Assembly: GCA_017860005.1 (NCBI GenBank)
Contig: JAFNAE010000002.1
Coordinates: 1-55,506, forward strand
Length of the DNA: 55,506 nt
Origin: Acidobacteriota bacterium
Lineage (GTDB): Bacteria; Acidobacteriota; Thermoanaerobaculia; Multivoradales; JAGPDF01
Direction: 5' to 3'
Shown here: in pieces, positions 1 to 55,506 of the stretch
Layout: each line of letters opens with the position of its first letter
How positions within the stretch are numbered: position 1 is the stretch's first letter
The notes under the pieces: model-generated
Told to the model about the DNA's origin: nothing
What the model saw: the letters and a program-made list of their open reading frames with translations, nothing else
Database searches by the model: none
Position numbers and translations under genes: made by a program

Positions 1-12
1 AACAGCACGACT

Positions 13-36
13 TTGTCTTTGTCTCTGTCTTCGTCT
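13..36. repeat. Hexanucleotide microsatellite (YYGTCT)x4 in a short low-GC patch at the window edge
   Basis: Read directly: TTGTCT TTGTCT CTGTCT TCGTCT at 13-36, with another TTGTCT at 51-56. Bases 1-55 are far less GC-rich than the rest of the window. The patch lies just 3' of the response-regulator stop (TAA, 56-58, minus strand). Confidence 0.7.
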
Positions 37-55
37 TGAACAGAAAGGCCTTGTC

Positions 56-751
56 TTACGCCCCCTGCCCGCCGTCGGGCTCGAAGCGGTAGCCCTCGCC
101 GGCGTCGGTCACGAGGTAGCGCGGCGAGGCCGGGTCGGGCTCGATCTTGAGGCGCAGCCGGTGGACGAGCTGCTTGAGCAGCTGCCGGTCGCCCTCGCCG
201 CGCCCGCCCCAGACGTGGACGAGCAGCCGCTCGGCCGGCACCGTCTCCCGCGCGCGCGCCACCAGGTACTGGAGCAGGCGCAGCTCGAGCGGGGTCAGGC
301 GTACCGGCGGCGCGCCGGCCACGGTGGCGAGGCGCCGCTCGAGGTCGACCGAGAGCGCGCCCGCCTCGAGCGGCTCGGGCCGCTCGATGCCCGCGCGGCG
401 GAGCACCGCGCGCACGCGCGCGAGCAGCGTGCGCGGCGAGAACGGCTTGGTCAGGTAGTCGTCGGCGCCCAGATCGAGCGCGCGCACGACATCTTCCTCG
501 GCCGCGCGCACCGAGAGGACGAGGATGGGGCGGGACGCCGGGTCGCCGCCACGCAGACGGGAGACCAGGTCCAGGCCGTCGGCGTCGGGCAGGTTGAGGT
601 CGAGCACCACCAGGTCGGGCCGCTCGGCCGCGGCCGCGGCGAGCGCTCCGGCGCCGTCCCTGGCCTCCACCACGAAGTAGCCGGCGCCGCGCAGCGCGAA
701 GGCCAGGATGGCGCGCAGGTCGGCGTCGTCGTCCACCACCAGCAGCTTCAC
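56..751 (-). CDS. OmpR/PhoB-family response regulator (231 aa)
   Basis: Last 231 codons of track ORF 56..1588, with a GTG start at 751 (VKLLVVDDD). Receiver domain (DLVVLDLNLPDADG, TKPF) plus winged-helix output (LTPLELRLLQYL ... GYRF). GTGA overlap with the kinase stop at 748-750. Confidence 0.9.
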   Translation of the reverse strand: MKLLVVDDDADLRAILAFALRGAGYFVVEARDGAGALAAAAAERPDLVVLDLNLPDADGLDLVSRLRGGDPASRPILVLSVRAAEEDVVRALDLGADDYLTKPFSPRTLLARVRAVLRRAGIERPEPLEAGALSVDLERRLATVAGAPPVRLTPLELRLLQYLVARARETVPAERLLVHVWGGRGEGDRQLLKQLVHRLRLKIEPDPASPRYLVTDAGEGYRFEPDGGQGA

Positions 752-2454
752 GTCGCCCCCCGGGCCGGCAGCTCGGCGGTGACGCGCGTGCGTCCGTCCG
801 CGCGCGTCACCGCGAGCGAGCCGCCGTGGCGCTCGAGGATCGAGCGGCAGATCCAGAGCCCGAGCCCGCTGCCCTCCTGGCGCGGCTCGGACGGTCCGCG
901 CCGGAAGCGCGCCGCAGCGCGCGGCGCCGGCTCTTGGAAGCCCGGGCCTTCGTCCTCGACCCAGAGCCCGATCCGCTCGCCGTCCGCGGTCGCGCCGAGG
1001 CGCACCGTCGATCCTTCCGGGCCGTACTTGGAGGCGTTGGAGAGCAGGTTCACGAGCACCTGGCCCAGCCGCTGCGGGTCGCCGGTCAGCGCCGGCGGCG
1101 GATGGGGCAGCTCGACCTCGAGGCGCTGGCGCCGCCTGCCGGCGAGCGGCCGCGTCATCGCCACCGCCTCCTCGAACACCTCCTCGAGGTCCACCGGCAC
1201 GTGCCGCACCGAGAGCTGCCCGGACTCGATGCGCACGCTCTCGAGCAGGTTGTCGATCAGGCGGCGCAGGCGCGCGGTGCCGGCCTCGAGGGCGAGCACC
1301 AGGTCGAGCGCATGCGGGTCCGACTCCGTGACGCGCTCGCGCAGCAGCTCGAGCGACGCGCCCTGCGCCGCGAGCGGGGTCTGGAGCTCGTGGGAGAGGT
1401 CGGCGACCGCGGCGTCGCGCGCGCGCTGCGCGGCCTCGACCTGCGATTCCTCGCGCAGGATCAGCACCTGGAGCCCACCGGAGGGCGCCGACGCCCCGAT
1501 CACGACGGGGCGCGCCGGCTCGCCCGCCGCCTCGAGCAGCTCGACCGCGTGCGACGCGCCGCGGAAGCGCGCGTGCAGGATCGGACAAGCGTCGTCGCAG
1601 GGCCGCACGCCGTCCACCGCCTGCGGGCGCAGCAGGTCGCCGCAGAAGCGGCCGACGGCCTGCGACGGTTCCACGCCCAGCAGCGCGGCGGCCGGCACGC
1701 TCAGGTAGCGGACGCGCCGATCGCGATCGACCGCCACCACGCCCTCGGCGATGCCGGCGACGACCGACTCGAGCTCGGAGCGGCGGCGCTCGAGCTCGGC
1801 GCCCGCCTCGGCGAGGCGCACGCGCGCGCGCTCGAGCGTCGCGCCCAGCGCCGCCGTCTCCGTGCCGCCTGGGGACGGGATCGGCCGCCCGAGCTCGCCG
1901 GCCTCGAGGCGCTCCGCCGCGCGCGCGAGCTGCGCCAGCGGGCCTCCGAGCCGGCGCGCTGCGAACGCGGCGGTCAACGCCGCGGCGAGCGCGACCAGGA
2001 GCGACGCCGCCAGCACGCGCGCCGCAAAGCGGCGCACCGGCGCCTCGACCGCCGCGGCCGGAATGCGGGCCTCGAGCACGCCCGGCGACGGTTCGCCGGT
2101 CAGGGCGCGCACCGCGACCGCGCCCACCTCGGCGTCGACGATGCTCGCCGCCCCGCCGCCTTCGAGCGCCTCGCGCCAGAGCGGCACGCGCGGGTCGTCG
2201 AAGGCGCCCGCGATCTCGGCCCGGTCGCGCACGGCAACCTCCACGCCGGTCCCGGCCTCGAACAGCTCCGGATCGAGCCCGCGTGCCCGCGCGCCCAGGG
2301 CGCGCTCGGCGGCGCGCTCGGCGCGCGCCAGCGCCTCCTCGTGCGAGAGGCGCGCGACCATGAAGTAGGAGACTCCGGCAGTGGCGACGATGGCGGCGGC
2401 GACCAGGCCCAGCGCCCAGACGGTCAGCCCGAGGCGGAAGCTCCAGCGCGCCAC
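748..2454 (-). CDS. Membrane sensor histidine kinase (568 aa)
   Basis: Two TM helices flank a ~110-aa periplasmic loop. These are followed by a HAMP-like linker, a PAS-like segment with Cys271/Cys286/Cys290, the H-box LSHELQTPL, and an HATPase_c domain (NLLSNASKY, GSGLGLWICRSI). GTG start 14 nt after the cysW stop. Confidence 0.9.
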   Translation of the reverse strand: MARWSFRLGLTVWALGLVAAAIVATAGVSYFMVARLSHEEALARAERAAERALGARARGLDPELFEAGTGVEVAVRDRAEIAGAFDDPRVPLWREALEGGGAASIVDAEVGAVAVRALTGEPSPGVLEARIPAAAVEAPVRRFAARVLAASLLVALAAALTAAFAARRLGGPLAQLARAAERLEAGELGRPIPSPGGTETAALGATLERARVRLAEAGAELERRRSELESVVAGIAEGVVAVDRDRRVRYLSVPAAALLGVEPSQAVGRFCGDLLRPQAVDGVRPCDDACPILHARFRGASHAVELLEAAGEPARPVVIGASAPSGGLQVLILREESQVEAAQRARDAAVADLSHELQTPLAAQGASLELLRERVTESDPHALDLVLALEAGTARLRRLIDNLLESVRIESGQLSVRHVPVDLEEVFEEAVAMTRPLAGRRRQRLEVELPHPPPALTGDPQRLGQVLVNLLSNASKYGPEGSTVRLGATADGERIGLWVEDEGPGFQEPAPRAAARFRRGPSEPRQEGSGLGLWICRSILERHGGSLAVTRADGRTRVTAELPARGAT

Positions 2455-2468
2455 GGCGAGAGGCTATC

Positions 2469-3299
2469 TCAGCCGTCGCGCAGGCGGCGCGCGAGGCCCG
2501 CCTGCGCCGCGAGCGTCACCAGGGCGAGGAGGGTGAGCAGCGACGCGACTGCGAAGGCGGCCGCGAACTGGTACTCGTTGTAGAGGATCTCGACGTGGAG
2601 CGGGATCGTGTTGGTCCTGCCGCGGATGTGCCCTGAGACCACCGACACCGCGCCGAACTCGCCCATCGCGCGCGCGTTGGTGAGGATCAGCCCGTAGAGC
2701 AGCGCCCAGCGGATCTTGGGCAGGGTGACCCAGAGGAAGGTCTTCCAGCCCGAGGCGCCCAAGGTGAGCGCTGCCTCCTCCTCCGCCGCGCCCTGCGACT
2801 CCATGAGAGGGATCAGCTGGCGCGCCACGAACGGCAGGGTGACGAAGAGCGTCGCCAGCACGATGCCCGGCAGCGCGAAGAGGATCCTCACCCCCCGCTC
2901 GGTGAGCCAGGGACCGAGCAGGCCCTGGGCCCCGAACAGGAGCACGAAGAGCATGCCCGCGACCACCGGGGAGACGCTGAACGGCAGGTCGATGAGCGTG
3001 ACCAGGAGCTGCTTGCCCCGGAACCGGAAGCGCGCGACCGCCCAGGCCGCCGCCAGGCCGAAGGCGGTGTTGAGCGGCACCACGATCGCGGCGACGATCA
3101 CGGTCAGCTTCACCGCGGCCAGCGCCATCGGCTCGCGGATGGCGGCGGCGTAGACCTGCCAGCCCTTCGAGAACGCCTGCGCGAAGACCGCGGCCACGGG
3201 CACCGCGAGGAACAGCGCGAGGAAGCCGAGGGCGAGCGCGCACAGCGTCCAGCGCAGCCACGCCGGCTCGGCGCGCGGATCCCGGAAGTGCCCGCTCAC
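2469..3299 (-). CDS. cysW: Sulfate ABC transporter permease CysW (276 aa)
   Basis: Polytopic ABC permease containing [25 protein letters not shown]. It is second in the permease pair after sbp-cysT. ATGA overlap with the cysT stop. Confidence 0.9.
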
Positions 3300-4126
3300 C
3301 GCGCCGCTCCCGGACGCGACCCGCGCGCCAGCCGGTTGAGGGTCAGCAGGAGCAGGAAGGAGGCGGCGAGGAAGACGAGCGCGATCGCGGTGGCGCCCGC
3401 GTAGTCGTACTCCTCGAGGCGCACCATGATGAGCAGGGCCGTGATCTCGGACTTCATCGGCAGGTTGCCGGCGATGAAGATCACCGAGCCGTACTCGCCC
3501 AGCCCGCGCGCGAGCGCGAGCACGAAGCCGGTGGCGGCCGCGGGCGCGAGCTCGGGCAGGACCACCCGGCGCAGCGTGGCGAGCCGGCCGGCGCCGAGCG
3601 TCGCGGCCGCCTCCTCGAGCGCCGGGTCGAGGTCGGCGAGCACCGGCTGCACCGTCCGGACCACGAAGGGCAGGCCGATGAAGGTGAGCGCGACCACGAC
3701 CCCGAGCGGCGTATAGGCGATCTTGACGCCCAGCGGCTCGAGCCAGCGGCCGATCCAGCCGTTGGGGGCGTAGACCGCCGCGAGCGCGATGCCGGCCACC
3801 GCGGTCGGCAGCGCGAACGGCAGGTCGACCAGCGCGTCGACGACCCTGCGGCCCGGGAAGCGGTAGCGCTCGAGCACCCAGGCGACGAGCACGCCGAAGA
3901 CGAGGTTGATCGCGGCCGCCAACGCGGCGGCGCCGAAGGTCAGCCGGTACGAGGCGAGAGCGCGCGCCGAGGTGGCGAGCTCCCAGATCCGCTCGAGCGG
4001 CAGCGACGCCGTGCGCAGGACGACGGTCGCCAGCGGGACCAGGACGAGGAGCGCGAGGTAGAGCAGCGTGACGCCGAGCGAGAGCCCGAAGCCCGGCAGC
4101 GCCCCGCGCTCCGCGCGCCCGGTCAC
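3296..4126 (-). CDS. cysT: Sulfate ABC transporter permease CysT/CysU (276 aa)
   Basis: GTG at 4126 ([19 protein letters not shown]). [26 protein letters not shown] is nearly colinear with E. coli CysU as I remember it. The upstream part of track ORF 3296..4639 is an R/A/G-rich shadow. GTGA overlap with the sbp stop. Confidence 0.85.
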
Positions 4127-5139
4127 CGCCCGCCGCCTCCGAGCCGGTCGAACTCCCCGCCCTCGGCGAAGTGACGCTGCTGGGCCTTCGCCCAGCCGCC
4201 GAACACCTCGTCGATGGTGAACAGCGAGACGCCCGGGAAGCGTGCCGCGTGCCGCGCCGCGACCTGCGGATCGCGCGGCCGGTAGAAGTGCTTCGCGGCC
4301 AGCTCCTGCCCCTCGGGACCGTAGAGGTACTCGAGATAGGCCTGCGCCAACTCGCGCGTGCCGTGGCGGCGGGCGACGGCGTCCACCACCGCCACCGACG
4401 GCTCGGCCAGGATCGACTCGGACGGCACGACGATCTCGAAGCGGCCGGCGCCGAACTCCTCGAGCGAGAGCAGCGCCTCGTTCTCCCAGGCCAGCAGCAC
4501 GTCGCCGATGCCGCGCTCGACGAAGGTCACGGTGGAGCCCCGCGCGCCGGTGTCGAGCACCGGCACGTTGCCGAAGATCCCGGCCACCAGCCTGCGCGCG
4601 GCCTCTTCCGAGCCGTGTTTGTGCAGCGCGTATCCCCACGCCGCCAGGTAGTTCCAGCGCGCGCCGCCCGAGGTCTTCGGATTCGGGGTGATCACCGAGA
4701 TCCCGGGCCGCGCCAGGTCGTCCCAGTCGCGGATCTTCTTCGGGTTGCCCGCGCGCACCAGGAAGACGATGGTCGAGGTGTAGGGCGCGCTGTTGTGGGG
4801 CAGGCGCTTCTGCCAGTCGGCCGGCAGCAGGCCGACGCGCGCGATGGCGTCGATGTCGCCCGCCAGCGCGAGCGTCACCACGTCGGCCTCCAGGCCGTCG
4901 ATCACCGAGCGCGCCTGCTTGCCCGAGCCGCCGTGGGACTGCTGGATCCGGACCTCCTGCCCGGTCTTCGCCTTCCAGTGGCTGGCGAACGAGGCGTTGA
5001 GCTCCTGGTAGAGCTCGCGCGTCGGGTCGTAGGAGACGTTGAGCATCTCGACCGGCCCGGCGCCGAAGGCGGACGGGGCGGTCAGCGCGCCCGCGAGGAG
5101 CGACGCGCTCAGGGTGGTGAGGACTCGATTCCTGGTCAT
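4123..5139 (-). CDS. sbp: Periplasmic sulfate/thiosulfate-binding protein (338 aa)
   Basis: ATG at 5139 with GGAG upstream, and a signal peptide. [11 protein letters not shown] ... [27 protein letters not shown] matches Sbp/CysP. Confidence 0.9.
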
Positions 5140-5162
5140 GGCGACTCTCCGTTCCTCGGCGA

Positions 5163-6554
5163 TCAGAAGTTGAGCTGGACGCGGGTCAGGAGGGCCTGCT
5201 CGGTCTCGCGATCGCCGCCGGAGCCGCCTCCTTCGAAGGTCGTGTGCTGATAGTCCACGACGAGCTTGACGGCGCGGTTGAGCGACCAGCCCAGGCTGGC
5301 GCCCGAGTTGGCGATGCGCGCGACCGAACGGGTCGGGTCGGCGAAGAGGGGGAAGGCGTCGCGGTCGGCCTCGAGCTCGCCGTACCGGATCGAGAGCAGG
5401 AGCCCGCCCCACCCCCTCGCCTTCGGGTCGAACGGCCGCCGTGGCACGGCGCCGCGTTCGGTGACGCTCTCCCCGGTGATCGCCCACAGGCCTGCGACCT
5501 GCCAGGCGCGGTGGACGAGCTCCGCGCTCGCGGCGTCGAGGCGCACCTCCTGCCGGCTCTCGGTCCACTCCGCGAACACCAGCCAGGGGCCCGAATAGAG
5601 CCACATCTGGGGCGCGAGCCGGACGCGCTGCCCGTCGGCGACCGCGGTGCCCGCCCCGGTGCCGTCGTTGCGGTAGGTGAAGACGGGCTGCAGGGAGGGG
5701 CTCCGGTAGGAGGGCAGGTTCGGCGCGCTCGCGGTGCCGCTCTGGTCGCCGTAGCTCGCGCCGACGCCGAAGGCGAGACCGACCGGCGCCGGGGGCTCGC
5801 TCGCCGGGCGCTGGAAGGGGCGGAACATCAGGCGCGCGGCGAAGTCCTTGTCGTCGGAGTTGTCGCCGTCGCCGCTGGCGCCGTCCGGCACGCCATTGAA
5901 GACGCCGACCGCGTAGACCAGCCTCCCGCCGAGCGGCTCGCCGGTCAGCTGGAGGCCCAGGTCACGCACCGGGGCGAGGTTCGACGGCAGGCCGCGCTCG
6001 ACGAAGGGCAGGTTGGCGTCCTCGAGCAGCGCCTCGAGCCCGACCGGGACCTTCGCCTTGCCCGCCCGCAGCCGGACCGCGCTGGAGAACCTGAGATCGA
6101 GGTACGCGTCCTGGAGGACCGAGCTGCCGAGCCCGAAGTCCGGCATCACCTTGAAGTCGACGATCTTCCACAGCGTTCCCTCGAGGATCGGCCGCGCCCG
6201 GCGCAGGACGAAGGTGTCGTGGATCGGCCGCTCGTCGTCGCCGAAGAAGAAGCGGCCGTCCTCCTGGACGAGCGCCCGCAGGCGGAGCTGGAAGGCGCCG
6301 TCGGCGCTCCGGAGGCCGAAGCCGTCGGCGCCCGCGGTCACGGCGGGCGCGGTCTTCGCCCTCTCGGCTGCCTGTTCCTCGGCCAGCTCCAGCTTGCGCT
6401 CGACGACGCGCAGGCGCTGCTCGAGATCGTCGGGGCTCGCGGCCGCGGCGGGTGCGGACGGTTCGGCGGGTTCGGCGGGTTCGGGTTGCTGCGCGACGGC
6501 GGGCGCGCCCAGCAGCAGGCAGGCCAGCGCCAGGTTCGGGATTCCGTGTCTCAC
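5163..6554 (-). CDS. Anion-selective porin, OprO/OprP (phosphate-selective porin O and P) family (463 aa)
   Basis: GTG start with AAGGAG 7 nt upstream. Signal peptide, N-terminal coiled-coil ([18 protein letters not shown]), beta-strand-rich body and terminal aromatic residue (VQLNF). Embedded inside the sulfate operon. Confidence 0.8.
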
Positions 6555-6600
6555 GTGGAGTCTCCTTCGAAATCGCAGGGCGGAGTCCGGCGCGCGCCGC

Positions 6601-8370
6601 TCATCGCCGCTCCGCCGCCCACTCGGCGGCGCGCGAGCGCACGATCAGGACCGGATGTCCGCGCAACGCGTCGAGCACGGCGCGCGCCGCGCGGCCCCAG
6701 CGCACGCGCCCCGCCTCGTCGGCCAGCGGCGAGCCGAGCACGAGCAGGTCGTGCCCCGCACCGAGCCGCGTGCCCACCGCCGCCGCGAGATCGCCTTCCA
6801 CCACCTCGGCGGCCGCCGACACGCCCCAGCGCTCGAGCGTGCGCACGCAGCCGGAGGTGAAGCGCTCCGCGATCCGGCGCCCGGACTCGTCGGTCCCGAC
6901 CTCGAGCGCGGTCAGCACGGTCGCCGGCGAGCCCAGATGGCGCGCCAGCCGGCCCACGAAATCGACGTCCTCCTTGCCCGGCTCGCCCACCGCCACGGCC
7001 ACCAGGAATCGCTCCGGCGGCAGCGCGCGCGGCTGGTCGACCAGCAGCAGGTGGGCCTCGCCCGCCGCGGCGAGCAGGGCCCCGATCCCCTCGCCCGGCC
7101 GGGCGGGCAGCGGCGCGACGACCAGGTCCACGGGCTCGCGCGCGAGCCGCTCCGGCAGCTCGGCGGCCGTGGCCACGCCGTCGCAGCGCGCCTGGGTGAG
7201 GCGCGCCAGCTCGGCCGCGCTGGCCGCCGCGGGCCCGGCGCCCACCGACACGAAGGAGAGCCCGGGATGGCGCAGCGCATGCAGCCGGCGGATGCCGACC
7301 CAGACCTCGTCGCCGGCGCCGAGCGGCTCGCTGCGCGCCACGTTCTGCGGGCGCACGACGTCCACCGCGACGTGGGTGCCGCCGAAGGGCGCGGGCGGGT
7401 GGATCACGCGCACTCCGGGCAGCGCGGGCAGGAGCACGCGCACCCGCTCCGAGGAGCCGACGAACGCGACCTCCTCGACCCGGGCCCGGCCCAGCACCGG
7501 GTGGCTGAGCTCCTCGCGCGCGCCGCGCAGGGCGATGTCCTCGGGACGCACCAGGACCTGGACACGCTGGCGCGACCCCGCGCTGCGCACGCCGCCCGGC
7601 AGCGCCATCTCGACCTGCCCCAGCCGCACTCCGGCGGGCGAGCTCTCGCCCACCCAGAGGTTGGCCCCGCCCAGGAAGGTGGCGACGAACTCGGTCTGGG
7701 GGCGCAGGTAGAGCTCGTCGGGCGGACCCTCCTCGACCAGACGCCCCTGGGCCAGCACGGCCACCCGATCGGCGAGCTCGAAGGCCTCCTCCTGGTCGTG
7801 GGTGACGAACAGCGTGGTCACCGCGAGCTCGCGCTGGATCGCGTGCAGGCTGCGTCTCAGGTCGGCACGGATGCGCGCGTCGAGGGCGCCGAACGGCTCG
7901 TCGAGCAGCAGCACGCGCGGCCGGTGCGCGAGGGCGCGCGCCAGCGCGACGCGCTGCTGCTGGCCGCCCGAGAGCTGGCTCGGCAGGCGCGCGCCGAGGC
8001 CGGCGAGGCCGACCAGGTCGAGCAGCTCCTCGCGCCGGCGCCGGCGCTCGGCGCCGGGCACGCCCGGCACGCGCAGCGCGAACTCGACGTTCTCGGCCAC
8101 CGTCATGCGCCGGAACAGGGCGTAGCTCTGGAAGACGAAGCCGCAGTCCCGGCGCTGCGCCGGCACGCCGGTCAGGTCGCGGCCGTCGAGCAGGATTCGT
8201 CCCGAGTCGGGCTCGGCGAGGCCGGCGATCAGGCGCAACACCGTGCTCTTGCCGCTCCCCGAGGGCCCGAGCAGGACGCAGAGCCCGCCCGGGGCGACCT
8301 CGAGCGAGACGTTGGAGACGACCGAACGGCCCTCGTACCGCTTGGTGAGCTGCTCGAGCCGGATCGACAT
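6601..8370 (-). CDS. cysA: Sulfate ABC transporter ATPase CysA fused to a C-terminal universal-stress-protein (USP) module (589 aa)
   Basis: Walker A GPSGSGKST, signature LSGGQQQR, Walker B LLLDEPFGALD, and a TOBE-like regulatory segment to about residue 365. The last ~225 aa then form a USP-like module (RFLVAVAVGEPGKEDVDF ... DLLVLGSPL ... HPVLIVRS), preceded by a degenerate half-USP. Confidence 0.85.
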   Translation of the reverse strand: MSIRLEQLTKRYEGRSVVSNVSLEVAPGGLCVLLGPSGSGKSTVLRLIAGLAEPDSGRILLDGRDLTGVPAQRRDCGFVFQSYALFRRMTVAENVEFALRVPGVPGAERRRRREELLDLVGLAGLGARLPSQLSGGQQQRVALARALAHRPRVLLLDEPFGALDARIRADLRRSLHAIQRELAVTTLFVTHDQEEAFELADRVAVLAQGRLVEEGPPDELYLRPQTEFVATFLGGANLWVGESSPAGVRLGQVEMALPGGVRSAGSRQRVQVLVRPEDIALRGAREELSHPVLGRARVEEVAFVGSSERVRVLLPALPGVRVIHPPAPFGGTHVAVDVVRPQNVARSEPLGAGDEVWVGIRRLHALRHPGLSFVSVGAGPAAASAAELARLTQARCDGVATAAELPERLAREPVDLVVAPLPARPGEGIGALLAAAGEAHLLLVDQPRALPPERFLVAVAVGEPGKEDVDFVGRLARHLGSPATVLTALEVGTDESGRRIAERFTSGCVRTLERWGVSAAAEVVEGDLAAAVGTRLGAGHDLLVLGSPLADEAGRVRWGRAARAVLDALRGHPVLIVRSRAAEWAAERR

Positions 8371-8392
8371 GCGAGAGCGACGCTACCGGCCG

Positions 8393-8424
8393 CGCGGTGA
8401 CGGCGTCAGTCGCGCCGCGGTGAC
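8393..8424. promoter_or_regulatory. Direct repeat CGCGGTGAC x2 (23-nt period) upstream of cysA; candidate regulator site
   Basis: Identical 9-mers at 8393-8401 and 8416-8424, in the 99-nt gap upstream of the cysA start (8370, minus strand). Confidence 0.3.
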
Positions 8425-8469
8425 GAACGCGGGCGGCTCTGGAACCTCACCCGCGGCGGCGGGAGCCGG

Positions 8470-9762
8470 TCAGCCGGAGGAGGGGCCGCTCTCGCCGCGC
8501 GCGACCACCACCGCTGCGGCCAGGTCGCCGGTGACGTTGAGGGTGGTCCGGCACATGTCCAGGAAGCGGTCGACGCCGAGGATGATGCCGATGCCCTCGA
8601 CCGGAACGCCGACGGTGCCCAGGATCATCGCCACCACCGGGATCGAGCCCGCCGGCACGCCGGCGGTGCCGATGCCGCCGAGGATGCAGATGAAGAGCAC
8701 CAGGGCCTGCTGGCCGAGCGCGAGGTCGATGCCGTAGAACTGGGCCAGGAAGAGCACGGTCACACCCTCGAACAGGGCGGTGCCGTTCTGGTTCGCGGTC
8801 GAGCCCAGGGTGAGCACGAAGCGGCTGACGTGGGCGGGCAGCTTCAGGTTCTCCTCCGCCACGCGCAGCGCCGTGGGCAGCGTGGCGTTCGACGAGGCGG
8901 TCGAGAAGGCGGTGATCATCGCCTCCTCGACACCGCGGAAGAAGCGCAGCGGGCTCATCTTGCCGAGCCAGGCCACCGCCGCCGAATAGACCACGAACTG
9001 GTGGATGGCGAGGGCGAGCAGCACGACCCCGACGTAGCGCGCGAGCTGGACCAGGATCTCGAGCCCCAGCTCGGCGGTGAGCGAGAAGAGCAGCGCCGCC
9101 ACGCCCACCGGAGCGAACGAGATCACCACGCCGATCAGGCGCATGGTCACGTCGTAGAGCCCTTCGACGACGTCCTCGAGCCGCCGCGCGGCCTCGGTGC
9201 GGGTCCGCGACAGGCCGATCCCGAACAGCAGCGAGAAGAACATCCAGGCCAGCATGTCGCCCTCGGACGCGGCGCGCAGCGGGTTGGCGGGCACGATCTC
9301 GGTGAGCAGCTCCATGCCGCTCCTCGGCGCCTGGGCGCGCGCCATCACGGTGGCGCGATCCGCGGCCCCGGAGGTGAGCCGCGCGCGCGCCTCCTCGGAC
9401 AGCCCCTCGCCCGGGCGCAGCAGGTTGACGAGCACCAGCCCGAGCACGACCGCGATGGCCGAGACGGCCACCGTGTAGGCGAGCGTCTTGAGGCCGATGC
9501 GCCCGAGGCTGCGCAGGTCGCCGAGTCCGGTGACGCCGAGCACGAGCGCCGCGAAGATGAGCGGCACCACGAGCATGAACAGGAGGCGCAGGAAGATCTT
9601 GCCGACCGGCTGCGCGATCCAGGTCAGGACCCAGGCGAGCGCCGGGTCGCCGCCGAGCGTGCCGTGCGCGACGAGGCCGGCCGCGATACCGAGCGCGAGC
9701 CCGGCCAGCATCCTCGTATGCAGCGGCCATCGTGGCCGGCCGGCGTCGCGCTCCCCCGCCAT
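8470..9762 (-). CDS. Dicarboxylate/amino acid:cation symporter (DAACS, GltP/DctA-like; 430 aa from Met14)
   Basis: Multi-TM protein with the family-typical ITAFSTASSNATLP and VNVTGD segments. The start is uncertain. The TTG at 9801 sits inside a -35-like hexamer, so I prefer the ATG at 9762. The ATG at 9711 is also possible. Confidence 0.85.
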   Translation of the reverse strand: MAGERDAGRPRWPLHTRMLAGLALGIAAGLVAHGTLGGDPALAWVLTWIAQPVGKIFLRLLFMLVVPLIFAALVLGVTGLGDLRSLGRIGLKTLAYTVAVSAIAVVLGLVLVNLLRPGEGLSEEARARLTSGAADRATVMARAQAPRSGMELLTEIVPANPLRAASEGDMLAWMFFSLLFGIGLSRTRTEAARRLEDVVEGLYDVTMRLIGVVISFAPVGVAALLFSLTAELGLEILVQLARYVGVVLLALAIHQFVVYSAAVAWLGKMSPLRFFRGVEEAMITAFSTASSNATLPTALRVAEENLKLPAHVSRFVLTLGSTANQNGTALFEGVTVLFLAQFYGIDLALGQQALVLFICILGGIGTAGVPAGSIPVVAMILGTVGVPVEGIGIILGVDRFLDMCRTTLNVTGDLAAAVVVARGESGPSSG

Positions 9763-9771
9763 GGTCCGCCG

Positions 9772-9801
9772 AGGATACGGACCGCCGGCGCGGCGGGTCA
9801 A
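9772..9801 (-). promoter_or_regulatory. Candidate sigma-70-type promoter for the DAACS gene (TTGACC-18 nt-TATCCT)
   Basis: On the minus strand, TTGACC lies at 9801-9796 and TATCCT at 9777-9772, with an 18-nt spacer. The -10 element ends 9 nt before the ATG at 9762, which implies a near-leaderless mRNA. Confidence 0.4.
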
Positions 9802-9835
9802 CCGACGCCGGCTCGCGCCCGCCGCGCTCCGCGGC

Positions 9836-12718
9836 TCAGCGGGCCGGCCGCACGCGCACCACGAGCGGGTCGTGGTCGCTCACGCGCACGCCGTCCGGAC
9901 AGTCGGCGTCGACGTGCACGATCTCGGCCTCGGCGCCGCGCGCGAGCGCCGGCGAGACGACGACGTGGTCGAGCGCCTGCGCGGTCCCCTCGAAGTTGAA
10001 GGTGTAGCGCCGCTTCTCGGGCACGCGCAGGAGGAGGTTGTCGAGCGGCGGACCCGACACCAGCCGGACCGCCGCGCTCCAGGGATAGTCGTTGAGATCG
10101 CCGAGCACCACCACGCGCGCGTGCGGATCGGCGTCGAGCAGCCGGTCCACGAAGGCGCGGATCTCGCGCGCCTGCGCCAGGCGGCGGCTCGCGGTCGGCC
10201 GGCGGGGCGGCTGCGCGGCGCCGAACAGGCGATCGTCCTGGTACTTCGAGGACCAGTGGTTGACGATCACGAACAGGCGGACGCCGCCCGCCTCGAGCTC
10301 GACCGCGAGTGAACGGCGCACGCCCTCGCCGCCCACCAGCGTGAAGGCCTCCGAGCGCGCGGCCACACGTCCGGGGCTCGCGGTCAGGCGGGTCTCGCGT
10401 CCGGTGCCCTCGATCCCGACCTCGGAGAGCGGTCCGCCCGCACCCCGGCGCGCCACGCGCACCCGGAGCGGGTCGGCGAGCAGGGCGACCCGGATGTTGC
10501 CGCCGGGCTGACCGCCCTCGCGGTCGAGCTCCGGGTCGATCACCACCGCCTCGTAGGCGGGCCCGCCCGCCGCACGGATCGCGCCGGTCAGCGCCGCCAG
10601 CGTGGCCGCCGAGGTCGCGACGCCGTCCCCGCCTTTCGCGCCGCTGTCGTCCTGGACCTCCTGGAGCGCCACCACCGCCGGCCCGGCGAGGGCGCGCGCG
10701 ATCACCCCGGCGACGTTGACGATCCGCTCCGGAGGCCCCGCGACCGACAGGTTCTCGACGTTGAAGGTGGCGATCGTGAGCGCGCCCGGGAGGTCGCCGA
10801 GCGAGGTCCGACCCTGGCAGGAGACACCCTCCGCCGCCACCTCGAGCGGCGAGAGCGGCAGCACCTTGAAGGTCGAGAAGGAGTAGTCGACCACCCCGAG
10901 GATGGGACCCGCCAGGCGCGCGCCGACCGACAGGCGCGGCACCTCGCCCACCAGCCGCCGCGAGAGCACGACGCGCGACAGCGGCGGGCCCTCCGGTGTC
11001 ATCAGCGCGCCGCCCGCGGCGCTCGCCGGGGCGCCGCCCAGGTCCGCCGGGAGCAGGATCAGCTCGCCGTACGACGCGGTCGGGCCGGTGACCACGCCGC
11101 CGGGCAGCTCGACGCGCATCGACTCGAGGCTCTCCCAGAAGTCGATCGCGTCGCGTTCGGGCTCGAAAGCGCCCAGGGCATCGTCGTCGACCACCCCCGG
11201 GATCCGGCGCTCGCTCCAGAGGCGCGCCGCGGGCGGCAGCGAGGCGCCGGGTCCTAGCCGTTCGACAAACGTCGCCGCGAGCGTCGTGACCGGCAGCTGC
11301 GTCGCGTCGCGCGCCAGCTCGAGCACCCGGCCGCCGACCCGGACGCGCTCGCCGGGCTGCGGCAGCTCGATCGCGCGCGCATCGACGTAGAGGCCCTCCG
11401 AAGTCGCAGCATCGGTGTCCGGCGCCTCGGACTCGAGCCAGAGAACGCGCTCGCGCGGCCGGTCGAGGAGCGCGGACACCGTCCCTTCCACGCCGGTCAG
11501 CCAGCGCCCCTCGAGCGGCGACCGGTGCCCGGCTCCCTGGACGAGGGAGATCGGGACCGGCTCGGTGCCGACCGCGAACGCCAGCACCAGGGCGCGCTGG
11601 GCCGTCGGATCGAAGTTCTCGTCGGCGATCAGGATCAGCGCGCGGCGTCCGTCCGGCAGCGCCGGCCCGAGCGCCATTCCCTCCAGGTTGTCGAGCGGCA
11701 GATCGAGGGCTCCGAGGTCGAGCCACGCCGCCTTGCGCGCCGGCACCACCTCCGGCGCGTCCAGCCGGTCGATGCCGGCGACGTCGGTCGCGCCATCCAG
11801 GTCGACCAGGTAGACGCGCGCCTCCACGCCCACGCCCGAGACGAACTGGCGCTCGAGCGCGAGCAGCTGCGTCGCCGAAAGCGCAACGAGCTCGACCAGA
11901 CCGTTGGTGCGGAATCCGCTCTCGTCGGGCGGAGCAACCGACACCGGCTCGACGCGATAGACGAACTCGGACGGCGGAACGGCCAGGTCGTCCAACCGCC
12001 AGCGCACGATGCGCGCCGGGCTGGCCGCCCCGACGTCGGCGCGCGGCCCGTCCTGGACGAGCGCGTTCTCGGTCGCCGCGAAGAGCCACTCTCCGGACGG
12101 CGTCACCGCCACGCTCTCGAAGCCGAGGTTGTCGCGCACGCCGGCCCGCCGGGCGCCGTCGGGCAGGAAGCGCGCCGGCAGCTCCAGCCGCCGCCGCATC
12201 CGGCCGCTGCGCTCGAGCTCGGCGACGAACGGCGCCTGGCCGACGTTGGCCTCGCCCTCCGAGGAGACGAACAGCCGCTCGCCGTCGAGGGCCAGCCCCT
12301 CCGGGTCGAGGCTGCGGCGCGGGAACGGCCGCCCGCTCTCGTCGAGCAGCCTCACCCGGCCCGCCACGACCAGGTCGCCGGCGTCCAGATGCCCGTCCGA
12401 GAGATCGACGTGCAGGCGATAGAAGCGCGCCGGCGCCAGCTCGCTGCGGTCGTCCGAGAGCGCCAGCAGCTCGCCGGCGCCGGCATCCCAGGCGAGGGCG
12501 GAAAGCCCTCCCACCGGCTCGTCCTCGAAGGTGAGATCGCGCGCGAGCTCCAGGGCACCGATCCACTCGAACGACGTCGGCATCGCCGGCTGGCCGCCGG
12601 CCGCGGCCGCCCGGGCCCCGCGAGCGGCCGGCGCGTGCTCGGGCTCCGCCGGCTCCCCGCTCGCGCACGCGGAGACGAGCACCGCGAGGGCGGCCAGGAC
12701 GGAGAGCGATCTGGGCAT
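9836..12718 (-). CDS. Secreted lipoprotein: phytase-like esterase domain fused to an endonuclease/exonuclease/phosphatase (EEP) domain (960 aa)
   Basis: ATG at 12718 with a lipobox (LAVLVSAC). N-terminal GGLSALAWD ... LSDDRSE ... FYRL is of the phytase-like type. C-terminal EEP motifs are TIATFNVENL, VVALQEVQDD, IVNHWSSK, LGDLNDY and SDHDPLVV. The 5' 532 codons of track ORF 9836..14314 are antisense shadow. Confidence 0.8.
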   Translation of the reverse strand: MPRSLSVLAALAVLVSACASGEPAEPEHAPAARGARAAAAGGQPAMPTSFEWIGALELARDLTFEDEPVGGLSALAWDAGAGELLALSDDRSELAPARFYRLHVDLSDGHLDAGDLVVAGRVRLLDESGRPFPRRSLDPEGLALDGERLFVSSEGEANVGQAPFVAELERSGRMRRRLELPARFLPDGARRAGVRDNLGFESVAVTPSGEWLFAATENALVQDGPRADVGAASPARIVRWRLDDLAVPPSEFVYRVEPVSVAPPDESGFRTNGLVELVALSATQLLALERQFVSGVGVEARVYLVDLDGATDVAGIDRLDAPEVVPARKAAWLDLGALDLPLDNLEGMALGPALPDGRRALILIADENFDPTAQRALVLAFAVGTEPVPISLVQGAGHRSPLEGRWLTGVEGTVSALLDRPRERVLWLESEAPDTDAATSEGLYVDARAIELPQPGERVRVGGRVLELARDATQLPVTTLAATFVERLGPGASLPPAARLWSERRIPGVVDDDALGAFEPERDAIDFWESLESMRVELPGGVVTGPTASYGELILLPADLGGAPASAAGGALMTPEGPPLSRVVLSRRLVGEVPRLSVGARLAGPILGVVDYSFSTFKVLPLSPLEVAAEGVSCQGRTSLGDLPGALTIATFNVENLSVAGPPERIVNVAGVIARALAGPAVVALQEVQDDSGAKGGDGVATSAATLAALTGAIRAAGGPAYEAVVIDPELDREGGQPGGNIRVALLADPLRVRVARRGAGGPLSEVGIEGTGRETRLTASPGRVAARSEAFTLVGGEGVRRSLAVELEAGGVRLFVIVNHWSSKYQDDRLFGAAQPPRRPTASRRLAQAREIRAFVDRLLDADPHARVVVLGDLNDYPWSAAVRLVSGPPLDNLLLRVPEKRRYTFNFEGTAQALDHVVVSPALARGAEAEIVHVDADCPDGVRVSDHDPLVVRVRPAR

Positions 12719-12784
12719 GGGGTCCGATCCGGTTCCGGCGCACAGCCTATCGAACGGCGAGGCAACCCGGCAGGTCGCGAGCCG

Positions 12785-12790
12785 TAGAAT
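12785..12790 (+). promoter_or_regulatory. TAGAAT -10-like hexamer immediately upstream of the PP2C gene
   Basis: TAGAAT lies at 12785-12790, only 3 nt before the ATG at 12794 (a GTG follows at 12797). There is no convincing -35 element. Confidence 0.25.
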
Positions 12791-12793
12791 CAG

Positions 12794-13960
12794 ATGGTGA
12801 GCCGTCGCCGTCCCCGTCGCCCCTCGACCCTCTCCCGCGCCCGCGATTTCGTGCGCGACTACACCGACGGCGCCGGTGCGAGCGACCTCCGGCGCCTGGT
12901 CGATCGCGACGCGCCGCGCGTCTACTCGGTGCTGATGCGCGACCGGCCGGCCGGCGCCCAGCCGGCGCGCGGCTTCCGGCGTCTGCTCCGGGACGCCCGC
13001 CTGCTCTTCCTGTCGGTCTCGGAGAAGCTCTCGCCGCCGCGCCGCCTGCTCTTCGCGCTGTCGCTCGTCTGCGGCGTGCTCGGCCTGACCGACGTCCAGT
13101 TCACGATGAACTCGACCGACTACGGCTTCCGCGCCGACTCCTCGCCGCTGTTCTCCCTGGTGGCGCTGGGCGGTCTGGTCTTCCTGCTCGCCGCCGAGCT
13201 GGTCGATCGCGTCCTGGTGCGCGACGAGCTCGAGGTCGCGCGCCAGCTCCAGCGCGAGCTGCTCCCCGCCGACGTCCCGGACCTGCCCGGCTGGGCCTTC
13301 GCGCACTCGTGGCGGACCGCCAACGAGATCGGCGGCGACTACCACCTGTTCCAGGCGCTCCCCGACGGCCGCCTCGCGATCGTGGTGGCGGACGCCTCCG
13401 GCCACGGCATGGCGGCCGGCCTGTTGATGGCGATCGCCGACGCCTCGCTGCGCGTCGCCCTCGACCTCGATCCCGAGCCCCACGCGGTCGCCACGCTGCT
13501 CCACCGCGCCCTGCGCCGCTCGGGCAGCCGGCGCTCGTTCCTGACCCTGTTCTACGGCCGGCTCGAGCCCGCCACCGGCCGGCTGGACTACGTCTGCGCC
13601 GGGCATCCGCCGCCGATCGTGCGCCGGGAGGACGGGACCCTCGAGGAGCCCGCCGGCGGCGCGCTCCCGCTCGGCCTCGGCGATCGCTTCGCGCCCGCGC
13701 AGGGCACGCTGGAGATCGGCCGCGGCGACCGGCTGGTGCTGTTCACGGACGGCCTCTTCGAGTCGCTCGACGCCGCCGGCGAAGCTTTTGGCTACGAGCG
13801 GCTGCGGCGCGAGCTGGCGGCCTCGAGCGGCGCGCTCGACGCCCACGATCGCCTGCGCGCCGCCCACCGCGTCCACGTCGGCGACGAGCCGCTCTCCGAC
13901 GACCTGACGGTCGTGGTGGTCGAGCGGCTGCGCGAGCCGGCGACCGCCGCGCCCGCTTGA
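12794..13960 (+). CDS. Membrane-anchored PP2C/SpoIIE-family Ser/Thr phosphatase (388 aa)
   Basis: N-terminal TM helices, followed by GGDYHLF ... VVADASGHGMAAGLLMA ... LTLFYGRL ... GHPPP ... LVLFTDGLFE ... SDDLTVVVV. Confidence 0.85.
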   Translation: MVSRRRPRRPSTLSRARDFVRDYTDGAGASDLRRLVDRDAPRVYSVLMRDRPAGAQPARGFRRLLRDARLLFLSVSEKLSPPRRLLFALSLVCGVLGLTDVQFTMNSTDYGFRADSSPLFSLVALGGLVFLLAAELVDRVLVRDELEVARQLQRELLPADVPDLPGWAFAHSWRTANEIGGDYHLFQALPDGRLAIVVADASGHGMAAGLLMAIADASLRVALDLDPEPHAVATLLHRALRRSGSRRSFLTLFYGRLEPATGRLDYVCAGHPPPIVRREDGTLEEPAGGALPLGLGDRFAPAQGTLEIGRGDRLVLFTDGLFESLDAAGEAFGYERLRRELAASSGALDAHDRLRAAHRVHVGDEPLSDDLTVVVVERLREPATAAPA

Positions 13961-14003
13961 CCAGGCGCAAACTGCCGCCCACCGGCGGCGGTATCGTGGC
14001 GGG

Positions 14004-14438
14004 GTGACCGGAATCCCGCGCCGACCGCGACCTGCCCGGCTGGTCGCCCTGCTGCTCGCGCTCGTGCTCGGGCCGGCGCTCGACGGGGCCCTGGCCGGGA
14101 CCCGCCCGGCGGCCGGCTGCGCCTGCGCCGGCGGTTCCTGCTGCGCGCGCCTCGCCGCGCGGTCCTGCTGCCCGCAGGGCCATTCGGCCGGCAGCTCGTG
14201 CGCCCGGAGCGGACGGGCCGCGAACGGACCTCGATTCTCGGTCACCTGCGGCTGCGAGCATCCGGCGCCGCTCGGCTCGCCAGGCGCGCGCGAGCAGCCG
14301 GCGCTGCTCGGCACCTCCGTCGCCCTGGCGCGGCCCTCGTCCGGTCGCGCGACGACCCGTCCGAGCCCACGGCCCGAGCCGCCCGCGGCCTCCTCTCCGG
14401 ATCCGCCCCCTCCGCGCCCTCGCCTCTCTCCCGCCTGA
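14004..14438 (+). CDS. Small secreted Cys-rich protein with a Pro-rich tail (144 aa), function unknown
   Basis: GTG start and a signal-peptide-like N-terminus (ARLVALLLALVLGPALDGALAG). It has nine Cys residues arranged CAC-x4-CC-x7-CC-x9-C ... CGCEH. About 9 of 10 third codon positions are G/C in the first 60 codons I read. There is no strong SD, so this is a tentative call. Confidence 0.55.
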   Translation: MTGIPRRPRPARLVALLLALVLGPALDGALAGTRPAAGCACAGGSCCARLAARSCCPQGHSAGSSCARSGRAANGPRFSVTCGCEHPAPLGSPGAREQPALLGTSVALARPSSGRATTRPSPRPEPPAASSPDPPPPRPRLSPA

Positions 14439-14571
14439 TCGGAATCGGGGAAGGCCGAGGCGCGCCGCGCGTGGCGGCCGGTCGCCGGCCTCTCCGCCGC
14501 TCGTGCCTGCTCCGCGCCGTGCGCGGCGCGGGCCGGGCCGACCCGGGACCGCTGCCCGAGAGAGGAAGACC

Positions 14572-16890
14572 ATGTTGCGACACCGATTCCGGAGCGCGGC
14601 CGGCACCGCGCTCCTGGTGCTGTGCGCTCCGCCCGCGGCCCTCGCGGCCGCGCCGGCCCTGTCCGGGCGCGTCGTCGACCGCACGGGCGATCCTGTGCCC
14701 GGCGCCACCGTCACCCTCGCCTGCGCCGGCCGCGCCGAAGTCGCGGGGATCGAGACCGACGACTTCGGCCGCTTCCTCGTGCGGGTGCCGGAGGGCTGCG
14801 CTCCCACCCTCACCGCCTCGCTGCCCGGCCTGGCGGCAGGCACGCCGGTCGCGATCGACGCCGCCGCCCAGCCCGAGCTCGAGCTCCGACTCGACCTCGA
14901 TCTCTTCGCGGACCGCATCGAGGTACGCGAGAGCGCGCTGGCCGACGGCCTCGGATCGCGCGAGATCCGCGAGAGCTTCGCGCGCGACGTCGGCGACGCC
15001 GCGCTGCGCGTACCCGGGGTGACGCGACTGCGCAAGGGCGGGCTCGCCAACGACGTCGTGCTGCGCGGGTTCAAGGGCGAGAATCTCGCCGTGCTGGTCG
15101 ACGGCCTGCGCGTGCACGGCGCCTGTCCCAATCGCATGGATCCGCCCGCCTTCCACGTCGATTTCGCCGAGATCGAGCGCATCGACGTCGCCAAGGGCCC
15201 CTCGGCGGCCCCCGGGGGCGGGCTCGGCGGCACGGTCAACGTCGTCACCCGCGAGCCGGCGCCCGGCCTGCACGCCGAGGCGCAGGCCGCGGCCGGCTCG
15301 TTCGGCTACCTGGCGCCCTCGGCGACCGTCTCCTGGTCGGACGGACGCTGGAGCGGCAAGGCGGGCTGGGCGCAGCGGCGCGGCGACCCGTTCGAGGACG
15401 GCGACGGGATCTCCATCACGGAGCTCCTGCCCGAGCCCGCGCCGGCCGCCTACCGGCGCGAGGCGCGCGACGACCGCGCCTTCGACGTCACCACCGCCTG
15501 GGCCGGCATCGGCTACTCGCCGGCCCCCGGTCACCAGCTGGAGCTCGAGGCGACGCGCCAGGACGGCGGCTCCCAGCTCTATCCCTACCTGATGATGGAC
15601 GCCCGCGAGGACGACGCCGAGCGCGCGCGGCTGGCCTGGCACCAGACGGCCTCCTCGGGTCTTCTGCGCTCGCTCGAGGCGGTGGTCGGCTGGGCGGCGG
15701 TGGATCACACCATGGACGACCGCCTGCGCACCTCCTCGACCGGCACGTCCGCCGGCTGGTCGATGAGCACCGCCGCGGCGTCCAGCGTGCTCGAGGCCCG
15801 CCTCGAGGCCGGTCTCGACCACGGCTGGACGCTGGGCGCCGACGGCTACCGGAGGTCGTGGCGTGCGACCACGTGGCTCGCGCCGCCCGGCGGCATGGCG
15901 CGGCCGCCGCAGGCGACGATCCCCGACGCCGAGCTCGACGCCGCGGGCCTCTACGCGCAGCTCGAGCGCCAGCTGGGCTCCGCGATCGGAGTCCGTGGCG
16001 GCGCGCGCGTCGAGCGCGCCGAGAGCCGCGCCGACCGGAGCCTGGCCGACGCCGCGCTCTGGCTCGCCTACCACGGCACCGCCGCCGCATCGCGCGACGA
16101 CCTGCTCGTCTCCGCCGACCTCGGGGTCTCGTGGCGCCCCGCGGCGGACTGGGAGCTCGCCGCAGCGATCGGCCGCAGCGAGCGTCCGCCCGACTCCCAG
16201 GAGCGCTACTTCGCGCTGCGGCGGATGGGCACGGACTGGGTCGGCAACCCCGAGCTCGATCCCGCCGGCAACACCCAGCTCGATCTCGGCCTGCGCTGGC
16301 ACGCAGGCCGCGTCGCGCTCGACCTCGACGCCTGGTACGCGGTCCTCGACGATGCGATCCACGTGGTCGAGACAGAGCGCGTGCTCGCCGTGCCCGGCGT
16401 GACGAACTCGCGCGCGCGCTCCTGGGTGAACCACGACGCACGCATGTGGGGAGCCGAGGTCTCGGCACGTATCGAGCTCGGCGCGCGCACCTCGCTCGCC
16501 GCCTCGGGCGGCTGGGTGCGCGGGCGCCGGGAGGCGGCTCCCGAGCTCGGCATCGTGGACGGCGACCTGCCGGAGATGCCGCCGCTCGGCGGCCGGCTCT
16601 CGCTGCGCTACGAGCCCGGCCGCTGGTTCGTGGAGGCCGAGGGCGTGGCCGCCGCCCGCCAGGATCGCGTGGACTCCGGCCTGCACGAGGAGGCGACTCC
16701 GGCGTGGTCGGTCCTCCACCTGCGCGCCGGTTGGCAGGCCGGGCGCTGGTCGCTGCTGGCGGGGGTGGACAACCTGCTCGACCGCGCCTACCGTGAGCAC
16801 CTCTCCTACCAGCGCGATCCCTTCCGTTCGGGCGTCGCGGTGCCCGAGCCGGGTCGCACCTACTCGCTCAACCTGCGCGTGCGCGGATGA
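14572..16890 (+). CDS. TonB-dependent outer-membrane receptor, OprC/NosA-like (772 aa)
   Basis: ATG at 14572 with AGAGGAAG upstream and a signal peptide. CarboxypepD_reg-like N-domain (GRVVDRTGDPVPGATV), a plug containing LVDGLRVHGACPNRMDPP, then a barrel. CPNRM (Cys185/Met189) and DHTMD (His379/Met381) fit the CxxxM...HxM copper-site pattern. Confidence 0.85.
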   Translation: MLRHRFRSAAGTALLVLCAPPAALAAAPALSGRVVDRTGDPVPGATVTLACAGRAEVAGIETDDFGRFLVRVPEGCAPTLTASLPGLAAGTPVAIDAAAQPELELRLDLDLFADRIEVRESALADGLGSREIRESFARDVGDAALRVPGVTRLRKGGLANDVVLRGFKGENLAVLVDGLRVHGACPNRMDPPAFHVDFAEIERIDVAKGPSAAPGGGLGGTVNVVTREPAPGLHAEAQAAAGSFGYLAPSATVSWSDGRWSGKAGWAQRRGDPFEDGDGISITELLPEPAPAAYRREARDDRAFDVTTAWAGIGYSPAPGHQLELEATRQDGGSQLYPYLMMDAREDDAERARLAWHQTASSGLLRSLEAVVGWAAVDHTMDDRLRTSSTGTSAGWSMSTAAASSVLEARLEAGLDHGWTLGADGYRRSWRATTWLAPPGGMARPPQATIPDAELDAAGLYAQLERQLGSAIGVRGGARVERAESRADRSLADAALWLAYHGTAAASRDDLLVSADLGVSWRPAADWELAAAIGRSERPPDSQERYFALRRMGTDWVGNPELDPAGNTQLDLGLRWHAGRVALDLDAWYAVLDDAIHVVETERVLAVPGVTNSRARSWVNHDARMWGAEVSARIELGARTSLAASGGWVRGRREAAPELGIVDGDLPEMPPLGGRLSLRYEPGRWFVEAEGVAAARQDRVDSGLHEEATPAWSVLHLRAGWQAGRWSLLAGVDNLLDRAYREHLSYQRDPFRSGVAVPEPGRTYSLNLRVRG

Positions 16891-16911
16891 AGCGCCTCAG
16901 CCCGCGGGCGG

Positions 16912-18411
16912 CTAGGTCGGCTCGGGCTGGGCCGACCAGTGGCGCAGGTAGCCGGTCAGGCGCAGCTTGCGCCGCGTGTTGGCGCTCGACATGTAGCGCA
17001 CCATGCCGTAGACCGGGCGCTCCGGCGCCCAGGGCCGGTCGTACCGGCCGAGGCACCAGCCGATGCCGCTCGCGGAGTTCGGGTCGCGCCCGTCGAGAGC
17101 CCAGCGGTCGTTGAGCGCGAACAGCGCGGCCAGGGCCTCGCGCGGCGTTGGCGTCCACTCGAGCACGCGCTTGCCCCACAGCATGCGCAGGTAGTTGTGG
17201 ATCCGTCCTTCGCCGCGCAGCTGGCGTTGCGCCGCGTTCCAGAGCTCGTCACCGGTGTCGCCCTGCTCGAGCCGGTCGTGGGCGTAGTGCGCGGGACGCG
17301 CGTCGCCCGCGTGCTTCTCGAGCGTCGCGCGCGCCCAGGCCGGCAGCGCCTCGTAGCGGTCGTAGTCGTCCGGCCGCCGCGCGGCGGCGTGGTAGCCGAG
17401 CTCGCGCCAGGTGACCAGCTGGTCGAGGAACGCCTCGGCCGACGCGCTCATTCCCCACCACCCCGCGCGCGCGCCGGCGCCCGAGCCGGGGAGGAGCTCC
17501 GGGCTCCAGCCCTCGCGTGCGCCGACGCGCGCCAGGATCGCGTGGGCGGAGAGGTGTCCGAAATGGAGATAGGGCGAGAGGCCGCTCGACGCTTCGGCGT
17601 CGGGGTGGCTGCGCCCCTCCGCGTAACGCGGCAGGCGCCGCTCGACGAACTCGTCGAGCGCGCGCTCCCCCGCGCGCGCGCCGCCGGGTAGCGCGGGCAC
17701 CGGGGCTACCTCGTGATCGATCGGCAGCGCGGCGAGCGCGGCCGGAGCCGCGGCGAGCAGCGCCTCGTCGGCCCGCGGCCAGCGCCGCTCGATCTCCTCC
17801 GGCAGGCGCGCGAGCCGCGGCAGCCGGGCGGCGGCGAGCGGGTCGGCGAGCGGTGGCCGCGTCAGGCAGGCCGCGAGCCGCGCCTGCAGGAAGCGACGGA
17901 AGACGTGCGCGCTCGGAAAGTCGCGGCCGGCGGCGGCGAGCGGCAGCAGGCCGTTCGAGTCCACCGCCTCCAGCCGGCACTCGACGCGGCGGGCCGCGGC
18001 GGCGAGCAGGCGCGGCAGGTGGAAGACCGGCGAGTCGTCGGCGATCAACGCGCAGGCGTGCCGCGACAGGGCCTCGACCAGCCCCTGGCCCGCGCCCGGC
18101 TCGGCCTCGACGTAGGGGTGGTAGAGGATCGGCGCGCCCGCGGCGCGGCGCGCCTGGTCGGCCATGCCGGCGAGCACGAACGCATGGAACCGGTCGCTCG
18201 CCCAGCGGTGACCGCAGCCGAGCGCCTCGACCACGACCAGGGGCCGGGACAGCCGCTCCGCCAGCGCCAGGGCGCGCTCCAGGCCGTAGTTCCACTGCAG
18301 GCGGCGCGTCGCGGTCATCCAGTAGGCGACGAACTCCCCGTCCGGACGGAGCGGCCGGTCGGCGAGCACGCGCCGGCGCGGATCGGCGGAGTCCGCAGAG
18401 CCGGAGGTCAT
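16912..18411 (-). CDS. phr: Class II CPD photolyase (499 aa)
   Basis: ATG at 18411 with GGAG upstream. C-terminal GRIHNYLRMLWGKRVLEW ... LNDRWALDGRDPNSASGIGWCLG ... RYMS matches the class II photolyase pattern. Confidence 0.85.
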   Translation of the reverse strand: MTSGSADSADPRRRVLADRPLRPDGEFVAYWMTATRRLQWNYGLERALALAERLSRPLVVVEALGCGHRWASDRFHAFVLAGMADQARRAAGAPILYHPYVEAEPGAGQGLVEALSRHACALIADDSPVFHLPRLLAAAARRVECRLEAVDSNGLLPLAAAGRDFPSAHVFRRFLQARLAACLTRPPLADPLAAARLPRLARLPEEIERRWPRADEALLAAAPAALAALPIDHEVAPVPALPGGARAGERALDEFVERRLPRYAEGRSHPDAEASSGLSPYLHFGHLSAHAILARVGAREGWSPELLPGSGAGARAGWWGMSASAEAFLDQLVTWRELGYHAAARRPDDYDRYEALPAWARATLEKHAGDARPAHYAHDRLEQGDTGDELWNAAQRQLRGEGRIHNYLRMLWGKRVLEWTPTPREALAALFALNDRWALDGRDPNSASGIGWCLGRYDRPWAPERPVYGMVRYMSSANTRRKLRLTGYLRHWSAQPEPT

Positions 18412-18439
18412 GGGGTGTCTCCGCCCGGGCCGCGCCGGG

Positions 18440-20407
18440 TCAGAGCTCGACCTGGGCGCCGAGCTCGACCACGCGGTTGGAAGGGATGCGGAAGAAGGCG
18501 TTGGCCGGCCGCGCATTGCGCGCGAGGTAGACGAACAGCCGCTTGCGCCACCCCGCGAGCCGGGCGCGCCCGGTGGGCAGGATCGTCTCCCGCCCGAGGA
18601 AGTAGCTGGCCTTGCTGGCCTCGACGCGCAGCCCGCGCTCGGCGCAGCGGCCGAGGACCTTCGGAACGTTGGGCGTCTCCATGAAGCCGTAGCGCGCGAC
18701 GACCTCCCAGAAGCCCTCGCCCAGCTCGCGCACGTCGAATCGCTCGGCCGCAGCCACCTCGGGGATGCCCTCGGTGACCAGGGTCATCAGGATCACCTTC
18801 TCGTGCAGGACCTTGTTGTGCTTGAAGTGGTGCAGCAGGACGGGCGGGGTGCCGTCGAGCTGCGAGGTCATCACGACCGCCGTGCCGGGTACCCGCGGCA
18901 GCTTGCCCTGCGCGCTGCGCCGCCCGACGTCGGCGATGAACACCTCGATCGGCAGCTTCGAGGCGCTGAACTGCTCCTGGAGCAGGTGCCGGCCGCGCTT
19001 CCAGGTGGTCATCACGGTGAACAGCGCCAGGCCGGTCACGATCGGCACCCAGCCGCCGTGGGCGAACTTGACGACGTTTGCGGAGAGGAACATGACGTCG
19101 AAAGTGAGGAAGAGGAGAGCCAACGGGAGCGCCTGCCAGATCGGCCACCGCCAGAGGTGGCGCGCGACCGAGTAGAGCAGGAGCGTGGAGATGAGCATGG
19201 TCGAGACGACTGCGATGCCATAGGCCGCGGCCAGCGCGCTCGAGCCGCGGAAGCCGACGGTGAGCGCTATACAGGCGACCATCAGCGCCCAGTTCACCTC
19301 GGGCAGGTAGATCTGCCCGCTCGCCTCGCGCGAGGTATGGACGATGGTCAGACGCGGCCAGAAACCGAGCTGGATCGCCTGCTGCATGAGCGAGTAGGCA
19401 CCGGAGATCAGGGCTTGCGAGGCGATCACCGCGGCGACGGTGGCGATCACGACCATCGGGTACAGCGCCCAGCCCGAGTAGAGCTCGAAGAACGGGTTGT
19501 CGCGAACCTCGCTGCCGCGCGCGAGCAGCAGGGAGCCCTGGCCGAAGTAGTTCAGGAGCAGGGCCGGGAAGGGGACGCAGAACCAGGCGAGGCGGATCGG
19601 CCTCTTGCCGAAGTGCCCCAGGTCGGCGTAGAGCGCCTCGGCGCCGGTGATGCAGAGCACGACCGCGCCCAGGATCAGGAAACCGTGCACGCCGTTGGCG
19701 AGAAAGAAGCGGAGGCCGTGGACCGGATTGATCGCCGCCAGCACTTGCGGATGGGCCACCACCTTGGGCAGCCCGGCGGCCGCGATCGCGACGAACCAGA
19801 CCAGCATCGCGGGACCGAATACCGCTCCCACGCCGGCCGTGCCGCGTCGCTGGAAGTAGAAGAGTGCGAGCAGGATGCCGACCGCGAGCGGCACGACCAC
19901 CGGACGGAACAGCGGGGTCGCGACCTCGAGTCCCTCGAGCGCGCCCAGCACCGAGATGGCGGGCGTGATCATCCCCTCCGCGAGAAGCAGAGCGGCGCCG
20001 AACACGCCCAGCAGGATCAGCATCGATCGGCGGCGGGCGCCGGTCTCGCCGCGCCCCTTGGGATTCGACCCCTGGTCGGTGACCAGCGCGAGCAGCGAGA
20101 GGATGCCGCCCTCGCCGTGGTTGTCCGCGCGCAGGACGAAGACGAGGTACTTGACCGCGACCACCATGGTCAGCGCCCAGAAGACCAGCGAGAGGACTCC
20201 CAACACGTTGTCGAGCGTCGGCTCGACACCGTGGCCGGGCGCGAAACACTCCTTGAGCGCGTAGAGGGGCGAGGTGCCGATGTCGCCGTAGACGACGCCC
20301 AAGGCGCCGAGCGACAGACGGGCGAGATCCTTCCAGCCGCGGACGACCGGCGCGTGGGAGGGGCTCGAAACCAAGGTCGCCCCGGAATGACTTTCGCGCT
20401 CCGGCAT
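18440..20407 (-). CDS. kup: KUP/HAK/KT potassium transporter, copy 1 (655 aa)
   Basis: GVVYGDIGTSPLY, ADNHGEGG, ITGAEALYADLGHFG and 12-TM topology, plus a C-terminal cytoplasmic domain. Confidence 0.95.
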   Translation of the reverse strand: MPERESHSGATLVSSPSHAPVVRGWKDLARLSLGALGVVYGDIGTSPLYALKECFAPGHGVEPTLDNVLGVLSLVFWALTMVVAVKYLVFVLRADNHGEGGILSLLALVTDQGSNPKGRGETGARRRSMLILLGVFGAALLLAEGMITPAISVLGALEGLEVATPLFRPVVVPLAVGILLALFYFQRRGTAGVGAVFGPAMLVWFVAIAAAGLPKVVAHPQVLAAINPVHGLRFFLANGVHGFLILGAVVLCITGAEALYADLGHFGKRPIRLAWFCVPFPALLLNYFGQGSLLLARGSEVRDNPFFELYSGWALYPMVVIATVAAVIASQALISGAYSLMQQAIQLGFWPRLTIVHTSREASGQIYLPEVNWALMVACIALTVGFRGSSALAAAYGIAVVSTMLISTLLLYSVARHLWRWPIWQALPLALLFLTFDVMFLSANVVKFAHGGWVPIVTGLALFTVMTTWKRGRHLLQEQFSASKLPIEVFIADVGRRSAQGKLPRVPGTAVVMTSQLDGTPPVLLHHFKHNKVLHEKVILMTLVTEGIPEVAAAERFDVRELGEGFWEVVARYGFMETPNVPKVLGRCAERGLRVEASKASYFLGRETILPTGRARLAGWRKRLFVYLARNARPANAFFRIPSNRVVELGAQVEL

Positions 20408-20461
20408 ATCCGGTGCGAGACACTAGCATCGGCGGCTGGCGCGGCGGGCCGCGGCGCGGCC

Positions 20462-22429
20462 CTAGAGCTCGATCTGGGCGCCGAGCTCGATGACGCGGTT
20501 GGGCGGGATGCGAAAGAAAGCGTTGGCGGGCCTGGCGTTGCGCGCCAGGTAGATGAACAGCAGCTTGCGCCACTTGGCCAGTACGGCACGGCCGGTGGGG
20601 AGAATCGTCTCGCGGCCCAGGAAATAGCTGGCCTGGCCCGGCTCGATGGGCAAGCCGAACTGCCCGCAGCGCTCGAGGAGCCGGGGCACGTCGGGAGTCT
20701 CCATGAAGCCGTAGCGGCCGACGACTTCCCAGAATCCTTCGCCGAGCTCGCGCACGGCGAGCCGTTCGCGCCCGCGGATCTCGGGCACGCCCTCGGTGAC
20801 CAGCGTCAGCAGCACGATGCGCTCGTGGAGCACCTGGCTGTGCTTGAAGTAGTGCATCAGCACCGGCGGCGCGATGCCGGTCTGCGAGGTCATGACCACG
20901 GTCGTCCCGGGCACGCGCGGCAAGCGGCCCTGCTCGGTGCGCCGGCCGACGTCGGCGAGGAAGAGCTCGATCGGCAGGCGCGATCCCATGACCTGCTCCT
21001 GGAGCAGTCGGCGGCCGCGCTTCCAGGTGGTCATCAGGGCGAACAGGCCCAGGCCGGCGCCGATCGGCAACCAGCCTCCGTGGGAGATCTTCACCACGTT
21101 GGCGGCGAGGAAGGCCCCGTCCACCAGCAGCAGGACGCCGGCTCCGAGCGCGGCGAGCCACGCCGGCCAGTGCCAGAGGTCGCGCGCCACCGAATGGAGC
21201 AGCAGCGTGGTGATCAACATGGTCGAGACCACCGCGATGCCGTAGGCCGCGGCCAGGCCGGTCGAGCTCCGGAAGCCCACGGCGAGCGTCACGCAGGCCA
21301 CCAGCAGCGCCCAGTTGACCTCGGGGACGTAGATCTGACCGCTGGCCTCGCGCGAGGTATGGACGATCGTCAGCCGCGGCCAGAAGCCGAGCTGGATCGC
21401 CTGCTGCATGAGCGAGAAGGCTCCGGAGATCAGCGCCTGCGAGGCGATCACCGCGGCCCCGGTGGCGATGACCACCATCGGGTAGAGCGCCCAGTGCGGG
21501 GCCAGCTCGTAGAACGGATTGCCGCGCACCTCGGAGCCGCGCGCCAGCAGCAACGCGCCCTGGCCGAAGTAGTTGAGCAGGAGCGCGGGGAATGCGATCC
21601 AGAACCAGGCCGCGCGGATCGGCCGCCGGCCGAAGTGACCCATGTCGGCGTAGAGCGCTTCGGCGCCGGTGATGCACAGCACCACGGAGCCGAGGATCAG
21701 AAAGCCGTACCAGCCGTGGCCGAGCAGAAAGCGGAGTCCGTGCAGCGGATTGACGGCGGTCAGCACGCGCGGCTCGGCGAGCACCTGCGGCAGCCCGGTC
21801 GCCGCGATGGTGCCGAACCAGACCAGCATCGCCGGTCCGAAAACCCTGCCGATACCCGCGGTGCCCCTGCGCTGGACCGCGAAGAGCACGATCAGAATCG
21901 CCACCGCGAGCGGCACCACGTAGGGCCGGAAGAACGGCGTCGCGACGTCCAGTCCCTCGAGCGCGCCGAGCACGGTGATCACCGGCGTGATCATGCCGTC
22001 GGCCAGGAGCAGCGCGGCGCCGAACACGCCCAGCAGGATGAGCATCGCGCGCCGCCGGGCTCCGGCCTCCCCCTTGGCCTTGGGGTTGCTGCCCTGGTCG
22101 GTGACGAGCGCGAGCAAGGCGAGGATGCCGCCCTCGCCGTGGTTGTCCGCGCGCATGACGAACGCGAGGTACTTGACCACCACGACCAGGCTCAACGACC
22201 AGAAGACCAGGGACAGGACGCCGAGCACGTTGGCGAGCGCGGGCTCGACGCCGTGCGTCGGAGAGAAGCACTCCTTCATCGTGTAGAGGGGCGACGTGCC
22301 GATGTCGCCGTAGACCACGCCCAGGGCACCGAGCGAGAGGCGGGCGAGATCCTTCCAGTCGCGGACGACCGGCGCGTGGGAGTGGGTCGAAGTCGAGAGT
22401 GCGCCGGCCTGGCTGTCGCGGTCCGACAT
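20462..22429 (-). CDS. kup: KUP/HAK/KT potassium transporter, copy 2 (655 aa)
   Basis: Same motifs and exactly the same length as copy 1. I counted 77 identities in the first 100 residues. Confidence 0.95.
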   Translation of the reverse strand: MSDRDSQAGALSTSTHSHAPVVRDWKDLARLSLGALGVVYGDIGTSPLYTMKECFSPTHGVEPALANVLGVLSLVFWSLSLVVVVKYLAFVMRADNHGEGGILALLALVTDQGSNPKAKGEAGARRRAMLILLGVFGAALLLADGMITPVITVLGALEGLDVATPFFRPYVVPLAVAILIVLFAVQRRGTAGIGRVFGPAMLVWFGTIAATGLPQVLAEPRVLTAVNPLHGLRFLLGHGWYGFLILGSVVLCITGAEALYADMGHFGRRPIRAAWFWIAFPALLLNYFGQGALLLARGSEVRGNPFYELAPHWALYPMVVIATGAAVIASQALISGAFSLMQQAIQLGFWPRLTIVHTSREASGQIYVPEVNWALLVACVTLAVGFRSSTGLAAAYGIAVVSTMLITTLLLHSVARDLWHWPAWLAALGAGVLLLVDGAFLAANVVKISHGGWLPIGAGLGLFALMTTWKRGRRLLQEQVMGSRLPIELFLADVGRRTEQGRLPRVPGTTVVMTSQTGIAPPVLMHYFKHSQVLHERIVLLTLVTEGVPEIRGRERLAVRELGEGFWEVVGRYGFMETPDVPRLLERCGQFGLPIEPGQASYFLGRETILPTGRAVLAKWRKLLFIYLARNARPANAFFRIPPNRVIELGAQIEL

Positions 22430-22445
22430 GACGCGGAGGAGGACA

Positions 22446-23141
22446 CTAGCACTCCGGCGCCGCGCCGGCCGGGGCCGCGCGGGCGCGGAGCTCCCGGCCC
22501 CAGTCGACGAGGCCGAGCAGGCAGAGCAGCAGGAAGACCGCGTAGAGGCCGGCGGTGACGTGGAGCCCCTTCCAGAGATAGAGCGGCACGTAGACCAGGT
22601 CCACCGCGATCCAGACCCACCAGTTCTCGAGTACGCGGCGCGACATCAGCCACTGCGCGCCCAGGCTCATCGCGGTGGTCACGCCGTCCAGGACCGGCAC
22701 CTGGCTGTCGGTGGCGCGGTCGAGGAGCAGGCAGAGGCCGAGCGCGACGGCCGCCGTCACCGCCGCGGTCGCGCCGAGCTCCAGCGCGCCGCCGCGCGTC
22801 ACCGGGCGCACCGGGGCGGCACCCCGGCCGGAGCGCCAGCGCACGATGCCGTACACGGAGATCGCGGCGTAGACGAGCTGCAGCCCCGCGTCCGCGTAGA
22901 GACCCGCGTCACGGAAGATGACGAGATAGAGCAGGTTGTTGGCGATCCCGACCGGCCAGGTCCAGGGATCCGAGACCGCCGCGAGCCAGACGCAGACCGC
23001 ACCCGTGGTGGCGCCGAGCGCCTCCGGCCAGGGCGCGACCCGCGACAGCAGCGCGGTGCCGGCGAGCAGGATCACGAGCGACGCCCAGCGTCGCCTCCGC
23101 GTCCGCTGCATCGCCTCCGACATGGGCGCGGAGTCTGTCAC
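22446..23141 (-). CDS. pnuC: Nicotinamide riboside transporter PnuC (231 aa; alternative ATG at 23123)
   Basis: The multi-TM sequence WTWPVGIANNLLYLVIFRDAGLYADAGLQLVYAAISVYGIVRW is typical of PnuC. Confidence 0.8.
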   Translation of the reverse strand: MTDSAPMSEAMQRTRRRRWASLVILLAGTALLSRVAPWPEALGATTGAVCVWLAAVSDPWTWPVGIANNLLYLVIFRDAGLYADAGLQLVYAAISVYGIVRWRSGRGAAPVRPVTRGGALELGATAAVTAAVALGLCLLLDRATDSQVPVLDGVTTAMSLGAQWLMSRRVLENWWVWIAVDLVYVPLYLWKGLHVTAGLYAVFLLLCLLGLVDWGRELRARAAPAGAAPEC

Positions 23142-23187
23142 GGCGACCGGTCGCGTCCGCCGCGGCGACCGGCGGCGCGGCCCGCGC

Positions 23188-23778
23188 TCACTCGCCGAGC
23201 GTGCCGGGGATTCCCAGCCGGGCGAGCAGGTTCTGCACGATGCGCGCGGTCAGGCCCCAGATCAGGTGGCGGCCGACGTGGTAGATGCGGATCGTCCGCC
23301 GCCTGCCGTTGATCACCACCTCGCGGTCTTCGGCGAGCTGCGGGTTGGCGAGCGCCGACATCGGCACCGCGAACACCTCGTCGATCTCGTCCGGGCTGGG
23401 CGTCGCCTCGAACCCGCGCGGGATCGCTCCGACGCAGGGCACGATCCGGAACCCGGCCGGCGAGCCGACCTCGTCGAGCTGCCCGAGGCGCAGCACCGTC
23501 GCCGGCGCCAGGCCGATCTCCTCCTCGCTCTCGCGCAGCGCCGCCGCCCAGAGCTCCTCGCCGATCTCGCGCCCGCCGCCGGGAAAGGCGACCTGGCCGC
23601 GGTGGTGTGGCAGCGCGTCCGACCGCCGGGTGAGCAGCGTCCAGAGCTCGCCGGCATCGGCGAACAGCGGCACCAGCACCGCGGCCTGGCGCGAGTCCGA
23701 GACGGGCAGGCGCTGTGGCGGCGGCGTGGCCAGCCGTTCGCGAACCTCGTGGATCCAGCTCTGCCAAGCCTCGCTCAC
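23188..23778 (-). CDS. NUDIX hydrolase, CoA pyrophosphatase type (196 aa)
   Basis: GTG at 23778, with a GTGA overlap onto the upstream stop. LLTRRSDALPHHRGQVAFPGG is followed by the Nudix box GREIGEELWAAALRESEEEIG. Confidence 0.85.
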   Translation of the reverse strand: MSEAWQSWIHEVRERLATPPPQRLPVSDSRQAAVLVPLFADAGELWTLLTRRSDALPHHRGQVAFPGGGREIGEELWAAALRESEEEIGLAPATVLRLGQLDEVGSPAGFRIVPCVGAIPRGFEATPSPDEIDEVFAVPMSALANPQLAEDREVVINGRRRTIRIYHVGRHLIWGLTARIVQNLLARLGIPGTLGE

Positions 23779-25442
23779 GGCGATTCCCCGGCGAGCGCCG
23801 GCCGCGCCAGCGAGAAGTCGAGCGCGAGCGGCGCCGCCGGCCGCCGCGGCAGCTCGATCGCGAAGGAGTAGATCGAGGCCCCGCGTGGCGTGCGCCAGGT
23901 CGGGTGCCGGCGCGCGGGGGGACCGAGCAGGACGTCGAGCCCGACCTCCCCGTCCGGCCGGAGCACCAGGTCGCCGGCGGTGGCGCCCGCGAGCGCGAGG
24001 TCCGCGGGCGCCGCGGCGCCGAGCTCGAGCCGGATCGAGTCGAGCGGCGTCGCGCTCTCGAGCAGCAGCGCCGCCCGCGCACCGGTCAGGCGCAGGCGGC
24101 CGTCGCCGCCCACGAAGACGTCGGGGTCGAAGCCCGTGAGCACGATGCCGGCGCGATCGAGGGTGGCCGCCCCCGGCCATTCGCGCAGCGTGGTGTCGAG
24201 CGGCAGGAGCGCGCGCACGCGCGCCGCCGTGCGCGCCCAGGCGCGTCCCTCCAGGCCGAGCGCCGTGCACCAGCCCGGCGCCACCAGCACGATCGACAGC
24301 AGCCCGAGCGCGAGCGCGACGCCGCGGCCCGGGGCGTGCGCCGCAGCGAAGGCGAGCAGGGCCAGCGCCGGCAGGAACCAGGGCGCGCCCGGAGCGCCCG
24401 AGTCGCCGCCGAGGTCGAAGGGCGCGCTCGCCACCTGCGCGAGCGCAGCCACGGCGAGCGCCCACGGGATCCAGCGGCGACCCTGGTCGCGCGCCACGGC
24501 GAGGACGCAGACGAGCGCGGCCGCGTACCAGCCGAGCAGCCCGGCGTGGCGGCCGACGGCCAGCCCGACCGCGGCCCAGCCCAGAAGCTGCGGCTGGAGG
24601 GCGAGCTCGAGCGGCGGCCAGGGCCAGCCGCCGGCGAGAGTGGCGCCGCCGAAGGCGAGCGCGGCGCCGCCCGCGAAGAGCGCGACCCGGCCGACGCGGC
24701 GGCCCGCCGGCGCCGCCGCGAGCAGCGGCGCGGCGAGCGCGAGATAGGGCGCGCCGCCCGTGGCGACGACGCCGAAGGCAGCGCCGGCCAGGGGCCAGCG
24801 CCAGAGGCCCGTCCGCTCGCTGAGCTCGCCCGCGTAGATCGACTCGGGCTCGGCGTCGGGACCTGCACGCCGGCCCCAGACGAGCGCGGTGGCCAGGGCC
24901 ATGCAGAAGAAGAGCAGCGTCTCGGGCACGAGGTAGAGCGGCGCGAACCCCGCGGCGGTGACCAGGATCGCCAGGCCCACCACCCACGGCGCGCCGGAGG
25001 AGCCGAGCCTCGGCTTCGCAGCCCAGGCGAGCAGGAGCGCGCCGCCGAAGAGCCACGCCCACTGCAGCGCGAAGACCGCCGCGCGCCCGCCCGATCGTCG
25101 CGCGACCGCCGCGGCCCGGGCCCAGAGCGCGGGCGCGCGCAGCGCGGGCCCGGGCGGGCGCTCTCCGGCGCCGGCCTGTCCCGTGCGCTGCGCGGGGCGC
25201 GCCTCCCCGCTCTGCAGGCGGAAGCCGCGCAGCGACGAGGTGCCGAACTCCCGGCGGAAGCGCTCCGCGTCGCGCTCGGCGAAGGCGAGGTCGCCGTCGA
25301 GCGCCAGGCTCTCGACCGCGAGCTGGAGCTCGATCTGCCCGCTCGACTGCGGCCGGCGCCCGGGCGCCAGCCCGACCGCCGCGAGCAGCACCGCAACGCC
25401 GGCCAGCGCGAAGCCGAGACGCGCAGGCCGCCCCGGCTTCAC
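23775..25442 (-). CDS. Polytopic membrane protein with a C-terminal soluble domain, possibly a GT-C-type glycosyltransferase (555 aa)
   Basis: GTG at 25442, with a GTGA overlap onto the GT1 stop. It has many hydrophobic helices (WAWLFGGALLLAWA, FAPLYLVPETLLFFCMALA, etc.) and a ~150-aa non-membrane tail. I recognise no diagnostic motif. Confidence 0.55.
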   Translation of the reverse strand: MKPGRPARLGFALAGVAVLLAAVGLAPGRRPQSSGQIELQLAVESLALDGDLAFAERDAERFRREFGTSSLRGFRLQSGEARPAQRTGQAGAGERPPGPALRAPALWARAAAVARRSGGRAAVFALQWAWLFGGALLLAWAAKPRLGSSGAPWVVGLAILVTAAGFAPLYLVPETLLFFCMALATALVWGRRAGPDAEPESIYAGELSERTGLWRWPLAGAAFGVVATGGAPYLALAAPLLAAAPAGRRVGRVALFAGGAALAFGGATLAGGWPWPPLELALQPQLLGWAAVGLAVGRHAGLLGWYAAALVCVLAVARDQGRRWIPWALAVAALAQVASAPFDLGGDSGAPGAPWFLPALALLAFAAAHAPGRGVALALGLLSIVLVAPGWCTALGLEGRAWARTAARVRALLPLDTTLREWPGAATLDRAGIVLTGFDPDVFVGGDGRLRLTGARAALLLESATPLDSIRLELGAAAPADLALAGATAGDLVLRPDGEVGLDVLLGPPARRHPTWRTPRGASIYSFAIELPRRPAAPLALDFSLARPALAGESP

Positions 25443-27022
25443 AGCCCGACCTCGAGATCCCAACGCCCGAACGGCCGGTTGCCGGTGGTCAGGGCGACGG
25501 TCGGCTTGATCAGCAACCGCCCGCGGCCGAGCGGACGGCGCAGCTCGAGCTCGAAACGGCACTCCTCGCCGGGCGCGAGCTCGCGCTCGAGCGCCAGCCA
25601 CGGGCGCCCCGCGTGATGGTCCCGCGTGCCCTCGCGCAGCTGCACCTCGAAGATGACTCCGCCCGGCACCTCGTGGCTGGGAAGCCAGCGCTCGCGGCCG
25701 CGGTTGCGCACCACGACGGACAGCCGCGCACGCGTGCCTGCACGCCAGGCCTCGAGGCCCTCGATCCGGATCTCTCCCGCGCCCCGGTCGTGAAGCGCCG
25801 AGCTCGCGGACGGAACGCGGGGCGGCGCGTCGCCCGGGGGCTCCCGCGCGGCGAGGTCGCCCACTGCCTCCACCAGGGCAGCTGCGGCGCGCTCCGGGGC
25901 GTGCCGCCCGGCGACGTGGCGCCGGGCGCTCTCGCCCATGCGCGCGAGCGTGGCGCGGTCCCCGAGCAACAGCTCCGCGAGGCGGCGCGCGAAGGTCTCT
26001 TCCTCGCCGTCGCCGAGCGGCACGTGCACCGCGACCTCGTCCGGCAGGTCGCCGAACTCGGCGTAGTCGGAGACCACCACCGGACGGCCCACCGCCAGGA
26101 TGCGCAGCAGCGAGGCCGAGGTCTCGCCGGCGGTGGGGTAACGCAGGTTGAGGCAGAGATCGGTGGCCGCGATCGCGGCCTCCATCTCGGCGAAGGGCAG
26201 GAACCCGGTGACGAACACCCGCCCGGCGACGCCCAGCTCGGCCGCGAGCTTCTCGTAGTTCGCATACGGCGACGGCTCGCCCGCGATCAGCAGGCGGACC
26301 TCGGCGAGCTCGGGCCGGGCGAGCGCGCGCACCGCCACCTCGGTGCGCTTGATCGGGGTCTGGAAGCCGAAGGAGCCGATCAGCGGCGAGCGCTCGGGGA
26401 TGCGCCATGCGCGGCGGAACTCGAGCCCTTCCGCGACCGACGCCGCGGGCGGCAGCGGAATGCCCATCGGCACGACCCGGATCGCGAGGTCCGGGTCGTC
26501 CTCGGCGAGGACGGCGGCGGCCCAGCGCCCGTGCACCGCCACGCCGCGCTGGCGGCGCAGCAGCGAGCGGTTCGCGGGCAGCGCGAACTGCGCGGCGCTG
26601 CCGAAGGCGCCCCAGCGCACGGGCAGCGCGGCCTGGCCGCCGATCCAGCCGTGGTCGCGCTCCAGCTCCTCCCGGTACGGCTCGAAGCGGCCGCGACCGA
26701 CCGTACGGTCGAGCAGGAAGTGATGGAGCACGAGATCGTGGAGTACCACGACTCCGGGCCGCTCGCGCGCGAGCTCCCAGACGCCCTCGTGGTAGCGGTT
26801 GTTGCCCATGTGGTAGAGCGGGATGCGGCCGCCCTCCCCGGCGCGCTCGGCCGCGACCGGCCGCCAGCGCGCCTCGAGCTCGGGATCGACGGGCTGGCCC
26901 GGCAGCCTGAGGACGCGCACGTCGGCGCGCTCCGCGAGGTGCGGCAGCAGGTCGACGCTGTAGTCGGAGATGCCCGAGCGGACCGGGGGCAGCGGCGAGA
27001 GGTAGTCGAGGCGGAGCGTCAC
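25439..27022 (-). CDS. GT-B glycosyltransferase (GT1/GT4-like) with an extra C-terminal beta-rich domain (527 aa)
   Basis: GTG start. SGISDYS at the N-terminus and GETSASLLRILAVGRPVVVSDYAEFGDLPDE in the C-terminal Rossmann half, followed by a ~140-aa additional domain. Confidence 0.8.
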   Translation of the reverse strand: MTLRLDYLSPLPPVRSGISDYSVDLLPHLAERADVRVLRLPGQPVDPELEARWRPVAAERAGEGGRIPLYHMGNNRYHEGVWELARERPGVVVLHDLVLHHFLLDRTVGRGRFEPYREELERDHGWIGGQAALPVRWGAFGSAAQFALPANRSLLRRQRGVAVHGRWAAAVLAEDDPDLAIRVVPMGIPLPPAASVAEGLEFRRAWRIPERSPLIGSFGFQTPIKRTEVAVRALARPELAEVRLLIAGEPSPYANYEKLAAELGVAGRVFVTGFLPFAEMEAAIAATDLCLNLRYPTAGETSASLLRILAVGRPVVVSDYAEFGDLPDEVAVHVPLGDGEEETFARRLAELLLGDRATLARMGESARRHVAGRHAPERAAAALVEAVGDLAAREPPGDAPPRVPSASSALHDRGAGEIRIEGLEAWRAGTRARLSVVVRNRGRERWLPSHEVPGGVIFEVQLREGTRDHHAGRPWLALERELAPGEECRFELELRRPLGRGRLLIKPTVALTTGNRPFGRWDLEVGL

Positions 27023-27034
27023 GCGCGATCGATT

Positions 27035-27703
27035 CTACGCGCCGGCGTCGGCCGCCCGCGGCAGGTCGTCGCGACCCGGGCCGGCGCGCGCGGCGAGGAA
27101 GGTGCGCGCGAGCGCCGCGTGCGTGGGCGCGTAGGCGACGCCGGCGAGCGCCACCCAGGTCAGGGCGAGGTGGAGCGCGGGCGGCGCGAAGGCGATCCCG
27201 AACAGCGGGTCCCGAAACGCGAAGTTGACGTTCTCCTCGGGCGCGGTGAGCAGGCGGCTCACCACCAGTGCCACGGCCGCCACCGCCGCCTGGAGTCCCC
27301 ACCCCCGGCGGTCGTAACCGAGCCGGCGCACGCAGGCCAGTGTGAGCAGCGGCCAGACCAGGTGGTAGAGCGAGAGCAGGCGCGTGAAGAGCGGGTACTG
27401 CGGGTCCCACATGTACTCGGTGCCGCCGTACAGGTGGGCGCCGGTGGCGACCCGCCAGCCGGCGTCGAGCGCCCATGCCAGGCCGATCACCGGCGCGGCG
27501 ACCGCCTGGCTGGAGAGCAGGAGCCGGTCGCCCGCGAGCACGCCGGCGGCGGTGATGCCGACGCCGAGGTTGCACAGGAAGAGGAAGTTGGACACGCCGT
27601 AGGCCAGCGCGTAGGAAGGCAGGTAGACCGCCAGCCAGGCGAGGGCGAGGAAGCGGAGGCGCGGCCAGGGGTGCCGGTTCGGGGGCGCGGGCAAGGGCGC
27701 CAT
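27035..27703 (-). CDS. Integral membrane protein, unknown function (222 aa)
   Basis: ATG at 27703. It has 5-6 predicted TM helices (LALAWLAVYLPSYALAY, LLSLYHLVWPLLTLACV). It is first in the minus-strand string leading into the GT genes. Confidence 0.55.
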   Translation of the reverse strand: MAPLPAPPNRHPWPRLRFLALAWLAVYLPSYALAYGVSNFLFLCNLGVGITAAGVLAGDRLLLSSQAVAAPVIGLAWALDAGWRVATGAHLYGGTEYMWDPQYPLFTRLLSLYHLVWPLLTLACVRRLGYDRRGWGLQAAVAAVALVVSRLLTAPEENVNFAFRDPLFGIAFAPPALHLALTWVALAGVAYAPTHAALARTFLAARAGPGRDDLPRAADAGA

Positions 27704-27766
27704 CCTAGGACGGACGCCGGGGATGCGGTAGCTTGGCGGTCGCGTCCCGGCGCGCGAGGAGACCCG

Positions 27767-29002
27767 ATGTCCGCCCTGCCTCCGTTGCTCATGATCCCCG
27801 GCCCGGTCGAGATCTCGCCCGCGGTCGCCGCCGCCGCCGCGCGGCCGCCGCGCGGGCATCTCGATCCCGTCTTCATCGAGTCCTTCGGCGCGGCGCTCGG
27901 CGACCTGCGCTCGGTCTGGCTGGCGGCCCCCGGCTCCCAGTCCTTCGCGGTACCGGGCGGCGGCACCCTCGCCATGGAGGCGGCGGCGACCAACCTCGTC
28001 GCCGCGGGGGAACGCGCGCTGGTGATCTCGACCGGCGTGTTCGGCGACCGCATGGCCGAGATGCTGCGCCGGCGCGGCGCCGAAGTCGAGGTGCTCGCCG
28101 CGCCACCCGGTGCGGCGCCCACGGCCGCGGACGCCGAGGCCGCGCTGGCGCGAGCGGTCGCGCGCGAGCGCCCTTTCAAGGCCCTCTTCGCCACCCATGT
28201 CGACACCTCGACCGGCGTGCGCATCGCCCCGGCGGGGTTCGCCCGCGCGGCGCGCCGGCACGGCGCGCTGTCCGCGTTCGACGGCGTCTGCGCCACCGCC
28301 GGCGAGCGCTTCGAGATGGCGGAGTGGGAGGCCGACCTCTACTTCACCGCCGCCCAGAAGGCGCTCGGGCTGCCGCCCGGGCTCGCCCTCTGGGTCGCCG
28401 GAGAGCGCGCGCTCGAGGCCCGCCGGGCGCTCCCGGCGCCACCCCCGCTCAGCCTCGACTGGGAGGCCTGGCGGCCGGTGATGGAGGCCTACGAGGCGCG
28501 ACGCCCCGCCTATTTCTCGACCCCCGCCACGACCCTGGTCGCCGCGCTCGCGGTCGGCCTGGCCGAGCTGCTCGCCGAAGCTCCGGCCGCGGCCGAGGCG
28601 ATGGCGCGCGTCTGGAGCCGGCACGAGCGGGCGGCGCGCTCCCTGCGCGCCGCGTTCCGGGCGCTCGGGCTCGCGCCGGTTCCCGTGAGTCCGGAGCTCG
28701 AGGCGAGCACGCTCTCGGCCTTGCGCTTCCCGGCTGGCCGTGGCGGTGAGCTGGTGGCGGCGATCGGCGCACGCGGCGTGGCGGTGGCGGGGGGACTCCA
28801 CCCGGCGCTGGCCGGGACCTACTTCCGGGTCGGGCACATGGGGTCCGTCACGCGCCGGCCGGAGGCGCTGGCGCGCACCATCGCGGCGATCGCGGGCGCG
28901 CTCGCCGGCGACGGCTCGAGCGCGGCCCGGGAGGCCGCCGAGGCGTTCGAGCGCTCCTGGACGGAGTCGGCTCCCGCCGCGGCCGCCGGCAGCGCGCGCT
29001 GA
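27767..29002 (+). CDS. Class V PLP aminotransferase (serine-pyruvate/alanine-glyoxylate type; 411 aa)
   Basis: ATG at 27767 with GAGGAG upstream. LMIPGPVEISPAV, THVDTSTG and a FTAAQKALGLPPG segment (PLP lysine). The 5' 718 codons of track ORF 25613..29002 are antisense shadow of the GT1 gene. Confidence 0.85.
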   Translation: MSALPPLLMIPGPVEISPAVAAAAARPPRGHLDPVFIESFGAALGDLRSVWLAAPGSQSFAVPGGGTLAMEAAATNLVAAGERALVISTGVFGDRMAEMLRRRGAEVEVLAAPPGAAPTAADAEAALARAVARERPFKALFATHVDTSTGVRIAPAGFARAARRHGALSAFDGVCATAGERFEMAEWEADLYFTAAQKALGLPPGLALWVAGERALEARRALPAPPPLSLDWEAWRPVMEAYEARRPAYFSTPATTLVAALAVGLAELLAEAPAAAEAMARVWSRHERAARSLRAAFRALGLAPVPVSPELEASTLSALRFPAGRGGELVAAIGARGVAVAGGLHPALAGTYFRVGHMGSVTRRPEALARTIAAIAGALAGDGSSAAREAAEAFERSWTESAPAAAAGSAR

Positions 29003-29014
29003 GGCGGGCTCAGC
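28998..29014. terminator. Small hairpin (GCTGAG-GCGGG-CTCAGC) spanning the aminotransferase stop codon
   Basis: 6-bp stem read directly. There is no U-tract. It lies between convergent genes. Confidence 0.25.
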
Positions 29015-29038
29015 TCTCGAGGCGGGTTCAGCTCTCGA
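29003..29038. repeat. 18-bp tandem direct repeat (GGCGGGYTCAGCTCTCGA x2)
   Basis: Copies at 29003-29020 and 29021-29038 differ at one base. On the minus strand each copy carries GAGAGCTGA, and the second copy supplies the stop of the small ORF. Confidence 0.85.
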
Positions 29039-29225
29039 CGGTCGGCGCGACGCCGGCCGGCGCCGCCTCGTCCGCCGGCCCAGCTTCCGGCGCGGGCTGC
29101 GACTGCGAGGACTCCTCCGGCGCGGTCTCCTTGCGCTCCAGCCGGCGCTGCTTCTTCTCCTCGCGCTTCTGCTTCTTCGCCAGCTCGCGCTGCCGCTTGT
29201 TGAAGGAGTAGTTGGTTCGCGCCAT
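29028..29225 (-). CDS. Small highly basic protein (65 aa, MARTNYSFNKRQRELAKKQKREEKKQRRLERK...)
   Basis: ATG at 29225 with GAGGG upstream. The N-terminal half is Lys/Arg-rich and helical, and the tail is acidic and Pro-rich. It lies 108 nt downstream of prfB on the same strand. Confidence 0.5.
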   Translation of the reverse strand: MARTNYSFNKRQRELAKKQKREEKKQRRLERKETAPEESSQSQPAPEAGPADEAAPAGVAPTVES

Positions 29226-29339
29226 TCTCACCCTCGCTTCCGCTGCTCGGTCGGTCGATCTCGAGGCTCGCCCCGGCTGGTCCTCGCGCCGTGGGTGCGC
29301 CCCCGCTCAAACGCTGAAAATATCACGACCTCCCCGGGC

Positions 29340-30462
29340 TCAGACCGTCTCGCCGCGCTCCTCGGGGCTCGCGATCTTGCCCTTGAGCCAGGCCTCGAGG
29401 AAGGGGTCGAGGGCGCCGTCGAGCACCGAGTCGGCGTCGCCCACGGTCTCGCCGGTGCGGTGGTCCTTGACCATCCGGTAGGGCTGCAGCACGTAGCTGC
29501 GGATCTGGCTGCCCCAGGCGATCTCCATCTTGGCGCCCTCGCGCTTGTCCTGTTCCTCGCGGCGCCTGCGCAGCTCGAGGTCGTAGAGCCGCGCCTTGAG
29601 GATCTTCATCGCGGTGGCGCGGTTCTTGTGCTGGCTGCGCTCGTTCTGACACTGCACGACGATGCCGCTCGGCAGGTGCGTGATGCGGACCGCCGACTCG
29701 GTCCGGTTGACGTGCTGCCCGCCCGCGCCCGAGGCGCGGAAGACGTCGATCTTCAGGTCCTTGTCGTCGATCGCGATCTGGATCGAGTCGTCCACCTCGG
29801 GCAGCACGTCCACCGAGGCGAACGAGGTGTGGCGACGTGCCTGGGAGTCGAACGGGCTGATGCGCACCAGCCGGTGGACGCCCGCCTCGCCGTTCAGGAG
29901 GCCGTAGGCGTAAGGTCCGCGCACCGCGAACGTGGCGCTCTTGATGCCCGCCTCCTCGCCGTCCTGCCGATCCGCGAGCTCGATCTCGAAGCCCTTCTTC
30001 TCGGCCCAGCGCACGTACATGCGCAGCAGCATCTCGGCCCAGTCCTGGGACTCGGTGCCGCCGGCGCCCGAGTTGATCGCGACGATGGCGTTCTTGTCGT
30101 CGTCCGGCCCGGCGAGCTTGAGCTGGAGGTCGAGCCTGGCGAGATCGCGCTCGAGGCGCGCGGCGAAGGCGATCGCGTCGGAGTCGGCCTCCCCCTCGCC
30201 GCCCAGCAGCTCCCTCCAGGCCGTCAGCTCGTCGGCGTCGGCGCGCAGCCGGTTCAGGGTCTCGACGCGGCGCTCGACCTCGCGCCGCTTGCGCATCAGC
30301 TCGGCGGATTCGGCGGGACGATCCCAGAAGCCCGGCATTTCGGTCTGCCGGTCGATGTCGCGCAGCTCTTCCTCGGCGCCGGAGCCTTCAAAGATACCCC
30401 CGGATCACGGCCAGCTTCTCGGCGAGCTCGATCAAGCGTTGCTGGGCGTCGACGACGAGCAT
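29340..30462 (-). CDS. prfB: Peptide chain release factor 2, expressed via programmed +1 frameshift (24 + 349 codons)
   Basis: Frame 0 runs from the ATG at 30462 (MLVVDAQQRLIELAEKLAVIRGYL) to an in-frame TGA at 30390-30388. The +1 frame continues as EGSGAEEELRDIDRQTEMPGFWDRP and includes SPF and GGQHVN motifs, ending at the stop at 29340. Confidence 0.9.
30387..30402 (-). promoter_or_regulatory. prfB +1 frameshift site: CGG GGG TAT CTT TGA A
   Basis: An SD-like GGGGG lies 3 nt before the slippery CTT, followed by TGA. This matches the classical RF2 autoregulatory site, except that the base after TGA is A rather than C. Confidence 0.85.
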
Positions 30463-30624
30463 GCGGGAGTCCTTTCCAGTCCCCTGGGCGCGGCCGGCGC
30501 TGCGGGGCGGAGAGGATAGCAAAGGTACGCCTCTGTTACACTTTCGCTTCCGACCCACGCCGCGACGCCGCTGCCGATCCGCCCGGAAGCGCGCGCCGCG
30601 GCCGCGTCGGCTTCCGGAGGTCGC

Positions 30625-30855
30625 ATGACGCCAGGCCCGGCCCACCGCTCCACCGCTGCGTTCCTGTTCCTGCTCGCGCTGTTCGCGGGTGCGGCCCCGG
30701 CGCTTGCCTACCTCGACCCCGCCGCCGGATCGCTGATCCTGCAGGTGCTGCTCGGCGGCATCGCCGGGCTCGCGCTCTTCCTCAAGCTCTTCTGGCGCCG
30801 GCTGCTCGGATGGCTCGGCCTCGATCGCAAGAAGCCGGATGCCGATCCGAGCTGA
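30625..30855 (+). CDS. Small membrane protein (76 aa) with signal peptide and a YLDPAAGSLILQ motif
   Basis: ATG at 30625 with GGAGG 4 nt upstream. Two hydrophobic segments and high GC3. Its 3' end overlaps the next gene by 17 nt. Confidence 0.6.
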   Translation: MTPGPAHRSTAAFLFLLALFAGAAPALAYLDPAAGSLILQVLLGGIAGLALFLKLFWRRLLGWLGLDRKKPDADPS

Positions 30856-32236
30856 GCCGGGCTCCTACCGGGACCGCGAAGGGCGGGTCTTCTACCGCGA
30901 CGACAGGGTCTACCGAACGCTCTCGGCGGTCGCGCTCGCCCACTGGGAGGCGCTCGCGGGATCCCGTTTCTTCCAGCGCGCGATGGCGGACGGCCGCGTC
31001 GTGGGCACGCAGCGCGTCGAGCTGCCGGCCGACGCCCCCCCGGCCGGTGCCCAACCCTGGGTGGCGGCGCTCGAGCACGAGCGCATCCCGTTCGTCTCCT
31101 ATCCCTACGAGTGGAGCTTCGGCATGCTGCGCGACGCCGCGCTGCTGCAGCTCGGCCTGCTGCGCGAGGCGCTGGAGGAGGGCTTCGTCCTCAAGGACTC
31201 CTCCGCCTACAACCTGCAGTGGATCGGCACGCGCCCGGTGTTCATCGACGTGCCGTCGTTCGAGCGCCTGGCGCCCGGCGAGCCCTGGGTCGGCTACCTG
31301 CAGTTCTGCCAGCTCTTCCTCTATCCGCTCCTGCTCACCTCCCACCGCGACGTGCCGTTCCAGCCGCTGCTGCGCGGCGCGCTGGACGGCGTGACGCCAG
31401 AGGTCGCCGCGCGGCTGCTCTCCGGCTCCGACCGCTTCCGGCGCGGCGTCTTCACCCACGTCTACCTGCAGGCCCGGCTCCAGGCGATGACCGCCGGCGC
31501 GAGCCGGAGCGTCAAGCGCGAGCTCTCCGAGTCCGGCTTCCAGCGCGAGCTGATCCTCGCCAACGTGCGCCGGCTCGAGCGGCTGGTCGAGTCGCTCTCC
31601 TGGCGGAGGACTTCCTCCACCTGGGTCTCCTATCGCGAGAGCCACGGCTACTCCGACGAGGACCACCAGGCCAAGCGGCGCTTCGTCGCGGCCGCCGCGG
31701 CCGCCGCGCCGCGCCGCCTGGTCTGGGACCTGGGCGCCAACACCGGAGACTTCTCGCGCCTCTGCCGCGAGCACGCCGAGTACGTCGTGGCGCTCGACGC
31801 CGACGCGCTCACCGTCGAGCGCCTCTACGGCGAGCTGCGCACGGAGGGCGACCGCAAGATCCTGCCTCTGGTCGGCAACCTGGTCGACCCGTCGCCCGGC
31901 CTCGGCTGGCGCGGCACCGAACGGCGCGCGCTGCCCGAGCGCGGCCGCCCGGACCTCGTGCTCGCGCTGGCGCTCCTCCACCACCTGGTGATCGCCGCCA
32001 ACGTGCCGCTCGACGAGGTCGTGGACTGGCTCGCCTCGGTGGGCGGCGACCTGGTGATCGAGTTCGTTTCGAAGCAGGATCCGATGGTGGCGAGGCTGCT
32101 GCTCAACAAGGAAGACCGCTACGCCGACTACGACCTGGCCCGGCTCGAGTCCGCGCTCGCGCGCCACTACGCGATCGAGCGGCGTCTCGACCTCGGCTCC
32201 GGCACGCGCACCCTGCTCCACGCGCGTCGGGCCTGA
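30839..32236 (+). CDS. Two-domain protein: kinase-fold-like N-domain plus class I SAM-dependent methyltransferase (465 aa)
   Basis: The N-half has YPYEWSF and FVLKDSSAYNLQW ... PVFIDVPSFE, which resembles a protein-kinase/APH-type catalytic and metal loop. The C-half has VWDLGANTGDFS (SAM motif I) and LVLALALLHHL. Confidence 0.75.
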   Translation: MPIRAEPGSYRDREGRVFYRDDRVYRTLSAVALAHWEALAGSRFFQRAMADGRVVGTQRVELPADAPPAGAQPWVAALEHERIPFVSYPYEWSFGMLRDAALLQLGLLREALEEGFVLKDSSAYNLQWIGTRPVFIDVPSFERLAPGEPWVGYLQFCQLFLYPLLLTSHRDVPFQPLLRGALDGVTPEVAARLLSGSDRFRRGVFTHVYLQARLQAMTAGASRSVKRELSESGFQRELILANVRRLERLVESLSWRRTSSTWVSYRESHGYSDEDHQAKRRFVAAAAAAAPRRLVWDLGANTGDFSRLCREHAEYVVALDADALTVERLYGELRTEGDRKILPLVGNLVDPSPGLGWRGTERRALPERGRPDLVLALALLHHLVIAANVPLDEVVDWLASVGGDLVIEFVSKQDPMVARLLLNKEDRYADYDLARLESALARHYAIERRLDLGSGTRTLLHARRA

Positions 32237-32259
32237 GGCGGGTGCGCGGCGGGAGCCCG

Positions 32260-35156
32260 ATGTCCGGCGTCGATCCGAACTCTCCAGCCGCGAAGGCGGC
32301 CGGTCCGCCCGGCGGCGGGGAGCGACACGGCTCGATCCTCCACCTGCTCGCCCTCTCCGGGCTCGCGCTGGCCCAGCCCCTGCTCGACCTGCTCGCGCGC
32401 CAGCCCGAGTTCCTCGCCATCCGCCGCTTCGCGCCCTGGCAGATCGTCGCGCTCGCGGCGATCCTCGTGCTCGTCGTGCCGCTCCCGCTGCTGGCCGTCG
32501 CGACGGCGGCCCGGGCGCAGCCCCGGCTGGGTCGCGCGGTCCACCTCACGCTCGTCGGCGGCCTCTCCGCCCTGCTCGCCCTCCTCGCGCTCCGCCGCAC
32601 GCCGCTCGACGGCGGCTGGTGGCTCGCGGCGGGCCTCGCGGCCGGCCTCGCGGCCGCCTTCGCCTATCGCGGCCTCGGGTGGTTGCGTCAGTTCGTCGGG
32701 CTCTGCAGCCTGGGACTGATCCTTTTTCCTCTGGCATTCCTGTGGGCGCCGGGAGTGCGTCGCCAGCTGATCGTCGATTCGAACGCCGCGGCCGTGCCGG
32801 CTTCCGGAGCGAGAACGCCGATCGTCCTGCTGGTCGCGGACGAGCTCACCTCGACCGACCTGCTCGACGAGTCCGGGCGGCTCGACGCCCGCGCCTTCCC
32901 GAATCTGGCGCAGCTCGCCGCCGGAGCGACCTGGTTCTCCCGCGCCCTTACCGTCTCCGACCTCACCGAGGTCGCCGTGCCGGCGATGCTCACCGGGCGG
33001 TTCCCGCGCTCCGGATCTTTGCCCACCGCCCGCGATCACCCGCAGAACCTCTTCTCGGCCCTGCCCGACTACCGGATCTGGGCGAACGAGCCCATCACTC
33101 GACTGGCGCAGCGCGGCTCACCCGCTCGCCTCACCGTCGAGGATCTGGGTCCGCTCGCGAGCGACCTGTTCGTCGTCTACCGGCATCTCCTGCTGCCCCC
33201 GGCCTGGCGTACGGGCCTGCCCACCCTCTCGGGCCGCTGGGCCGGTTTCGACAGTGGGGGCGCGGCCGAGCTCTCCGTCGATGCGCGCAACGCCGAAGCG
33301 CTGGAAGCGCTCCGCAGCGATCGCGCAGCGCAGTTCGACCGTCTGCTCGAGTCTCTGGATCCCGCGCGCGACCAGGCGCTCTACTTCTGGCACGTGCTCC
33401 TGCCCCACACGCCCTGGGAGTTCCTGCCCTCCGGCCGGCGCTACCTGCCGCCGCGCAACCGGGTGCGCGGCCTGCTCGACAACGAGATCTGGGACGAGCG
33501 GGAGTCCTACGCGCTCGAGGCCTACCAGCGCTATCTGCTCCAGGCCCAGTATCTCGACCGCCGCGTCGGCGATCTCGTGCACCAACTCGAGGAGACGGGG
33601 CTCTACGACCGCTCTCTCGTCGTCTTCGTCGCCGACCACGGCACGAGCTTCCGGGCCGGGGACTCGCGCCGCATGCTGACCGGTACCAACGACCCCGACA
33701 TCCTGCCCGTGCCGCTGATCGTGAAGCGCCCGGGACAGAGGCGCGGCGAAGTCGTCACCCGTCGCGTGTCCACCCTCGACGTGCTGCCGACCATCCTCGA
33801 CGAGATCGGCGCACGTCCGCCGTGGAACCTCGATCGGCGCTCGCTGTTCGCCTCCGAGCCGGACCCGGCGCCGGATCTCGTGGCGAGCGCCCGCCGGGGC
33901 CGCTACGCGGTGCGGCCCGATCTCGACCGGCTGGTCGAGGAGCGGCTGCGCCTCAAGCACGAGCGCGTCGCGACCGAGGGCGGGCCGCCGGCCCGGATCG
34001 TCCTGCGGCAGCCGCCCTCGTCGCCGGTCGGCCGACTCCTCTCTGCGCTGGCGGTGGCCCCGGACGTCGCCGGCACCGTCCGCCTCGACGCACAGGCCCT
34101 GCCCCCGGAGACCGACGCCACGAGCCTCTTCGCGCCGGCGTGGATCTCCGGCACCATCCGGCCGGCGCGCGCCGGGGCGGGCTGCTGCGACGTCGCGGTC
34201 GCTCTCGACGGGAAGGTGGTCGCGACCACCCACGCCGACGTCGCGGCAGGCGAGAACCGCTTCGGGGTGCTCGTGCCGGAGTCGGACCTGGGCCCCGGAT
34301 CGCGCACGGTCGAGATCTTCGAACTCCGGCCAGGATCGCCGTTGCAGATGGTCCGCTTCGCCGACGAGGAAAGCACGATGGCGCTCGCCGAGCTGGTCGT
34401 CGGCGAGCGCGGCCGGACCGTGGCGGTGCGCCGAGGGGAGGCCGAGACGCCGGTCCGCCCCGGTGCGGTCGCCGGATTCTTCGACCTGCGGCGCAACGGC
34501 GCCCTGATGCTCGTGACCGGCTGGGCCTACGATCTCGAGCACAAGGCGCCGCCGCGCGAGGTGCTCGTCTTCCATCGCGGGCGGCTGGTGGCCAACGGCG
34601 TCACGGAGGGGGTCCGCGAAGACGTCAACGCGGTGCTCGGACTGACCGGCTCCGCCGTGCCGACCGCCTTCGAGATCCCGATCGCGGCGAGTCGGCTCCC
34701 GGAGATCGAGCGCACCGGCCTCCAGGTGATCGGCGTGGGCGGCGGCCAGGCGGCGTCCGAGCTCGGGTTCCTGCGCTACTTGCGCTCAGGGAGCGACGGC
34801 AGGCCGGCCGCCGTCGAGTTCAGCGACGGACGTCTCTTCCCGGTCGCCTCCGACGCGATCGACGGCCAGCTCCTCGGCTGGCGCGAGCAAGCGGACGGCA
34901 TCGAGGTCCAGGGCTGGGCGTGGCACCACCGCCTCGGCGCGGGCCCCGTGAGCGTCTTGGTCTTCGACGGCGAGCGCTCGATCTTCGACAGCGCAGCGTT
35001 CGAGCGCGCGCCGACGCTGGCCCGGCGCGTGGGCGCCCCGGCCTCGGCGCGGCTCCACTTCCGCTTCCGGATCGGCCGTAAACCGGGCGCCTCCGCCCCG
35101 GGCCGACCGACCGTCGCCGTGCTCGGCCCCGACGGCCGGGCCCGGATCCTCGAGCC

Positions 35157-35160
<4 letters not shown>
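32260..35160 (+). CDS. Membrane-anchored alkaline-phosphatase-superfamily (LtaS/EptA/sulfatase-like) transferase with three C-terminal beta-rich modules (966 aa)
   Basis: ATG at 32260. About 5 N-terminal TM helices. PIVLLVADELTSTDLL, LTEVAVPAMLTGRFP (Thr-type nucleophile context rather than CxPxR), HVLLPHTPWEF and VVFVADHGTSF. The C-terminal ~400 aa contain recurring TGWAYD ... VLVFHRG / VQGWAWH ... VLVFDGE modules. Confidence 0.8.
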
Positions 35161-36686
<1,526 letters not shown>

Positions 36687-36735
36687 CCGCCGGGGCTCCC
36701 GTGCGGCCGGGCCGGTCGAGGCGCGGGGCCGCCGG

Positions 36736-37524
36736 TCAAGGCGAGTCGGTGACCCAGGTGTCGAGCTTCTGTTCGCGGCGCAGCCGGGTTGCGGCGGCGT
36801 CCGCCTTGGCGCGCGTCGGGTAGGGCCCCACGCGCACCCGCCACGCGGTCTGGCCGTCCTTGGCGACCTCCGCGACCACGACCTGGAAGCGCGCCTTGCG
36901 CAGCTGGTCGGCGATCTCCCGCGCGCGCGCGCCGTTGGTCGAGGAGTAGACCTGGATCCAGGTCGATCCCGCCGCGGCCGGCGCCGGTGCGGCGGGCTTG
37001 GCGGCCGGGGCCGGGGCGGGCACCGCCGGGGCCGCAGGGGTCGCTGCCGCGTCGACAGTGCGCGCAGTGGCCGGCGGCGCCGGCTCGCCCGCCTTGCGCA
37101 CCCGCTCGCCGGCCGCGAGCGGCGGCGCCACGGGAGCCGTCGCAGCCTCGGGACCGACCTCGCGGTGTGCCTCCATCTCCGCCTCGAGCGTCTTGCGCAT
37201 GGTTTCGGTGGCCGGATCCTCGGCGGCCTTCACGGCCGGCGCGGCCGGCTTCGGAGCCGGTGCCTCCGCCCTGGCCGGACCGCGCGCCCCCGGCTCCTTG
37301 CCCGAGAAGAAGGTCAGCTGCTCGATCGGCGGCGCCGCGGGCGCCGCGGCGGGCGCGGGCGCCGCGGCGACGCGCGACGCGGGCGCCGCCTCGCGTCCCA
37401 CCCAGACCCCCGAGAGGAAGGCGGCGAGCAGGCAGGTCAGCAGCACCACGAAGGCCACCAGCACCTGCCGGTGGGTCAGCGCCACCTCGTAGTAGCTCGG
37501 CTCGCGCGGCTCGGTCGATTCCAC
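36736..37524 (-). CDS. SPOR-domain membrane protein (262 aa)
   Basis: GTG start with GAGGAG 7 nt upstream. A single TM helix, an Ala/Pro-rich linker, and a C-terminal SPOR fold (WIQVYSSTNGARAREIADQLRKARF ... WRVRVGPY). Confidence 0.8.
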   Translation of the reverse strand: MESTEPREPSYYEVALTHRQVLVAFVVLLTCLLAAFLSGVWVGREAAPASRVAAAPAPAAAPAAPPIEQLTFFSGKEPGARGPARAEAPAPKPAAPAVKAAEDPATETMRKTLEAEMEAHREVGPEAATAPVAPPLAAGERVRKAGEPAPPATARTVDAAATPAAPAVPAPAPAAKPAAPAPAAAGSTWIQVYSSTNGARAREIADQLRKARFQVVVAEVAKDGQTAWRVRVGPYPTRAKADAAATRLRREQKLDTWVTDSP

Positions 37525-37546
37525 TCGGTTCTCCTCGGTTCGTTCT

Positions 37547-38308
37547 TCAGCCCTGCGTCGGCTTCATGAGAAAGGCCTTCATCAGCTCGATCGGCAGCGG
37601 GAAGATGATGGTCGAGTTCTTCTCGGTGGCGATCTCGGTCAGCGTCTGCAGGTAGCGCAGCTGGAGCGTGACCGGGTTCTCCGAGATGACCAGGGCCGCC
37701 TCGCCGAGCGCCTTCGAGGCCTCCAGCTCGCCCTGCGCGTGAATGATCTTCGCACGCTTCTCGCGCTCCGCCTCGGCCTGGCGCGCCATGGCGCGCTGCA
37801 TCTCCTGGGGCAGGTCGACGTGCTTGACCTCGACCATCGAGACCTTGATGCCCCACGGGTCGGTGTGCTTGTCGATGATCTCCTGCAGCCTCTCGTTGAG
37901 CTTGTCGCGCGCCGAGAGCAGCTCGTCGAGGTCGGCCTGGCCGAGCACCGAGCGCAGTGTGGTCTGCGACAGCTGGCTGGTGGCGTAGAGGTAGTTCTCC
38001 ACCGAGTTGAAGGCGCGATTCGGGTCGACAACGCGGAAGTAGACGACCGCGTTCACCTTGACGGAGACGTTGTCGCGCGTGATCACGTCCTGCGGCGGAA
38101 CGTCGAGCACGACCGTCCGCATCGTGATCCGGATCGCCTTGTCGATGGGCCAGAAGATCAGGAAGAAGCCGGGTCCCTTGGGAGTCGGCAGGAGTCGGCC
38201 GAGCCGGTAGATGACGGCCTTCTCGTACTCGTTGTAGACGTTGATCCACTTGAACAGGAGAATCAGGACGAGCGGCAGGAGGATCGGCAGGACGGACTTC
38301 CACATCAT
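37547..38308 (-). CDS. SPFH/Band 7 stomatin-like protein (253 aa)
   Basis: N-terminal TM helix, and the segment [14 protein letters not shown] ... [19 protein letters not shown] ... [19 protein letters not shown]. Confidence 0.9.
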
Positions 38309-38312
38309 CGTC

Positions 38313-39665
38313 TCAGCTCCTTGCCCCGGAGACGGGGCGGACGGAGAGTGTCATTCCGTCGACGCCGACGACTTCCACTTCGGCGCCGACCTCGGCCGGG
38401 ACCTCGGACGTGGCGTTCCACCACTCCCCCTGCAGGAACACCTTGCCGTCGGGATCGAGCCTCGCCCGCACGGTCGCCCGCGCGCCGATCAACCCCTCGG
38501 CACCGGCCCGCACGGGAGTCCGCGCGCTGCGCAGGGCGAGCACGGCGAGGAACACCGTCACCACCAGGAAGAACCCGGCGAACGTGGCGATCACGCCCAG
38601 GCTCACGCGCAGCGCGGGCTCGGGCGAGCGGTAGAGGATGAGCGACCCGAGCACCAGCGAGCCGATGCCGCCCAGGGTCAGAATGCCGTAGCTGGTCACC
38701 TTGATCTCCGCGATCAACATGCCGACGCCGAGCAGGATCAGCGCGATCCCCGCGAAGCGCACCGGCAGCGCCGAGAAGGCGTAGAGGGCGAGCACGAGGG
38801 CGATGGCGCCGACCACCCCGGGCAGCACCGCCCCGGGATGGGTGAACTCGGCGTAGAGGCCGAACAGGCCGAGCAGGAAGAGGATGTAGGCGACGTTGGG
38901 GTGCAGCAGCGCCGACAGGAAGCGCTGCACCGGGTTCATCGAGAACTCCCGCACCACGGCGCCGGCGAGGGCGAGCCGGCGCGTCTCGCCCGGCGGCTTC
39001 TCGAACGTCCGGCCGTCGAGCCCGGCGACCAGCGCCGGGAGGTCCGCGGCCACGAGGTCGATCAGCTTTGCCGCGAGCGCCTCCTCGGCGGTGAACGAGC
39101 GGCTCTCGAGCACCGCCTTCTCCGCCAGCGCCACGTCGCGCCCGCGGCGCGCGGCGAGCGCGCGCACGTTGGCGGCCGCGTCTTCCTCGACCTTCTTGCC
39201 CAGGATGCCCTCGATCGTCTCGCCCTGCCCGCCCACCGGATGGGCGGCCCCGGTGTTGGTGGCCGGAGCCATCACCGCGAAGTCCGCGGCCATGAGCAGG
39301 AAGAAGCCGGCGGAGGCAGCCTGGGCGCCCTCCGGCGCCACCCAGACCACCACCGGCGTGCGCGCACCCAGCACCGCGGTGGTCATCTCGCGGGTCGAGG
39401 TCAGCAGGCCGCCGGGCGTGTCGATCTCGACCACCACCGCGGCCGCCCGCTCGCGGTCGGCGAGCTCGAGCGTTTCGACCAGCAGGTCGCGCGCGATCGG
39501 ATGGAGGATGGAGCCGATCCGGACGCGGTAGATCCCGGCGCCCGCCGGGGACGCATCCGCGGCGGCGGGGTCCTGCGTACTCCCGAGCAGCGGGCCGGCC
39601 AGGGCCACCGCCAGGCAGATCGCGGCCCACGCTGGAGGCGACCGAAGCGCGCGGCACACGTTCAT
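38313..39665 (-). CDS. nfeD: NfeD-family membrane-bound ClpP-class serine protease (450 aa)
   Basis: Signal peptide, a ClpP-like domain ([15 protein letters not shown]), a TM bundle and a C-terminal OB-like NfeD domain. It lies 4 nt upstream of the stomatin gene, which is the classical pairing. Confidence 0.9.
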
Positions 39666-39815
39666 CTCGATTCACAAGGATAGCCGACCCCGAGGCGTGC
39701 GGGGGATGGCCCCGACTTGACCCGCGCCCACCCGCGAGAACATCATCCGCCGTCGTCGGTACCCGCCCCGGGCAAGGTCACCCGCCGTTCCGGACCACCG
39801 CGAGAGGGAATTCGA

Positions 39816-40352
39816 ATGGCCACCGATTCGGGCGTCGTTACCGCCAATCTCGACGCGCTGCGGCAGGGGTCCGACCTGATCCGGCGCCTTCCGGACGCCG
39901 GCTACGGTGAGGCGACGGACGGCGCCGCACCGGTCGGGCCCCACTTCCGGCACGTGATCGAGCACTACTCCTGCTTCCTCGCCGGCCACGCCTCGGGACG
40001 GGTGAACTACGACGCGCGCGAGCGCGATCCGGCGCTCGAGCGCGATCGCGACGCGGCGCTCGCGCGCATCGAGGAGCTCGCCGGAGAGCTGCGCCGGCTC
40101 GCCAGAGCCGACCTCGAGGCGCCGGCCGAGGTCCGACTCGAGTGCGGGTCGGGCGGCGAGCCGGCACAATGGAGCCGTTCGACCGTCGGCCGCGAGCTGC
40201 AGTTCCTGCTCTCGCACACGGTCCACCACTTCGCGCTCATCGGCCTCCTGCTCGCCCAGCGCGGGATCGGGACCGGCGCGGACGTCGGCGTCGCCCCCTC
40301 GACGCTCGAGCACCGCAGGGCTCAGCCCGCATGTGCACCGCATCCTGGCTGA
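39816..40352 (+). CDS. DinB/DinB_2-family metalloprotein (178 aa)
   Basis: ATG at 39816 with GAGAGGGA upstream. A His-rich helical pattern, HFRHVIEHY ... LLSHTVHHFALI, typical of DinB-fold proteins. Confidence 0.7.
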   Translation: MATDSGVVTANLDALRQGSDLIRRLPDAGYGEATDGAAPVGPHFRHVIEHYSCFLAGHASGRVNYDARERDPALERDRDAALARIEELAGELRRLARADLEAPAEVRLECGSGGEPAQWSRSTVGRELQFLLSHTVHHFALIGLLLAQRGIGTGADVGVAPSTLEHRRAQPACAPHPG

Positions 40353-41062
40353 GGCGGGACGGAGCTCTCCACCTCCTCTTCAACCGCGACGAGGAGAGGG
40401 GCCGTGAGTCCGCCTCGCCACCCGTCCTCCAGCGCAGCGGGCTGACGCGCTTCCTCGCGCCGCGCGACGGGCGCGCCGACGGCACCTGGCTCGCCGCGAC
40501 CGAGCGCGGTCTCGTGCTCGCTCTGCTCAACGCCAGCGCCGGGCGCCGGCCGGCACGGCCGGCGAGCCGCGGTGGGCTGATCCCGCGCCTCGCGCCGGCC
40601 GCCGCGATCGAGGAGATCGCGGCGCGGCTGGCGCGCGAGCCGCTCGCCGACCTGCCGCCGTTCCGGCTCGCCGCCTTCGCCGGCGCCGGCGGCGCCGCCC
40701 GGCTCGCCGCCTGGGACGGCGACAGCCTGGCGTGGAGCGAGCTCGACCCGGACACCGGCCTGCTCTGCTCCTCGGCGCTCGGCGACGAGCGCGCCACGCG
40801 CGAGCGGGGCGCGCTCTGGGAGCGCTCGCGCGCCGGCGCGCGCCCCTGGGACCTCGAGCGCCAGCGCGCCTTCCACCGCAGCCACGATCCGGCGCCGTCG
40901 GCCTGGTCGGTGTGCATGCACCGCGCCGACGCCCGGACCGTCAGCTACGCGGAGGTGGAGATCGACGCCGCCGAGGCGGTGCTGCGCTACCACGGCGGCC
41001 CGCCCTGCTCGCTCGCGCCCGCGCTCGACCTGCGCCTGGCGCTCGTGCCGGCGGCGTCATGA
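40331..41062 (+). CDS. NRDE-family protein (TANGO2 homologue family; 243 aa)
   Basis: Begins MCTASW and carries a literal LLFNRDEERGRE motif. Overlaps the DinB-like ORF by 22 nt. Confidence 0.8.
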   Translation: MCTASWLRRDGALHLLFNRDEERGRESASPPVLQRSGLTRFLAPRDGRADGTWLAATERGLVLALLNASAGRRPARPASRGGLIPRLAPAAAIEEIAARLAREPLADLPPFRLAAFAGAGGAARLAAWDGDSLAWSELDPDTGLLCSSALGDERATRERGALWERSRAGARPWDLERQRAFHRSHDPAPSAWSVCMHRADARTVSYAEVEIDAAEAVLRYHGGPPCSLAPALDLRLALVPAAS

Positions 41063-42747
41063 GCGGCGCCGGTCCGGTCGAGCAGGCCGCGGCGGCGCTT
41101 CCTGCCGCCCTCGGCGGCGCCCCGCTCGGGCTCGCCGTGGGCCTGGCCCTCGCCACGCTCGTCTCCGAGGACCTGACCTGCGTCGCCGCCGGAGTGCTGG
41201 TCGCGCAGGGACGGCTCGGCTTCGCGACCGCGACGCTCGCCTGCCTGGTCGGGATCTTCGTCGGCGACCTGCTGCTGGTCGCCGCCGGGCGCTGGCTCGG
41301 CCGGACCGCGCTCGCGCGCGCGCCGCTCGCCTGGTTCGTGTCGCCGCACCGGGTCGAGCGCGGCGCGCGCTGGTTCGCGAAGCGCGGTCCGGCCGTGGTC
41401 CTGCTCTCGCGCTTCGTGCCCGGCAGTCGACTGCCGCTCTTCGTCGCGGCCGGCGTCCTGCGGGCGCCGTTCTTCAGGATCGCGGCTGCGCTGCTGCTCG
41501 CCGGCGGGCTCTGGACGCCGCTCCTGGTCGGGCTCTCTGCGGCGACCGGCGGCGCGGTGCTCGACCGCCTCGAGCGGCTCGAGGCCTGGGCGCTGCCGGC
41601 CGCCGCGGCGGCCGCGCTCGCGGCGGTGCTCGTCGTCCGCCTCCTCGTCCCCGCCTTCACCTGGCGCGGACGCCGGCTCCTGCTCTCCCGCTGGCGGCGC
41701 CTCACGCGCTGGGAGTTCTGGCCGCTCGCGCTGTTCAACCTGCCGGTGGTCGTCCACGTGTTGGCGCTCGGCCTGCGTCACCGCCACCTCACCCTGTTCA
41801 CCGCGGCCAACCCGGGCATCCCCGCCGGCGGCTTCGTGCTCGAGTCGAAGAGCGCGATCCTGAGCGGGCTCGCCGGCACCGGCCGGGTCCCCCGCTTCGT
41901 CCGGCTCTCCCTGCCCGAGGACGAGGACGAGCGCGTCGCACTCGCGCGCCGGGCGGCCGGCGAGCTCGGCTGCGGCCTCCCGCTGGTCGGCAAGCCCGAC
42001 GTCGGCGAGCGCGGCGAGGGCGTCACCGTGCTGCGCTCCGCGGCGGCGCTCGACGCCTGGGCACGCGCGGCCGATCCCGAGTCGATCCTCCAGGCGTATG
42101 CGCCGGGTGAGGAGTTCGGCGTCTTCTACGTGCGGCGGCCGTCCGAGCCCGCGGGCAGGATCTTCTCGATCACCTGCAAGGCGTTTCCGGGCGTGACCGG
42201 CGACGGGCGCTCGACGCTCGAGCGGCTGATCCTCGCCGACGAGCGCGCCGTCTGCCAGGCGCCGATCCACCTCGAGCGGCTCGCCGACCGTCTCGACGAG
42301 GTCCCCCCGGCCGGCGTGCGCGTGCCGCTGGTCGAGGTCGGCAACCACTGTCGCGGCACGGAGTTCCGGGACGGGCGCGCGCTCGCCACCCCCGAGCTCG
42401 AGCGCCGCATCGACGAGATCGCGCGCGCCCTCGACGGCTTCTACTTCGGCCGCTTCGACCTGCGCGCGCCCTCGGTCGAGGAGTTCCGCGCCGGGCACGG
42501 GCTCGCCGTGCTCGAGGTCAACGGCGTCACCTCGGAAGCCACCCACATCTACGAGCCGGGGGCGAGCCTGCTCGCCGCCTGGCGGACGCTCCGCGTCCAG
42601 TGGCGGCTCGCCTTCGAGATCGGCGCCGAGAACGTCGCGCGCGGCGTGCGCACGACGCCGGCGCGCGATCTGCTCGCCCTGCTCGGCGAGCGGCGCCGGC
42701 GCCGATCCGCTAGGATCCTCTCCCGGACCGAATCCCCAACGAGGTGA
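41059..42747 (+). CDS. Fusion protein: DedA/VTT (SNARE-associated) membrane domain plus ATP-grasp carboxylate-amine ligase (562 aa)
   Basis: ATGA overlap with the NRDE stop. The N-half has LVSEDLTCVAAGVL ... LSRFVPGSRLPLFVAAG. It is followed by extra TM helices and WEFWPLALFN ... FTAANPGIPAGGFVLESK. The ATP-grasp half has VGKPDVGERGEGV, GDGRSTLERLI, FGRFDL and LAVLEVNG. Confidence 0.8.
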   Translation: MSGAGPVEQAAAALPAALGGAPLGLAVGLALATLVSEDLTCVAAGVLVAQGRLGFATATLACLVGIFVGDLLLVAAGRWLGRTALARAPLAWFVSPHRVERGARWFAKRGPAVVLLSRFVPGSRLPLFVAAGVLRAPFFRIAAALLLAGGLWTPLLVGLSAATGGAVLDRLERLEAWALPAAAAAALAAVLVVRLLVPAFTWRGRRLLLSRWRRLTRWEFWPLALFNLPVVVHVLALGLRHRHLTLFTAANPGIPAGGFVLESKSAILSGLAGTGRVPRFVRLSLPEDEDERVALARRAAGELGCGLPLVGKPDVGERGEGVTVLRSAAALDAWARAADPESILQAYAPGEEFGVFYVRRPSEPAGRIFSITCKAFPGVTGDGRSTLERLILADERAVCQAPIHLERLADRLDEVPPAGVRVPLVEVGNHCRGTEFRDGRALATPELERRIDEIARALDGFYFGRFDLRAPSVEEFRAGHGLAVLEVNGVTSEATHIYEPGASLLAAWRTLRVQWRLAFEIGAENVARGVRTTPARDLLALLGERRRRRSARILSRTESPTR

Positions 42748-42750
42748 TGA

Positions 42751-43248
42751 ATGCGTCTGCGTACCCTGCTCGTCTCCGCGCTCTGTCTCTGCCTCGGCAC
42801 CGCCGGCGCGCGCGCCAGTGATCCGCAAGCCACCGCCGAGCGCTCGACCGGCAACACCGAGACCCAGGTCGCCGAGGCCAAGCCTTCCGTGCCGCCGGGG
42901 CCGCGCACGCCGATCCAGGTCGCGCTCGCCGGCGCCGAGAAGCGCAAGCTGGTCGAGGGCAAGGCCAGCGCGGCCAGCCCCGGGGTCGTGCTCTGGACGG
43001 CGCCCCCCGACCGCATGCTCAACATCCAGCTGATGACCGAGGGCAACTCGGCGTCGCTGGTCGTCTTCCAGCCCGGCGAGGACGAGCCGACGCCCGGCGC
43101 CGGCCCCAAGGACGGCGCCATCCGCTGGATCGGCGCCGCGAGCCGCGCCGGCGAGCTGCGCCTCGAGGTGCACACCAAGGCCAAGGGCGAGATCTCGTTC
43201 AAGCTCGGGGTCGAGCTGGCGGCCCTCGACTCCGACCAGACGAAGTAG
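42751..43248 (+). CDS. Secreted hypothetical protein (165 aa)
   Basis: ATG 3 nt after the preceding stop, with GAGG upstream. Signal peptide MRLRTLLVSALCLCLGTAGARA. The mature part looks like a beta-rich ~110-aa domain. Confidence 0.6.
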   Translation: MRLRTLLVSALCLCLGTAGARASDPQATAERSTGNTETQVAEAKPSVPPGPRTPIQVALAGAEKRKLVEGKASAASPGVVLWTAPPDRMLNIQLMTEGNSASLVVFQPGEDEPTPGAGPKDGAIRWIGAASRAGELRLEVHTKAKGEISFKLGVELAALDSDQTK

Positions 43249-43254
43249 CGGGGA

Positions 43255-44094
43255 TCAGCCGAAGAAGAGCCGGCGCGCGCGCGGCGTCAACGCCTCGACG
43301 TCGAAGAGCACGAAGAAGTCGACGGTGCCGAACTCGCGGTCGAGGACCGGCGGGCCGGCGACCCGTCCGCCGAAGCGCAGGTAGATCTCGAACAGGGGCG
43401 GCAGCTCGAGCGCCGCGGCGCGTTCCGGGGCCGGGTCCTCGCCGCTCCACACGCATTCGTATCCGGGCTGCGCCGCGACCACGACGTCGTGGCGCACCAG
43501 CTCGCGACGGGCCAGCTGGTCGAGGGCGCGCTTGCCGTCCCACGGGTCACGGCTGGTCAGCGAGCAGGGACCGAACAGCCAGCGCCGGCGGTTGTGCGCC
43601 ATGTAGCGGGCAAGCCCTTTCCAGAGCAGGAAGAGGACGGGTCTCAACCGGTGCTCGCGCTCGATGCAGGCGCGCCCGACCTCGACTCCGTGCGCGAGGA
43701 TCTCCGCCGGCAGCGCCGAGAGATCGAACTCCGAGCCGGTGTAGAAACCGTCCGCCGCCTGCGCCATCTCGGTGGTCTGGATCCGGTAGGTGCCGATCAG
43801 CCGTCGGCTCGGCCGGTGCTCGACGACCAGGTGATGGCACTGCGGGTCGAAGCGGTCGAAGTCGCGTCCGGTGCGCCAGGACGACTCGAGTCCCTCCGAG
43901 AGCTCGAGATTGAAGACCCGGAAGCGCAGACGCAGCAGCTCGTCGAGCTCGCCCGCCGAGCGCGCGAAGCGGACCGCGTAGCTCCCCTCGACGATCTCGC
44001 CCGGCGGCAACCCCTCCCGGGCGGTCGGATACGCGGCCAGCTCCGGATGCTCGTCGAGCAGGCCCGGCAGGGACGTCTGGACCGGCTGCGTCAT
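43255..44094 (-). CDS. GNAT-fold N-acyl amino acid synthase (OlsB/hemolysin-like Acetyltransf_5 type; 279 aa)
   Basis: ATG at 44094 with GGGGAG 7 nt upstream. LRLRFRVFNLELSEG ... HLVVEH ... LIGTYRI ... YTGSEFDL ... GRACIEREHR ... LWKGLARY. The 5' 561 codons of track ORF 43255..45777 are antisense shadow. Confidence 0.8.
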   Translation of the reverse strand: MTQPVQTSLPGLLDEHPELAAYPTAREGLPPGEIVEGSYAVRFARSAGELDELLRLRFRVFNLELSEGLESSWRTGRDFDRFDPQCHHLVVEHRPSRRLIGTYRIQTTEMAQAADGFYTGSEFDLSALPAEILAHGVEVGRACIEREHRLRPVLFLLWKGLARYMAHNRRRWLFGPCSLTSRDPWDGKRALDQLARRELVRHDVVVAAQPGYECVWSGEDPAPERAAALELPPLFEIYLRFGGRVAGPPVLDREFGTVDFFVLFDVEALTPRARRLFFG

Positions 44095-44105
44095 GACAGG
44101 TCTCC

Positions 44106-44127
44106 CCGCCCGCGGCGCCGCGGGCGG
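44106..44127. promoter_or_regulatory. Perfect 22-bp palindrome CCGCCCGCGGCGCCGCGGGCGG in a divergent promoter region
   Basis: I verified by hand that the sequence is self-complementary. It abuts, with a 2-nt overlap, the SD (plus-strand CTCCCC at 44102-44107) of the minus-strand acyltransferase gene. Confidence 0.4.
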
Positions 44128-44271
44128 CGCGAATCCTAGCGCGCCGGGCGGCCGGGGCGCGGCGTCCGCGTGACGTCTCCGCGCCAGTCCCGCCGGGTCC
44201 GCCCGCGTGCGGCCTGGTATAGCCTCGGGGCGGCACTCCGGAGTCTCGAGGACGGGAGCGCGGGAGGGATC

Positions 44272-44574
44272 ATGGGCCCGGGCGTGGACGAGTCGATCGC
44301 GGCGGCGGCGGCGAGGATGCGCGCCATGTTGGGCGAGCACGCACGGGGCGAGCGCACCCTGGCGGCGCTGCTCGGGGACCTCAAGCACGTGATCCACGAG
44401 CTGCCGGAGGGCTCGGGCCCGAGGCTGCGCGAAGTGACCTCCGCCCTGCGCGCCGTGGGGCGGGCCTGGTCGTCCGGCGGTGCCTCGCCGGCCGGGACGC
44501 TCAGCTTCGACGGCGAGGCCGAGCTGCGCGCCGCCCTCGCCGATCTGCGCCGGACCGTCGAGCGCCTCGTCTGA
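44272..44574 (+). CDS. Small helical hypothetical protein (100 aa)
   Basis: ATG at 44272 with GGGAGGGA upstream and high GC3. I recognise no motif. Confidence 0.55.
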   Translation: MGPGVDESIAAAAARMRAMLGEHARGERTLAALLGDLKHVIHELPEGSGPRLREVTSALRAVGRAWSSGGASPAGTLSFDGEAELRAALADLRRTVERLV

Positions 44575-44685
44575 GCCCGGCGCGGCCGCTCCGGCATCCA
44601 TCGTGACGCGAGACCGGACGCTGCGAGCCAACGACCCGGGCGAGCGGCCTCGAGCGCATCGCCCCGATCCTCGGGAGGCGTGTCG

Positions 44686-45795
44686 ATGAGTCACGACGAA
44701 TGGGTGGAGGTGGGCGGCGAGGCGGAGCTGCTCACGGGTCCCGCCGTGCGCGAGGTGCGGGTCGGACGCACCAAGGTCGCGCTGGTCCGGCGCGACGGCG
44801 TGTTCTCGGCGATCTCGGGCGTCTGCAACCACGTCGGCGGACCGCTCGGAGAGGGCCGCCTGGACGGCGACTACGTGGTCTGCCCCTGGCACGGCTGGAA
44901 GTTCCATCGCGCCACGGGCGAGGGCGAGCCGGGCTTCGAGGCGGACAAGGTCCCCGCACACGCGGTGCGCGTCTCCGGCGGCCGCGTCCAGGTCTCGGCC
45001 GAGCCGGTCTCCGGGCGCGCGAAGAAGCCGCACGAGCCGCACCCGCTCGCGCGCCGCCCGGTGCGGGAGCCGGGGCCCGTGCGCGTGGTCGGCATCTCGA
45101 CCACGGTGATGAACCGCGACCTGCCCCGCTTCTCCACGTCGGACGAGCTGCTCGGCGCCGCGCTCGGGCACTGTGGCGGCGAGCTCGAGTGCGAGCACCG
45201 CCTGATCCGGCTCAACGACCTCTCGTTCCGCGCCTGCGAGGGCTACTACTCGAAGAGCGCGCGCGCCTGCACCTGGCCCTGCTCGATCACCCAGATGGAC
45301 CCGGAGGATCAGCTCGACCGCGTCTACGAGGCGATCGTGCACTGGGCGGACGTGATCCTGGTCGCCACGCCGATCCGCTGGGGGGCCGCCTCGGCGCTCT
45401 ACTACAAGATGGTCGAACGCATGAACTGCGTCCAGAACCAGATCACGCTCGCCAACCGGGTCCTGCTCAAGAACAAGGTCGCCGCCTTCGTGATCACCGG
45501 CGGCCAGGACAACGTCCAGGCGGTCGCCGGCCAGATGCTCGGCTTCTTCGCCGAGGTCGGCTGCGTCTTCCCGCAGTACCCCTACATCGCCCATTCGCGC
45601 GGCTGGGACGCCGAGGACATGGAGCGCAACGTGGCGGCGGTGCGCGCCTCGAGCGATCTCCACGACGCCGCGCGCGAGCTCGCCGCCCGCGCGGTCGACA
45701 TGGCCCGCCTGTTGCTCGCCTCGACGATCGAGGACCGCCGGCTCCAGCGCGGCGGCCGCAAGGCCTACGGCCCGCACCGCATGAGCGAGGATTGA
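44686..45795 (+). CDS. Rieske [2Fe-2S] domain fused to a flavodoxin-fold NAD(P)H-dependent FMN reductase-like domain (369 aa)
   Basis: ATG at 44686, 7 nt after GGGAGG (the track starts at the GTG at 44680). Rieske motif CNHVGGPL ... CPWHGWKF. The C-half has VVGISTT ... ACEGYYSKSARACTWPC ... ILVATPIRWG ... FVITGGQDN. Confidence 0.8.
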   Translation: MSHDEWVEVGGEAELLTGPAVREVRVGRTKVALVRRDGVFSAISGVCNHVGGPLGEGRLDGDYVVCPWHGWKFHRATGEGEPGFEADKVPAHAVRVSGGRVQVSAEPVSGRAKKPHEPHPLARRPVREPGPVRVVGISTTVMNRDLPRFSTSDELLGAALGHCGGELECEHRLIRLNDLSFRACEGYYSKSARACTWPCSITQMDPEDQLDRVYEAIVHWADVILVATPIRWGAASALYYKMVERMNCVQNQITLANRVLLKNKVAAFVITGGQDNVQAVAGQMLGFFAEVGCVFPQYPYIAHSRGWDAEDMERNVAAVRASSDLHDAARELAARAVDMARLLLASTIEDRRLQRGGRKAYGPHRMSED

Positions 45796-45796
45796 C

Positions 45797-45817
45797 AGCC
45801 GAGGCGCCGCCTCGGCT
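45797..45817 (+). terminator. GC-rich hairpin (9-bp stem AGCCGAGGC/GCCTCGGCT, 3-nt loop) just after the stop; no U-tract
   Basis: Read directly. It starts 2 nt after the TGA at 45793-45795. Confidence 0.35.
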
Positions 45818-45860
45818 AGGCTGGAGGCCTTCCGTCCGTTCCGAGGAGGTCCTGGCCTTC

Positions 45861-46553
45861 ATGGGCAAGCGAGATCCCCGCGTCGACGCCTACATCGCGA
45901 GCGCCGCCGAGTTCGCACGACCGATCCTCGAGCACCTGCGCGAGCTCGTCCACCGGGGCTGCCCGGAGGTGGCGGAGACGATCAAGTGGGGCGCGCCGCA
46001 TTTCGAGCACAAGGGGATGCTGGCCGGCATGGCGGCGTTCAAGGCGCACGCCACGTTCGGCTTCTGGAAGGGCTCGCTGGTGCTGACCAGCGAGACCGAG
46101 CACGACGCGATGGGCCAGTTCGGGCGCCTCCGCTCGCGCGCCGACCTGCCGCCCGACGACGAGATCCTGGGCTGGGTCCGGGTCGCCGCCCGCCTGAACG
46201 AGAGCGGCATCCGCCTGCCGACACCGCGCAAGCACGCCAGGGAACCGATCCCGATGCCGGCCGAGCTCGCCACCGCGCTCGCCCGGCCGAAGCACGCCCG
46301 CGCCCGCGCGACCTTCGAGTCGCTCAGCCCCAGCCACCGCCGCGAGTACCTCGAGTGGATCGCCGAGGCGAAGACCGAGGCGACGAGGGCGAAACGGATC
46401 GCCACCACCCTGGAGTGGCTCGCCGAGGGCAAGACGCACAGCTGGAAGTACCAGCCCGGCCGGCCGACGACGGAGGCTGGCGCCGCGCCACGGGCGAAGC
46501 CGGCGACCCGGCGCAAGCCGACGCGCAATCCGGTCCGCCGCTCCGGGCGATAG
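45861..46553 (+). CDS. DUF1801 (YdhG-like) plus YdeI/OmpD-associated domain protein (230 aa)
   Basis: ATG at 45861 with GAGGAGG upstream. DAYIASAAEFARPILEHLRELV ... IKWGAPHFEHKG, and C-terminal LSPSHRREYLEWIAEAKTEATRAKRI. Confidence 0.8.
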   Translation: MGKRDPRVDAYIASAAEFARPILEHLRELVHRGCPEVAETIKWGAPHFEHKGMLAGMAAFKAHATFGFWKGSLVLTSETEHDAMGQFGRLRSRADLPPDDEILGWVRVAARLNESGIRLPTPRKHAREPIPMPAELATALARPKHARARATFESLSPSHRREYLEWIAEAKTEATRAKRIATTLEWLAEGKTHSWKYQPGRPTTEAGAAPRAKPATRRKPTRNPVRRSGR

Positions 46554-46557
46554 CGTC

Positions 46558-46574
46558 CCGCCCGCGGGCGGTTT
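46558..46574 (+). terminator. Palindrome CCGCCCGCGGGCGG followed by TTT; weak terminator candidate
   Basis: The 14-nt self-complementary run at 46558-46571 is followed by TTT. It starts 4 nt after the TAG stop. Confidence 0.35.
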
Positions 46575-46605
46575 CCTCCCCGGTCCCCTCCGGGTCCAAG
46601 GGGGC

Positions 46606-47226
46606 ATGACGATCCCGTTCGCGAGGGCCCATGCCATGCGGACCGAGCCCGAGCCACCCGACTCCCCGCCCGGCGCGGCGCTGCCGGAAGACGAGGCCGC
46701 CCTCGTCGCGGCGGCGCGCGCCGGGCGGCGCGACGCCGCCGAGCGGCTGGCGGCGGAGAGCTACGAGAAGCTCTTCGCCGCCTGCTGCCGGATGACCGGC
46801 GACCCCGACGCCGCCGCCGACCTCGTCCAGGAGACCTACCGAAAGGCGTGGCGGGCCCTGCCCGAGTTCCGGGGCGCGAGCCGCTTCTCGACCTGGCTCT
46901 TCCGCATCGCCTTCACCACCCATCTGAAGAACGTGCGCCGGCCGCGGCTCGTGCTGCCGATCGACCCCGCGCTCGAAGCCGCTGCCGCCGATTCCGGGCC
47001 CGGCCCCGAGCTCGAGGCGGCGCGGCGCGAGCGCAACGAGCGGCTGCGCCGCGCCGTCGCCGCGCTGCCCGACGTCCTGCGCTTCGCGGTCACCGCGCAC
47101 TATTGGGGCGAGATGCCGGTGCGCGAGATCGCCGTCGCCGAGGGGATCACCCCGGTCGGCGTCCGCAAGCGGCTGGCCAGAGCCTTCCGGCAGATCGCCG
47201 GGGCGCTCGAGGAGAGGACCCGATGA
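46606..47226 (+). CDS. ECF (group 4) sigma-70 family sigma factor (206 aa)
   Basis: ATG with AAGGGGG upstream. Region 2 (DLVQETYRKAWRALPEFRG ... FSTWLFRIA) and region 4 (EMPVREIAVAEGITPVGVRKRLARA). Confidence 0.9.
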   Translation: MTIPFARAHAMRTEPEPPDSPPGAALPEDEAALVAAARAGRRDAAERLAAESYEKLFAACCRMTGDPDAAADLVQETYRKAWRALPEFRGASRFSTWLFRIAFTTHLKNVRRPRLVLPIDPALEAAAADSGPGPELEAARRERNERLRRAVAALPDVLRFAVTAHYWGEMPVREIAVAEGITPVGVRKRLARAFRQIAGALEERTR

Positions 47227-49547
47227 ACCGCCTGAACCGGACCCACCGCCGCGAGCTCGAGCGCGAGCTGCGCGACCTTCCGACGCCCCCCGCGCCGCCG
47301 GCCGGCCTGCTCGACCGCATCCGCGAGGAGATCCCCGCCGACCTCGGCACCGACGCCGCGCACCGGGCCTCCGGAGCGCGCCGCCCCTGGCACGCCACGG
47401 CCGGCTTCCGCCTCGCCGCGACGATCGCGATCGCCACCGTCGGCGTCGCCCTCGCCTACCGCACCCTGAACCGCCCCGCAGGGGACGCCGAAGGCGAGGC
47501 AGCCCCGCCGCCTCCGGCACAGGCCGAATCCCGCAGCGCCTTCCAGGAGACGTCGCCCAGGGTGGTCGCCGAGAGCGAAGCCGTCGTGGCGCCCGAGGCC
47601 AAAGACGAGAAGCTCTCAGATAGGGGCCTGACTCCGGGACGTCCGCGGGTCGAGGAGTCGACTGTGACGCCGTTCGAGGGCGAGGCGGATTCTCGCCTCG
47701 ACCTCGCCACCGGCGCCGCGCCCGCCCCCACCCCCTCTTCTATGGAGTCTTTGGGGCAAGGACGCCGCCAGACGGTCGAGGCCGGCGAGGACGTCGCCGG
47801 GTCGGCGGCCGCTGTCGCCGCCGCCGCCGACGCGGAGCTGCGCCGCGCGAACGAAGCGCCGGCGCCGCGCGAGACGGCGACCGCGGCTCCGGCCGCGCCG
47901 GCCGGCCCCTCCGCGCAGACCGCGCGCGGTGCCGAGCCGGAGCGGGCGCGCGCGGAGATGGGTTCCCGGCTGGCCAAGAAGCGGGTGGCCGGGGAGGCCG
48001 ACGCCGCCGCGCCGTCAGGCGGATCCGAGGAGCAGCTCCGCTCCCTCGGCTACGTGGGCGGGCGCGCCCCCGCCGCCGCGCCCTCGACCGGCGGCAGCGC
48101 CGAGCCGCTCGACCGGCCGGTGGGCGACATGTTCTTCCGGCCGACCGGCGTCAACCCGTTCGTCGACAGCGCCGAGGACCGCCTGTCGACCTTCGCGCTC
48201 GACGTCGACACCGGCTCCTACACCCTCGCGCGCTCCTACCTCGAGCGCGGCTCGCTGCCGCCGGCCGAGGCGATCCGGGTCGAGGAGTTCGTCAACGCCC
48301 AGCGCTACGAGGATCCGGCGCCGCGGCGCGGCGAGTTCACCCTCACCGCCGAGGGCGCGCCCTCGCCGTTCGCGCCCGGCGAGCGCTACCGCCTGCTCCG
48401 CTTCGCGGTGCGCGCCCGCGACGTGGCCGCCTGGCAGAGAAAGCCGGCTGTGCTCACCTTCGTGGTCGACGTCTCGGGCTCGATGGACCGGGAGAACCGG
48501 CTCGGGCTGGTCCAGCGCGCGCTCGGACTGCTGCTCGACGAGCTCGCGCCCGAGGACCGCGTCGGCCTGGTCGTCTACGGCTCGAACGGCCGCGTCCTGC
48601 TCCCCCACACGCGCGACCTCGAGGCGATCCGCGACGCCGTCGCGCGCCTCGTGCCCGAGGGCTCGACCAACGCCGAGGAGGGGCTGCGCCTCGGCTACGA
48701 CCTCGCCGACCGCGGCTACCGCGCGGGCGCGATCAACCGCCTGATCCTCTGCTCCGACGGGGTCGCCAACGTCGGCGCCACCGGCCCCGAGTCGATCCTC
48801 GCGCGCATCGGGCGCGAGGCACGGCGCGGCATCGAGCTGACCGCGGTCGGCTTCGGCATGGGCAACTACAACGACGCCCTGATGGAGCAGCTCGCCGACC
48901 AGGGCGACGGCGCCTACCACTACGTGGACACCCTCGACGAGGCGCGCAAGGTGTTCGTCGAGAACTTGACCGGCACGCTCCAGACGGTGGCGAAGGACGC
49001 CAAGGTGCAGGTCGAGTTCGAGCCCGCCGCGGTCGATCGCTGGCGCCTGCTCGGCTACGAGAACCGCGACGTCGCCGACCGCGACTTCCGCAACGACCGC
49101 GTGGACGCCGGCGAGGTCGGGGTCGGCACCGCGGTGACCGCGCTCTACGAGGTCCGCCTCGCCCCCGGCGCGACCGGCGCCGACCGGCTGGCGACGCTCC
49201 GGCTGCGCTGGAAGAGCGTCGACGGCGGACGCGTGGCCGAGGCCCACCAGGATCTCGCGGTCGCCGACCTCGGGCGCTCGTTCGCCGGCGCCAGCCGCGA
49301 CCTGCGCGTCGCGGCGGTCGCCGCCGAGCTCGCCGAGCGGCTCAAGCAGAGCTTCTACGCGCGCGAGGGCGGCTGGCACGACCTCGTCGCCGAGGCGCGC
49401 GAGATCGCGCGCGACTTCCGCCGCGAGCGCGAGGTCGCCGACCTCGCCACCCTGGTCGAGCGCGCCGCCCGCCTGGCGGGCACGCCGCCCGAGCGGGGCG
49501 ACGACGAGCCGCGCCGCCCCGAAGAGGACCCCGAGCGCGAGCGCTGA
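47223..49547 (+). CDS. Single-pass membrane protein: anti-sigma-like N-terminus fused to a YfbK-type von Willebrand factor A module (774 aa)
   Basis: ATGA overlap with the sigma gene. A short cytoplasmic N-segment, TM helix (FRLAATIAIATVGVALA) and long low-complexity linker. Then NPFVDSAEDRLSTFALDVDTGSY, vWA MIDAS (VVDVSGSMDRENRL ... GSTNAEEGL ... LCSDGVANVG) and a C-terminal DUF3520-like region. Confidence 0.8.
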   Translation: MNRLNRTHRRELERELRDLPTPPAPPAGLLDRIREEIPADLGTDAAHRASGARRPWHATAGFRLAATIAIATVGVALAYRTLNRPAGDAEGEAAPPPPAQAESRSAFQETSPRVVAESEAVVAPEAKDEKLSDRGLTPGRPRVEESTVTPFEGEADSRLDLATGAAPAPTPSSMESLGQGRRQTVEAGEDVAGSAAAVAAAADAELRRANEAPAPRETATAAPAAPAGPSAQTARGAEPERARAEMGSRLAKKRVAGEADAAAPSGGSEEQLRSLGYVGGRAPAAAPSTGGSAEPLDRPVGDMFFRPTGVNPFVDSAEDRLSTFALDVDTGSYTLARSYLERGSLPPAEAIRVEEFVNAQRYEDPAPRRGEFTLTAEGAPSPFAPGERYRLLRFAVRARDVAAWQRKPAVLTFVVDVSGSMDRENRLGLVQRALGLLLDELAPEDRVGLVVYGSNGRVLLPHTRDLEAIRDAVARLVPEGSTNAEEGLRLGYDLADRGYRAGAINRLILCSDGVANVGATGPESILARIGREARRGIELTAVGFGMGNYNDALMEQLADQGDGAYHYVDTLDEARKVFVENLTGTLQTVAKDAKVQVEFEPAAVDRWRLLGYENRDVADRDFRNDRVDAGEVGVGTAVTALYEVRLAPGATGADRLATLRLRWKSVDGGRVAEAHQDLAVADLGRSFAGASRDLRVAAVAAELAERLKQSFYAREGGWHDLVAEAREIARDFRREREVADLATLVERAARLAGTPPERGDDEPRRPEEDPERER

Positions 49548-49582
49548 GCCAGCTCGTCCCGGCGCTCCCGCATCCTCCGGGT

Positions 49583-49616
49583 CCCCGGTCCGGCGCTCTT
49601 CGGCGCCGGACCGGGG
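49583..49616 (+). terminator. Strong GC hairpin (14-bp perfect stem, 6-nt loop) between the vWA gene and the kinase gene; no U-tract
   Basis: CCCCGGTCCGGCGC (49583-49596), loop TCTTCG, then GCGCCGGACCGGGG (49603-49616). It could be an attenuator/terminator or a processing or stability element. Confidence 0.4.
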
Positions 49617-49630
49617 GTTAGGATCGCCGC

Positions 49631-51286
<1,656 letters not shown>

Positions 51287-51348
51287 CCGGCGCCGGGACC
51301 GGGCGCCGGCCGCCGACCCCCTCCGGACCCCCCGGGAGCCGGGCTTCC

Positions 51349-51362
51349 CTTTTCCGGAAAAG
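51349..51362. promoter_or_regulatory. Perfect 14-bp palindrome CTTTTCCGGAAAAG in the 229-nt region upstream of csp
   Basis: Read directly. It is unusually AT-rich for this window and is followed by TGTGAAAC. This is a candidate operator or 5'-UTR element. Confidence 0.3.
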
Positions 51363-51515
51363 TGTGAAACAGTCGCCGCGTCTGAGCAGTGAGAAGGCCA
51401 ACACCCCCTCCCAAATACCCCATCCCCATGATCGACTTTCGGGGCCACTTCCGGCCCCTGGCGGCGCCCGGCAGCACCGGTCGCGCCTCATAACACCGCA
51501 GCAAGGAGCAAAAGC

Positions 51516-51722
51516 ATGACCGAACAGGGCACCGTCAAGTGGTTCAACAACGAGAAGGGCTACGGCTTCATCACGCGCGAGAACGGTCCGGACGTCTTCG
51601 TCCACCACACCGCCATCCTCTCCGAGGGCTATCGCAGCCTCAACGAGGGTGACCGCGTGACCTTCGAGGTGGTGCAGGGCCAGAAGGGCCTCCAGGCCCG
51701 CAACGTCGTTCGCGCCTCGTAA
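51516..51722 (+). CDS. csp: Cold-shock protein, CspA family (68 aa)
   Basis: [34 protein letters not shown] carries the RNP1 (KGYGFI) and RNP2 (VFVHH) motifs. AAGGAG lies 7 nt upstream. Confidence 0.95.
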
Positions 51723-51755
51723 GCCCGATCCCCGATCGGCGAATGCGCCCTGCCG

Positions 51756-51781
51756 GCCCCGCGGTCGGCGGGGCGTTTTTC
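51756..51781 (+). terminator. Rho-independent terminator after csp
   Basis: The 7-bp GC stem GCCCCGC/GCGGGGC (51756-51762 and 51768-51774) has a 5-nt loop. It is followed by G and then TTTTT (51776-51780). Confidence 0.7.
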
Positions 51782-51795
51782 GTCTGGAGCGACCC

Positions 51796-52263
51796 CTGCG
51801 CTACCTCGAGCTCGACCACCGCAATCCCGCCGAAGCGGAGCGCATCCGCCGCCTGACGAACGCCGCGTACCGCGTCGAGGGCGATCTGCTCGGCATCGAC
51901 GACTTTCCGCCGGCGCGCCGCACCGCGGCCGAGATCCGCGCCGCGGAGAGCCGCTTCGTGGGCTTCCTCGAGCGCGACACCCTGCTCGCGGCCGCCGAGC
52001 TCGAAGGCGCCGACGGCGACGCGCCGCACATCGCCGGCTTCACCGTGCACCCCAGCCTCTTCCGCCGCGGCCTGGGCACCGATCTGCTGCGCCGGGTGCT
52101 CGAGATCGTGGGCGCACGCCGCGTCACGGTCTCGACCGGCGAGGAGAACCTGCCCGCCATCCGCCTCTACGAGAAGCACGGCTTCCGCGTCGTCGAGCAC
52201 TGGAGCGCCCCGGGCAAGATCCCCATGGTCACCCTGGCGCGCGAGCCGGGCGAGAGCGGCTGA
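51796..52263 (+). CDS. GNAT-family N-acetyltransferase (about 155 aa), probably using a non-canonical CTG start
   Basis: The frame is open from 51661, but the first ATG/GTG/TTG is at 51958. That start would delete the N-terminal third of the GNAT fold (LRYLELDHRNPAEAERIRRLTNAAYRVEGD...). Motif A, FRRGLGTDLL, lies at about residue 89 of the long form. CTG at 51796 lies 6 nt after GGAG (51786-51789). Confidence 0.65.
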   Translation: MRYLELDHRNPAEAERIRRLTNAAYRVEGDLLGIDDFPPARRTAAEIRAAESRFVGFLERDTLLAAAELEGADGDAPHIAGFTVHPSLFRRGLGTDLLRRVLEIVGARRVTVSTGEENLPAIRLYEKHGFRVVEHWSAPGKIPMVTLAREPGESG

Positions 52264-52373
52264 GCCCGAGGTCGCGCCGGGAACAGCGTCCCCCTCCCTT
52301 CTGGTTCTCCGTAGCAGGCAGCTAGAGGGGATTCGTCGACGGGAGGCGAGGATCCTCGGACAGGAGCCGAGCC

Positions 52374-54311
52374 ATGAGCCGCTCCCACGGCGCGCTCGTC
52401 ATCACCCTGCTGCTCGCGGCCTCGGCGCCGGGCAGCGCCGTCATGAACGCCTCGAGCTGCGTTCCGCATCTCCTCGGCGCCGACCGGCGCGGCCCCGCCC
52501 GGGCGATCGAACTCTCGGGAGACCTCGCCTACCTGGGCTCCGGCGCCGCGCTCCAGGTCGTCGACGTCTCCGATCCGTGGCAGCCCCGGCGCCTCTCGTT
52601 CCTGAACCTCGACGGGGTCGTCATCGACCTGGCGCTGGGTGGGTCGATCGTCGTGGCCCTGCTACCGGGATCCCTCACCTTCGTCGACGTCTCCGATTCC
52701 TCGCGGCCCGTGCAGGTCGGCTCGTATCCGCTTCTGGAATCGCCCTTGATCTGGAGCGTCGAAGCGGCGGGCCACCTCGCATTCGTGCCCCGCGACACGC
52801 CAGGCGGGCTCCTGATCCTCGACTTCTCCGATCCCGCGCATCCGGCGGAGCTCGCGACGTTCGCCACCGCCTGGGCAAACGACGTCGCGATCCACGGCGA
52901 CCGCGCTTTCCTCTCCGGCGACGGTGGCCTCATCGTCCTCGACATCTCGGACCCGGCGCATCCAACGGAGGTCACGCGCGTCGATGTTGCGGGCGGCAGT
53001 CTCGCCCTCTCCCCGTCGGGAACCCGGCTGGTCGACTACGGCGGCGGCTGCGCACCGCACCACGACTGCGGATGGGCGCAGCTGGTCGACGTCGCCGATC
53101 CCGCCCACCCCGTGCTCCGGGAGACCCTCTGGTTCTCGGACACGATCGACTTCGCGGCCATCTCAGGCGGGCTCGCCTACCTGGTCGAGCCCTTCACCGA
53201 GAAAGTCTGGATCTACGACATCAACGATCTGGCGGCGCCGGTCCGGGTCGGGTCGCTCGAGGCGCGCGCGGCGCAGCTCGCTGCCGATCCCCCCTACCTT
53301 CACCTCGCGGCCGGGAAGGAGGGCCTGCAGATCTTCCGACTCCTCGACCCGGCCCGCCCGCAGGAGATCGGCGGGCTCGCGACGCCCGGCAGGACGTACG
53401 GCGGTTTCATGGCCGGCCCGTTCGCGGTCACCGTGCACGAGAAGGGGATCCGGACCTTCGATCTCTCGGACCCCGCCGCGCCGCGCCTGGCGGGAGCGCT
53501 CGTCGCCGAGGGACACCGGTTCGGGTCGATCGCGCGCACGGGAACGCACGCATGGGTGAGCACCTTCTCCGAGCCGATCCGCGTCTTCGACGTGTCCGAT
53601 CCCACCCACCCCGTGTTCGAGGCTACGGTGGGGCCGTCCACGTCCCAGGGCTTCGTGCTCGAAGGAGAGCTGGGGTTCGTCTATCGATACGAAGACGGCA
53701 GCGCGCTGACGATTCTCGACGTCGAGGACCCCGTGACCCCGGTTCCGCTCGCCTCCCTTGGCGACGCAGGAGCCTGGTGGAACATCTCGTCGACCGGCTC
53801 GCGTCTCTACGCATGGGATGGATGGTGGCAGTCCACGCTGAGGATCTTCGACCTCGCGGACCCGGCGGCGCCCGAGCTGCTCTCGACCACGACCGGCCTT
53901 CTCGAAGACGTCAGTCGTCCCCGGGGCGATCGCTTGTACTACGTCGGCGGGGACCTCCTCTCCGTCCTCGACGTTCGCGACCCCGCGCGCCCCGAGCCCG
54001 CCGGGAGTCTCCAGCTCCCGAGTGGAGTCAGCGGTCTCGAACTGCTCGGATCCCGCGCGCATGCGATGGCCGGTGGCGGTCACGACCTCGCGCGCGGCGA
54101 GATCTTCGTGGCCGACGCCGACGCGCCGGGCGGACCGTCGCTCCTCGGCCGCTTCGGGCTCGTCGGGCCGGGCTGGTCCACCTTCTTCGCGCCGGGCCTC
54201 CTCGTCGTCGCCGACGGGCCGGCCGGGATCTCGGTCTACGATTCCTGCTCGCCCTTCGTCGACGGCTTCGAGAGCGGCGACACGTCGGCGTGGAGCGAGA
54301 CCCGTCGCTAG
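52374..54311 (+). CDS. Secreted LVIVD-repeat beta-propeller protein (645 aa)
   Basis: AGGAG lies 7 nt upstream, and there is a signal peptide. More than 10 repeats of the (L/I)x(V/I)(V/L/F)D(V/I/F/L)SDPxxP type are present (LQVVDVSDPWQP, LIVLDISDPAHP, IRVFDVSDPTHP, etc.). Confidence 0.85.
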   Translation: MSRSHGALVITLLLAASAPGSAVMNASSCVPHLLGADRRGPARAIELSGDLAYLGSGAALQVVDVSDPWQPRRLSFLNLDGVVIDLALGGSIVVALLPGSLTFVDVSDSSRPVQVGSYPLLESPLIWSVEAAGHLAFVPRDTPGGLLILDFSDPAHPAELATFATAWANDVAIHGDRAFLSGDGGLIVLDISDPAHPTEVTRVDVAGGSLALSPSGTRLVDYGGGCAPHHDCGWAQLVDVADPAHPVLRETLWFSDTIDFAAISGGLAYLVEPFTEKVWIYDINDLAAPVRVGSLEARAAQLAADPPYLHLAAGKEGLQIFRLLDPARPQEIGGLATPGRTYGGFMAGPFAVTVHEKGIRTFDLSDPAAPRLAGALVAEGHRFGSIARTGTHAWVSTFSEPIRVFDVSDPTHPVFEATVGPSTSQGFVLEGELGFVYRYEDGSALTILDVEDPVTPVPLASLGDAGAWWNISSTGSRLYAWDGWWQSTLRIFDLADPAAPELLSTTTGLLEDVSRPRGDRLYYVGGDLLSVLDVRDPARPEPAGSLQLPSGVSGLELLGSRAHAMAGGGHDLARGEIFVADADAPGGPSLLGRFGLVGPGWSTFFAPGLLVVADGPAGISVYDSCSPFVDGFESGDTSAWSETRR

Positions 54312-54323
54312 CCGCGCCGCCGG

Positions 54324-55172
54324 TCAGTCCTTGCCACCCCGAGGGCGAAGGATGGGCGGGACGGCCGCCGGGTCGGTCTCGCGCAGGGCGAGCAGGCGCT
54401 CGACCTCGGACTTCCCGACCATGGGCGCGAAGGCGCCCGCGACCGCGCGGTGGAGCCGCTCGGTCAGCCGCTTGCGGTCTTCGTCGTGGACCGGCTCGGC
54501 GCCGAACACGATCTCGGCCTCGATCCGGTCCAGGCGCGCCAGCGCGCGCACGTGCGCTCCGAGCGGCATGTCGGCCCACCAGGTGACCGCGAGGTGGGTG
54601 GGCGGGCCGCCCGCCGGGGCGCGATAGGAGAGCGCCGCCCAGTGCACCGGGTGGCCGAGACGCGCCGGCAGCTCGAGCAGCGACGAGCGGAACGGCAGCA
54701 CCTCGTGGCCGGCGCCGGAGGTGCCCTCGGCGAAGACCACGATCCCCTGGCGGGCGGCGAGCATGCCCTCCATCTCGGCGATCACGCGCGTCACGTCGCG
54801 CCGGCTCGTGCGGTCGATGAAGATCGTGTTGACGGCGCGGCACAGGGCGCCGAACACCGGCCAGTCGTCGATCTCCGCCTTGGCCACGAAGACGCACGGC
54901 AATCGCGTGCCGAGCACCAGGATGTCGAGGTAGGAGACGTGGTTCGAGACCAGCACGAAGGGCGGCTCGGGCGGCGGCCCCGAGACCCGGACGCGCACCG
55001 CCAGGACGCGGCAGAGCGCGCGGCTCCAGGCCTGGAAGACGCGGCCGTGCCAGCGCGCGCAGGCCGTGGGCGAGAAGCCGAGCAGCCAGCCGCCGACCAG
55101 CGCCGAGAGGTAGCACGGGACGGTGATCGCGGCGACGCCGGTCAGCCGCGCCGCGGCCCGCAGGAAGCTCAT
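54324..55172 (-). CDS. PlsC-family lysophospholipid acyltransferase (282 aa)
   Basis: ATG at 55172, with an ATGA overlap onto the upstream ORF. N-terminal TM helix, and motifs VSNHVSYLDI, FIDRTSRRD and VVFAEGTS. Confidence 0.85.
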   Translation of the reverse strand: MSFLRAAARLTGVAAITVPCYLSALVGGWLLGFSPTACARWHGRVFQAWSRALCRVLAVRVRVSGPPPEPPFVLVSNHVSYLDILVLGTRLPCVFVAKAEIDDWPVFGALCRAVNTIFIDRTSRRDVTRVIAEMEGMLAARQGIVVFAEGTSGAGHEVLPFRSSLLELPARLGHPVHWAALSYRAPAGGPPTHLAVTWWADMPLGAHVRALARLDRIEAEIVFGAEPVHDEDRKRLTERLHRAVAGAFAPMVGKSEVERLLALRETDPAAVPPILRPRGGKD

Positions 55173-55506
55173 CGCGCCGGATCCTGCCCCGACCGGCGAA
55201 TCGCGGGCACCCCGGTCACCAGCAGCGGCAGACCGCCGAGGCGCAGGACCTCGCCCTCGACTTCGACCGGCTCCGCGACGAGGTCGAGCAGCTCGCGGCC
55301 GAGCGGCCGGCCGTCGGGCGTGACCAGGAGCAGCACCCAGGCCTCCCCCGCCGCCGTGCGCGCCACCAGCGCGGCCGGCGAGCCGCCCGAGATGCAGCGC
55401 ACCGCGCAATCGCGATGGCTCTTGCCGTCCCCCGGCTTCATCACGCCCAGGTAGCACTTGGAATCGACCACCTCGCCCCGCAGCCGGCGACGGCCGAGCG
55501 AGGCCA
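55169..55506 (-). CDS. Hypothetical protein with a CYLGVMKPGDGKSHRDCAVRCISGG Cys/His motif; 5' end probably truncated by the window edge
   Basis: The frame stays open upstream of the GTG at 55471 as far as the window end (... ASLGRRRLRGE-VVDSKCY). Translationally coupled to the acyltransferase gene. Confidence 0.5.
   Translation of the reverse strand, partial: ASLGRRRLRGEVVDSKCYLGVMKPGDGKSHRDCAVRCISGGSPAALVARTAAGEAWVLLLVTPDGRPLGRELLDLVAEPVEVEGEVLRLGGLPLLVTGVPAIRRSGQDPAR

Follow-up and report, generated by a model that had tools for sequence, protein, structure and literature searches.

In the window analysed here, a stretch of 55,506 nucleotides from an Acidobacteriota bacterium, an ORF of 144 codons encoding a predicted exported, cysteine-rich peptide is located directly upstream of the gene for an OprC-like TonB-dependent receptor. 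The ORF is a real, selected gene, and it belongs to a family that is absent as a model from Pfam and NCBIfam and whose members lie directly upstream of copper-type outer-membrane receptors. By analogy with the copper sensors CruR and CutF, whose blueprint it appears to follow, we consider it moderately probable that the peptide is a cis-acting regulatory leader of the receptor gene.

The receptor gene (positions 14572..16890, + strand) starts with ATG and encodes a protein of 772 aa composed of a signal peptide, a CarboxypepD_reg domain (aa 30-107), a plug (aa 129-219) and a barrel (aa 314-735). It matches the Pfam models PF07715 (plug, E=1.4e-15) and PF00593 (TonB-dependent beta-barrel, E=2.7e-36). 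The best NCBIfam match is TIGR01778 with 193.6 bits, which is under the equivalog cut-off of that model (472.45 bits), the next one being a heme receptor model with 127.9 bits, and OprC (6FOK) is by far the best match in the PDB (E=1.7e-32). The initial annotation had proposed that the receptor is OprC-like and carries CxxxM-HxM copper ligands, and alignment to OprC confirmed this for all four positions. Thus, in a HMMER alignment to 6FOK, C185 (TGT) and M189 (ATG) of the plug motif GACPNRMDP (CxxxM; 15124..15138, +) and H379 (CAC) and M381 (ATG) of the barrel-wall motif AVDHTMDD (HxM; 15706..15714, +) are exactly in register with OprC residues C143, M147, H323 and M325 (numbers from PMC8610252), and the Cys-to-His spacing reported before, 194 residues vs 180 in OprC, was correct. 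The four residues are invariant in 14 relatives of the receptor. Regarding the methionine track of OprC, M286 aligns with M342 (at least 90% conserved), M343 aligns with M398 (invariant) and M339 aligns with an Ala. The window receptor therefore shares with OprC/NosA (TIGR01778; 6FOK) the plug-and-barrel fold family, the four ligands and two methionine-track positions, and differs by its extra N-terminal CarboxypepD_reg domain and by the lack of M339. With proteobacterial homologues it shares only about 25-28% identity, as measured by tblastn against copper receptors encoded on plasmids. Judged from these features the receptor is OprC-like and predicted to be of the copper type; receptors with the OprC-type CxxxM-HxM arrangement are common in Acidobacteriota, where they carry the added CarboxypepD_reg domain.

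The 144-aa ORF (14004..14438, +) runs from a GTG start to a TGA stop, with coordinates checked codon by codon. Residues 1-31 (14004..14096, +) constitute a predicted Sec-type signal peptide, with a basic n-region (MTGIPRRPRPAR), an h-region at L13-L25 (12-mer Kyte-Doolittle mean of 2.73) and the sequence ALA|G at residues 29-32. An AF2 model contains a helix at residues 10-26 and no confident fold past it (pLDDT 52), which, for a single-sequence model, is weak evidence. Nine Cys residues, arranged as C39-A-C41, C46C47, C55C56, C66 and C82-G-C84-E-H86 (14118..14261, +; codons checked), form the presumed metal-sensing module. They are followed by a spacer rich in Ala, Pro, Gly and Ser (aa 87-133; 14262..14402, +), across which the coding signal is flat, by the putative ribosome-arrest or pause site PPPP (P134-P137, CCG CCC CCT CCG; 14403..14414, +) and by a tail of seven codons, RPRLSPA, and the TGA (14415..14438, +). 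The Pro-rich tail ends DPPPPRPRLSPA.

Gene callers left the 611-nt gap that contains this ORF empty in all six source contigs shown. The ORF could thus be spurious and the gap a non-coding 5' UTR, as long ORFs are common at this base composition (79% GC), and the GC3 of the ORF is only 0.855 (0.93-0.95 in the flanking genes) and its GC2 is 0.79 (0.51-0.59 in the flanking genes). High third-position GC had been put forward as an argument for coding; this argument is weak, because the value is below that of the flanking genes, and composition by itself does not prove that the ORF is coding. Against a spurious ORF, however, colinear homologues are present at the same position in seven related loci (L009, L010, L012, L014, L016, L018 and L020), and alignments of the family show that motifs, length and frame are kept over phylum-level divergence. 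In addition, dN/dS values of 0.16-0.58 (0.16-0.32 in the trio L014/L022/L023, 0.33-0.58 in other groups) indicate purifying selection in the relatives. A family profile search at E<=1e-3 identified 74 further protein clusters; almost all of them are 110-150 aa long and align over their full length. When the alignment of eight family members was used in a word-indexed search against 5.8 billion proteins, only three were returned. Because homologues are colinear, dN/dS is below 1, the profile has 74 matches and the architecture is confined to the slot upstream of the receptor (see below), the ORF is a real gene, as had been supposed, and the explanation as a spurious ORF is effectively refuted. 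The family is widespread in Acidobacteriota and also occurs in some Desulfuromonadota. No Pfam or NCBIfam model matches the ORF, in agreement with the earlier view that it is not a known family; this view needs to be amended in that its architecture fits the published class of CruR (DUF2946)/CutF-like proteins (PMC9426467, PMC9973294).

Of the stop-to-stop ORFs in the six frames of the window (75% GC), 267 reach 100 aa or more, and only the 144-aa ORF combines a signal, a Cys cluster, a spacer of about 53 aa and a C-terminal Pro run. Of 74 related loci, at least 27 have an ORF related to it immediately before the receptor, and none has one elsewhere. A strict architecture test was passed by 24 of the 99 upstream-slot ORFs (in 24 of the 74 loci) and by 3 of the 1803 located elsewhere (Fisher p=2e-29), and these three are upstream leaders as well. 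Hence, the pairing of the small ORF with the receptor, as first proposed, is conserved, and its homologues recur beside OprC-like receptors. Locus L024 even contains a self-contained two-gene leader-receptor cassette in an unrelated genomic context. Loci L008, L011 and L013 contain the receptor and no leader, which makes the leader dispensable for the receptor and is a point against an arrest leader. The CxxxM-HxM arrangement is present in the target receptor of the window and of nearly all surveyed loci with a readable receptor frame. The family member at L111 precedes a TonB-dependent receptor without a CxxxM site, and copper specificity of the whole family is therefore not assured. In the window, the neighbours of the pair are PP2C, a photolyase-like gene and Kup. 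The PP2C phosphatase gene had been considered a possible part of the same unit. Just two close relatives, L008 (without leader) and L028 (with leader), also have it before the receptor; this is lineage-specific synteny, and PP2C was rejected as part of the unit.

Members share a common layout: an export signal (signal-peptide-like by hydropathy in 32/32 members looked at), a cluster of 7-12 Cys, a spacer conserved in length and variable in sequence, and an invariant Pro run before the stop. C39, C41 and the PPP are invariant in one family alignment (A1), and C82 and C84 in another (A6). The Pro run lies 0-10 residues ahead of the stop and reads PPPP in the window ORF, RPPP in most members and RAPP or RGPP in some. 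It is present in 75 of 76 profile matches, 66 of which have RPPP(P), and in 66 of the 75 the protein ends with ...AFLYQRPPP plus 2-3 aa, the best-conserved segment of the family. Relatives from the Sulfomarinibacteraceae have a true RAPP or RGPP followed by 5-6 aa. The tail after the Pro run is exactly 7 aa long in all six Thermoanaerobaculia-type members and in seven of the eight of Holophagales type (10 aa in L070). The distance from the last conserved Cys to the last Pro is constrained as well. Its mode among the 75 profile matches is 53 residues, which is also the distance from C84 to P137 in the window ORF; 64 of these matches fall within 48-56, and in 31/32 members the last conserved Cys and the last Pro are 50-60 aa apart. 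At this fixed length the spacer evolves almost freely in sequence: its dN/dS in the Holophagales-type group is 0.62, with only a 1-aa indel, and that of the equivalent Cys region is 0.13.

This anatomy closely resembles that of CruR (2022) and CutF (2023), both of which respond to copper. CruR (DUF2946, PF11162; Bordetella pertussis Bp2923) is an upstream ORF that responds to copper and heads the bfrG operon, which encodes a TonB-dependent transporter; CruR proteins have a CXXC and a RAPP motif at conserved spacing, act in a Rho-dependent manner and precede TonB-dependent transporters, those of the OprC type among them (PMC9426467). Arrest at RAPP in CruR has been demonstrated experimentally in vitro (PMC12992588). 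Like CruR, the window leader comes first, directly before a TonB-dependent transporter gene on the same strand, is about 140 aa long, and has an N-terminal export signal, a Cys metal motif and, a few residues ahead of the stop, an arrest-type motif containing Pro. A long intergenic spacer follows in both (162 nt for CruR, 133 nt in the window), and the Cys-to-Pro distance is tightly conserved in both (49-52 for CruR, 53 for the window leader); the spacing in CruR stays within a few residues (45 intervening), and that of the window family is also tight, at a slightly different value. A Klebsiella DUF2946 protein has RAPP plus 7 aa and 50 residues between its last Cys and last Pro. There are also differences. 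CruR has a single CXXC and RAPP about 3 residues before the stop, whereas the window ORF has no CxxC but CxC (C39/C41, C82/C84) and CC pairs, and D-PPPP plus 7 aa (RPPP plus 2-3 aa in most relatives). The 7-12 Cys of the family exceed what a CXXC-type sensor needs, which is a point against an arrest leader. CruR is proteobacterial, and the part of its homologue table that was examined contains no Acidobacteria entries. Sequence homology of the leader to DUF2946/CruR was looked for and not found: PF11162 did not match the window ORF at E<=10 or any of 30 family members, whereas it matched 4/4 proteobacterial control proteins (best E=3.9e-21), and hhalign of the family vs DUF2946 gave a probability of 0.9%.

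CutF (Rhodobacter capsulatus cutFOG) is an exported nascent copper sensor with about 45 residues between its copper and stalling motifs (PMC9973294). The class of CutF-like proteins, of which 5,334 are listed and not all are copper-specific, has TonB-type genes as its second most common class of neighbour (PMC9973294). By definition, its members are <150 aa long, have a signal peptide, PP among their 15 C-terminal residues and a Cys-type metal motif, and are followed at <1000 nt by a gene on the same strand; the window ORF has all of these features (144 aa, predicted signal peptide, PPPP at 134-137, nine Cys, 133-nt gap). CutF itself has a CxxxC motif and a multicopper oxidase as target, the window leader CxC/CC and a TonB-dependent receptor. 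The RAPP/RGPP arrest peptides (ApdA, ApdP, SecM-like; PMC10951233, PMC12992588) are likewise small, exported, and have Arg-x-Pro-Pro near the C-terminus upstream of a regulated gene. The Sulfomarinibacteraceae-type relatives carry the motif proper and most others RPPP, whereas the window ORF has D-PPPP-R, without Arg at position -3; moreover, RAPP/RGPP peptides target protein-localisation machinery rather than a metal receptor.

A copper-sensing arrest leader would operate as follows. During translation the N-terminus would be threaded out through Sec, and the ribosome would pause or arrest on PPPP, seven codons before the stop. C82 and C84 would then have just emerged from the exit tunnel, at a distance of 53-55 residues from the peptidyl-transferase centre, and the remaining Cys cluster, 71-98 residues back, would be further out. 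Binding of copper, or copper-dependent thiol chemistry, on the nascent leader would alter the duration of the arrest, and the position of the arrested ribosome would decide on expression of the downstream receptor gene. For the direction of the response and the RNA-level step we favour, by analogy, those of CruR: when copper is scarce the arrest would persist and the receptor would be made; when copper is present the arrest would be released and Rho-type polarity or termination would switch the receptor off. The reasons are that the target is a predicted copper importer, that oprC and nosA (PMC8610252) as well as bfrG are copper-repressed, and that the 133-nt spacer has no demonstrable hairpin occluding the Shine-Dalgarno sequence. 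RPPP is a benchmark strong EF-P-dependent pause. Robust arrest at the PPPP of the window is not guaranteed, because EF-P normally resolves pauses at plain poly-Pro and the window ORF lacks RAPP/RGPP.

The initial annotation had instead envisaged a metallochaperone, metallophore or redox buffer. In one form of this idea, cleavage of the signal would leave a stable, thiol-rich periplasmic partner of about 113 aa, which as a Cu(I) chaperone or buffer would accept copper from the receptor or shield the periplasm. The signal peptide, the nine Cys, the constant co-location with a metal receptor and the purifying selection over the ORF, strongest in the Cys region, would all suit such a protein. Yet a folded protein would hardly be expected to have a C-terminal half of low-complexity, near-neutral sequence and fixed length, the element conserved best is the Pro motif just before the stop, the AF2 model adds its weak evidence, and CutF, which is the closest precedent, undergoes degradation once exported (PMC9973294). 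Since the Pro motif near the stop and the fixed ruler of about 53 residues are most conserved, and the spacer is near-neutral, the anatomy fits a cis-acting leader better, and we regard a stable partner as unlikely. The stable-partner reading would leave room for a dual role. Some purifying selection on the whole ORF, also compatible with a functional mature peptide, is a point against an arrest leader.

The signal to which an arrest leader responds could also be the redox or disulfide-forming capacity of the periplasm, the state of Sec export, or a thiophilic metal other than copper (Zn, Cd, Ag, Hg). The architecture argues for this just as it does for copper, small proteins with RAPP/RGPP are encoded in front of disulfide-bond and Sec genes (PMC12992588), CutF-like proteins are not uniformly copper-specific, and the receptor that follows the L111 member lacks the CxxxM site. 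A non-copper signal nevertheless seems quite improbable given the copper-specific CxxxM-HxM of nearly all readable loci and the response to copper of the nearest characterised analogues. Methanobactin operons contain a TonB-dependent receptor, and a small Cys-rich peptide beside such a receptor might by the same token be the precursor of a ribosomally made metallophore (RiPP/methanobactin-like) that the receptor re-imports. However, no maturation or export genes (MbnB/C-like) are adjacent in the window or the L024 cassette, leaders of 110-150 aa with a Sec signal contrast with an MbnA of about 30 aa, and the conserved Pro motif and ruler would be left unexplained; we consider this very improbable.

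If the copper-sensing leader is real, nascent-chain copper sensing as a control of copper import extends to another phylum through a family without detectable homology to CruR/CutF. It is conceivable, and we advance it tentatively, that these exported poly-Cys arrest peptides arose independently of DUF2946/CruR and converged on an almost identical Cys-Pro ruler of about 50 residues; the ruler would then reflect a constant of physical origin in the way a nascent chain senses metal where ribosome and translocon meet, and control of outer-membrane copper importers by copper, at translation or termination, would be general in bacteria, beyond Proteobacteria. More than 100 leader sequences with a drifting spacer, a fixed length of about 53 residues and the motifs RPPP, PPPP-R, RAPP and RGPP could reveal how arrest at the peptidyl-transferase centre is linked to the metal bound outside the ribosome. 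Standard gene callers skip these ORFs in high-GC MAGs, as illustrated by the uncalled window ORF and by the few proteins retrieved from the 5.8 billion, and regulatory leaders of metal-uptake genes are consequently under-annotated in environmental genomes.

At the RNA level, the leader stop (14438) precedes the receptor ATG by 133 nt, and this spacer (14439..14571, +) contains the receptor Shine-Dalgarno sequence GAGAGAGGAAG (14558-14568). Shuffled versions of the spacer fold equally well (z=0.31); it matches no Rfam family and contains no terminator-like site. In an RNAalifold consensus the covariation term was positive and no predicted pair involved the Shine-Dalgarno sequence, and a test for a duplex between the leader 3' end and the RBS was not significant over 31 loci. 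The stem-loop by which CutF hides its downstream Shine-Dalgarno sequence thus has no demonstrable counterpart in the window, and that the fold, RNAalifold and duplex tests found no RNA element tying arrest to receptor expression is a point against an arrest leader. The leader 3' end includes a C-rich, G-poor stretch of rut-like composition (14340..14460, +): the 80-nt segment at 14340 has 44 C and 22 G, and the C/G ratio in the last 120 nt of the leader is 1.94 in the window (median of 1.67 over 31 loci; 1.13 for intergenic sequence). This composition may simply reflect Pro and Ala codons. A hint of a stem-loop shielding the Shine-Dalgarno sequence was seen in the short-gap subgroup only (L014/L022/L023).

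The small ORF at 14004-14438 on the plus strand, which we refer to as the leader, has a GTG start and encodes 144 residues. Its nine cysteines are arranged as C39-A-C41, C46C47, C55C56, C66 and C82-G-C84-E-H86, and its C-terminus reads ...SSPDPPPPRPRLSPA*. The initial annotation described this ORF and the downstream receptor correctly, but its argument that a high GC3 speaks for coding is weak: in the window, which has a GC content of ~75%, the GC3 of the leader is 0.855 versus 0.93-0.95 in the neighbouring genes, and its GC2 of 0.79 is atypical. Comparison with related loci nevertheless shows that the small ORF is a genuine gene. In seven loci fetched by receptor similarity (L009, L010, L012, L014, L016, L018 and L020; receptor identity 39-58%), a colinear ORF of 127-151 aa is found at the corresponding position and in the same orientation. 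All of these ORFs combine an N-terminus that is basic and hydrophobic with an invariant CxC, additional cysteines and, at the C-terminal end, a PPP that is likewise invariant. Two further family members, recovered as called proteins, directly precede TonB-dependent receptors. Values of dN/dS were below 1 in all comparisons: 0.16-0.32 in the L014/L022/L023 trio, in which third-position changes are about twice as frequent as those at other positions, 0.33-0.58 in a group that we name the Holophagales type, and 0.53 in one pair from the Thermoanaerobaculia, the class whose MAGs are the closest genome relatives of the window.

The 611-nt gap that holds the leader lacks a called gene in all six source contigs among the matches listed. 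Used as a single query against 5.8 billion predicted proteins the window ORF gave no match, itself included, and an eight-member family alignment retrieved only three proteins from the same set; poor handling of the low-complexity composition by the word index probably explains this. When 1.84 billion representative proteins were instead searched exhaustively with a profile, 74 clusters were obtained at E<=1e-3; almost every one has 110-150 aa and aligns over its full length. In Pfam and NCBIfam, neither the small ORF nor any of 30 relatives had a relevant match down to E=10.

The receptor has 772 residues with CarboxypepD_reg, Plug and barrel domains (Pfam). Its ATG at 14572 is preceded by GAGAGAGGAAG and lies 133 nt from the leader stop. 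Among NCBIfam models, TIGR01778 ('TonB-dependent copper receptor') ranks first, with a score of 193.6 bits that is below the equivalog cut-off of 472. By a wide margin, the top PDB match is P. aeruginosa OprC (6FOK; E=1.7e-32), the second being BtuB (1.8e-7). In the alignment to 6FOK, GACPNRMDP and DHTMD of the receptor align on GACPNRMDA and DHIMD of OprC, and the aligned OprC positions, counted along the chain, are C143, M147, H323 and M325, which are its copper ligands (PMC8610252). The corresponding residues C185, M189, H379 and M381 are invariant across 14 aligned related receptors, and two methionine-track positions are retained (OprC M286 to M342, and M343 to M398). The original assignment of an OprC-like receptor with a CxxxM...HxM site is thus borne out. 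The receptor carries the defining site of OprC and would work like OprC; it is a distant relative that scores under the TIGR01778 cut-off and carries an extra CarboxypepD_reg domain. This N-terminal domain (PF13620, E=9e-12; aa 30-107, window 14659-14892) is common to most acidobacterial relatives and is outside the 6FOK match, which begins at query residue 137.

A second locus survey, queried with the receptor alignment, comprised 80 loci (L026-L105; 30-59% identity). To pass a strict test, an ORF had to be at least 100 aa long, with a Pro run separated from the stop by no more than 10 aa; four or more Cys had to lie 50-112 aa upstream of the last Pro, one of them at 50-60, and a hydrophobic 12-mer had to precede the Cys cluster. 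Of 99 ORFs ending immediately ahead of the receptor, 24 passed, corresponding to 24 of the 74 usable loci; among the 1803 ORFs at other positions, counted over all six frames, only 3 did (Fisher p=2e-29). On inspection, the latter three (L069, L089 and L094) also turned out to be upstream leaders, the receptor start having been misplaced in the scan. Within the 55.5-kb window, the leader is the only one of 267 ORFs that passes. These results show that the proposed pairing of leader and receptor is conserved. In locus L024 the two genes form a two-gene cassette flanked by unrelated genes. The leader is not universal, as the receptor occurs without it in L008, L011 and L013. Partial leaders were also encountered: that of L028 is broken by a masked N run, that of L039 is frameshifted and that of L007 is internally deleted. 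L007 is the closest MAG relative (receptor identity 58%); here (L007:4620-5010) the deletion fuses the first CGC to the ...PPDLP... segment and the frame continues into the receptor ORF without a stop, reflecting decay of the leader or else an artefact of assembly. At L111:3725-6103, a member ending in ...AFLYQRPPP (P0004) is located upstream of a CarboxypepD_reg TonB-dependent receptor without a CxxxM site, and the targets of the family may therefore extend to receptors with other substrates. Another TonB-type gene pair is present just upstream.

At the level of sequence, it is established that the leader has this architecture, is conserved and is linked to the receptor. The sub-families are nearly unrelated in sequence (mean column identity of 24% in one sub-alignment, A3), yet follow one common plan. 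The Thermoanaerobaculia type (window, L029-L032, L078) reads CxC..CC..CP..CGCxH ... PPP(P)[R/Q] followed by 7 aa, the Holophagales type (L034-L038, L042, L060, L070) HGCHCPVKMACCEAGLCH..WSGCRDEAP ... PPPR followed by 7 aa, and the Sulfomarinibacteraceae type (L043, L044, L049, L052, L076) YYCCCPGECHCTADCCNHAP..CGTW ... P-R-A-P-P or R-G-P-P followed by 5-6 aa; the largest group, to which most profile matches belong, ends in ...[YF][LP]AFLYQRPPP plus 2-3 aa. Versions from Geobacter and Desulfuromonadales exist too. The most conserved element is the C-terminal Pro motif, present in 75 of 76 proteins and having the form RPPP(P) in 66. The last Pro follows the last conserved Cys at a nearly constant distance, which is 50-60 aa in 31 of the 32 members taken from loci; among the profile matches its mode is 53, with 64 of 75 values within 48-56, and in the window ORF (C84 to P137) it is 53, exactly the family mode. 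In the Holophagales type, the Cys region has a dN/dS of 0.13, versus 0.62 in the spacer and 0.63 in the motif and tail, and the Cys-Pro spacer contains one 1-aa indel among six sequences. The Cys-Pro segment thus appears to evolve almost neutrally while its length is kept. A single-sequence AF2 run, which is weak evidence, gave a pLDDT of 52 and a confident fold nowhere beyond the signal helix.

RPPP serves as a benchmark for strong EF-P-dependent pausing, and RAPP and RGPP are established arrest motifs (PMC12992588). The Sulfomarinibacteraceae leaders carry a true RAPP or RGPP 5-6 residues before the stop and thereby connect the poly-Cys family with the classical RAPP arrest peptides. The family plan matches that of two characterised copper-responsive leader peptides, CruR and CutF. 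CruR (Bp2923, DUF2946) is a protein of ~145 aa with an export signal, CXXC at 90-93 and RAPP at 139-142, three residues ahead of the stop; the spacing is conserved within 1-2 residues and five additional residues abolish regulation (PMC9426467). Copper on the nascent CruR chain relieves arrest, leading to Rho-dependent termination before a TonB-dependent transporter gene, and CruR homologues also precede OprC-type receptors, mostly with long spacers (PMC9426467). The RAPP arrest of CruR has since been demonstrated in vitro (PMC12992588). CutF is exported co-translationally, senses periplasmic copper by a CxxxC located 45 residues ahead of a Pro-rich motif, and opens a stem-loop covering the Shine-Dalgarno of the next gene (PMC9973294). 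CutF-like proteins are defined as having less than 150 aa, a signal peptide, PP among the final 15 residues and, less than 1000 nt away, a neighbour on the same strand, TonB-type genes being the second commonest neighbour class (PMC9973294); the window ORF displays all of these features.

Arrest, the sensing of copper and the direction in which the receptor is controlled are inferred; we consider it reasonably probable that the window ORF is a cis-acting copper-sensing leader for the receptor. A ribosome translating the leader would pause at P134-P137, with C82/C84 just out of the exit tunnel and the remaining Cys cluster farther out; metal bound by the nascent chain would then alter how long the ribosome dwells there and thereby set receptor expression. 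A copper-off logic of the CruR type is favoured, because the target is an importer, because OprC and NosA are copper-repressed (PMC8610252) and because the spacer is long (133 nt). The leader would work like CruR and CutF, yet it is not a DUF2946 member: PF11162 was matched by 0 of 30 family members versus 4 of 4 proteobacterial controls, profile-profile comparison gave an hhalign probability of 0.9%, and both CXXC and RAPP are absent from the window ORF. The accessible part of the CruR homologue table has no entry from Acidobacteria, and a 'QRPPP' motif in such a context was not found in the searchable literature. The leader is best described as a putative, unannotated copper-responsive leader peptide of the CruR/CutF type, a new variant that precedes an OprC-type receptor. 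Its mechanism is plausible and directly testable, and would extend a known paradigm without overturning one.

Among the roles suggested in the initial annotation is that of a metallochaperone, here considered as a stable thiol-rich periplasmic protein. The copper-type receptor, the gene and their pairing are supported, but the chaperone role is unlikely, as it leaves unexplained both the neutral spacer of fixed length and the top conservation of a Pro motif adjacent to the stop; a dual role that includes regulation is possible. The same leader anatomy is compatible with a peptide that responds to redox state, to export status or to a thiophilic metal other than copper, a reading that we regard as quite improbable. 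A RiPP precursor is a very distant prospect, considering that maturation genes were found neither near the leader in the window nor near the L024 cassette, and a spurious ORF, excluded by conservation and selection, is scarcely conceivable.

A DUF2946 leader rich in His and Met is present on Klebsiella plasmid NZ_CP137420.1 (L107:2307-4872), 82 nt upstream of a TonB-dependent copper receptor and with copC nearby. It has CGYC, RAPP 50 residues on and a 7-aa tail; the Cys-to-Pro distance is thus 50 versus 53 in the window ORF, and the tails are equal in length (7 aa). The query receptor matched 157 Klebsiella plasmid records, with the DUF2946 leader confirmed in this one.

At the RNA level, the leader-receptor spacer of 133 nt falls within the 123-140 nt observed across its sub-family. 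The leader 3' end is C-rich and G-poor (C/G 1.94 in the window; median 1.67 over 31 loci, versus 1.13 for spacers), which could serve Rho loading or may merely reflect Pro and Ala codons. No RNA switch was identified. The fold energy of the spacer was no better than that of shuffled sequence (z=0.31), Rfam gave no family match, a weak viral-hairpin hit at 14733-14770 on the minus strand being noise inside the receptor gene, and neither a sigma-70-like promoter nor an intrinsic terminator was found. RNAalifold analysis of six Thermoanaerobaculia spacers gave no covariation support, and the Shine-Dalgarno takes part in none of the predicted pairs. At ~30 nt past the leader stop, a GC hairpin (CCGAGYGTKTCGG-like) that is semi-conserved, without U-tract or covariation support, occurs in the window (14439-14520) and in the L029, L030 and L078 spacers. 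Pairing of the Pro codons (CCNCCNCC) with the receptor Shine-Dalgarno was not significant in a 31-locus duplex test (p=0.92 versus other leader windows; p=0.063 versus shuffles). In a subgroup with short spacers of 37-42 nt (L014:4800-4935, L022:1211-1341 and L023:455-585), the FLYQRPPP codons (…CCGCCUCC…) are predicted to pair with the GGGAGGG Shine-Dalgarno and start codon of the receptor, hinting at a combined arrest-site/anti-Shine-Dalgarno design that is not general across the family.

The SpoIIE/PP2C gene (12794-13960, plus strand; Pfam E=9e-44) ends 43 nt before the leader and had been proposed as a possible part of the same unit. This was rejected: next to the receptor the gene recurs only in two close relatives, L028, which has a leader, and L008, which lacks one and in which the gene abuts the receptor. 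We read its adjacency as lineage-specific synteny outside the conserved unit. Divergent from it, at 9836-12718 on the minus strand, lies the gene for a 960-aa protein with Phytase-like and endonuclease/exonuclease/phosphatase domains (precomputed Pfam). Convergent with the receptor is a minus-strand gene at 16912-18411 whose 499-aa product, with weak, sub-threshold DNA photolyase and FAD_binding_7 matches (E=9e-4 and 7.5e-5), may be a divergent photolyase/cryptochrome-like protein. Two tandem minus-strand genes at 18440-20407 and ~20462-22429 encode Kup-type K+ transporters of 655 aa (PF02705/PF22776), and a gene for a PnuC-like NMN transporter comes after them.

Follow-up and report, generated by a model that had tools for sequence, protein, structure and literature searches.

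A compact cassette in an Acidobacteriota genome, encoding a DinB-fold protein, an NRDE/TANGO2-family protein and a fusion of a DedA membrane domain to an ATP-grasp ligase, belongs to a gene set that is conserved across at least six bacterial phyla beside genes for amino-acid-lipid synthesis. The genes present, their coupling and conservation, and the folds and catalytic residues of their products are shown here. We suggest, with a probability of roughly one half, that the cassette forms the central part of a conserved module for aminolipid modification, in which the ligase alters the head group of lipids made by OlsBA and the DedA domain translocates the product. The author of an earlier note on this DNA knew of no characterised pathway with this composition, and our literature search likewise found neither such a pathway nor a description of the gene set, nor any DedA–ATP-grasp fusion. 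The window analysed is a stretch of 55,506 nucleotides, and the features discussed are listed in Table 1.

Table 1. Features of the cassette and of the aminolipid synthase genes in the window.
Feature	Coordinates	Strand	Evidence or context
Promoter-like site, TTGACC-18-CATCAT	39717..39746	+	sigma-70 consensus match only, ~70 nt 5' of DinB ATG
DinB_2-fold metalloprotein, 178 aa	39816..40352	+	Pfam DinB_2, 37 bits vs cut-off 24.8
NRDE/TANGO2-family protein, 243 aa, Met-Cys start	40331..41062	+	Pfam TANGO2, 33.7 bits vs cut-off 22.6
DedA/VTT membrane domain plus extra helices, residues 1-244 of 562-aa fusion	41059..41790	+	Pfam VTT_dom, 50.2 bits vs cut-off 33.9
ATP-grasp amide-ligase domain, residues 245-562 of fusion	41791..42747	+	model, Foldseek, NCBIfam, PDB profile
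Putative secreted/periplasmic protein, 165 aa	42751..43248	+	3-nt gap, SD-like motif, signal-like N-terminus
OlsB-like aminolipid N-acyltransferase	43255-44121	-	convergent, 6 nt from cassette; Pfam Acetyltransf_5, E 2e-27
OlsA-like lyso-aminolipid O-acyltransferase	54393-55172	-	11 kb from cassette; Pfam Acyltransferase

Organisation and products of the cassette

The four coupled genes at 39816-43248 have the coordinates and lengths originally proposed, and every element of their tight packing was reproduced from the sequence. The NRDE gene starts (ATG at 40331) before the DinB gene stops (TGA at 40350-40352), giving a 22-nt overlap, the NRDE and fusion genes meet in an ATGA junction (41059-41062), and three nucleotides lie between the TGA of the fusion (42745-42747) and the ATG of the secreted-protein gene, just 5' of which lies the Shine-Dalgarno-like motif GAGGTGA. 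Six nucleotides separate the stop of the last gene from that of the convergent OlsB-like gene. All four frames carry a coding signature (GC3 0.88–0.96 vs GC2 0.54–0.63, in a genome of 75% GC), and the promoter-like site was the only sigma-70-like match in 39400-44800, with 0.0 expected from shuffled sequence. The motifs quoted in the earlier note (HFRHVIEHY, HTVHHF, MC...NRDE, KPDVGERGEGV, GDGRSTLERLI and LAVLEVNG) all occur in the translations, and its family calls agree with Pfam for DinB_2, TANGO2 and VTT/DedA and, for ATP-grasp, with NCBIfam, a PDB profile and AlphaFold2/Foldseek.

The AlphaFold2 model of the DinB-fold protein (pLDDT 88.5) matches DinB/YfiT structures at TM 0.6–0.77, and its orthologues keep R45, H46, H134, H137 and H138 together with a GVAPSTL motif. 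Across 26 orthologues of the NRDE protein, M1, C2, N18-R19-D20-E21, R25, N67 and R80 are invariant, and their profile matches the crystal structure of human TANGO2 (8sv7, E 1e-5) with the NRDE motif aligned. The protein is like the members of the TANGO2/NRDE family (human TANGO2, Shewanella HtpA) in its Pfam score above cut-off, Met-Cys start, NRDE motif and structural match, and the arginines corresponding to TANGO2 R32 and R88 are conserved too. We regard it as a putative Cys N-terminal-nucleophile (Ntn) amidase or acyltransferase. A 2026 paper proposed that TANGO2 itself acts as a Cys-Ntn hydrolase on fatty-acid derivatives; its structural relatives are lipid amidases, namely acid ceramidase, NAAA and bile-salt hydrolase (PMC13044924).

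In the DedA half of the fusion, E37, D38, G69, D70, R118, F119, P121, G122 and R124 are invariant among 66 sequences, and the helices of the AlphaFold2 model are consistent with the two-re-entrant-loop topology of DedA proteins (bioRxiv 10.1101/2020.12.18.423352). In NCBIfam the domain scores best against UptA, which transports undecaprenyl phosphate (E 9e-17), but its 61.8 bits against a cut-off of 250 indicate family membership only. The VTT domain, loop layout and conserved charged residues are shared with the DedA family (UptA, YqjA/YghB and the eukaryotic TMEM41B/VMP1 scramblases), but the fusion is no UptA equivalog and carries additional helices as well as an enzyme domain at its C-terminus.

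No ATP-grasp match to the 562-aa fusion was obtained from Pfam at E ≤ 0.01. NCBIfam matched the ATP-grasp segment of cyanophycin synthetase (E 1e-5; 24 bits vs a cut-off of 877), the fusion-family profile matched CphA2 in the PDB (7ta5, deposited under ‘glutathione synthase’; E 2.6e-7) with the KP, D and E-x-N residues aligned, and the top Foldseek matches of the AlphaFold2 model (pLDDT 86.4) were cyanophycin synthetases 1 and 2, GshF, Ddl and LysX, with E-values down to 4e-9. Residues K312, Q345, E352, R465, D467, E486 and N488 are invariant. The ATP/Mg ligands, whose presence the earlier note had left to be checked, are kept, and judged by its residues (K312, D467, E486 and N488 among the invariant ones) and predicted fold the ATP-grasp half is catalytically intact. 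It resembles the CphA G domain and CphA2, GshF, RimK, LysX and D-Ala-D-Ala ligase in fold, nucleotide and Mg ligands and the GDGxxT..LI segment, but it is without the M or N domains of cyanophycin synthetase, and the soluble pre-ATP-grasp N-domain of such ligases is swapped for the DedA membrane domain. Residue 101 of Ddl aligns to profile position 278, hence membrane helices stand where ordinary ATP-grasp ligases have their soluble N-domain. This replacement fits a lipid substrate. Overall, the earlier idea that the substrate sits in the membrane is now better supported. About 1008 sequence clusters (50% identity) match at E ≤ 1e-30, most of the best 150 matches listed being 520–900 aa long, i.e. 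the fused form, and the fusion is present in at least 585 species genomes.

The secreted protein, first described as a fourth member of the cassette, is a lineage-specific accessory and not a conserved member of the cluster. Its N-terminus is hydrophobic and signal-like, and neither Pfam nor NCBIfam assigns the protein to a family. It was detectable in five of 80 loci, and it is 26% identical to the protein at the same position in locus L082. A different secreted protein, with no similarity to it, occupies that position in Blastocatellia.

Linkage to aminolipid synthase genes

The earlier note ended at 43248 and hence did not reach the gene type that accompanies the fusion most consistently, an aminolipid synthase of the OlsB/OlsA or OlsF type. 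The OlsB-like gene of the window is convergent to the cassette and therefore on a separate transcript; its product shares 51% identity with the OlsB encoded in the operon of locus L081, and the OlsA-like protein shares 44% identity with the OlsA of that operon. NCBIfam OlsB matched the former at E 1.6e-38 (133 bits, under the cut-off of 350), and the best models for the latter were lyso-ornithine lipid O-acyltransferases (E 7e-39; 133.6 bits, the cut-off of 300 not being reached). The OlsB, OlsA and OlsF proteins of the cluster all score under the NCBI equivalog cut-offs, in which they are unlike the proteins of the OlsBA/OlsF ornithine-lipid pathways, hence the amino acid may be other than ornithine.

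Conservation was assessed in 42 species-level loci with full flanks, meaning at least 5 kb on the upstream and 2.5 kb on the downstream side. In 35 of these (83%) the 7 kb around the fusion include OlsB or a fused OlsF-like synthase, against a chance expectation that we estimate at <1% for a one- or two-copy gene. Neither gene was found within 7 kb in the other seven, and the separately fetched locus of Puniceicoccus vermicola (L084), the only one inspected from a cultured carrier, has no OlsB-type gene within its 8-kb flanks. DinB is the tightest protein partner of the fusion, present in 32 of the 42 loci (76%) compared with 23 (55%) for NRDE, and a search with the DinB profile recovered the same cluster in one Planctomycetota-like genome and in Balneolaceae. 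When neighbouring ORFs were clustered de novo, the only widely conserved partners were OlsB, DinB, NRDE and OlsA.

The arrangement varies between lineages. Blastocatellia carry a single operon, olsB-olsA-dinB-nrde-ABH::dedA::ATP-grasp (ABH, α/β-hydrolase), in Thermoanaerobaculia, including the window, OlsB is convergent to the cassette, and Desulfobacteraceae and Verrucomicrobiales have a fused OlsF-like synthase instead (NCBIfam OlsF, E 1.5e-112). Linkage to an aminolipid synthase persists through this rearrangement and through the swap to a non-orthologous synthase type. Whether the neighbourhood is conserved outside close relatives had been raised in the earlier note; it is, and far outside that circle. 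One protein of 1121 aa, P0238, which starts MC...NRDE, unites NRDE, ABH, DedA and ATP-grasp in the same polypeptide. It was seen in two samples, on one contig each, where DinB lies upstream of it and an OlsF-like gene is adjacent. Minimal clusters (olsB-olsA-dinB-dedA::AG) are found at L036, L039 and L040.

Proposed function and competing explanations

Using guilt by association for the substrate, we infer a scheme that covers which bond is formed, which way the lipid is moved and what the NRDE and DinB proteins do. OlsB and OlsA would make an acyloxyacyl amino-acid lipid of the ornithine-lipid type at the cytoplasmic face of the inner membrane. The DedA domain of the 562-aa protein would hold this aminolipid and the cytoplasmic ATP-grasp domain, using ATP, would form an amide bond on the head group by way of an acyl-phosphate. 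Most likely, the free alpha-carboxylate of the N-acylated amino acid would be activated and an amine or amino acid attached to it, possibly several residues as with CphA/RimK-type enzymes; alternatively, the side-chain amine may be aminoacylated. The CphA G domain lengthens a C-terminal alpha-carboxylate, and the fusion has a weak NCBIfam match (E 0.11) to the model of N-acetyl-Gln-Gln synthetase, a GNAT plus ATP-grasp enzyme whose product is an N-acyl dipeptide. The DedA domain would then move the altered lipid to the outer leaflet, although it could be a mere anchor. The NRDE protein, through its Cys nucleophile, may edit or turn over the same lipid by hydrolysing or transferring a group attached through an amide, and the DinB-fold metalloprotein would be an obligate accessory enzyme.

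The proposed logic of synthase plus flippase is that of MprF, an aminoacyl-phosphatidylglycerol synthase fused to a flippase, near which a dedicated hydrolase is often encoded. In both, a cytoplasmic head-group-modifying synthase would be fused to a lipid-translocating membrane domain. However, there is no sequence relationship, Pfam and NCBIfam find no MprF-type domain in the cluster, and MprF uses aminoacyl-tRNA transfer whereas the cluster has an ATP-grasp enzyme (acyl-phosphate) and a DedA membrane domain. The cluster resembles OlsBA/OlsF pathways in that OlsB-, OlsA- or OlsF-like genes are the most consistent neighbours of the fusion, often in the same operon. ATP-dependent amidation of the ornithine-lipid carboxyl group is documented biochemically: taurine is transferred to it in Gluconobacter cerinus by an activity whose gene has not been identified (PMC12971839). 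None of the known ornithine-lipid modifiers (the OlsC/D/E hydroxylases and OlsG methyltransferase) is a DinB, NRDE, DedA or ATP-grasp protein.

It is unlikely, though the best placed of the alternatives, that the module acts on another membrane lipid, such as a phospholipid head group (the carboxylate of PS, the amine or hydroxyl of PE or PG) or a polyprenyl-phosphate-linked cell-wall intermediate, and that the aminolipid genes are merely co-located in a membrane-remodelling island. UptA being the best match of the DedA domain would fit this, as would the existence of peptidoglycan-precursor ATP-grasp ligases such as Ddl and the loci, P. vermicola included, that have no OlsB/OlsF nearby. However, the UptA score is far under its cut-off, phospholipid, Mur and polyprenyl genes are not among the conserved neighbours, and the link to OlsB/OlsA/OlsF spans phyla, rearrangements and two synthase architectures, often within one overlapping operon.

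Somewhat less probable is turnover or salvage of the aminolipid, with NRDE and the α/β-hydrolase cleaving or deacylating it, the ATP-grasp domain re-ligating or recycling the amino acid and DedA retrieving lipid from the outer leaflet. Two hydrolase-type folds do recur (Cys-Ntn NRDE and α/β-hydrolase), and the structural relatives of TANGO2 are lipid amidases, but both parts are dispensable, as the minimal clusters show, leaving ligase and DinB as the constant core, and a shared operon with the synthases fits an order of building and then modifying. The α/β-hydrolase domain could itself be an acyltransferase by analogy with OlsI, an acyltransferase of that fold (PMC12493201).

The earlier note had reasoned towards low-molecular-weight thiols. 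A pathway for such thiols or for S-conjugates, with DinB as S-transferase, NRDE as Cys amidohydrolase, a GshB-like ATP-grasp and possibly a lipid-linked thiol, we consider improbable. The formal set of DinB fold, Cys-nucleophile amidohydrolase and amide ligase is indeed that of ergothioneine and glutathione pathways (EgtA/B/C; GshA/B), GshF and 7ta5, labelled glutathione synthase but in fact CphA2, are among the ATP-grasp matches, and Desulfatibacillum has sulfur-containing cysteine-amide lipids of unknown genetics (PMC11181052). Yet the cluster DinB is without an FGE-like partner domain, the NRDE protein is no class-II amidotransferase, and no Desulfatibacillum is named among the 120 closest relatives listed for the Desulfobacteraceae fusion. 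MST, BstA and the OvsA/EgtB-type N-domain appear only among distant Foldseek matches of DinB (E > 0.2), behind uncharacterised DinB/YfiT proteins, hence the thiol logic gained no specific support. Cysteine, thiol and sulfur-metabolism genes are not among the conserved neighbours, and the constant partner is a lipid synthase.

A heme-trafficking role for NRDE like that of Shewanella HtpA, with the cassette serving cytochrome or heme handling, is very improbable: a bacterial TANGO2 homologue reportedly binds heme and aids cytochrome c maturation (PMC10470608), but the heme role of TANGO2 is disputed (PMC13044924; PMC12782551), heme or cytochrome-maturation genes are not among the conserved neighbours, and in P0238 the NRDE and lipid-ligase parts form one protein.

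Unlike TANGO2 and HtpA, the cluster NRDE protein shares an operon with aminolipid acyltransferases and the proposed lipid ligase, to which it is sometimes fused, a context that two papers on TANGO2 proteins do not mention (PMC13044924, PMC10470608). In this cluster, N-acyl amino-acid lipids are linked with a relative of TANGO2, a human disease protein.

Gene composition and predicted folds of the cassette

The earlier note described four translationally coupled same-strand ORFs, and their coordinates and lengths proved exact (see table). In the sequence, the NRDE start codon (ATG, 40331) lies before the DinB stop codon (TGA, 40350–40352), giving a 22-nt overlap, the NRDE and DedA::ATP-grasp genes share an ATGA at 41059–41062, and a 3-nt gap separates the TGA of the fusion (42745–42747) from the next ATG (42751), which has GAGGTGA immediately 5' of it. 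All four frames show a third-position GC excess (GC3 0.88–0.96 versus GC2 0.54–0.63), as expected for true genes at the G+C of the window (~75%). The sole sigma-70-like promoter match within 39400–44800, which is a consensus match only, lies ~70 nt upstream of the DinB gene, and Rfam detected neither a riboswitch nor any other RNA family in the same interval. The Pfam families proposed for the first three ORFs held, each scoring above its gathering score (DinB_2, PF12867, 37 bits versus 24.8; TANGO2, PF05742, 33.7 versus 22.6; VTT/DedA, PF09335, 50.2 versus 33.9).

Cassette genes and flanking features in the window
Feature	Coordinates	Strand	Length	Remark
SPFH/Band-7 gene	37547–38308	-		Divergent from cassette
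NfeD membrane-protease gene	38313–39665	-		Divergent from cassette
DinB_2 gene	39816–40352	+	178 aa	
NRDE/TANGO2 gene	40331–41062	+	243 aa	
DedA::ATP-grasp fusion gene	41059–42747	+	562 aa	
Secreted-protein gene	42751–43248	+	165 aa	
OlsB-like aminolipid N-acyltransferase	43255–44121	-	288 aa	Acetyltransf_5, E 2e-27
Rieske [2Fe-2S]::NADPH-dependent FMN reductase fusion	44680–45795	+		Recurs near cluster, 16/80 loci
YdeI/OmdA-DUF1801 protein	45906–46553	+		After Rieske fusion
ECF-type sigma factor	46606–47226	+		Upstream of VWA protein
Large VWA + YfbK_C protein	47223–49547	+		After ECF sigma gene
LVIVD-repeat protein	52374–54311	+		Adjoins OlsA-like gene
OlsA-like lyso-aminolipid O-acyltransferase	54393–55172	-		Best NCBIfam matches are OlsA models

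Pfam did not detect an ATP-grasp domain on the fusion protein of the window, and NCBIfam matched it weakly to cyanophycin synthetase, in the ATP-grasp segment (E 1e-5); other family members have precomputed Pfam matches to RimK, ATP-grasp_3 or Ddl_C. An AlphaFold2 model built from a 66-sequence alignment (mean pLDDT 86.4) matched CphA1, CphA2, the GshF ATP-grasp module, Ddl and LysX/ArgX when searched against the PDB with Foldseek (E 4e-9 to 1e-5, probability 1.00), and so recovered the three-layer ATP-grasp fold with its central and C-terminal domains. The family profile matched CphA2 (7ta5, E 2.6e-7), aligning the KP strand, the Asp, the E-x-N and a common GDGxxT..LI segment. Across the 66 sequences K312, Q345, E352, R465, D467, E486 and N488 are invariant, and five of these (K312, R465, D467, E486 and N488) correspond to VVKP, GID and E-I-N in the CphA2 structure. 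We take the KP, D and E-x-N residues to be the phosphate-binding Lys and the Mg ligands, as in Ddl and CphA. The catalytic residues that the earlier note had asked to see checked are thus retained, and on model and alignment the predicted ATP-grasp half is real and intact.

The fusion nevertheless departs from known ligases. Neither the model nor the profile alignment contains a soluble N-terminal pre-ATP-grasp substrate domain; Ddl residue 101 falls at profile position 278 and residues 1–244 of the fusion form membrane helices, hence the soluble domain is replaced by a membrane domain in a variant architecture. Unlike a cyanophycin synthetase, the fusion has no full-length match across the G, M and N domains of CphA1, and the NCBIfam CphA1 equivalogs TIGR02068 and PRK14016 scored 23–24 bits against cut-offs of 850–877, covering ~90 residues. 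The ATP-grasp half as query returned ~1008 clusters at 50% identity (E ≤ 1e-30), and the best 150 matches listed were mostly 520–900 aa in length, that is, fused.

In the DedA part the charged residues E37, D38, D70, R118 and R124 are invariant in the 66 sequences, and presumably carry the functional weight that they have in YqjA. The domain scored below the cut-off of the NCBIfam UptA equivalog (61.8 bits versus 250). Pfam and NCBIfam scans found no MprF-type family on the cassette, and the likeness to MprF is one of architecture and logic (synthase-plus-flippase) without sequence homology. The helix layout of the model agrees with the published DedA topology, with its two re-entrant loops (bioRxiv 10.1101/2020.12.18.423352). 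An N-terminal α/β-hydrolase domain (ABH) precedes the fusion in 24 of 42 loci with sufficient flanking sequence (e.g. positions 9001–9990 of the Blastocatellia locus L081), and by analogy with OlsI of the third ornithine-lipid pathway, an α/β-hydrolase-fold acyltransferase (PMC12493201), it might be an O-acyltransferase instead of a hydrolase. A single chain of 1121 aa (P0238), found on two contigs from two samples, joins NRDE (beginning MCTVT...NRDE), hydrolase, DedA and ATP-grasp domains. Because the topology of TMEM41B has been verified experimentally (bioRxiv 10.1101/2020.12.18.423352) and NRDE stands first in this chain, analogy suggests that the catalytic domains are all cytoplasmic and that the hydrophobic helix ahead of the hydrolase is not a genuine membrane span.

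Direct phmmer searches of the DinB and NRDE proteins against the PDB gave no useful match, and profiles from cluster orthologues were needed. The Met-Cys start and literal NRDE motif of the second protein are borne out by 26 cluster orthologues, in which M1, C2, N18-R19-D20-E21, R25, N67 and R80 are invariant. The orthologue profile matches structures of human TANGO2 (8sv7 and 9bwa, E 1e-5), placing NRDE at Asn25–Glu28, R25 at Arg32 and R80 at Arg88; residue roles for Cys2 and Asn25–Glu28 have been described in the human protein (PMC13044924). In the same 2026 structure paper, TANGO2 is put forward as a Cys N-terminal-nucleophile (Cys-Ntn) hydrolase acting on fatty-acid derivatives, and amidase or acyltransferase activity is not established for human TANGO2 either (PMC13044924). 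Acyl-CoA binding is also among the functions reported for TANGO2. From its operon context, the bacterial protein may be an N-acyl amino-acid lipid amidase or transferase, a testable hypothesis.

The DinB protein was modelled as a four-helix bundle (pLDDT 88.5) matching 6iz2, 2f22 and 3dka at TM 0.6–0.77, and its best matches were uncharacterised DinB/YfiT "putative metal-dependent hydrolases". Orthologues conserve R45, H46, H134, H137, H138 and a GVAPSTL motif, and the putative metal-binding triad H46, H134 and H138 (with H137) is invariant and aligns to His residues of 3dka, in keeping with the His-rich DinB-fold metalloprotein predicted from the single sequence. Many orthologues also have a conserved Cys near the C-terminus, in the context ...CAP..PG in Thermoanaerobaculia (window 40320–40352) and ...CAR in Blastocatellia.

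Recurrence beside aminolipid synthases

The cassette genes lie within the limits first drawn for them (39816–43248), but an OlsB-like gene that lies 6 nt beyond the fourth gene, on the opposite strand, had been overlooked. NCBIfam OlsB models matched its product with E 1.6e-38 and 126–133 bits against cut-offs of 320–350, which identifies a predicted OlsB-type aminolipid N-acyltransferase whose amino acid, given the scores below cut-off, may not be ornithine. The distant OlsA-like protein shares 44% identity with the OlsA encoded within a Blastocatellia operon.

A scan for the fusion in one genome per GTDB species returned at least 585 loci, of which the best 80 were kept, all of them metagenome-assembled. 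These 80 carry the labels Acidobacteriota (Thermoanaerobaculia, Blastocatellia, Polarisedimenticola), Desulfobacteraceae/Desulfobacterales, Verrucomicrobiales, Gemmatimonadales/Gemmatimonas, KSB1 and Planctomycetota; the labels uncultured Heliobacteriaceae, Cytophagia and Clostridia also occur, fit oddly and may be unreliable. Searches with the window proteins (tblastn) and unsupervised clustering of neighbouring ORFs agreed that only OlsB, DinB, NRDE and OlsA are widely conserved partners of the fusion, and the cluster thus recurs across phyla, well beyond close relatives. Flanks of at least 5 kb upstream and 2.5 kb downstream were available for 42 loci; in these, an OlsB or OlsF-like gene was present within 7 kb of the fusion in 35, DinB in 32, OlsA in 24 and NRDE in 23.

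In Blastocatellia the genes overlap within one operon, olsB-olsA-dinB-nrde-ABH::dedA::ATP-grasp, after which a 232-aa secreted HExxH protein is encoded, and minimal olsB-olsA-dinB-dedA::ATP-grasp clusters occur at three loci (L036, L039 and L040). Desulfobacteraceae, other Desulfobacterota and one Verrucomicrobiales MAG have a fused OlsF-like synthase (OlsF model E 1.5e-112), encoded immediately downstream or convergently. At the P0238 locus DinB lies upstream and an OlsF-like gene adjoins. A DinB-profile search recovered the same cluster in a Planctomycetota-like 9.5-Mb genome and in Balneolaceae. Carriers named in ordinary, non-MAG genome records include the cultured Puniceicoccus vermicola, with an overlapping dinB-nrde-ABH::dedA::ATP-grasp operon, and Halalkalibaculum sp. 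DA3122.

The 165-aa secreted protein, by contrast, did not stand as a conserved cassette member. It was detectable in five of the 80 loci. A further Thermoanaerobaculia genome encodes, at the equivalent position, a protein 26% identical to it, the positional counterpart in Blastocatellia shows no similarity, and the 165-aa protein is from these comparisons a lineage-specific accessory. The HExxH protein that ends Blastocatellia-type clusters (IIAHELAHV; L081 11650–12348 and nine other loci) has no Pfam or NCBIfam match. The SPFH/NfeD pair occurs near the cassette in 14 Thermoanaerobaculia loci and none elsewhere, and is therefore local synteny outside the module. Relatives of the Rieske fusion share 77–88% identity in Thermoanaerobaculia-type loci, 63% in one Gemmatimonas-labelled locus and ~40% or less elsewhere; this too is local Thermoanaerobaculia synteny. 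The ECF sigma and VWA genes (46606–49547) look like a sigma/anti-sigma-like pair not connected with the cassette. YHS-domain proteins occur close to the cluster in both Blastocatellia (L081 2063–2584) and Desulfobacteraceae (L045 11546–12064), which belong to unrelated phyla; this may be a coincidence. At the quadruple-fusion locus a TMEM164-like gene (PF14808; L085 7436–8209) adjoins the OlsF-like gene; TMEM164 proteins are lipid acyltransferases of eukaryotes.

Proposed pathway and alternatives

The composition, coupling, conservation, folds and catalytic residues of the cassette are established here, and from them we infer an order of events. OlsB with OlsA, or an OlsF-like enzyme, would produce an acyloxyacyl amino-acid lipid, which the DedA domain would offer to the cytoplasmic ATP-grasp domain, where an acyl-phosphate and then an amide would be formed on the head group. 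The likeliest target would be the free alpha-carboxylate of the lipid, by analogy with the CphA G domain, N-acetyl-Gln-Gln synthetase and ATP-dependent taurine transfer; the last is documented on the ornithine-lipid carboxyl, its gene unidentified since the 1970s (PMC12971839). DedA would then translocate the product with MprF-like logic, NRDE and perhaps the α/β-hydrolase domain would edit or turn over amide or ester bonds, and DinB would be an obligate partner to which we assign no chemistry. In its full form, a phylum-spanning pathway in which a DedA-fused membrane ATP-grasp ligase makes N-acyl-dipeptide/oligopeptide or taurine/amine-amidated lipids, with a TANGO2 homologue as dedicated Cys-Ntn amidase/acyltransferase, this reading is tentative, with a probability of roughly 0.3.

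The aminolipid substrate is drawn from genomic association, the single line of evidence for it and the main weak point of this explanation. Seven of the 42 fully flanked loci have no OlsB or OlsF-like synthase nearby, nor does the P. vermicola locus, which was retrieved separately; this favours another lipid substrate with the aminolipid genes merely co-located, a reading that we consider unlikely. Salvage of aminolipids in place of their modification is somewhat less probable again. The thiol pathway put forward in the earlier note is improbable, the thiol S-transferases having matched the DinB model weakly (8f5v and 8fx9, E ~0.2; 5wk0, E 0.3) and ranked under uncharacterised DinB proteins. 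Heme trafficking, reported for a bacterial TANGO2 homologue (PMC10470608) and disputed (PMC13044924 and PMC12782551), is very improbable and was dropped, since clustering of neighbouring ORFs found no conserved heme-related gene. Nor did any gene near the cassette hint at phage defence or a mobile element.

Under phosphate limitation Desulfatibacillum alkenivorans produces butyramide-cysteine glycerolipids, by unidentified genes (PMC11181052). As the product of the module these lipids are disfavoured on two counts: they are glycerol-based, and the closest relatives listed for the Desulfobacteraceae fusion include none named as a Desulfatibacillum protein. Related Desulfobacteraceae have a DinB-ABH::DedA::ATP-grasp-OlsF cluster, for which a link to cysteine lipids was not found.

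Implications for aminolipids, DedA and TANGO2

The earlier note knew of no characterised pathway of this composition, and our literature search likewise found none. Searches combining OlsB, aminolipids or ornithine lipids with ATP-grasp, DedA/VTT, DinB or TANGO2 did not find the system described, nor a DedA::ATP-grasp fusion or a link of TANGO2 or DinB to aminolipids, and such an enzyme is absent from recent aminolipid reviews (PMC12971839 among them). Polar-lipid data for P. vermicola were also sought in the literature, without usable result. Head-group modification coupled to translocation is a known concept; this enzyme set is not a known one.

Known aminolipid modifications are few, comprising three hydroxylations, N-methylation and taurine transfer (PMC12971839). 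The module offers a concrete class of candidates for amidating the head group, present in at least 585 species genomes and including abundant soil and sediment phyla, and if the proposal is true it would identify the type of enzyme responsible for the orphan ATP-dependent amidation of ornithine lipids. A natural fusion of DedA to a lipid-head-group enzyme would, in parallel to MprF, be a direct genomic argument that DedA proteins handle specific lipids. TANGO2 is a human disease protein of disputed function, variously given as heme trafficking, acyl-CoA binding or Cys-Ntn hydrolysis of fatty-acid derivatives. Its bacterial orthologue shares an operon with aminolipid acyltransferases and with a lipid ligase to which it is at times fused, and the amidase/transferase hypothesis is therefore directly testable in a simple system, P. 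vermicola and Halalkalibaculum sp. DA3122 being carriers open to practical follow-up. If true, the TANGO2 family would thereby gain its first substrate class to be deduced from genomic context.
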